Positions 1 through 31,307 are shown, counted from the first letter of the stretch. The stretch: DNA of 31,307 nt from a virus (IMGVR_UViG_3300005764_000055:1-31307), one strand, 5' to 3'. The notes: generated from the letters alone by a model not told the origin. Numbers and translations: made by a program.

Positions 1-20
1 CCATTGGTCCTTTTTATCAA

Positions 21-596
21 ATGAATCGCGACCAAGTACTGCAGGCTGCGGTGTTGTCACTGATCCTTGGAGCCGAGCGCAATCTGGCCCATGCAGCCCA
101 AGGCAGTCACCGCCCGCTATCAGAAGACTACGAGGCACTGGGCATTTTCGGCGAATGCAAGTTCGCATCTGACTTCGGGCTGCGAGTAGATAGAACGCTG
201 CGACTAGGCGGCGATGACGGCATCGACTTTCACACTGGGCTGGGCACCGTGGATGTAAAGACGGCGAGAAAGCCGGGCAATCTGATCGTAGAGACCACCA
301 AGATTGAGCGCGCTGCCGACATCCTTGTGCTCTGCAAGTTTTCTGGGTTCACGATAGAGCCGGAACTGCTGGGCTGGGAAGTGCGCGCTGCCTTAGCTGC
401 AGCACCCACACGCGATTTCGGTTATGGAGTAATCAATCACTACATTCCTGCGGAATCCCTGCGGCCCATGAAACAGCTACACGATCTGATGGCGAGAGCA
501 AATCAGCCGAGCGATGAGATGGGGCGCTGCCATCGTCATGGCGATTACGCGGGCTTGACTTGTTTGCTGTGCGAGGTAGAAACAGCGGTTTGGTAG
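21..596 (+). CDS. Hypothetical phage protein, possible PD-(D/E)xK nuclease fold, C-terminal Cys/His cluster
   Basis: E..GE...GDDGIDF...VDVKT pattern; C-terminal CHRH...CLLC. Confidence 0.55.
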   Translation: MNRDQVLQAAVLSLILGAERNLAHAAQGSHRPLSEDYEALGIFGECKFASDFGLRVDRTLRLGGDDGIDFHTGLGTVDVKTARKPGNLIVETTKIERAADILVLCKFSGFTIEPELLGWEVRAALAAAPTRDFGYGVINHYIPAESLRPMKQLHDLMARANQPSDEMGRCHRHGDYAGLTCLLCEVETAVW

Positions 597-613
597 AAGG
601 GAGCAGGATCACA

Positions 614-835
614 ATGAGTCTCTATGAGGGCAACCTCTCAGTCGCCGAATTTGCGAAGTATCTAAATTGCCATCCAAGGACGGCGCGCCGGATACTGCTC
701 CGATATTCCCATCTTCTGGTGGACCTCTCAAAAAAAAGCCGCTCGCGGTTTGGACCGATCAAGCGGCATCATGCTTTCTGGCGCATCCCGCGATCTGTTG
801 CGGAACGCATTTATCGCGATCTTATCGGCGACTAG
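614..835 (+). CDS. xis: Excisionase-like helix-turn-helix protein (73 aa)
   Basis: LSVAEFAKYLNCHPRTARR MerR-type HTH and WRIP wing; basic; convergent with and overlapping the integrase 3' end; ATG 614 follows GCAGGA. Confidence 0.7.
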   Translation: MSLYEGNLSVAEFAKYLNCHPRTARRILLRYSHLLVDLSKKSRSRFGPIKRHHAFWRIPRSVAERIYRDLIGD

Positions 836-2219
836 CGCGCTGCCGAACTCGCACTCTGATGTGGTGCTCCGGTTCTGGCGGCGCAGGTGCTTCCGGCTTG
901 GCAACACCCGGCGCATTTTGTGCTGCCCATCGGGCGCGAACTTCAGTGTTCAACCGCTCTGCTTCGTTTGGCATGAATCCCGCATAATGCTTCTCGGTGG
1001 TCGCGGGTCGCGTGTGTCCGAGGAGTAACTGCAGGTCGCGAATGTCGCCGCCAGTCTGCAGCCAATGGTGCGCGAAGGTATGGCGGAACATATGCGAGTG
1101 TGGTGAGACTGGTTTCTGATGACCATCCACGACCGGAGTCGGCCACTTTACCAGCTTCCACAATCGAGAGAACATTCGGTTGTAGTCACCAACCAGTGCC
1201 CGAGGTTTCGCACTACCAGACCAAAAGAAGTACTCCGGGTTGTCGTTCTTCAGGGCATTGAGGTCTTCAAGAACCTTCGGCGGCAATGGAACAGTTACAG
1301 GGGTTCCGGTTTTTGCACGATGCACCTGCAGCACGCCGTCCTTAATCTTCCAGCGGGGCAGCGTGAGCGCATCGCGAATCGCGAGACCGCTCCAGCGCTG
1401 CAACTGAATCAAGGCTCGCAAGCGGGCTGCAGCATCGCGAAAACGATTCGAGTTTTCGTAGATGTACGTCGCGTCGAGAATCGCATTGTACTGAGCTTCA
1501 GTGAACGGCACCGCAGTGACCTCATGCTTGCCGCCAATTTTTCCAAGACCGAGCGCCGGATTGTTGTTGAGATCGAGCCACTTCATTTCTTCACATACCC
1601 AAGTGAAGAAGGTTTTGATCTGGTTCTGTTTTTTCTGCTTCGAGGTCTTCCGCTTATCGGGCCATGCAGCACGCCACTCCTTCAGGAGTCGCGGCGTGAT
1701 TTCACCGAGGGCGAACACGCGCTGGCTGTGTGCATAGTCACGCATCTGTTCGACGGCGCATTCGTATGCTTCCAGAGTCTCAGGTGCGAGTCCTCGTTGC
1801 TCGCAATCCATGATGTACTTTTCTAATGCAGTCTGGATCAGAACCGTTTCGTACTCGCGCTTTTTTTCGAGTTCCGCAATCTTGCGCTTCACTGGATCAC
1901 GCGAGTCCATGATGCGCTGCGCTTCCGCTTCCGCCTTGGAGCGAATGTTCGTGCGAGCCGTGCAACGTTTACGGCTGAGCTTGTCGTACAGCCAAAAGGG
2001 GCACCCGCATTTCTCATTGCTCTCACGGTCGGTGTACTTGCAGTCGATGTGGCGCACGTACACCGCAACGTCAGTGCTACGGTTGCTGATTTCGGCAGCA
2101 GTCGCTTGGATGACTGCCGGGATTTTAATTGGCTTGATTTTTTCTGGTGCAGGGGCTGCGGCTGCAGCTGCCCGCTCGCGCATTGCCTGCTGCTCGAAAG
2201 CCAGTTCGGCTGAGTTCAT
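822..2219 (-). CDS. int: Tyrosine integrase
   Basis: RAKTG (K), HSHMFRHTF (HxxR), LLGH, KHYA (Y); N-terminal YVRH-x2-C...CGCPFW domain; AGGAG RBS; adjacent to attP. Confidence 0.95.
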   Translation of the reverse strand: MNSAELAFEQQAMRERAAAAAAPAPEKIKPIKIPAVIQATAAEISNRSTDVAVYVRHIDCKYTDRESNEKCGCPFWLYDKLSRKRCTARTNIRSKAEAEAQRIMDSRDPVKRKIAELEKKREYETVLIQTALEKYIMDCEQRGLAPETLEAYECAVEQMRDYAHSQRVFALGEITPRLLKEWRAAWPDKRKTSKQKKQNQIKTFFTWVCEEMKWLDLNNNPALGLGKIGGKHEVTAVPFTEAQYNAILDATYIYENSNRFRDAAARLRALIQLQRWSGLAIRDALTLPRWKIKDGVLQVHRAKTGTPVTVPLPPKVLEDLNALKNDNPEYFFWSGSAKPRALVGDYNRMFSRLWKLVKWPTPVVDGHQKPVSPHSHMFRHTFAHHWLQTGGDIRDLQLLLGHTRPATTEKHYAGFMPNEAERLNTEVRARWAAQNAPGVAKPEAPAPPEPEHHIRVRVRQRASRR

Positions 2220-2254
2220 TCGCTGTGCTCCTACAGGTGATTCCTGTCAAAAAC

Positions 2255-2283
2255 AGTATAACTTTGTGTACAGCTATTGTACA
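2255..2283 (-). promoter_or_regulatory. Possible integrase promoter overlapping an arm-type repeat
   Basis: Minus strand TGTACA-17 nt-TATACT; the -35 match is weak. Confidence 0.35.
2264..2283. repeat. Putative integrase arm-type site (left copy)
   Basis: TTGTGTACAGCTATTGTACA; 18/20 identical to 2435-2454; each copy contains two TGTACA units. Confidence 0.7.
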
Positions 2284-2331
2284 GTCTTTTGTGGTATGCG
2301 CTGAAAGCCTTGCTGGACGCGGGTTTCGGGG

Positions 2332-2355
2332 TGGTGGAGCTAGTCGGGATCGAAC
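2332..2355 (-). other. attP: attP core: 3' 24 nt of a tRNA-Ala gene
   Basis: Minus strand GTTCGATCCCGACTAGCTCCACCA = T-loop, 3' T-stem, Ala-type acceptor strand TAGCTCC-A-CCA; the 5' part of the tRNA is absent. Confidence 0.88.
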
Positions 2356-2404
2356 GCAGGTGCACTGCGCCTATTCAGTAACCTGCACATTACGCAAAGG
2401 GCAT

Positions 2405-2430
2405 GATGGACACGATGGACACGATGGTAC
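2405..2430. repeat. 9-bp tandem repeat in attP, possible Xis-binding sites
   Basis: GATGGACAC GATGGACAC GATGGTAC between the core and the right arm repeat. Confidence 0.5.
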
Positions 2431-2434
2431 AGAG

Positions 2435-2454
2435 TTGTGTACAGCCTTTGTACA
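2435..2454. repeat. Putative integrase arm-type site (right copy)
   Basis: TTGTGTACAGCCTTTGTACA, direct repeat of 2264-2283. Confidence 0.7.
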
Positions 2455-2455
2455 C

Positions 2456-2490
2456 AAAAATAGTGGGGCTACCCAGCGAAGGCAGCCCCA
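2456..2490 (-). terminator. Rho-independent terminator
   Basis: Minus strand TGGGGCTGCC-TTCGCTG-GGTAGCCCCA (10 bp, one G-U) followed by CTATTTTT. Confidence 0.7.
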
Positions 2491-2532
2491 AGGAGCACAG
2501 CGATCCAGCCTTACGGTAGGAGTCGCTTTGCG
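2456..2532 (-). ncRNA. Candidate structured small RNA antisense to the integrase RBS
   Basis: Bounded by a TATAAT promoter and a terminator; hairpin with GUAA tetraloop; 2491-2503 is the exact reverse complement of 2220-2232. Confidence 0.5.
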
Positions 2533-2538
2533 GGTTCG

Positions 2539-2566
2539 ATTATACCCCATCCATCACCTCATGCAA
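2539..2566 (-). promoter_or_regulatory. Sigma70-type promoter pointing toward attP
   Basis: Minus strand TTGCAT-16 nt-TATAAT. Confidence 0.6.
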
Positions 2567-2581
2567 ATCTGTCTCCGTTCT

Positions 2582-2590
2582 TGCTATAGT
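2582..2590 (+). promoter_or_regulatory. Extended -10 promoter, probable leaderless mRNA
   Basis: TGcTATAGT ends 7 nt before ATG 2598; no SD. Confidence 0.55.
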
Positions 2591-2597
2591 ACGCGCA

Positions 2598-2999
2598 ATG
2601 GGATTCGGGAATTACATCCTCGACGACGATGGCAATCCCAAGCTGGAGCGCGACACGCTGAAGTGGGCGCAGTGGTTTGAGACTTGTGACCGCATCGTGC
2701 AGCAAGATCATATCGGGGATGCGTTCGTGAGCACGGTGTTTCTCGGTCTCGATCACAACTACTCGAACGAGGGTCCACCTGTGCTCTGGGAGACAATGAT
2801 CTTTCAGGGCGGGAAGGATGTAACTCTCCCTAGCGGCAGAGTACTCCATTTGAAAGAGGAACAGTGGATGGATCGGTACACGTCGAAGGACGATGCCATC
2901 GCCGGGCACATGCGGGCGTGCGAACTGGTGAAGCAATCGCAAAGGGATTTGATCGAACTGGAGCGCATGGCAGAGGCAGGAGGCTGGACGAAGAAGTGA
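2598..2999 (+). CDS. Conserved hypothetical phage protein
   Basis: VSTVFLGLDH...PVLWETMIF...RY motif recalled from uncharacterised phage proteins. Confidence 0.8.
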   Translation: MGFGNYILDDDGNPKLERDTLKWAQWFETCDRIVQQDHIGDAFVSTVFLGLDHNYSNEGPPVLWETMIFQGGKDVTLPSGRVLHLKEEQWMDRYTSKDDAIAGHMRACELVKQSQRDLIELERMAEAGGWTKK

Positions 3000-3652
3000 A
3001 TGAGAAATTAACACGCGAAGACTTGAAGGTGCTGCAACAGATCATCGCGGAGGCGGTGGTGAAGGGTGGCGTCGAGCGAATCATCACGCAAGATATTTTA
3101 AAGGAGCGCTGTTCGCACTATATGCAGATTGCGAAGCAGGAACTGGAGGCGTGCGGGCCAGAGGAGTCGAGCGACGAGAGCAAATTTTGCACCACGTTGA
3201 CGGTCTTTGGAGCGCGGGGCGAAGAAGCTCCAACGGTGCGTATCGGATTCAAGGGCACGGCAGAAAAGCACGCGCACATGTACGCAGTATCGGAGATGTG
3301 CAGGACGATTCTCGCGCAGGCGATCATCATACGAATGGTGGGCACAACGGTCGATACCGACGAGATTGCGAAGGTGATGGAATTGAACCCTCCGCGCACC
3401 TCGCAGCAGGCCGACTACTTCCACGAGAAAATGCGCAAGTGGATGAAGCGGACCTACAACACTGACCGCTTCGCGGGTCTGCCGCTGGAGTTGCGCAACG
3501 ATTTCATCATTGTGAGCGGCATGGGACCAAAGGTAGAAGACTGTGGGGTGATCTGTATGTACCGCTGGGAGAATGGCAAGTTGATCTTTGAGCCCGAGCG
3601 GATGGAGGCGATGGAGATGCGCAACGAGATGGTGCCGAGATGGTGGCAATGA
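2996..3652 (+). CDS. Hypothetical protein
   Basis: Long ORF; likely GTG start in a GTGA overlap with the upstream stop. Confidence 0.7.
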   Translation: MNEKLTREDLKVLQQIIAEAVVKGGVERIITQDILKERCSHYMQIAKQELEACGPEESSDESKFCTTLTVFGARGEEAPTVRIGFKGTAEKHAHMYAVSEMCRTILAQAIIIRMVGTTVDTDEIAKVMELNPPRTSQQADYFHEKMRKWMKRTYNTDRFAGLPLELRNDFIIVSGMGPKVEDCGVICMYRWENGKLIFEPERMEAMEMRNEMVPRWWQ

Positions 3653-3993
3653 GAGATGACGGCAAGCTGAAGGTTTTTGGGTTTACACATCCTGATCTGG
3701 AAGAGATTCCTATTCCGATTGGTAAGCACTGCGAGCACTGCGACGAGCCGATTGAAGGCGGCGAGCCCGGCTTTAGCATGATCCACATCGACGAACATAA
3801 ACTTCGCCGAATCTATGAACACCGCGAGTGCTTCCTGCGCGGGATTTTCGGCTCCGTCGCGCACATCGAGCGGCGTTGCAGCTGCTTCGTGCCGGGATCA
3901 ACATGTCTGGACCCTGAAGGCATGACGCCGCGACAGGCGGCGAAGGCTGCGCTGGAAGCGTATGAGAGGAACAATGGAAGAATGGTTCGTTAA
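3649..3993 (+). CDS. Hypothetical Cys/His-rich (Zn-binding) protein
   Basis: CEHC...HREC...H...CSC; ATGA overlap. Confidence 0.7.
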   Translation: MRDDGKLKVFGFTHPDLEEIPIPIGKHCEHCDEPIEGGEPGFSMIHIDEHKLRRIYEHRECFLRGIFGSVAHIERRCSCFVPGSTCLDPEGMTPRQAAKAALEAYERNNGRMVR

Positions 3994-4219
3994 GTTTTAC
4001 GACCACCTCGCGCAGCACGCTTTGCACGAGCACACTCCGTGGGAAATCGGGCGCATGATCCATGAAGCGCTGGAGATCGCGGAAGCAGAGAAGTATGCGA
4101 CCGAGAAGTCGCGCTTCCAGTTTGTCCTGAGTGGCGCGAATGCGCGCGACCTCCGTGAGATCAAGGCATGTCTGACACCGTTCGAGAATTCCATCGTGGA
4201 GTTGAAATGCCGGGACTGA
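3974..4219 (+). CDS. Hypothetical protein
   Basis: GAGAGGA before ATG 3974; operon continuity. Confidence 0.55.
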   Translation: MEEWFVKFYDHLAQHALHEHTPWEIGRMIHEALEIAEAEKYATEKSRFQFVLSGANARDLREIKACLTPFENSIVELKCRD

Positions 4220-4220
4220 G

Positions 4221-4252
4221 ACCCCCTGTCAAAATTGACAGTACCCCCTGTC
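4221..4252. promoter_or_regulatory. Operator-like palindrome plus direct repeat
   Basis: CTGTCAA-AA-TTGACAG (4226-4241); ACCCCCTGTC at 4221 and 4243. Confidence 0.45.
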
Positions 4253-4276
4253 TGATTTCCCAGTTGATATTGCCGA

Positions 4277-4507
4277 ATGAGCTTTCATGGTCAAAGGGTC
4301 CGCATTACTACTACCGGGCGCACAGTCGAGGGTATCGTGCTCTTGGGTTCCGACAATCGCAGGAGTCTAATGCTCAGCTTCGAGGCAGTCCTCGACGGCA
4401 GCGTGGGCATGATGCCAGTGCTATGCGATGAAGAAGATTGCAGCAAACCCTGCCGCTATCGCAATCTCATCACCGACCACGAAGTACATATTGAGTGGAT
4501 GGATTAG
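4277..4507 (+). CDS. Hypothetical protein (small beta-rich)
   Basis: ORF fills the gap and converges on the next gene. Confidence 0.65.
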   Translation: MSFHGQRVRITTTGRTVEGIVLLGSDNRRSLMLSFEAVLDGSVGMMPVLCDEEDCSKPCRYRNLITDHEVHIEWMD

Positions 4508-4740
4508 CTCATCGTTTTCAGGATGTCGCCCATCGCCTTCACGAAGCCTCTGCCTAGCCGCGTGAGGTGATCGCCATGTCCATCCTCAATCAGATTTCGA
4601 TCAAGCAATTCCTCCTTCTCTTTCGGCGAGATGTCAGGTAGGGGGCCACTGTTATAGAACAGCACTCGCAGGTAATGGAACTGCGTAATGGTGAGGTGGA
4701 TTGCGGACAAGTATTCGTTGCTGGGTAACAACGGGACCAT
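4504..4740 (-). CDS. Hypothetical protein (78 aa), possible winged-helix
   Basis: AGGGAG RBS before ATG 4740; L.DRNLI...LTRLGR wing-like motif. Confidence 0.6.
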   Translation of the reverse strand: MVPLLPSNEYLSAIHLTITQFHYLRVLFYNSGPLPDISPKEKEELLDRNLIEDGHGDHLTRLGRGFVKAMGDILKTMS

Positions 4741-4942
4741 CGCTTGCTCCCTGTGTATAAAATTCGACGTGGCGCAGGGTCCGCACTTCGATTTGTTCCA
4801 TGTCAGGAACGAAAGGTTGCTCTTAGTTGCGAATCCTATCACATTCTGGAAATCGTCTGAATCGAGCTTACATCCTTTACAACAGACCTGCCCCCTCTGG
4901 CGCAAGTTGGCGCTACCCAAAAAATCTTTGTTTCTGTTTTGA

Positions 4943-4971
4943 TTGACAAGCTATGCGCGCTGTTTCATCCT
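4943..4971 (+). promoter_or_regulatory. Putative promoter
   Basis: TTGACA-17 nt-CATCCT upstream of the 5033 gene. Confidence 0.4.
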
Positions 4972-5032
4972 AGGAACACTAAACTGGGAGATGGTTCCCG
5001 GTTACTGCTTGGGAGAAACGAGGTGCGGGCGT

Positions 5033-5482
5033 ATGGAACAGGAACCAAAAAGGGAACCGATGTCGAAAGCGATTGCGTCCCTAGAAAAAACGCTGGAAGA
5101 GATAGACGAGCAGCATGCGCGGGATCGGGCGGAGCTTCTGCGTGCGATTGAAAACCTGAAAAAACTAAAGCCCTCGGAAGGCAAGAAGGGGCGAGCACGG
5201 AACGGGAACGGGAATCACGCACTGGGAGTTGCGAACGGACGTTGGCGGGGAATGAGTATCAGGGATTCGGTGCAGGCATTTCTCTCGAACTTCGATGAGC
5301 CTGTGCCCTTCGATACTTTAATGACTGCACTGCGGGCGGGCGGTGTGGAGATGGGCGATCCAGCGAAACCGAACCGCTACGTTGCGAACGTCAAGACAAC
5401 GGTCATCAACAATCGCAAGTGGTTTCGGTATAACAAGCGGAAAGACACAGTGGAGTTGGTTGTAGCGGCTGGTGCCAACTAG
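5033..5482 (+). CDS. Putative DNA-binding regulator (N-terminal coiled coil, C-terminal winged helix)
   Basis: GAGGT RBS; heptad N-terminus, basic linker, SIRDSVQAFL...LMTALRAGG. Confidence 0.65.
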   Translation: MEQEPKREPMSKAIASLEKTLEEIDEQHARDRAELLRAIENLKKLKPSEGKKGRARNGNGNHALGVANGRWRGMSIRDSVQAFLSNFDEPVPFDTLMTALRAGGVEMGDPAKPNRYVANVKTTVINNRKWFRYNKRKDTVELVVAAGAN

Positions 5483-5775
5483 TCGAGCGTGGTGCCCGGC
5501 ATGGTTCGCGGTCTGCGATAGAGGGGGATCATTCCGCTTCCCCCTCGATTCATTCCCCACGGATTCATTGGACTCTGCCCTGTAGGGAACGCGGCCTGTC
5601 CCGGCTGCAGGGATTTTCCCATGCTGGGCGTCATGGGCTTCATCGCCTGCAGGGGCTGCATGGGTCGCAGGTTGGGCTGGTTGGCTGGAGCCTGTATCTG
5701 GGCAACGGCATTATTGCCTAAGCCATTGCCCATCAGGCCGGGTGTGGGAAATGCTTTTGCTGCTCCGGCTCCCAT
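5479..5775 (-). CDS. Low-complexity Pro/Met/Gln/Gly-rich protein, last late gene
   Basis: GAGGA RBS; begins MGAG. Confidence 0.65.
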   Translation of the reverse strand: MGAGAAKAFPTPGLMGNGLGNNAVAQIQAPANQPNLRPMQPLQAMKPMTPSMGKSLQPGQAAFPTGQSPMNPWGMNRGGSGMIPLYRRPRTMPGTTLD

Positions 5776-5781
5776 GATTCC

Positions 5782-5928
5782 TCAATGAATGCGCGGGGTG
5801 TTGCTTCTGACCTTCGCAGCCCACCGCTGCGGATTGCGCGCCCTGAGTTGATCGTCTTCGCGCGCCTGTGCGAGTGCCTTCGCTACACGGTCAGAGATCG
5901 GGTTATCGCTGCCCGATTTCCGAGGCAA
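5782..5928 (-). CDS. Possible 48-aa protein (TTG start)
   Basis: Open frame fills the operon gap; helical-looking RVAKALAQAREDDQLR; start uncertain. Confidence 0.35.
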   Translation of the reverse strand: MPRKSGSDNPISDRVAKALAQAREDDQLRARNPQRWAAKVRSNTPRIH

Positions 5929-8900
5929 CTGCGTCCCTGATTTGAGGATAGATTTCCTTAAAAACGGTATCGGCGTTTTCACCTTGCGTGATCCTTTTTC
6001 CAGCGTCTTCGAGGATACGGCCAACTGGGCCAGATTTATATTGCACTTTCTGGTAGTGCTCGGCAAGCGCGGCGGAAATCATTGCTTCCTGCGAGGACTC
6101 CTCCACATTGACGATGTTCTTTCCCCGCTCCAGTGCGACGCGCCGCGCCTGATCGGCATTGGCGATAAACTTCAGCGCGTTCTTATCGGCAGCGAGGGCG
6201 CGCTCGATCTTGGTGGAGAGGCGTCCGGTAGCAATCGCGTTCGAGACCGAGGTCTCGCTCGGGCCGAATAGCCCCATCTCGGAATGACTGGTATTGCCCT
6301 GCTGTTGAATCCTGCGCGCCTGCTGCTGGAGATCGGCAGCACTCAGGCGGCGATTCTTCGCGACCTCGGCGAGGGCCTTCTGCTGTGCCGGATCATCGAG
6401 GCTTCCGATAGCAGCGGCCTTGGCTTCGTCGATTTGCCCTGTGCGATATTGCTCCCACATCTCGGGCGAGAGGTTCGCGAGCGTGCTGCCCTTACGCAGT
6501 ACATCGCCTGTGAGGTTGATGCCCCTCTCGGCGAGGTGCTGCGGCTTGATGCCGGATTCGCGCAGGTAGAGGGCTGCATCGAAGGGCGAAGCATTGCCCT
6601 GCTCCAGATTGCGCAGCGCGCCGTATGTCTTCGCCTCTTGCGCATTCGCGAAGTCGTGCGCCCGTACTTCCACCTCCGGCGTTCCTGTATTGATCGCGTG
6701 ATTCAGCCTGTGGTGTCCGTCGACGATATAGAGCTTGCCGTCTGCCGGATCGCGCCATACGTCAATCGGTCCCGCCTTCGCTTGATCCCATGCCGCGCCT
6801 TCGGGAATCGTAGCTCGCGGCACGGCGCGCCACTGGAAGCGCTTTGGGTCTGCGTGGAGATCGGCGGTCTTGACAAGTCGCACCTGTGAGGGTCTGCCGA
6901 TTTCATCCGGCTCGGGTGCGGCTCCTCCCGGCGCGAACATTTCATTTTGTGGGCTGGCTTCGCTGCCTCGGAATAACGGCGAGTTTCGCTCCATCTCGCC
7001 AGCTGCAGACTCGACCGAGCGCGGCGGCTCGGTCATCTGCTCGGTCATCTGCCTACCCTGCTCCTCGGCAGCTGCTTGTGCGCGCTCGGCGGGAATGTGC
7101 TCCATGCCGGGCAGTGTTGGCTCACTAGGCGGAGCTACTTCTTTGGCGGCTTCGGCTGTTCCTCTCGGGCTTTCTTCTCCCGCTCCCACTGTTCCCGGTT
7201 CTCCCGGTACAACTTCGCTCGACGGTCCCCCTCCAGTCCCGACTCGTGCAGTTTCTTGAAGTCCTCCTCGGTCCAATTCTCGTCCATGTCCCCCATTGTC
7301 GAGACCCCCCTTCTCCCGGTGTTTCCGGTAAAGAACATCATCAGTAATTTTACCATCCTTATGCACGGTTGTGTATGTGGTCCGGGTCACATCTTCCGCG
7401 CCCTTGGCGTTCGCCATGCGCAGACTATGCTCGTCTGGAATACCGGATTCCGCGATGGCATGGTAGGCAGCTGCAGCGCCACGATGGGCTGGCTCGGCGA
7501 CATGCGGAGGAACCCAGCGACCCCACTCTCCCGTCTTAGTGAATGGTTTTTCAAAGCGGTTCGCCATCGACTTCGCGGCAGCTGCAAAATCCTTATCGAC
7601 GTAATGCACTTCGACGCGATAGCCACGATCCTTAAACTCTTGCATCGTCCTCATCATCTTCTTGGCGTTCGACCCTACCGTGTCAATGATGACGCTCTGC
7701 TTTCTGCGCAGCGCCTCGTTCTGAATCTGCTTGGAGAGATCACTTGACTCTTCATGCATTCGCGCAGCCGCGCCGAGAGGATCGGACTCTCGGAGGTACT
7801 TCGCTTCCGGCAGACCTTCAATGCCCTTTTTCTCATCACCATTCTTGAGTACGTCGGCGTCAATCGTCCGAATGCCCGGATACTTCGCTTCCATCTCTTT
7901 TCCAAGCGATTCGGTCTTGCCGGATGCTGCCCCGCCGCCTTGGAAGATCACTACGGGGTTCTCTTCTGGTCCCTTGTCCGGGCCGAGTACCTGCAGTTCC
8001 CGGTCCTTGTGCATCTGTTTGCGTTCCGGGGTGTATTCTCCATTGACCTGCGATGCTTCCCTCGTATCCAAACCAGACTCTCCCTTGCGGTCGGGTGACT
8101 GGCTTATACCGTGCAGGTGTTCCGGCTCTAATTCGGGCGTGTAAGAGCGGTTACGAATCTCGTCATAGGTCGCTCGGTCAACGTTGCCCTTCCGCAGTTG
8201 CGATACGGCTTCCGCTGTCGCCGCATTCCGTGCAGCCTTGCGCTCCGGGGTGCTGGTGTAGGTCTTAGGTGCCTGTTCCGGCGCTTTGGGAACCTCTGGG
8301 GCGACGTTCTCTGAGGGGGCAGGGGTCTGCCTTGCTCCCTCTTGGAATGCCTGCACGCCCTCGGGAGAGACGCCCGGCATCTCGACTGGCGGTGCGCCGG
8401 GCGCTGCTGGCTGGACCTGCGCCTGTCGGAATAGTGGCAGGTTCGGAGTCGGCGGTTCGGTTGGTGTAGCACTGGGCGGAACTGGCGGCGTCGCCTGCGC
8501 TGGCACGTTCGTCCCGCCCGTGAACTGGATCGGTGCCTGCCCTGCGCCCGTCCACGGTGGGACGTTCGCGGGGTTCGCTGGCGGGATACTTCCGAATCCG
8601 GCTGCAGCCTGTGCGATTGGCGAGGGTGCGGGCGGTGCGCCTGCGGGAGTCGTGCGCCGGAAGGCTTCGCCCACGAGGTAATTGCGATTATTCAGCTGCG
8701 CGGCCTTTGACCCATACCATGCTTGTGCGCCGCCTTTCGCTATTTGTGGCAAGCCTGTTTCTGGGTGTCCGGTAACAGTCTGCCACACGCCTCCGGCAAG
8801 GTTGCCAACTCCGGCCATCTTGCCTAGACCGCCGAACAGGCCAACTGGCGAGGGGCGCTCCGCCACGTTGCGGCTCCGGTCGAGAATGTCCTCCATCGCC

Positions 8901-10204
8901 TTCAGGCTGCCGTATGTCTTCTTTAGCTCCGCAGCGCCCGGCCCGGTGATTTGATCGAGCGCCTCGTTCAAAGCGCCGCGCAGCCCTTCCAGTTCCGCGA
9001 ACTTGTAGCCATACGAAGGATCACGCTTCAGCGTGTCCTGCTGCACCTTCAGCCTGCTCTGCTCCGCATAGAGTTCGTTGTTCAGTTCCTCGATACGTTG
9101 CTCCATATCGGCGACCGACATCTGCTGCCCGCGATAATCGTTCGCAGCGTTGTCGATGGAATCGACGAGGGGGCGATTGCGTCCCTTGGCGATGTCGCTC
9201 ATGCCATCGGCAACCGCTTGGATACGGTCAGCAACGGGAGTCGTATCGCGGACAAAAGATGAGGCAGGCCCGAGGTGGTTTTGTTCGAGCGTGTTCCAGA
9301 CATTCTGCTTCGCCTTGCGGGTTGCGGCGAGCGCCTCGTCATGCCCCATCGTGTTGATGTCGATGCCCAGTTGGTCGGCTGCGGCACGCGCATGAGGTAG
9401 CGCCTGCTCAATCTTGGGCGTAATGTCGCGCAGCTGGTTACGCGGTTTGGTTCCACGCGACATGATCTCAGCAGGCGTCATGTTTGAAAGCGGGTCAATG
9501 AGACCCTTTCCTGCCTGTATCCCGCGATTGAGCGCATCCACTCCCGTTGGAGCAAATGAACCTTTGTAACTTTCGCCTGCTCCTACTCCGCCGAGAATCG
9601 CTTGCCCCAGCCCGCCACTGATGCCCGCCGTTTTTTCCCATGCTGATTTATTCGGGTCGGTGGCAGCCTCGTAAGCCTCGTGTAGACCCTGCCCGCCGAA
9701 ACCTACACCTGCAGCAACGTGCGCCGTGCGCAGAGCTTTGGCTGCGTTGATTGTTGCGCGCGTTCCCTGTGCGCCCTTGAAGAGGCTTTCGATAAGCGGC
9801 CCTGCGCCGAAAGTAGCAATCGCGAGTGGCGATGTGCCCATGCTCGATGCAGTGTCATAAACATCCTTAGTCACGCCCGCCATGCCCGTGCGCAGCGCAC
9901 TCATGTACGGATGGTCGGGGTCGATCTTATCCTGCATCCGGGTGAGGTAGTCGTAAGTTGACTCACCCTCTTTCATATCGGCTGGCCTTGGAATCATCGC
10001 GCCCGCAGCGTTAACTAACGTCTTCCCAGAAATCAGCCCGCGATTCGCCCAGTCCCATGCGCGAGAAATAAATCCCGGTTGTCCCTGCGTATTCACACCT
10101 GTATCCGGCTTAGCCTGAAAGCCGCCGCTCAAGTCGATGCCCTTGGGCTGGAAGCCGCCGCTCAGATCAATGGGAGCCGCTTGGCCGGGTTGGGGGTCTG
10201 CCAT
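5903..10204 (-). CDS. Large polyvalent virion/ejection protein with zeta-toxin-like P-loop kinase and ParB/Srx-like domain (1433 aa)
   Basis: VIFQGGGAASGKT, IDADVLK, HEESS, VIIDTV, GYRVEVHYV, GRWVP; later PIDVW...YIVDGHHRL; position after the other ejection genes. Confidence 0.85.
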   Translation of the reverse strand: MADPQPGQAAPIDLSGGFQPKGIDLSGGFQAKPDTGVNTQGQPGFISRAWDWANRGLISGKTLVNAAGAMIPRPADMKEGESTYDYLTRMQDKIDPDHPYMSALRTGMAGVTKDVYDTASSMGTSPLAIATFGAGPLIESLFKGAQGTRATINAAKALRTAHVAAGVGFGGQGLHEAYEAATDPNKSAWEKTAGISGGLGQAILGGVGAGESYKGSFAPTGVDALNRGIQAGKGLIDPLSNMTPAEIMSRGTKPRNQLRDITPKIEQALPHARAAADQLGIDINTMGHDEALAATRKAKQNVWNTLEQNHLGPASSFVRDTTPVADRIQAVADGMSDIAKGRNRPLVDSIDNAANDYRGQQMSVADMEQRIEELNNELYAEQSRLKVQQDTLKRDPSYGYKFAELEGLRGALNEALDQITGPGAAELKKTYGSLKAMEDILDRSRNVAERPSPVGLFGGLGKMAGVGNLAGGVWQTVTGHPETGLPQIAKGGAQAWYGSKAAQLNNRNYLVGEAFRRTTPAGAPPAPSPIAQAAAGFGSIPPANPANVPPWTGAGQAPIQFTGGTNVPAQATPPVPPSATPTEPPTPNLPLFRQAQVQPAAPGAPPVEMPGVSPEGVQAFQEGARQTPAPSENVAPEVPKAPEQAPKTYTSTPERKAARNAATAEAVSQLRKGNVDRATYDEIRNRSYTPELEPEHLHGISQSPDRKGESGLDTREASQVNGEYTPERKQMHKDRELQVLGPDKGPEENPVVIFQGGGAASGKTESLGKEMEAKYPGIRTIDADVLKNGDEKKGIEGLPEAKYLRESDPLGAAARMHEESSDLSKQIQNEALRRKQSVIIDTVGSNAKKMMRTMQEFKDRGYRVEVHYVDKDFAAAAKSMANRFEKPFTKTGEWGRWVPPHVAEPAHRGAAAAYHAIAESGIPDEHSLRMANAKGAEDVTRTTYTTVHKDGKITDDVLYRKHREKGGLDNGGHGRELDRGGLQETARVGTGGGPSSEVVPGEPGTVGAGEESPRGTAEAAKEVAPPSEPTLPGMEHIPAERAQAAAEEQGRQMTEQMTEPPRSVESAAGEMERNSPLFRGSEASPQNEMFAPGGAAPEPDEIGRPSQVRLVKTADLHADPKRFQWRAVPRATIPEGAAWDQAKAGPIDVWRDPADGKLYIVDGHHRLNHAINTGTPEVEVRAHDFANAQEAKTYGALRNLEQGNASPFDAALYLRESGIKPQHLAERGINLTGDVLRKGSTLANLSPEMWEQYRTGQIDEAKAAAIGSLDDPAQQKALAEVAKNRRLSAADLQQQARRIQQQGNTSHSEMGLFGPSETSVSNAIATGRLSTKIERALAADKNALKFIANADQARRVALERGKNIVNVEESSQEAMISAALAEHYQKVQYKSGPVGRILEDAGKRITQGENADTVFKEIYPQIRDAVASEIGQR

Positions 10205-10226
10205 GTGTTCCGCTCTAGGAACGCGC

Positions 10227-10232
10227 TATAAT
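10227..10232 (+). promoter_or_regulatory. -10 box of a leaderless antisense gene
   Basis: Perfect TATAAT 6 nt before ATG 10239. Confidence 0.6.
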
Positions 10233-10238
10233 GTGGAT

Positions 10239-10364
10239 ATGGTTCACTTCGCTCTGAAACTCTTTAGTGTTTGGGTCATCATCGCCAGCGGAATACTTCT
10301 CTTCCTGATTCCATTCATCGTGCACGCCGTTTACCGCCACATTCGCTATGGCGAAGACATCTAG
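10239..10364 (+). CDS. 41-aa single-pass membrane protein, moron / possible superinfection exclusion
   Basis: MVHFALKLFSVWVIIASGILLFLIPFIVHAVYRHIRYGEDI; fills the gap between two minus-strand genes. Confidence 0.65.
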   Translation: MVHFALKLFSVWVIIASGILLFLIPFIVHAVYRHIRYGEDI

Positions 10365-12334
10365 GGCAACACATTGAACCCCTGTTGCCTCGCCGCAGCG
10401 ATTGCTGCCTTCACATCCTCCCCCGGATGTGCGGCGGACCAAGCAGTCGCACTCCAGTTGTGAGTCGTTGGACTGGGAGGCGCAGCTGGTGCAGCTTGCG
10501 CCGGGCCTTGAGGCGCTGCATAGCCGGGCATGAATCCGCCACTGCCGTACTTCGCGAGATCATCACCGAAGCCGAGACTCATCACGCCGGGGTCGCTCTT
10601 GACTTTCGGGTGAATCAAGTTCGGGAAATCCTGTCCGCCTGTGCCTGTGCGATAGGTTTCATTCAGCGAATCGAGCCGCAGCACCGCTGTCTTGCCCAGC
10701 TGCTTCAGTACATCGCGCAGCTGCGCGGGAGTCTCGGTGTCGTTCATAATCTTGTTCATCTCCTCGATGTCCTGCGAATGCTCCGCTCGGTTCGCATTGA
10801 GGAAATTCATGTACTCCTTTTTCACGGGCGCGAGCGCCGCTATCAGCTGCGAGTACAGAGGATCGCCCGCAAGCTTGTCGCGTAGCTTGTTTATCGGTGT
10901 ATTGATCCACGGCACTCCGCTCTGGAGGCGCTCATTGTCCCATCGGTCGATCACTTTCTCGGCATCACCAGCGTGCAGGAAGAAGTTATTGAATGCGTTG
11001 ATCTGCCCGCCTTCCTTGCTGTCGCCGTTGTTGTAGCGCTCATAGAGCTTGTTCTTGTTGCCGTACATCTGCGCGTTCCACTTGCGGCCCTCCGCATTCG
11101 CAATGGCGCTCGCCCAGCCCGTCGCCTGCTCCTGCGTCAGACCGCCAATGTTCTTGTATGTTCCACGCGGTGACCAAGCATCTTTCGGGAGATCGCCGTC
11201 CGCAAGTTTGAGCAATGATTCTTGTGTCTGCGGATTGAGGCGACTGAAAGCAGCTTGCAGGTCGGGCGGGAATTTCGACACTCGGCCTTGAATGTCCGAC
11301 ATTGAGAGCGGCGGCATATTCGCTCCGCCTCCCCCGCCCGGCTGTTGCTGCCACTCGTGCGGGTGCATCGCGGCGAATGCTTGCCCCGGCGTATATCCCT
11401 TGCCGCCCTGCTCCACTGGGCGGGTGTAGTAATCGAACGTCTCTTGCTCTGGCGTTACTTTCTCGGGCTTCGCTGCCGCTGTCTTCGCTGGACCAACGTC
11501 GACATAACCATTCTCGTCCGCATTCTCACTGTCGGGGTTGTAGACCATCATCCGGTCGCCGGATTGGAACGGCTTGCCTACCTGCCCCGCGAGTTGCCGC
11601 TGCCGCTCGGTCTTGGCACGGTTGAGGTCTTCCTGTGATTGCCTGTAGCTCTGCATCGCGCGCATTTGCTCGATCTGCATGGCGCGATAGATCGGCATCA
11701 TCGCGAGATTCTGGCGCGCCTGCTCCAGCCCCAGTTGCCCTTGCTGCAGACCCATCGCGCGTTGCTGCTGCTCTTGTCCGGTCGCGATCTGCTGATTCTC
11801 AAAGGCATTCGCGCTCAGCGCGCCCGTGCCGAATGTAGGTTGCGTCGATCCCACCATCGCACCTTGTCCTAAGCTCTGCAGGATTGAAAGCACCTTACCC
11901 AGCTTGGTGAGACCTCTACCAGTGCCGGGCGTGCCTGCGGCGACATTCGCTGCAGCCGTTCCGTAGTTTGGAACCTGCTCGTAGTTGCCGGGGGCTTGCG
12001 TCAGTGCCCAGCGATTTTTTTGCAGTACTGGACCGAGCGGCGGAAGATTCTCCGCGCCCACATCCGGCGCTGAACCCTCGGGCATTGGTCCCGCGTTCGG
12101 AGCAGCAGGAGCAGGCGCACCTACTCGCCCACCTGCCACAAAGAGACTCGGATCATAGGCAGTCTCTGGAGCGGCGGTGGGAGACGTTGGGTTAGCAGCT
12201 GCCGCTCGTGGCGGTTCGATTGGTCCCTTTTCATCCCACGGATAGCGCCTGCGCGATAGCCCCATGGCGGCGGAAAGCAAATCGGGATTGTCAGAGGTTA
12301 GATCGTCGATTGTGACGCCATCGCCGTAAGCCAT
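10361..12334 (-). CDS. Internal virion / DNA ejection protein (657 aa)
   Basis: GGAGG RBS before MAYGD; Gly/Gln/Ala-rich with coiled coil; synteny. Confidence 0.75.
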   Translation of the reverse strand: MAYGDGVTIDDLTSDNPDLLSAAMGLSRRRYPWDEKGPIEPPRAAAANPTSPTAAPETAYDPSLFVAGGRVGAPAPAAPNAGPMPEGSAPDVGAENLPPLGPVLQKNRWALTQAPGNYEQVPNYGTAAANVAAGTPGTGRGLTKLGKVLSILQSLGQGAMVGSTQPTFGTGALSANAFENQQIATGQEQQQRAMGLQQGQLGLEQARQNLAMMPIYRAMQIEQMRAMQSYRQSQEDLNRAKTERQRQLAGQVGKPFQSGDRMMVYNPDSENADENGYVDVGPAKTAAAKPEKVTPEQETFDYYTRPVEQGGKGYTPGQAFAAMHPHEWQQQPGGGGGANMPPLSMSDIQGRVSKFPPDLQAAFSRLNPQTQESLLKLADGDLPKDAWSPRGTYKNIGGLTQEQATGWASAIANAEGRKWNAQMYGNKNKLYERYNNGDSKEGGQINAFNNFFLHAGDAEKVIDRWDNERLQSGVPWINTPINKLRDKLAGDPLYSQLIAALAPVKKEYMNFLNANRAEHSQDIEEMNKIMNDTETPAQLRDVLKQLGKTAVLRLDSLNETYRTGTGGQDFPNLIHPKVKSDPGVMSLGFGDDLAKYGSGGFMPGYAAPQGPAQAAPAAPPSPTTHNWSATAWSAAHPGEDVKAAIAAARQQGFNVLP

Positions 12335-12335
12335 C

Positions 12336-12680
12336 TCAGCCTCCGTAGAATCCCGGTCCCATCTGTGGCGGTGGTATGAAAGGCATAGGCGCAACGTTGA
12401 AGTTCACAGGCTGCGCTTGCTGTTGCTGCCCGCTTCCCATCTGCCCGCCTGCTTGATCCCATGCGTTTGCGATCTGCCCGGCCTTCTTCAGCCCAGTGCG
12501 CCATGGGCTTGGCTGGTTGAGCTTACCCCCTGCCGCATCTATGCCAATCTGGTTCGCCGTCTGCCCCATCGGACTGTTCATGCTCACGCCCGTCTGAAAG
12601 CCGCCAACTGGCAAGCCCGTCGTTGGGTCGAGCGTTGGAGCGCCTGATCCCATTCCGCCGTTAGCTCCACCTGCTCCCAT
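12336..12680 (-). CDS. Low-complexity Gly/Gln/Met-rich virion protein (114 aa)
   Basis: GGAGGTGA RBS; begins MGAGG, ends GFYGG. Confidence 0.7.
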   Translation of the reverse strand: MGAGGANGGMGSGAPTLDPTTGLPVGGFQTGVSMNSPMGQTANQIGIDAAGGKLNQPSPWRTGLKKAGQIANAWDQAGGQMGSGQQQQAQPVNFNVAPMPFIPPPQMGPGFYGG

Positions 12681-12693
12681 AAACTCACCTCCG

Positions 12694-13257
12694 TTACACT
12701 GCAAGCGCCGCTGGCAGTGTCTTCAATGCCTGCATTCCGAGACCGCCAACGGTCCCCCAAACGCTCGGTTTTTGCGGTGCACCCAACAATGATTGATTCG
12801 CCTGTGCGCCCAGCCCGGCATACTGGAGACCCTGATTGCCTGCGAACTGTTCCTGCCCCATCAGGCCCGCAGCGCCTTGTTGCTTCGCCATCTCATTCGC
12901 CATCATCGCCTGCGTCAAGCTCGAATCGAAGGCGCGCCCCTGTTGTGCGTTCAAATTGTTGATGAGGGCATCGCGGTAGCCCGAGGGCAGGTTCGTGTAC
13001 TGCGAGGTACGGCGATAAATATCCGCTCGCGCTGGAGCGAAAGCCTGCGCGATGTTGCCGGAATTGTAGTCGGTCATGTTGCGGTAGAAGGGCAGGCCAT
13101 TGTTCATGCGGCCCTGATAAAACGGCGTCACCTGCCCTTGCGTGCGCAGCATGTCCTCATATTGCTGCTGCGAGTTCTGCATCCCTGTCTGCCCGGTCCA
13201 GTTCTGCCGCCATGCCGCCTGACTCTTTTGATTACCGCTTGTTCCGCCGCCGCCCAT
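12694..13257 (-). CDS. Small ejection/pilot protein (P22 gp7-like by position and composition)
   Basis: MGGGG start, Gln/Gly/Asn-rich, amphipathic C-terminus WGTVGGLGMQAL; GAGGAA RBS. Confidence 0.7.
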   Translation of the reverse strand: MGGGGTSGNQKSQAAWRQNWTGQTGMQNSQQQYEDMLRTQGQVTPFYQGRMNNGLPFYRNMTDYNSGNIAQAFAPARADIYRRTSQYTNLPSGYRDALINNLNAQQGRAFDSSLTQAMMANEMAKQQGAAGLMGQEQFAGNQGLQYAGLGAQANQSLLGAPQKPSVWGTVGGLGMQALKTLPAALAV

Positions 13258-13267
13258 GGCTTCCTCC

Positions 13268-13705
13268 TCACCGCACCTTAATCATCCAGCGATCTGCAGG
13301 CTGGAGTTCATATGCCTGCATCCAGTCGAGATAGTTCGGACACCGCGCCTCGGGCGGTTCATCCTGCTTGATGTGAATCAGCGCCTCAGTTCCGCGCAAG
13401 CCGTTATCGTGTAAGTAGTCATTGGCACGCTGCACGAGTTTGACTACGGCTGCATTGTCTGTGAATCGGCACACTGCAAAATCTGCGCGCAGTACCATGC
13501 ACAGGACACCGAGCGCGCGCTGTGGCTTCCCTTCGGCATCCACTTCGCACGCGACCCAAACATTCTTGAAGTTCGTGAAGTCGACGGGATCGGCGAGATT
13601 CTCCGCTGCATACTTCACCGCAATGGCATGGAGATCGCCGTCCACTGGCATCAGCCCGTTATTCCCATCTGATTTGAAAAAGAGTTGAAAAACTTGAACC
13701 TTCAA
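13268..13705 (-). CDS. Virion assembly protein, possible degenerate GNAT fold
   Basis: Position between nozzle and ejection genes, as for P22 gp14 / T7 gp13; VWVACE...ALGVLC strand pattern. Confidence 0.5.
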   Translation of the reverse strand: MKVQVFQLFFKSDGNNGLMPVDGDLHAIAVKYAAENLADPVDFTNFKNVWVACEVDAEGKPQRALGVLCMVLRADFAVCRFTDNAAVVKLVQRANDYLHDNGLRGTEALIHIKQDEPPEARCPNYLDWMQAYELQPADRWMIKVR

Positions 13706-14190
13706 GGAGTCTTCTTGCCGCTGGGTTGGCCGCTCTGGGTTTTGTCGAGACCGCCAGAAAACACATTCAGGAAATCGCCCGGAGGCTGGGGCACCAGTGC
13801 TGGTGCTGTATCCGATAGCGCGGCGGTCTGCATCTGCAGTCTCCCGCTTTCGCGGAATCCATTTACTACACTGACGAACACGTTCTGTTTGGGCGGAGTC
13901 GCGCCGCCCGTCAATGGAACGAATGCCTGTCGAGTGCCGCGATCCCGAATCTGGATGGAGAGGTTTTTCTCCGTGCCCACATAGATGCGGTATCCGGTCA
14001 CATCGTCATAGCGCTGCGGCAGGTGCCATATCACGAGGGCTCCACCTTGAGCGGGTTGCACAGTTACTGCGCGTGGAGCGGCTGGAAGGCGCTGGGTTCC
14101 GTGAGTTCGCACTTGCGTGACAGCCCGCACTCTCGCCTGCATCATCTCGCCATGCTTTGCTCCGAGTTGCGGCGGGAGAGTGCTTTTCAT
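13702..14190 (-). CDS. Fibronectin type III domain virion protein
   Basis: PAAPRAVTV...LVIW...VTGYRIY...VSVVN..RES. Confidence 0.75.
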   Translation of the reverse strand: MKSTLPPQLGAKHGEMMQARVRAVTQVRTHGTQRLPAAPRAVTVQPAQGGALVIWHLPQRYDDVTGYRIYVGTEKNLSIQIRDRGTRQAFVPLTGGATPPKQNVFVSVVNGFRESGRLQMQTAALSDTAPALVPQPPGDFLNVFSGGLDKTQSGQPSGKKTP

Positions 14191-17051
14191 CGCCCTCTTG
14201 AATCTCCTAATATCGGCGCGGACAGGTAGAGACGCCCGTAGACCTCCAGCGGGATGTGCGGGATTGGCGTGCTCAGCGCCATGGGATTGGTGGGATCGAG
14301 CGCATCATTAGGATGCGCGGTCAGCTGCGCCCACAAGTAGCAGTGCGTCATCTCCGGGCGCTGCAGGTCAGACATAAAATGCCCGTTGCGCTCATCGCCG
14401 GGCACGGGCCGTCCTTCCCATGTGAGATTGACCCAGTACACGGGATCGGGATAGACATCGAGCATCCCTTCGTAGATGTACCAAAGAATGAGCGGGTCGC
14501 CATACCATTCGAGCGTTTTCACTGCAGTCCGCTCGCCGCCCATATATCGCAGCTGCACCGCATCCGCCACGAAGTACTCTCCTGCATCGTCGCCGCCGCT
14601 GTACAGCTGGTACAATTTTTCGTCTTGCGCTCCTGCCCAGATGCGCGCATGTCCATCCGCATCTCGAATCCACGCATGCGTGAAATCAGTCGCCAGTGGA
14701 CCTAAGTACACATCCTCGTAGCCTTGTCCATACGGACTGGCATCATCCCGCAAATTGAAATCATGGATCACGACGAAGGGTGCTCGCGTGCTGTCCGAGC
14801 ACTTGATGCGCAACACTTCAACCATGCGGGCCGGGTCCCGAAAATACACAACTTCCACATCCTGCAGGTAGGCATCGCCAATGCCTGCGAGCAAAGTTGC
14901 TTCGTATTCTGTCGAGATCGGGATTGGCCCGGTCGAACCGGGCAGCATCGTGCACAGCTGCTTATCTTGCGAGACCCAAAATGGTAGTGAGTTCCAGCCC
15001 TTATCGAAAGCATAAGGCCCGATGATGCCAAAATTGTAAGGACCGTTCCATGCAACCTCACCGCTCAGTTCTGATAGCTGCCCACAATCGCTTTTACTGA
15101 ACACCCAGCTTTCCTGCATGTAACCGAATCCGCCAATGACAGGTTCTGCGGTCGGAAAAGTCTCGACCCTTATGGGCGACCATGCCTGCGCGGGGTTGCC
15201 GACAAAGATGCCCGTAGTTGCATCAAGCTCGGAGCTAGAACGAAAGACAAAAGGCTGCAGCGCAACCGAGCCGCACAGTCGGTCACCCTCGCGCCAGAAC
15301 GAAGCAAATGCGGGCGGCGGATAGTTCTCCGTGGGCAGTTCGGAATTGCCGTCGATCTGACCAGTATTGATGTTGATGGAGGTCTGGTTTGGAACTGAGG
15401 TGGTGATCCACTTTCCATTAGCGTCAATGCACGCATAGGGAACGTCGCCACCGTCGCCTGTCCGCCCAATCAGAATTCGCCACTCGGTATCGGTCTGCGG
15501 CAAGGTGATGGGAGGCGTGCCGCCCTTCGATCCCCACAGCACGTTTCGCGCCGAATATCCGTAACGTGCCTGCGGTGCCACCATTGCGGAGAAACCAGTA
15601 AGAAGCGCAGTGAAATCGGGGAGGCCGGAGATGGCGATGATACTGTCTGAGGGATTCACGATGCGTGCGCCGATTGGCGTCCGATTGCCTACGTGCCCGG
15701 TAAGTGGGTTATAAATGCACGCATAGAACTGATAGCCCGGCTGCGCCCCTCCGATGGCAGAGGCGGCGAGTAGTCCGCTCGCCATGTCTTCCACGTAAGG
15801 CATTTGCACGAAGCCATCAGAAGACATCCCCCAGCCCTGAAAGTACAACTGGGTAAGAGCATCCTGATTGATGAGCGTGACAGTCGAAACGCTGTTTGGC
15901 ACTGTTAGTAAATGCTGGAAGTCGATGGGAGAGGCTATCGTGTAAACCGAAGCATCGACGCCAGCGGGAGCTTTGAACGTAAAGTGTGTTACATCAGGAA
16001 CGGAAACAACTGCAAAGGGTCCACTGCTATGCCAAGCATAGCTGGGGTTGTCGATTGCAACCACATCACCCACGCTTAGGCCGTGATTGAGCGGGCCGGG
16101 ACCAGAAAAAGCCGTAGTCGATGTTACCGTTACCGTGACGGTGCCGCCCGGCCCACCACTGCCCACCATAGTCCCGCTTATCTTCTTGAGCTTCGTGCTG
16201 TCAGCGCAGGCAACGTTAACGAAGACCGCGCCGGGACCATTGTTCTCATTGAATGCGACCAGCCCTTTGACGTTTGTATCTGTGACTGTTGGCAGTCCGT
16301 TGATGGTTAATTTCATCAAGTCAGTAGCAGCAACTGGTGCGGGGCCACCTCCAATCGGAGTACTGCAAGGGGCGATGCTGTTATCGGAGATGTTAAAGGC
16401 GGTGTAATAGAAGACATACGACTGACTCATCGGGTGGAATGTTCCACTGGCAGACCATGTTAGCGTTGCTGCCGCCACTGTCGCGGCGTCCGGTGAGTGA
16501 AAGCCTATCCTTGTCGATATGCCAGCCAGCTGCGCGCCGCTCAGTGTCGGTAAGCCAATATCGCGCAGGTAAGCACCGTCCCAAAATTTCGCATCGGTGC
16601 CGTTGTGCATGTAGAGGAAGCCATCTTTGGCTAGGGCATACTGCCAGCGATGAGGAGAGGCTATCGGGTTGCCGCGCACTACACCTGCCGTCATTAAATT
16701 AACGGTGCGTCCATCACTCACACGCCGCATGAAGGCATCGCCGCCGCGCCAGAAGAACACGCAAATGTCGCCATTGTTAAACCCGGTGATGGGCGCATAG
16801 GTTCCATCGGGTCCGCTGGGTGTCGCGACTATATAAGGGGTGATCGAATGCGGCCCTCCGATTCCGGGCAGCAAAGCTCCCGCATCGACAGGTGTGACTA
16901 GCGTATATCCATCGCGCAATTCCAGATGCCCATCCTGTCGCGGTCTCCAGTTGCGGCAGAGGAGAAACCGATTCGGTGGCTGCACCACCGGGTTGGAGCG
17001 TGAATCTACTCCGCCGTAGCTGGCTTGTTCAATCGCTTTGAGTGGGGGCAT
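14187..17051 (-). CDS. Tail nozzle / stabilisation protein with central insertion (954 aa)
   Basis: YGGVDS...NWRP..DG.L..RDG N-terminus typical of podoviral nozzle proteins; propeller-like C-terminal half; synteny. Confidence 0.7.
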   Translation of the reverse strand: MPPLKAIEQASYGGVDSRSNPVVQPPNRFLLCRNWRPRQDGHLELRDGYTLVTPVDAGALLPGIGGPHSITPYIVATPSGPDGTYAPITGFNNGDICVFFWRGGDAFMRRVSDGRTVNLMTAGVVRGNPIASPHRWQYALAKDGFLYMHNGTDAKFWDGAYLRDIGLPTLSGAQLAGISTRIGFHSPDAATVAAATLTWSASGTFHPMSQSYVFYYTAFNISDNSIAPCSTPIGGGPAPVAATDLMKLTINGLPTVTDTNVKGLVAFNENNGPGAVFVNVACADSTKLKKISGTMVGSGGPGGTVTVTVTSTTAFSGPGPLNHGLSVGDVVAIDNPSYAWHSSGPFAVVSVPDVTHFTFKAPAGVDASVYTIASPIDFQHLLTVPNSVSTVTLINQDALTQLYFQGWGMSSDGFVQMPYVEDMASGLLAASAIGGAQPGYQFYACIYNPLTGHVGNRTPIGARIVNPSDSIIAISGLPDFTALLTGFSAMVAPQARYGYSARNVLWGSKGGTPPITLPQTDTEWRILIGRTGDGGDVPYACIDANGKWITTSVPNQTSININTGQIDGNSELPTENYPPPAFASFWREGDRLCGSVALQPFVFRSSSELDATTGIFVGNPAQAWSPIRVETFPTAEPVIGGFGYMQESWVFSKSDCGQLSELSGEVAWNGPYNFGIIGPYAFDKGWNSLPFWVSQDKQLCTMLPGSTGPIPISTEYEATLLAGIGDAYLQDVEVVYFRDPARMVEVLRIKCSDSTRAPFVVIHDFNLRDDASPYGQGYEDVYLGPLATDFTHAWIRDADGHARIWAGAQDEKLYQLYSGGDDAGEYFVADAVQLRYMGGERTAVKTLEWYGDPLILWYIYEGMLDVYPDPVYWVNLTWEGRPVPGDERNGHFMSDLQRPEMTHCYLWAQLTAHPNDALDPTNPMALSTPIPHIPLEVYGRLYLSAPILGDSRGR

Positions 17052-19006
17052 TACACCGTGCTCTGCACTGCGTTCTGCGAGTTCGCGAATCGGCTTTCGT
17101 AGTCGTCGTCGTCGGAGTAGTCGATTTGTTCGCCGGGGACCATGCCATCCATGCCCTGATAGCGACTCACGAGCATGTTGTATTCCGCCATCGCAGCTTG
17201 GTACTTGGCGGCACCTTCCCCAAGCGTGTAGCGGAAAATCTGCGCTTCGAGCCGCTTCAGCAGGACGTGATGCAGGAAGGCGGGCACCAGCGGAATAGAT
17301 TCATCCACCGAATCGGCAGGAACATTCGGCACCGACCAGTAATCAATCATGATCGGATAGTCCTGATCGGGCGGAGGGGTCACACAGAGCACGAGGAACG
17401 CACCCGGCATCAGGAAATATTGCGAGGGCTTGCCGGGCAACGGGAAAAATCTGTTGGAGTAGATCGCAGAATCCTGTAGTTCGCGCTCGAACAGGGGCGT
17501 GATCTCCGCCCACTGCGTCGGGTTGCCATAGTTCGGGAAAAACTTCACACCGTGCTTGCAAAACTGCTGCAGGTCGCGTGCATTTGGAGGCTTGAGATAG
17601 CTGAAGGGCTGCAGGCCCATGACATCGTTTGCGGTCCCTGAGAAAGTGGTGTCATACCCGTCCTGCGTTCCCACCACCGCCATCCTTACATCCACATCAT
17701 CAAAGATCGCAGTAACTTGTCCCGTCCCAGTTCCTGCTGCACACTCAAATCGTCCAGTTACTTCCGATGTCGTAGGTGTAAAGGTAAGTTGAACCTGTTG
17801 CCACACACCAATCTTGCCCATATCAGCAGCTGCCGAGTGCCAGCTAACGTGCCCACCCAGAGCGGACAATGCTTCGATACTGATAGCGACCGCCTCCGAG
17901 CCCGAACTCTGCACAATATAGACCCACGCACTCATTGATACTGGCACACCGGGAATCAAGGTAATAGTCGTTGCGTTAGCTGCTCCTACGCCCGCCTCCG
18001 TCGTGCTTATCTGCAGCGCGGACGTGCCGCCATGAACGGGCGCGGTCACAATGCTGTAGTCGCTCGGAGTCCAGCCTGCAATCCCAGCTTCAAAGTTCCC
18101 ATTCACAACCAGATTTGGTCCTGCGCCCTGCACCACTGAGATGTCGTCAAAGTACGCTGTTACCTGCCCTTGCGCAGTGGAGGAGAACTGGCTGTTGATC
18201 TGACAATAGACCCCGCCAAACACTTCGCTGGATGTCGGCGTGAAGGTCACCGTCACCGATTGCCAGCTGCCGATGGTCGCGGTATTTGCTGATGCCGGAT
18301 AAACAGCGACAGCATTACCCAAAGCGTCATAGGTTGCGACCGTGACATCTACCGGGCTTGCACCTGCATAAGCTGCGAGATAAATCCATGCGGTTACAGT
18401 TACAGCAACTCCGGCTGTGAGAGTAAATGTGGGTTGCCCGACTGTTTTTTGCTGTGCGCCGGAAATGCTTAGCGCCTGCGTCCCACCGTGCACCGGAGCG
18501 GTCACGATACTTATTCCATCGGCACTCCATCCGCTCATTCCGCTCTCGAAGCCGGGATTAGTCAGCAGGTTGTTGGTGCCCGGCTGGGTGATTACCACTG
18601 GACCGTTGAAGCTGAAATTACTCTCCGAGAGCAGGTACACGGTCTGCCCCGGCGTGAGCACTGGGAGCACCGTGCCCGGAGGAAACATCAGGTAATCGAA
18701 TCCGCCCGCACGTTGCGCGCTGGCAAGCTGCCATGTGGGCTGCGAGGTGTACGCATTCGGCGAGGGTGTCGGCAGCATCGCCGTGAGATCGTACTGCCAT
18801 ACGCCAGTCTGCAGGTTGAAGACGGAGGTCTTGCGCCGCCAACTCCAGCGGGTCTCCATCAGGAAATGCTGCAGCGCCATGAGGAACTCGGAATCAAGGT
18901 CAAGGGTCTTCGATCCCCGGCGCTCGGTGCGTCGGTCAGCGAGTTCGATCAGCTGCGAGCGTGTCCAGCCGCCCAAAGCGGGAGGTATTAACAATCCGCT
19001 GCTCAT
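17051..19006 (-). CDS. Head-tail adaptor with two inserted CBM4/9-like domains
   Basis: Adaptor-like ends (WSWRRK...G...YDL; GKPSQY...PPPDQDY.I.IDY...P..LHHVL) around 2x NLxxNxxFE.G..GW...YFDD/IFDD. Confidence 0.75.
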   Translation of the reverse strand: MSSGLLIPPALGGWTRSQLIELADRRTERRGSKTLDLDSEFLMALQHFLMETRWSWRRKTSVFNLQTGVWQYDLTAMLPTPSPNAYTSQPTWQLASAQRAGGFDYLMFPPGTVLPVLTPGQTVYLLSESNFSFNGPVVITQPGTNNLLTNPGFESGMSGWSADGISIVTAPVHGGTQALSISGAQQKTVGQPTFTLTAGVAVTVTAWIYLAAYAGASPVDVTVATYDALGNAVAVYPASANTATIGSWQSVTVTFTPTSSEVFGGVYCQINSQFSSTAQGQVTAYFDDISVVQGAGPNLVVNGNFEAGIAGWTPSDYSIVTAPVHGGTSALQISTTEAGVGAANATTITLIPGVPVSMSAWVYIVQSSGSEAVAISIEALSALGGHVSWHSAAADMGKIGVWQQVQLTFTPTTSEVTGRFECAAGTGTGQVTAIFDDVDVRMAVVGTQDGYDTTFSGTANDVMGLQPFSYLKPPNARDLQQFCKHGVKFFPNYGNPTQWAEITPLFERELQDSAIYSNRFFPLPGKPSQYFLMPGAFLVLCVTPPPDQDYPIMIDYWSVPNVPADSVDESIPLVPAFLHHVLLKRLEAQIFRYTLGEGAAKYQAAMAEYNMLVSRYQGMDGMVPGEQIDYSDDDDYESRFANSQNAVQSTV

Positions 19007-19959
19007 ACCAGCTGCTCCTCTTTCTTCCCCATTTCGCGGGCCATGATCTCAGCCTGATAGCTGAGGTAGTCGTCAATCGAATAGGCGTAAGAGCCCATAT
19101 GTCCGGGCTTCACGCTGGTGTCGACGTGAATCTTGTAGCCACACTCGCGCGCCTTAAAGCAGAACGAAAGGTCTTCCCCGAACTCGCCATCGCCCCACGG
19201 GTGTTTCAGGAACTCGAACCACCACTCATTGCCTGTTTCTTTTGCCACCTTGCGCCGCCCAGCCTCGATGCGCTGTGCGGTCTCTTCCTTCATGCCCATG
19301 TGCTCGCGCTCATAGCGGCAGCTAAGGTAGTACTCGCCGATTTTGTCCAGCACCGTGGTCTTAGCGAGCATGAACGCTGCACCCACACCGCCCACCTCGA
19401 TCAGCTGATTGAGCGGCCAATCGAAAGCAGTGCGGAAGCTGAAGAGTTCCGGCACCCATACCCGGAAGTTAGGGAGTGGTGGGTCTTTGCGCACCGTGCA
19501 CGCGCCTGCCACGATGTCGAGATCGTGCTTCAGGAGCTTGATGAGCGCATCCTCGGGCGGCGTCATGTCGTCATCCATGAGGAGCACGTAATCGGTCGGC
19601 ACCTGCTTTTGGCGGAGCTTCACGAGCAGGTCATTGCGCGCCCAGTGCACGACACTGGAGGAGATGCCGGGCTGCGGCGTGAGGAGACAATAAGGCCGCG
19701 AGGCACGCATCAGCGCGTCGACAGCCTTATTGGTCTCAGGAGCGGGAGCGGAGCGAGTAGGAACGAGCAGGCTAACGAGCGGTCGCCCATCCTTCAGGGC
19801 GTCATCAGCGAAGAGAAAGTTATACCCAAGTTCCTGCCGCAGTGCTTCGCGCCCCTCGGCGGTGCTTACGAGGCTCTTGGCCCTGCGCTTCTCGGTCTCG
19901 AACAGTACGGTATCGAGGGATCGAACGCGCTCGAATTCTTCGACGAATGCGTCACTCAT
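19003..19959 (-). CDS. Family 2-like (GT-A) glycosyltransferase
   Basis: LLVPTR, ARN, YVLLMDDDM (DxD), GAAFML, GEDLSFC...GYKIHVD...GH. Confidence 0.85.
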   Translation of the reverse strand: MSDAFVEEFERVRSLDTVLFETEKRRAKSLVSTAEGREALRQELGYNFLFADDALKDGRPLVSLLVPTRSAPAPETNKAVDALMRASRPYCLLTPQPGISSSVVHWARNDLLVKLRQKQVPTDYVLLMDDDMTPPEDALIKLLKHDLDIVAGACTVRKDPPLPNFRVWVPELFSFRTAFDWPLNQLIEVGGVGAAFMLAKTTVLDKIGEYYLSCRYEREHMGMKEETAQRIEAGRRKVAKETGNEWWFEFLKHPWGDGEFGEDLSFCFKARECGYKIHVDTSVKPGHMGSYAYSIDDYLSYQAEIMAREMGKKEEQLV

Positions 19960-20374
19960 CAGGATTCAGGGCAGCAACGACTGCAGCCATCCCCCCTTTT
20001 CGTAAAGCTGGCTTGAGTACCTCTTCGCCCCAGCGCAGGTTCGCGTCGATCTCAGCCGGAGTCAGCGGCTCGGTGCGCCGGGTCTCCCGCTTGTGCTGCA
20101 GGGCGCGCTCGGTTGGTCCCGTCTCCCAAGCTGCAGCGGTATCCGCGAGCAGTTCGTCCTTGGCTTGGAACACGTCATCGGGACCGCGCTTGTACATGTT
20201 CGGCATCGCCTCCGGCCCGCTGTAAATCTTGTTGTCGGAGGGATCACGGAAAGGAGTCGCAAAGTTCTCCGGGTTGCAGTACTTGCAGTGCTCACGCACT
20301 TTGCGACCCTTCTCATCAAAGACGAGAATCCCGCGCGAGGTGAAGGCCCCGCACTTACCGCAGTGCCACCCCAT
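19952..20374 (-). CDS. Hypothetical zinc-ribbon protein
   Basis: CGKC...CKYC; AGGAGG RBS. Confidence 0.75.
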   Translation of the reverse strand: MGWHCGKCGAFTSRGILVFDEKGRKVREHCKYCNPENFATPFRDPSDNKIYSGPEAMPNMYKRGPDDVFQAKDELLADTAAAWETGPTERALQHKRETRRTEPLTPAEIDANLRWGEEVLKPALRKGGMAAVVAALNPDE

Positions 20375-20873
20375 GAGCCTCCTTCTTGTTGTCCTTGGTC
20401 AGATTGAGCAGGGCATTGTTCTCCCTGATCTGTTTTTGAATATCCGCCAGCTGTCCCTGTGCCTTGCTCAGCTGCTGGTCAGGCGTGAGGTACATCTTGT
20501 CCCACGCTTCCCTGCCCGCCTGCCCATACATCACTGCTGGGTGCAGGTCGAGGTGGTACTGCTCCAGAGGATCGGAGGTCTCGTACTTTCCGCCTTCCTT
20601 GAAGTGAACGATTAGCCCCTCGATGCGCGTGACTTGCCCTGTCACCTTGTCGCGGATTTCCAAGTCGGAAACCAGATTGAGGCTCGGAGTGAAGATGCGG
20701 CGGTCGCGGATAGACTGGATGTGCCCCGCGCCGAGGTGGTAGTACTCCTTTGGGTCGAGAGTATGACGCCCCGGCTGGGCATCGCACTCGAAGCCGTCAG
20801 CATACTTGAACGTCTTGCCGCAGATGGTGCAGTGCGCCTCCCACTGCTTCGCCTTGATTCCCCGTAAATCCAT
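20355..20873 (-). CDS. Hypothetical protein (N-terminal CxxC...C...H, C-terminal coiled coil)
   Basis: AGGAGA RBS before ATG 20873. Confidence 0.75.
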   Translation of the reverse strand: MDLRGIKAKQWEAHCTICGKTFKYADGFECDAQPGRHTLDPKEYYHLGAGHIQSIRDRRIFTPSLNLVSDLEIRDKVTGQVTRIEGLIVHFKEGGKYETSDPLEQYHLDLHPAVMYGQAGREAWDKMYLTPDQQLSKAQGQLADIQKQIRENNALLNLTKDNKKEAHGVALR

Positions 20874-20885
20874 AGTTGTTCTCCT

Positions 20886-20925
20886 AAAAAATCGGGGCAC
20901 GGGCTGTCCCAGTAGCCCGTGCCCC
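20886..20925 (-). terminator. Rho-independent terminator after the capsid gene
   Basis: GGGGCACGGGCT-8 nt-AGCCCGTGCCCC (perfect 12 bp) then GATTTTTT. Confidence 0.85.
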
Positions 20926-20948
20926 AGTTCCGTGAGCAAACGAACAGG

Positions 20949-22136
20949 TCAAGCAAACTTTTGGAAATCGTAAATACGCGCGTGCCGGGCTTGGTGCCAA
21001 ACGCGCCAGCCCGCCTGCGTCAGATACAAATCCTTGAGCAGTTTCGGATTGGTGGGGTCGTAGTCGGGATAGAGGCGGGTGTCGAGGTTTTGCCCGTTGT
21101 TGACCAATGGACAAAATTCAACCGAGGGCAGGTCGATGCCCAGCGCCTCATCGAAGGTGCCTCCATCCATGTTGTAGTTGTTGGCAATCAACCAGTTCCC
21201 GTTCGAGGTGACAAAGCGCTTCAGGCTTACCCCGAATACCTTGTCCTCTGCGCGCACGAACTGCTTCGAGGCTGCCCAGTAATCCATCGCCTCTTTCACC
21301 AGAGGCGCGGCCATGAGCAGTTTCTCCGGCGAGCCATAACGGAATGCCATGCGGCTCCAGTCAAGGAACGTCATTAGCGTAGTGGGCGTCGTGGTCCCGC
21401 CAGCGTCAGCGATCCAGCTGGAGATGATGGAGCGCACGCCCATGGAGGTGTAGACCGAGGCAGTGCCGTTGAGAGTTTCCGAGAAGCTCCCGAACAGGCC
21501 AGCATTCTCGATTTCCAGTTTCTGACGGCGTGCACCGAGCCACTGGATGCGGGCACGCTCCGGGCGGTCTCCGTAAATCTTGGTTGCAGCCGCAGTGCGG
21601 GAAATCTGCATGGGCCACTCAAAGATTTGCGCGCCGCTCGTCTTGGGTGATTTGACCGGGGTGCGAGGATTCTGGATCGCGCCGACTTCAGACTGTGCCA
21701 CGCCCAGAATCTTCAGGTTGGCTACGTTGCTTATGGTGTCAACGCCAGTTCCGGCAAAGGCGCGGGTCACCGTAATGGAGTTGGTGCCGACTGCTGTCAC
21801 CTGCACCAGTTCTTCGACGGTCGCCGTCGCCTCTGAGGTCTTCTGCACTGCAACCACATCATTGACGCCGAAGATGGTTGCATCAGCAACGGCAATCGTG
21901 TTCGCAGTGGTGGTGTTCGCGACCGTAGCATTGGCCTGCCCGAGCATCACGAGGTCGGCATCCTCGAAGAACTCGATGCGCGGCGAGTAAACATTCACCT
22001 TGCGCTTGCTGTTATTGGTGAGAACGTAGAGAGGTGTGCGATCTGGCTCAAGAGTGAGCAACCGAGTCGAAACATCGCGCACGTTCGACGTTTCGGTCGT
22101 GAAGGAGTTAAAGGTCGAGATTCCACGGACGGCCAT
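20949..22136 (-). CDS. Major capsid protein (SU10/DUF5309-like, with insertion domain)
   Basis: RDVS..L..L.P..TPL, EFFED, QIF....ISRT, E.AGLFG, MGV, E.V.VT...N.ITVTR insertion; follows scaffold; followed by a terminator. Confidence 0.9.
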   Translation of the reverse strand: MAVRGISTFNSFTTETSNVRDVSTRLLTLEPDRTPLYVLTNNSKRKVNVYSPRIEFFEDADLVMLGQANATVANTTTANTIAVADATIFGVNDVVAVQKTSEATATVEELVQVTAVGTNSITVTRAFAGTGVDTISNVANLKILGVAQSEVGAIQNPRTPVKSPKTSGAQIFEWPMQISRTAAATKIYGDRPERARIQWLGARRQKLEIENAGLFGSFSETLNGTASVYTSMGVRSIISSWIADAGGTTTPTTLMTFLDWSRMAFRYGSPEKLLMAAPLVKEAMDYWAASKQFVRAEDKVFGVSLKRFVTSNGNWLIANNYNMDGGTFDEALGIDLPSVEFCPLVNNGQNLDTRLYPDYDPTNPKLLKDLYLTQAGWRVWHQARHARIYDFQKFA

Positions 22137-22171
22137 GATTTACGTCTCCGGCTGCCCACCTGCGCTTTGGC

Positions 22172-23497
22172 TCAGCGTCCGCTTTGGCGTCCCCGCACGA
22201 CTTGGTTAAAATTACCCTCTTGACGCGCGATCTCTGCGTCCAGAGCAGCCATCATCGGGTCGTCCTCTTCGTTTGCTGCACCTCGTCCCAGAGGGCCAGC
22301 TGTAGCTCGCCCCGCTCCCGTTGCCCGCGCAGCTTGGCGGCGTTGATCCGCCTTGCCTGCGAGCCTGCGCCCTGTCTCAACGGCTTCCGCTACCATTGCC
22401 GGATTGACCCGCTGCCCCGAGATGTGCCGCGCCAGAAGGGTGTACTTCATCTGCGCCTGTTGCGCCTGCGGCAATACCCTTCCGCTGCGATCTCGGAACA
22501 CCATGTCATCGAAGCCCGGTATCTGCTCGGCTGCTTCGCGCATCTGCTGCGCGAAGGCATTGGCTTCCGGTGTTCCCCGGATGGCAGGGAATGCAGGAAG
22601 GCCGGGATACAGGGGCTTGCCCTGTTCATTAGTCTGCTGTCGCACACTTTCGTATGCCGCTCCGTACATCTGGCGCTCATACATCTGCCCGAAGCCCGGC
22701 ATTGCGACTTCGATAGCTGCAGGCAGGATGTAGGGCACTGTGGTCGAAACGGCATCCGCCATAAACCGGGCAAGAATCGGAGCCTCGCGCTGCACGCTGT
22801 CCACGAGACCTTTCAGCACCGCCTTATCCTCCGGCGAGACGTTAGGGTCTTCGAGCGCTTTCACGTTCACATTGAACATGCGCAGCAGTGTGTCTCCGAC
22901 TTCCTTGACTGATTGCTGGTCAAACTGCGTCTTTACGAGGTTGTCAATCTGCTCGTAATACGCGGTGCGTTGTTGCGCCACATCCGGCGCGGGTTGTGGT
23001 GTTGCAGGCTGCTCCGGTTCGTACTCGGGGGTTGGCTCCCCTTCCTCTTCGAGCGCCTGTTCTTGGGCGATCCGCCGTTGAATTTCGTGATCACCGTCGA
23101 TTTTATCGAGCAGGAGATGCTTCAAGTCCTCGGGCGTTTTCGGGTCTTGCAGCGCCCTCCATGCACTCGGGTAGCGCTGGGCATAACCTTCGAGTTCACG
23201 CTGGGTGAGGTCTTTGAGCCTTTCCTCCACGGAGGGTGGCTGTTCAGCCTCTTCAGGTTCCTCTTCAGGTTCTGGCTGCGCTGGTTGCTCTGGCTCGCCT
23301 TCCTCTTGGCCGGGAGCTTGCTCCGGCTCGCCTTCAGTCTCTTCTCCTGCGTCGGGTGCGGGACGTTCTTCCGCAGCGAGATCGACCTCGGCAGATGGCG
23401 GGCCTAGGAACGATGAGTAGTCACTCTGTACCGTTCCCTGTCCTTGGTCTTCAGCGGCTGGTGGTTGGCTCACTGCCGCCGTTGATTCATCGGTCAT
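22172..23497 (-). CDS. Putative capsid scaffolding protein
   Basis: Very acidic E/P-rich N-terminus, helical body, directly upstream of the capsid gene. Confidence 0.75.
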   Translation of the reverse strand: MTDESTAAVSQPPAAEDQGQGTVQSDYSSFLGPPSAEVDLAAEERPAPDAGEETEGEPEQAPGQEEGEPEQPAQPEPEEEPEEAEQPPSVEERLKDLTQRELEGYAQRYPSAWRALQDPKTPEDLKHLLLDKIDGDHEIQRRIAQEQALEEEGEPTPEYEPEQPATPQPAPDVAQQRTAYYEQIDNLVKTQFDQQSVKEVGDTLLRMFNVNVKALEDPNVSPEDKAVLKGLVDSVQREAPILARFMADAVSTTVPYILPAAIEVAMPGFGQMYERQMYGAAYESVRQQTNEQGKPLYPGLPAFPAIRGTPEANAFAQQMREAAEQIPGFDDMVFRDRSGRVLPQAQQAQMKYTLLARHISGQRVNPAMVAEAVETGRRLAGKADQRRQAARATGAGRATAGPLGRGAANEEDDPMMAALDAEIARQEGNFNQVVRGRQSGR

Positions 23498-23785
23498 TTA
23501 CTCCTCCAAATCTCGCGGGGTTGGCTCCCGCGAGCCTGTTGCAGAACTTGCAATGAGAGCTTCGTCGGTCAGTAGCTCCCAGAATTCATCAAGCAGTTGC
23601 GCCTTGGCCGCATTGTCGGCGGCAACCTCGGGATTGCGCGGCACCGTTGCCATCGCGTTGGCACATGATGTTTTGTGCGCGAGTGCTTGTTCAGCGACGA
23701 ACTTTTCGAGCGCGCTCTTGAGCGGACCTCCGGCTGCGAGAAAGCTCAATAACGCGGCTTGCTCCACGTCGGTCCAGTCGGTCAC
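23498..23785 (-). CDS. Hypothetical helical protein
   Basis: GTGA-coupled; usual portal-to-scaffold position. Confidence 0.7.
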   Translation of the reverse strand: MTDWTDVEQAALLSFLAAGGPLKSALEKFVAEQALAHKTSCANAMATVPRNPEVAADNAAKAQLLDEFWELLTDEALIASSATGSREPTPRDLEE

Positions 23786-24969
23786 AAGAATTTTTCGATT
23801 AGGTGAATCAGTTCATCGTCCGTAGGATTGCGAATCGCCTTGATGCTCGGTTCGCCCACTCCGCTGAGCGTTGCCAGCGAATCGGTCATGACCACCGCCC
23901 CGCCTGTTACGGCAGTTTCATGCCCTAGTAGCATCTGCAGCTGCAAAGGCGAGAGGTGCACAACCTCGCTCGCCGCTGCGCTTCCGATGGGATACAGCTG
24001 GGAGTGCAACCGCATAGCGGTTGCAAATGCCGTGATGCCGCGCCCACCGAGCGTCCTAGCTGTGCCGAGCCTCAGCTTTGCCCTGAGAGGAGTAACGGGA
24101 GATAGCAGAACACTACGGGTGATCTCCTCGTGCTCTCTCTCTCGAACATAGTCACGGCGCACCCTCTCGTATCGGCTCCAGCCTGCAACTGGCTGCGGCG
24201 GCTGGACGACCACCACCCCTCCGGTCTGGACTTGGACCGTACCGACTCCAGAGGAAATGCTCACGCCAGTAAGATTGACGGTTACACTTTGCCCAACTGC
24301 AACTGTCGGCGTCCCAACTCTGGAGGCGAAGCTCACACCAGTGGGACTGACGGTTATATTTCGCTGGGCCGCAACTGTCGGCGTTCCCTCTGCCACGCTG
24401 AGCGCATTGCCTGTCGGCGTGACAGTGATACTGACGGGTTGGACTACCCCAACACGAATATCTACAAACTCATTGCCGTTGTTGTTGGGTAATGCCGCCA
24501 GCGTCGCAGGCCAGCCCGTTGTTCGGACAGTGGCGTCATAATGATTCGCGCCATTGGCGGAGAACGTGAAGGCGCAGCCACTAAGGTCTGCCGTAGCCAT
24601 CAACCGATACTTTTGCCCACCAACAAGATTGGGAGTAATCGGGTTGTTGCTTGCATCGGTGAAGGCAAAATGATCGACCCATCCCAGCGACGTGCTTGAG
24701 ACAGTGAGCGCTGCCGAGCCTTGAGCTACTAGGTTCGTGTTGTGGGTTCCATCGACGGGACCGTAAATCGCCAGTCGGATATGCGCCGCGCTGCTTGCTA
24801 CCTTGCAATACAGTCCTAATTGAACTAACTGGAAGTTGCCCGTGCCGGGACACTGAACCAAGCTAAGCGTGGAGTCGTTTTCAGTGGAGAACGCCGACAA
24901 GGTATCTGTCGATGTTCCGCCTAGCGGATTCCCCGTGGATGTGCAGCCACCGAAGTATGTTGTCGCCAC
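23782..24969 (-). CDS. Putative structural fibre/decoration protein
   Basis: Thr/Gly/Val-rich; repeats V.PTGVS....GTPTV; C-terminal PTDDELIHLI. Confidence 0.7.
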   Translation of the reverse strand: MATTYFGGCTSTGNPLGGTSTDTLSAFSTENDSTLSLVQCPGTGNFQLVQLGLYCKVASSAAHIRLAIYGPVDGTHNTNLVAQGSAALTVSSTSLGWVDHFAFTDASNNPITPNLVGGQKYRLMATADLSGCAFTFSANGANHYDATVRTTGWPATLAALPNNNGNEFVDIRVGVVQPVSITVTPTGNALSVAEGTPTVAAQRNITVSPTGVSFASRVGTPTVAVGQSVTVNLTGVSISSGVGTVQVQTGGVVVVQPPQPVAGWSRYERVRRDYVREREHEEITRSVLLSPVTPLRAKLRLGTARTLGGRGITAFATAMRLHSQLYPIGSAAASEVVHLSPLQLQMLLGHETAVTGGAVVMTDSLATLSGVGEPSIKAIRNPTDDELIHLIEKFL

Positions 24970-24978
24970 GGCTAGTGT

Positions 24979-25410
24979 TTAGGCGAGTCTAAGGATTGCA
25001 TTGGATGCGTCAGCTGTGGGAAATGTGATGGTGAATGTTCCCGCTGTGCTCGTCTGATCGGCACCGAAGTCTAAAACGCACACTGCTTTATTCGATTTTG
25101 ATGAGTTGTAAATCAACGCCCCGCGAGCCGTGATGGTTGCTGATGTGAAAGTCACAGTCGCGAAGTTGCAAACGGCGGTATCGCCCGACAGAACCGGAGT
25201 TGAACTCACAAGAGCGGCTCCTCCGGCAGCATACGATCCACTAGCGGCCACCTCGTTCGTGGATGAATACGCAGTCGCCGTCTTATCGAGCGATGCCGCT
25301 GAGGTGTACAGCGCGAGCTTAAAAGCATCGCCCGTCGATGCCGTAAAATTATGGGTCGCAGTGAGCACCTCAGTTTTGAAGCTGTTACAAACCGCTTGAG
25401 TGATTGTCAT
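24979..25410 (-). CDS. Conserved phage structural protein (paralog A)
   Basis: SFK.E.L...H....D.FK.ALYT...NEV...Y.AGG...ARGALIYN. Confidence 0.8.
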   Translation of the reverse strand: MTITQAVCNSFKTEVLTATHNFTASTGDAFKLALYTSAASLDKTATAYSSTNEVAASGSYAAGGAALVSSTPVLSGDTAVCNFATVTFTSATITARGALIYNSSKSNKAVCVLDFGADQTSTAGTFTITFPTADASNAILRLA

Positions 25411-25598
25411 TTTTTCACCCCAGTCTCACCCGCCAGTAGGATGCCTTTATCGACTCTTACCTCAATATCCTGCCGCACAAGCTCACCCGACTTCTTTTCA
25501 AAATATTGCTCGATGATGAGCACACCGCAGGGAACTTTTTTCTCAGTCGAAACATGACGCAAGAGAGTGCGTGGAATCCAGCCCTTCGTAGTGTTCAT
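25407..25598 (-). CDS. Hypothetical protein (63 aa)
   Basis: ATGA overlaps at both ends. Confidence 0.65.
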   Translation of the reverse strand: MNTTKGWIPRTLLRHVSTEKKVPCGVLIIEQYFEKKSGELVRQDIEVRVDKGILLAGETGVKK

Positions 25599-26020
25599 GC
25601 GACACTCATAATCGCGTGCGCTCCCGCTGCGGGCAGCGTCACGATAAATGTTCCATTGGTGCAGGTATGATCCTGACCAAAGTTGATTACGGCCACCGCA
25701 CGATTTTGCTTTGATGCGTTGTAGATCAAAGCGCCGTGGGCGGTAAACGAAGCATTGAGCCACTTAGGATCATCGAAGGTTAGATAGCCTGCATTGCCAG
25801 CAATTCCGGTCTTGCGCCCGCTCAAAACAATCCCGCCTTTGGTGTAGCCGTTGCGATTTCCGTTTGGCACTTCGCCTTCCTGCCCGCCATAGCTTCTGGT
25901 TTCGGCATCAAGATCGGCGGCGTTCGTGAACAGCGCCATCATGTAGGTATCATCGGAGTCGTGGACCCCATCCAGAATTTCTTGCTTGAAGCTGGTGGGT
26001 AACGCGCTTTTGATCGCCAT
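25595..26020 (-). CDS. Conserved phage structural protein (paralog B)
   Basis: SFKQEILDGVH..DDTY.MALFT...GYTKGG...AHGALIYN; GAGGA RBS. Confidence 0.8.
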   Translation of the reverse strand: MAIKSALPTSFKQEILDGVHDSDDTYMMALFTNAADLDAETRSYGGQEGEVPNGNRNGYTKGGIVLSGRKTGIAGNAGYLTFDDPKWLNASFTAHGALIYNASKQNRAVAVINFGQDHTCTNGTFIVTLPAAGAHAIMSVA

Positions 26021-26021
26021 C

Positions 26022-28778
26022 CTATTCCTCGTTGATCTCCGCGCCTGTCGTGGCTCCATCCTCGCCCCTTATCAGCTTGAGGATGCGCTTGCGCTTCGCT
26101 GGTCCGTGCTCGATGGTCAAATGCAGGTGCGCAGTCGGCGGTGCGGGAGCGGCGGCTTCCTTTGCCGCTGATTTGCTTGCGCCGCCGTTAGGTTTTCCGT
26201 TCGGCTTGTTCTTCTGCGCGGCGACACGCTCCTGTGATTTCAGCCCGGCTGAATGCTGGCGTTCCTGCGCTTTGATCTGCGCATTCTTTTGCTCGCCCTG
26301 TGAGCGCTGCTGCTGTGCGCCCTGCGTCATTGCGTGGCGGTGTTGCTGCTCCGCCTGCACCATGGCATTAGTGTGCTGTTGTCCCGCTTCGGTAACGTTG
26401 TGAGCGTGCTGCTGCGCTGCCTCATCCATAGCGTGACGGTGTTCGAGGTGCTGTTGCCGCATGGCGTGCCCGTGCTCCAGCCCTGTAATAAGCGCTTCGT
26501 GCATCCGGTCATCATCTTGCTGCCCGGCATCGTGGGCATGCTGCATCGCCTGCATCGCAGCTTCGCCTTGCTGCCGCTGTTGATCCTGTTCGGCTTCGCC
26601 CGGCGAGAGCAGGCTGTCGGCAGCTTCGCCCGCTTTCTGTCCTGCATCCGCGATGTTGCTGATGCCCTCGATCTGATCTTGGCTTTCGAGGGTCTGCGAG
26701 GGTTGGAGGCCAATCTCGGGCAGCAACTGATTCACGATGTCGGCTGGCATCTTGTCCATGGGCACTTGGATGTTGACGTTGATCTTCGGCGGCGGCGGTT
26801 CGGGCGGTCCCTGCTGCTCTGGGAGCAGGTAGTCGTCCGGGTTGCCGATCCCGCGAATGGTCGACAACTGGAAGCGGATGACCTTGCGGCGGTCCATCAC
26901 ATCCGGGTTCCCCATAGCTACTTGCGTGAGGTTCTGGGCTGCCTGCTGGCGCACCTCATCGTCCACGGCAAGATACGAGCCAGCCTCCGGCTCAACCTCG
27001 AAATCCTGCTGGATTTCCATCGGGTCAAGTTGAACTGCATACACCTTGTTGCCACTGTCACCCTTGAGTGCCCAGTCGGGCGGCGGTCCTTCAATTTGAC
27101 TGACGCGCTTGCGCAGTCCCTCACCCCAGTAGCGCTCCTCAATCGTCCAGCGCTGCGACTGGTCGCGTCCCTGCTGATTCATCCATAACTTTTTCTGCCC
27201 CAGTTCCCGCAGGTAGCGGTTACGCGAATCAAACTTGAATTGGGTCAGCGCGTCGGCAGCTTTGGACGCGAGCAGGGCGGTTGTCGCCGTCCTGCCCGCC
27301 TGCGGGTTGGCCGCAGTGCCCGTCTCGGTCGAGGTAAGCGACGGCTCGGCCAGCGACATCATCCGCATGATCTGCGCCTCGCGCTCGAATGCCCCCGTAG
27401 GCAGCGGCGGTTCCACCAGCGGCTTGACACCGTTAAGGTCCGCAACCTGCAACTCGCGGAACAGTCCGCGCACGATCACCTCGGGCTCGATGTTCACGCC
27501 CGTGCGCCGCAGGATGAAGGGCTTGAGCAGGTTGGTGATGTAATCAAAATTCTGCGCAACCGTGAGGTTGTGCATGTTGTACAGGTGGCGCAGCAGACGC
27601 GGCGTGGCATCGCCATAATGGGAAATTAAATCGGGCAGCGGTGTAAGGTCGGTGTACTGGTACTTGCCATACAGATCGAACTGGTACGGCATCCGCCCGA
27701 GACAGCGGTCGCGCCACTTTTCCGAGCACCACGTCGTGTATATCCTGCCGTCATCGCGATCCTGTGAATGCTGTTCCAAGATGTTGAACTTTTTGCGCGG
27801 GCGCAGATTGAGGGGAAGGTAATACTCCTGCTCGCGCTCGCGACCAATCGAAGCGTTAAACATATTGCGCAGGTCTTCGTTCGGTTCTTGGTCGCGCAGG
27901 TCGGAGTCGCCGCCAGTGTCAATCAGTTCCTGCAGCGCCTCGGGATCGAAGGCAGAGGTCTCCTCCCCCGTATCGGGGTCTTCATAAGTCATGCGCGACC
28001 ACTTCTGCAGCTGTAGGTCGTTCACCGTGTACTGCTCGATAGCAAACGAGGACATCGCGAGCGTGGGCGTGTTAGGTTCGAGGTAAAGATCGCCGTTGAA
28101 AATGAACTTTACGACCGGGCCATCGTATTGCTTCAATTCTTCGGGTACTTCGACCTCAGTGCCCGTCTTCGCCATGAACTTGGCGATCTCGTTGTCATCC
28201 ATCTCCGGGCCGTAATAGCCGATGGCTTCCTCGATCTCCGGCTCGCTCGCATTTTGCGACCTCATAATCGCGGCGCGGTTGCGGTAGATGACGTTGGAAC
28301 CTTTCATGATGGCGCGGCGGAATCTCATCATCCGCTTCAGCGTGTCCCAGTAGACCTTGCTGTATCCATTGCCGAGCGCTTCCGCCGCGAGCACGACGCG
28401 CACGTCGTGGAAGGCTTCATCGGAACGCGCATATTGCTGCATGGAGAGACCGGAGAGCATCTCGGCGGTGGTCGGGTCGCCCCCGATATAGCGCAGGCGA
28501 TAGGGGTTGGCTGTCATGCGCGCGGCGTTCTTGCGATAGATGATGTTCAGGTCGGGCATCGCCACGTTGGTGCGGCTCTTGTCCTCGGTCTGGGTCTCGA
28601 CTCCGGCGCGATCCCGCTTCATGATGGGCGCAGTCTTGCATTTGATCCCGCGCCAAACCTCTGTCCACTCGTCATAGAGGTTCTTACGCATCCACTTGCG
28701 GCTTTCGTTTCGCCGCTCGATGATGTCGGTCACCACTCGCTGCTCATTCGGCAGGAGCGGTTTCGGCTTGGCTGGCAT
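26022..28778 (-). CDS. Portal protein (P22-like) with long His-rich C-terminal extension (918 aa)
   Basis: Follows terminase; GNGYSKVYW, RTATT..L, DFEVE..AGS; helical barrel-like tail. Confidence 0.85.
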   Translation of the reverse strand: MPAKPKPLLPNEQRVVTDIIERRNESRKWMRKNLYDEWTEVWRGIKCKTAPIMKRDRAGVETQTEDKSRTNVAMPDLNIIYRKNAARMTANPYRLRYIGGDPTTAEMLSGLSMQQYARSDEAFHDVRVVLAAEALGNGYSKVYWDTLKRMMRFRRAIMKGSNVIYRNRAAIMRSQNASEPEIEEAIGYYGPEMDDNEIAKFMAKTGTEVEVPEELKQYDGPVVKFIFNGDLYLEPNTPTLAMSSFAIEQYTVNDLQLQKWSRMTYEDPDTGEETSAFDPEALQELIDTGGDSDLRDQEPNEDLRNMFNASIGREREQEYYLPLNLRPRKKFNILEQHSQDRDDGRIYTTWCSEKWRDRCLGRMPYQFDLYGKYQYTDLTPLPDLISHYGDATPRLLRHLYNMHNLTVAQNFDYITNLLKPFILRRTGVNIEPEVIVRGLFRELQVADLNGVKPLVEPPLPTGAFEREAQIMRMMSLAEPSLTSTETGTAANPQAGRTATTALLASKAADALTQFKFDSRNRYLRELGQKKLWMNQQGRDQSQRWTIEERYWGEGLRKRVSQIEGPPPDWALKGDSGNKVYAVQLDPMEIQQDFEVEPEAGSYLAVDDEVRQQAAQNLTQVAMGNPDVMDRRKVIRFQLSTIRGIGNPDDYLLPEQQGPPEPPPPKINVNIQVPMDKMPADIVNQLLPEIGLQPSQTLESQDQIEGISNIADAGQKAGEAADSLLSPGEAEQDQQRQQGEAAMQAMQHAHDAGQQDDDRMHEALITGLEHGHAMRQQHLEHRHAMDEAAQQHAHNVTEAGQQHTNAMVQAEQQHRHAMTQGAQQQRSQGEQKNAQIKAQERQHSAGLKSQERVAAQKNKPNGKPNGGASKSAAKEAAAPAPPTAHLHLTIEHGPAKRKRILKLIRGEDGATTGAEINEE

Positions 28779-28779
28779 A

Positions 28780-29850
28780 TCAGTAAGAGAATCCCCGCGC
28801 CATGGGCACAAAGCTGTCGTTGGCGCTGATGGTTTCGCGCGAGATATAGATCGGGTTTGACATCTCGATATAGCGCAGGTTGTCGGTCATGTGATTGCGG
28901 ACTTTCACAGGCTTGCCCGTGGGGTCTTGCCGCTCGATCTGCAGCGGGGTCAGTAGCTGGCGGCGGTTGGTTTTCAGCTGGTGAATGAGTTCCGGGCAGC
29001 GCTCTCCGAGGATGTGGATGCGGCTGGTGGGGTGATACTCGCCATCGTTCCCCATACGCTCAATCAGCTTCAGCCCCTCGTTCACGCATTCGACGCCGCT
29101 CTGGCGATCTTTCTTGGCATCATCGAAGTACGGTCGCCCCACGTCGAGGTCAATCATGTGCTTCTGGTAGCGCTGCTGGTAGTTTTCCTGCTCGGGATCG
29201 TCATTGGTTCCCTTCCCGAAACTACGGGCGGCATAGTCGATCACGCGCGCAAAGATTTCTTCCTCGTAAATCTCGCCCTTGTGGCGGTTCTCCGGGTTCT
29301 CGCCGGATTCGAGGTACTTGATGGTCTGCACGTACTCGCGGATGTTTGGCCCCTTTTCATCCTGTGGACATGGGCCGGGCTTGCCGTGGAGCATTCCTTG
29401 CTTCCATTCAAAGCAAACCTTGGAGGGCCATAGCTCGCGGTAGTACCAGCGCTCGCCCCATGGATCGGTCGCACACCACAGGAAAGCGTGCGGGATGCCG
29501 GGATGCGGGTCGACCGACATGCGGCGCGTCCAGTCGGGCGGAATCTCGCGAGTCGGCTCGACTGTCACCTTTTCGTTGAAGTTGAATAGCAGCGCACCCA
29601 GCGTTGCCTCGGCGTCGATCTCGTACTCCTTCAGGTAGAGCGTGGGGTCGGTCATGCGCTGGAAAGCAGCGAACGCCCATGGGGAAAGATGCTTGTTGAT
29701 CTCAGGCACGAAAGTTTTCGCGCCTTCGCCCTTGTCCGGGTCCGCTTCGTAGTGCAGGCGCAGGATGGTAATACCATGCGCGTTCTTCCACGAGGACATC
29801 CCTACATGCGGATGCTCAACCGGATTTTTCTCGGGCGGCTTATTCACCAA
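28780..29850 (-). CDS. terL: Terminase large subunit, C-terminal (lid/linker + RNase H nuclease) half only
   Basis: LHY.ADP, KEYEID, SVDPHP..PHA.LW, YREL, IDYAA, C..LI, NHMTDNLRY; no Walker A/B; in-frame stop upstream; TTG/GTG start after GAGGGG. Confidence 0.85.
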   Translation of the reverse strand: MVNKPPEKNPVEHPHVGMSSWKNAHGITILRLHYEADPDKGEGAKTFVPEINKHLSPWAFAAFQRMTDPTLYLKEYEIDAEATLGALLFNFNEKVTVEPTREIPPDWTRRMSVDPHPGIPHAFLWCATDPWGERWYYRELWPSKVCFEWKQGMLHGKPGPCPQDEKGPNIREYVQTIKYLESGENPENRHKGEIYEEEIFARVIDYAARSFGKGTNDDPEQENYQQRYQKHMIDLDVGRPYFDDAKKDRQSGVECVNEGLKLIERMGNDGEYHPTSRIHILGERCPELIHQLKTNRRQLLTPLQIERQDPTGKPVKVRNHMTDNLRYIEMSNPIYISRETISANDSFVPMARGFSY

Positions 29851-30031
29851 AGAACTGATCCCCTCTTTTCTTGGCGCGAATCGCGGGCAGTGAAAGCTCG
29901 CTGTGTTTCACCTTGTGCGGCTTGCCTGCGACGATTGCCGTCTTCAGGTTCGGCGCTGGGATGCCGTGGATGTGGCGGTACGCCGTCCACTTCCGGTATG
30001 CCTCTTTGGATTTGAAATGCTCAATCGGCAT
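29840..30031 (-). CDS. Small basic protein ending QFFGE
   Basis: 63 aa; MP...FKSKEAYRKW N-terminus; tight gene packing. Confidence 0.8.
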   Translation of the reverse strand: MPIEHFKSKEAYRKWTAYRHIHGIPAPNLKTAIVAGKPHKVKHSELSLPAIRAKKRGDQFFGE

Positions 30032-30034
30032 GGC

Positions 30035-30241
30035 TCATTCCCCATACAACGGGTCTTGTTCCTCGATGTGGATGCACTTGCCGCAGCGGAATTGCTGCGC
30101 GCCGGGCTGGGGGTCGTAGTCGTTGCAGCATCCCAGCTGCGAACTCACGCCACCTTTCACCGCGACGTGATTGCAGTCGGCATCCTTGCGAGCGCCGCGC
30201 AATTCCATGTAGTCGACCGACTCGGCAGAGACTCGCGACAT
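30035..30241 (-). CDS. Small Cys-rich protein ending PLYGE
   Basis: 68 aa; C...GCC...CGKC; GGAG RBS. Confidence 0.8.
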   Translation of the reverse strand: MSRVSAESVDYMELRGARKDADCNHVAVKGGVSSQLGCCNDYDPQPGAQQFRCGKCIHIEEQDPLYGE

Positions 30242-30883
30242 TTACTCTCCGAAGAACTGGCTCGGCTTTCTCGATCCCCGTGGCGGAGCTGCACGCCCGC
30301 CGCTGCTAGCAGCCGCTGCCTGTTGACCACCCGACCTAATGCCTGAAATCCCTAGGGGCTTTAGCCATCGCATGTTTGGGTTCGGCGGTCCCACGATTTT
30401 GACGTTTCGGCCAATGGTGGTGCCCGGATTCGCATCATTCCTGCCGAGCGCTGCGGAGCGAATGCTCGGATTCGCTGCGTTGATAGGACCGCGATCCGCT
30501 GCGGCCATGCCGAGCGGATTTTTCCCGCCCGTCCCAAGATTTGCCGGAGTGGTCTTCTTGGGCGGCGCAGCGGTGCTGCCCACAATGACCTTGGGCGCAG
30601 GCGCTGCAGTGCTGCCAACTATGGTCTTGCGAGGTGGCCCTGCGGTCGAGCCCACAATGGTCTTGTTAGGCGCAGTCTGGTAGCGCGGCGAGGTCGCAAC
30701 GGTTTTGATCGGTGCGCGCCCGGTAGGTCCGACAACAGTCTTGCGCGGTGGTTGTACTGGAAATGCCATGGTGTTGCCTCCTCGAAGTCGATTTGCCAAA
30801 TGCGGGCGCAGGTGCGCGGGAGTGTTGGGGGAAGCGTATGCTGCGCGCACACCCTGCATCATGTGCTCATGCTTGAACGCCAT
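30242..30883 (-). CDS. Basic Pro/Ala/Gly-rich repeat protein ending KPSQFFGE
   Basis: 213 aa from ATG 30883 (alternative start 30769 with GAGGAGG); KTIVGSTA repeats. Confidence 0.8.
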   Translation of the reverse strand: MAFKHEHMMQGVRAAYASPNTPAHLRPHLANRLRGGNTMAFPVQPPRKTVVGPTGRAPIKTVATSPRYQTAPNKTIVGSTAGPPRKTIVGSTAAPAPKVIVGSTAAPPKKTTPANLGTGGKNPLGMAAADRGPINAANPSIRSAALGRNDANPGTTIGRNVKIVGPPNPNMRWLKPLGISGIRSGGQQAAAASSGGRAAPPRGSRKPSQFFGE

Positions 30884-30885
30884 AA

Positions 30886-31122
30886 TCACTCTCCATAAAA
30901 CTGGCTGGGCTTGCTCTTGCTGCCGCCTGCAAATCCCAGCCTGCGCGCTTTGGCCTTGATCTTGGCTGCGAAGGCTGCGCCGTGGTGCATCTTCGCGAAG
31001 CCGATGGCTGCAGCAGCGTGCCGGGCGTCGGGCATGGGATAGGAACCCGTGCCCGATTTTCCCGGCACTCCCCGTTGCGATTTCGGAACTGCCTTCTTTG
31101 CGGACTCCGACAGGATTGCCAT
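30886..31122 (-). CDS. DUF6582-like small basic protein ending KPSQFYGE
   Basis: L....K...P.S...P....YPMPD.RHA..A pattern; GGAGGTGA RBS. Confidence 0.8.
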   Translation of the reverse strand: MAILSESAKKAVPKSQRGVPGKSGTGSYPMPDARHAAAAIGFAKMHHGAAFAAKIKAKARRLGFAGGSKSKPSQFYGE

Positions 31123-31125
31123 CGC

Positions 31126-31269
31126 TCACCTCCCGCCCAGCACTACGGCGAGCGCCCACAGGAACAATCCGAGGGGCACGAGACTCACCCGCGCGGGCTC
31201 GATGTGCAGCGCTGCCGCGAAGAACGACACCATGGCGAGAATCAACAGCACTAAGTGAATGGTTAGCAT
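31126..31269 (-). CDS. 47-aa protein with two hydrophobic segments (not in the ORF track)
   Basis: MLTIHLVLLILAMVSFFAAALHIEPARVSLVPLGLFLWALAVVLGGR; GGAGGT RBS. Confidence 0.75.
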   Translation of the reverse strand: MLTIHLVLLILAMVSFFAAALHIEPARVSLVPLGLFLWALAVVLGGR

Positions 31270-31271
31270 GA

Positions 31272-31307
31272 TTACCTCCGGGTTTCGTGATGGAACCAGC
31301 CCACCTC
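31272..31307 (-). CDS. 3' end of an upstream gene (..EVGWFHHETRR*), possibly the terminase ATPase half
   Basis: Only 12 codons visible; stop lies 2 nt before the next ATG. Confidence 0.35.
   Translation of the reverse strand, partial: EVGWFHHETRR

Follow-up and report, generated by a model that had tools for sequence, protein, structure and literature searches.

How proteins are chosen for packing into the heads of short-tailed phages is poorly resolved. In phage T4, the capsid-targeting sequence (CTS) is cut off by the prohead protease. It is an N-terminal sequence (PMC9024508), and through it a diverse set of internal proteins reaches the scaffolding core (PMC3012670). In phage P1, an N-terminal peptide of the DarB protein is sufficient to bring a reporter into the phage head, and the authors report no consensus among the Dar proteins (PMC9024508). 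These two are the clear phage targeting peptides found in the accessible parts of the literature, and both are N-terminal. In the Family 1 encapsulins, short C-terminal peptides with the targeting consensus SDGSLGIGSLKRS are found on the cargo proteins of an HK97-type shell (PMC8346489). The ejection proteins gp7, gp16, and gp20 of phage P22 have been proposed to dock on scaffold columns at the procapsid stage (PMC12005531), and gp45 of crAss001 is loaded via the portal wing through a folded 128-residue segment (PMC10172136).

The DNA analyzed here, referred to as the window, is a stretch of 31,307 nucleotides of viral origin (IMGVR_UViG_3300005764_000055) that encodes several small proteins with a common C-terminal ending, an aromatic-aromatic-Gly core usually followed by Glu. 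This C-terminal tag is real, is found throughout a clade of related phages, and is apparently undescribed: no account of the motif or of the clade was found in the accessible parts of the literature, mainly non-subscription articles.

Phage context and head genes

As a phage contig the window is incomplete, and its source likely belongs to uncultured short-tailed, podovirus-type phages. The host is likely a member of Acidobacteriota, because all four genome-collection matches to the terminase half fall in Acidobacteriota assemblies. Searches of PDB sequences with the terminase half, the gp7-like family, and the portal gave nothing significant, and the putative scaffold had no family match in profile searches. 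The scaffold family is present in 18 of 18 ingroup contigs and in none of the 4 outgroup contigs (see below), and the capsid and portal families occur on both sides; this clade-tracking of the scaffold may merely reflect its fast evolution. The best Foldseek match of the capsid model (mean pLDDT, 72.7) was the capsid of Vibrio phage VP1 (E value of 5.5e-24), followed by those of crAss001, Pa223, and SU10, and encapsulin shells were also matched. For the gp7/gp14-like gene, the nearest Pfam-bearing Atlas clusters were those of T7_gp14 (0.91; 16% of members) and P22_gp7 (0.90; 32% of members), and none of the 15 members of its own family had a Pfam match; gene order and Atlas neighbors thus provide a lead, and only a lead, to the identity of the ejection cluster. 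The window also holds an SU10-like adaptor (below the cut-off) and an integrase. No prohead protease was matched among the 26 window proteins, several of the conserved small genes being unannotated. A scan for promoters and terminators in locus L087 (positions 5500-11200) stayed at the chance level.

Tagged genes in the window

According to the original prediction, four consecutive small proteins with unrelated bodies share a C-terminal [FL][FY]GE-stop ending. Re-reading of the sequence, including a six-frame scan, confirmed the four tandem minus-strand genes with their coordinates, endings, and G-E-stop codons (Table 1). The scan returned 1,569 stop-terminated frames, 13 of them ending in GE, and the 4 that end in [FL][FY]GE, where 0.02 would be expected by chance, are exactly genes 1 to 4. 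The terminase C-half starts within the last codons of gene 4. The earlier reading had overlooked an additional tagged gene, gene 5, which belongs to the putative ejection-protein cluster at a distance of ∼17 kb.

The body of gene 1 matches phrog_16160 with an E value of 1.9e-4, and among its Atlas neighbors the DUF6582 domain is found in 11-14% of members. The gene 1 protein itself has no Pfam match, DUF6582 (PF20223) included, and its homolog L024 scores 24.7 bits against this domain (cut-off, 27.3). In a single AlphaFold model, gene 1 has helices at residues 6-11, 33-46, and 49-62 and no secondary structure at residues 63-78, so that the tag is predicted to sit on a flexible tail behind a helical body. 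A Foldseek search with this 78-residue model returned nothing at an E value of ≤0.001. The repeats of gene 2 comprise three copies with a 36-nt spacing. A second start in this gene is possible at Met39, which has GGAGG in front of it, and a Shine-Dalgarno (SD)-like word precedes the internal ATG in 11 of the 15 members of the gene 2 family. Homologs of the Cys-rich gene 3 in the databases are tagged in 5 of 12 cases, the window's own cluster being one of the five.

Table 1. Tagged genes, their terminal codons, and head-related genes of the window (positions are those of the window unless a contig is named)
Feature	Position	Strand	Description
Gene 1	30886..31122	-	78 aa, basic; ends in ...KSKPSQFYGE; phrog_16160/DUF6582-like helical body
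Gene 1, tag codons	30886..30900	-	F-Y-G-E-stop, TTT TAT GGA GAG TGA
Gene 2	30242..30883	-	213 aa, Pro/Gly/Lys-rich, 12-aa repeats; ends in ...RKPSQFFGE
Gene 2, tag codons	30242..30256	-	F-F-G-E-stop, TTC TTC GGA GAG TAA
Gene 3	30035..30241	-	68 aa, Cys-rich; ends in ...EQDPLYGE
Gene 3, tag codons	30035..30049	-	L-Y-G-E-stop, TTG TAT GGG GAA TGA
Gene 4	29840..30031	-	63 aa, basic; ends in ...RGDQFFGE
Gene 4, tag codons	29840..29854	-	F-F-G-E-stop, TTC TTT GGT GAA TAA
Gene 5	12336..12680	-	114 aa, Gly/Gln/Pro-rich; ends in ...GPGFYGG; directly after the gp7/gp14-like gene
Gene 5, tag codons	12336..12350	-	F-Y-G-G-stop
Large terminase, C-half	28780..29850	-	Split gene; untagged; 10 and 8 of 52 aligned members match TerL PHROGs
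Terminase, N-half	L001:2542-3099		Directly beyond the end of the window, as seen in a near-identical contig; phrog_5989 TerL, E value of 4e-4
Putative portal	26022..28781	-	2 of 21 family members match phrog_1216 portal (best E value, 2.4e-5); position; candidate receptor
Putative scaffold	22172..23497	-	Gene order between portal and capsid, composition; acidic N-terminal third; candidate receptor
Major capsid protein	20949..22136	-	HK97 fold; SU10_MCP (PF17236), 74.9 bits (cut-off, 24.1); candidate receptor
Putative first ejection protein	12694..13257	-	P22 gp7/T7 gp14-like; end untagged, internal PFY motifs
Small gene of the ejection cluster	5479-5775		Untagged; counterpart of a gene tagged in relatives

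Distribution of the tag among related phages

Loci were gathered from three collections with the terminase C-half as the query; 160 of the 165 had a terminase match, and they formed 91 clusters. Across these clusters, the ending [FYLW][FY]G-x-stop was found in 106 of 22,565 coding-strand frames versus 7 of 26,841 opposite-strand frames. The clade comparison was limited to 48 clusters that had 2 kb or more of upstream sequence and that are split by a 97/96 branch into an ingroup of 43 and an outgroup of 5. Tagged genes near terL were detected in 41 of the 43 ingroup loci and in a single outgroup locus of 5 (a borderline match), compared with a single locus of 43 when the opposite strand was read as a control; in terms of frames, this amounts to 103 of 1,583 versus 1 of 1,817. 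A label test on the tree gave 4 changes, with 13 of 500 shuffles equally low, a weak result given only five outgroup rows. As for the two ingroup exceptions, the terminase halves of L116 are adjacent, with no cargo genes between them, and the tag-like ends of L142 are further away, in an atypical context that hardly resembles a structural module.

The tag is restricted to a single clade and, within it, almost entirely to two zones of late genes. The zones were counted in 22 related contigs that were mostly or fully read (18 ingroup and 4 outgroup), with open reading frame (ORF) totals that include spurious frames. In the 18 ingroup contigs, the terminase cluster has 37 tagged ORFs out of 336, and the stretch directly after the gp7-like gene has 12 out of 37; the rest of that strand contributes 2 of 1,575, and the opposite strand 4 of 1,991. 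The 4 outgroup contigs have none among 770. With the tail length relaxed, the post-gp7 gene bears the tag in 14 of the 17 contigs, the exceptions being G008, G011, and G023. No tag ends the scaffold, the capsid protein, or any of the large putative ejection proteins. The small gene that follows the last large gene of the ejection cluster is tagged in G002, G006, and G024 and has a variant tag in G008; its window counterpart is bare.

A narrow DNA pattern for AFY-G-E-stop, scanned over the viral collection, gave 29 matches. Nine of these fall within the clade, 7 of them with more tags inside 2.5 kb, and the remaining 20 showed no homology to clade genes and no convincing clusters. Because these non-clade matches are isolated, the pattern, narrow as it is, revealed no second tagged lineage.

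Conservation of the tag as a peptide

The tags were compared in a set of 131 from 61 loci, obtained from 135 regular-expression matches by removing 4 judged to be chance frames. Their consensus is a Lys/Arg run and [SND]-A-F-[YF]-G, followed mostly by E or G. The core consists of the aromatic pair and Gly, with 0 to 4 residues trailing it: two residues follow Gly in 40 of the 135 matches, and the 95 single-residue tails include 64 GE and 14 GG endings, with at least 10 different residues occurring after Gly in all. Such variable trailing residues make the terminal Glu dispensable, so that the aromatic-aromatic-Gly part of the predicted tag stands and the strict GE-stop, with its fixed C-terminus, is unneeded. 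On nonhomologous bodies, tags agree at 4.9 of 7 positions within a locus versus 4.0 of 7 between loci, a difference reached in 0 of 1,000 permutations, which ignore kinship.

The tag is maintained as a peptide under selection. The alternative, that its ending simply follows from DNA or RNA signals (a U-rich element plus the SD sequence of the next gene) or from recent DNA duplication, would agree with the GGAG-like words present in 56 of the 131 tags and with the 77% identity that genes 1 and 2 share over 39 nt at their 3' ends. The other 75 tags, however, have no SD-like word, and Gly is encoded by codons other than GGA in 88 of 131 cases (GGA, 43; GGC, 43; GGT, 24; GGG, 21); the stop codons are similarly mixed (TGA, 68; TAA, 44; TAG, 19). 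After 164 TTYTWYGGN words, stop triplets were found at +3 in 88 cases, +6 in 40, and +9 in 13, compared with 11 at out-of-frame offsets (the counts are nonexclusive), so the word keeps a single reading frame with respect to the stop. The same residue is encoded by the same codon in 47% of cases within a locus versus 41% between loci; with so small a rise in codon identity, the likeness of tags does not stem mainly from recent duplication. Contradicted by these codon and frame tests, the by-product and duplication accounts are very improbable and were rejected, although they may account, at most, for the preference for Glu or Gly directly behind the core Gly. Even more improbable is a conjugation end of the Pup or ubiquitin type, in which Gly-Glu or Gly-Gly would be joined to lysines of target proteins: GE and GG are indeed the commonest endings, but Pup and ubiquitin-like modifiers have an invariant terminal GGE/GGQ or GG, whereas some of the tags end at Gly itself, and no ligase was found among the 26 window proteins scanned. 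The variable end after Gly therefore speaks against Pup-like conjugation, which was rejected for the varying residue and length, and likewise against degrons that read the free carboxylate, which are terminus-dependent. A ribosome-arrest peptide was also considered and rejected, as the distance to the stop varies.

Proteins that carry the tag

The bodies of the tagged proteins fall into 26 BLAST families, 15 of them with at least two members, the largest being of low complexity and possibly chained. One family matches DUF6496 with 37-43 bits (cut-off, 24), and other bodies match DUF6582 and DUF3008, both below the cut-off. No paper naming DUF6496, DUF6582, or DUF3008 was found in the accessible, mainly non-subscription literature. 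The median length of the tagged proteins is 76 residues, and 124 of 131 have a net positive charge. The 14 post-gp7 proteins are rich in Gly, Gln, Pro, and Ala and have only 0 to 2 Lys/Arg residues ahead of the tag, which places the basic run outside the core.

The gene 1 body is widespread, with 3,960 phrog_16160 representatives (at 50% identity) retrieved at an E value of ≤0.001, and the tag is absent from all of the best 150 of these; two close homologs of gene 1, P0299 and P0380, are untagged. Given these 150 untagged homologs, the tag is a clade-specific add-on. The cargo sets vary freely among close relatives, and the tag has been joined modularly to unrelated bodies. Conservation at the protein level on unrelated bodies, as originally claimed, is thus upheld by synonymous variation, frame specificity, the 26 body families, and the lack of the tag in outside homologs. 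One of 29 long phrog_16160 proteins has a head maturation protease as its fusion partner.

Proposed function and its alternatives

The aromatic-aromatic-Gly peptide probably docks on an inner component of the procapsid and thereby loads the tagged proteins into the head. The aromatic pair and Gly would bind a pocket on that component during assembly, and a destination within the head would be the simplest common factor for the small proteins encoded beside terL and in the ejection cluster. The basic proteins of the terminase cluster, with their Lys/Arg run before the tag, would neutralize or bind packaged DNA or be injected, and the Gly/Gln/Pro-rich proteins of the ejection cluster would accompany the ejection proteins. 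The presence of tagged proteins in the virion and their roles as cargo are inferred. The second tag site, in the putative ejection-protein cluster, lends independent but circumstantial backing to the cargo-loading interpretation of the original prediction.

If the tagged proteins are loaded, the scaffold is the first guess for the receptor, with a chance approaching one-half, because of the T4 and P22 precedents, its acidic N-terminal third, and its clade-tracking family. The inner wall formed by the major capsid protein, for which the encapsulins set the precedent, is a possible but less favored candidate, and the portal, with the wing that loads crAss001 gp45 as its model, an unlikely one. 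It is conceivable, if somewhat doubtful, that a single encapsulin-style C-terminal peptide of ∼5 residues serves as a general address that brings both an open-ended series of basic head proteins and ejection-module proteins to one pocket; if so, it would be a linear code for podovirus head loading that is portable to any cargo. The tag is not universal, as 7 of the 12 Cys-rich homologs and 3 of the 17 post-gp7 genes are without it.

Alternatively, the tag could dock on a host protein or control stability, as a degron or a shield against proteases, be it following injection or at a late stage of infection. Host machines are often bound by short aromatic motifs at the C-terminal end of flexible tails, which counts for this unlikely possibility, and the higher similarity of tags from one locus than from different loci would fit a single partner in each phage, whether host or viral; even so, neither the terminal residue nor the spacing from the C-terminus is constant, and the tag is nearly limited to two morphogenesis zones. 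Slightly less probable still is binding to the split terminase or packaging motor, with the small proteins bridging or regulating its halves. Most tagged genes do lie between or beside the terL halves, and the last of them often overlaps the start codon of the C-half, but the terminase, named among possible receptors at the outset, is made less likely by the distant tagged genes after gp7, by the split terminase without tagged genes in L116 and the outgroup contigs, and by the free exchange of cargo sets. Equally improbable is the notion that the aromatic pair acts as a self-association sticker, the proteins binding each other or co-condensing with DNA and scaffold with no dedicated pocket involved; the many low-complexity or basic bodies would agree with it, as would the NPFY and AFYG-like words within the gp7-like protein of several relatives, yet a single copy in a nearly fixed terminal place and with a narrow consensus looks more like a pocket ligand.

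Head loading, the preferred reading, is open to experiment: more than 100 natural variants on 26 unrelated bodies make the question testable by reporter fusions combined with point mutants. The tag would offer the first functional handle on widespread uncharacterized small proteins of the DUF6496, DUF6582-like, and DUF3008-like types, would connect phage head loading with encapsulin cargo loading, and would supply a small label for loading engineered capsids.

Comparison with known systems

Like the P22 ejection proteins and gp45 of crAss001, the tagged proteins would be internal proteins loaded at the procapsid stage; unlike here, no shared linear tag was found in the available portions of those accounts (PMC12005531, PMC10172136). 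The peptide of P1 DarB is likewise terminal and serves for head loading, as proposed for the tag, but it is N-terminal and without a consensus among the Dar proteins (PMC9024508), whereas a single consensus spans 26 body families here. The T4 CTS, one short peptide on diverse, fast-changing small internal proteins (PMC3012670), resembles the tag in being common to unrelated small proteins and differs from it in position, the clade tag being C-terminal (0 to 4 residues from the end), aromatic-Gly in composition, and found in podovirus-type phages with no protease detected among the 26 window proteins. Family 1 encapsulins share with the clade a short C-terminal peptide on unrelated cargo, and an HK97-fold shell is encoded nearby in the window; compared by eye, however, their consensus, SDGSLGIGSLKRS, is unlike the [NS][AP]F[YF]G of the clade (PMC8346489). 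In addition, the genes here are those of a phage capsid with portal, terminase, adaptor, and integrase rather than of a cellular operon, and the cargo proteins are small and basic or of low complexity rather than enzymes. On the best reading of these comparisons, the tag would work like a capsid-targeting or cargo-loading peptide while belonging to neither the T4 CTS nor the encapsulin class.

Tag-like words and alternative termini

Words resembling the tag also occur in other proteins of these phages. The gp7-like protein and its homologs (alignment A5) carry conserved PFY words inside the sequence, and in several relatives the same protein contains an internal NPAAFYGG, similar to the tag and possibly its source or an internal copy of it. 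A looser likeness is seen in the [NDT]PF[AR]x words at the C-termini of the putative scaffolds of four related loci (L181, L187, L204, and L224); a comparison of C-termini in the scaffold alignment (A8) found no such ending on the window's putative scaffold. In the second tagged gene, GGAGG lies ahead of an internal ATG (Met39), and 11 of the 15 family members have a Shine-Dalgarno-like word upstream of the corresponding Met, so that two protein isoforms with an identical tag may arise.

In the tagless outgroup phages, both zones that hold tagged genes in the clade are occupied by small basic or low-complexity genes. Their products have Met-rich C-terminal ends instead (e.g., SKMMEALQ and SMMRMMQP), perhaps representing another, different tag.

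Gene neighborhood

Comparison of the related loci showed that the two-gene split of the large terminase is family-wide. The two halves are encoded side by side in L116; in the other loci, including those on tagless outgroup contigs, variable genes lie between them. The C-half ends in G-x-x-Y, with Gly invariant and Tyr nearly invariant among 52 sequences, a candidate portal-docking tail. Small membrane genes similar to the hydrophobic gene next to the tagged cluster are found at the equivalent position in several relatives.

Elsewhere in the window, two CBM_4_9 carbohydrate-binding domains are inserted in the adaptor-like gene, and 20 of the 22 contigs have a conserved glycosyltransferase-like gene within their structural module. 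The putative ejection protein, whose Zeta-toxin-like kinase domain was detected with an E value of 8e-21, is a polyvalent-type protein.

Coordinates of the features discussed (window positions unless a related locus, L, or contig, G, is named)
Feature	Position	Remarks
Large terminase, C-half	28780-29850 (-)	G-x-x-Y end, 28780-28806
Large terminase, N-half	L001:2542-3099	
Both terminase halves	L116:9144-11017	
Second tagged gene	30242-30883	
gp7-like gene	12694-13257	
Small outgroup gene	L072:5892-6283	Met-rich end
Small outgroup gene	G023, near 24236-24621	Met-rich end
Putative ejection protein	5903-10204	1,433 aa; Zeta-toxin-like kinase and ParB-like domains
Adaptor-like gene	17051-19006	
Glycosyltransferase-like gene	19003-19959	
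Hydrophobic gene	31126-31269	47 aa; untagged; immediately precedes tagged cluster
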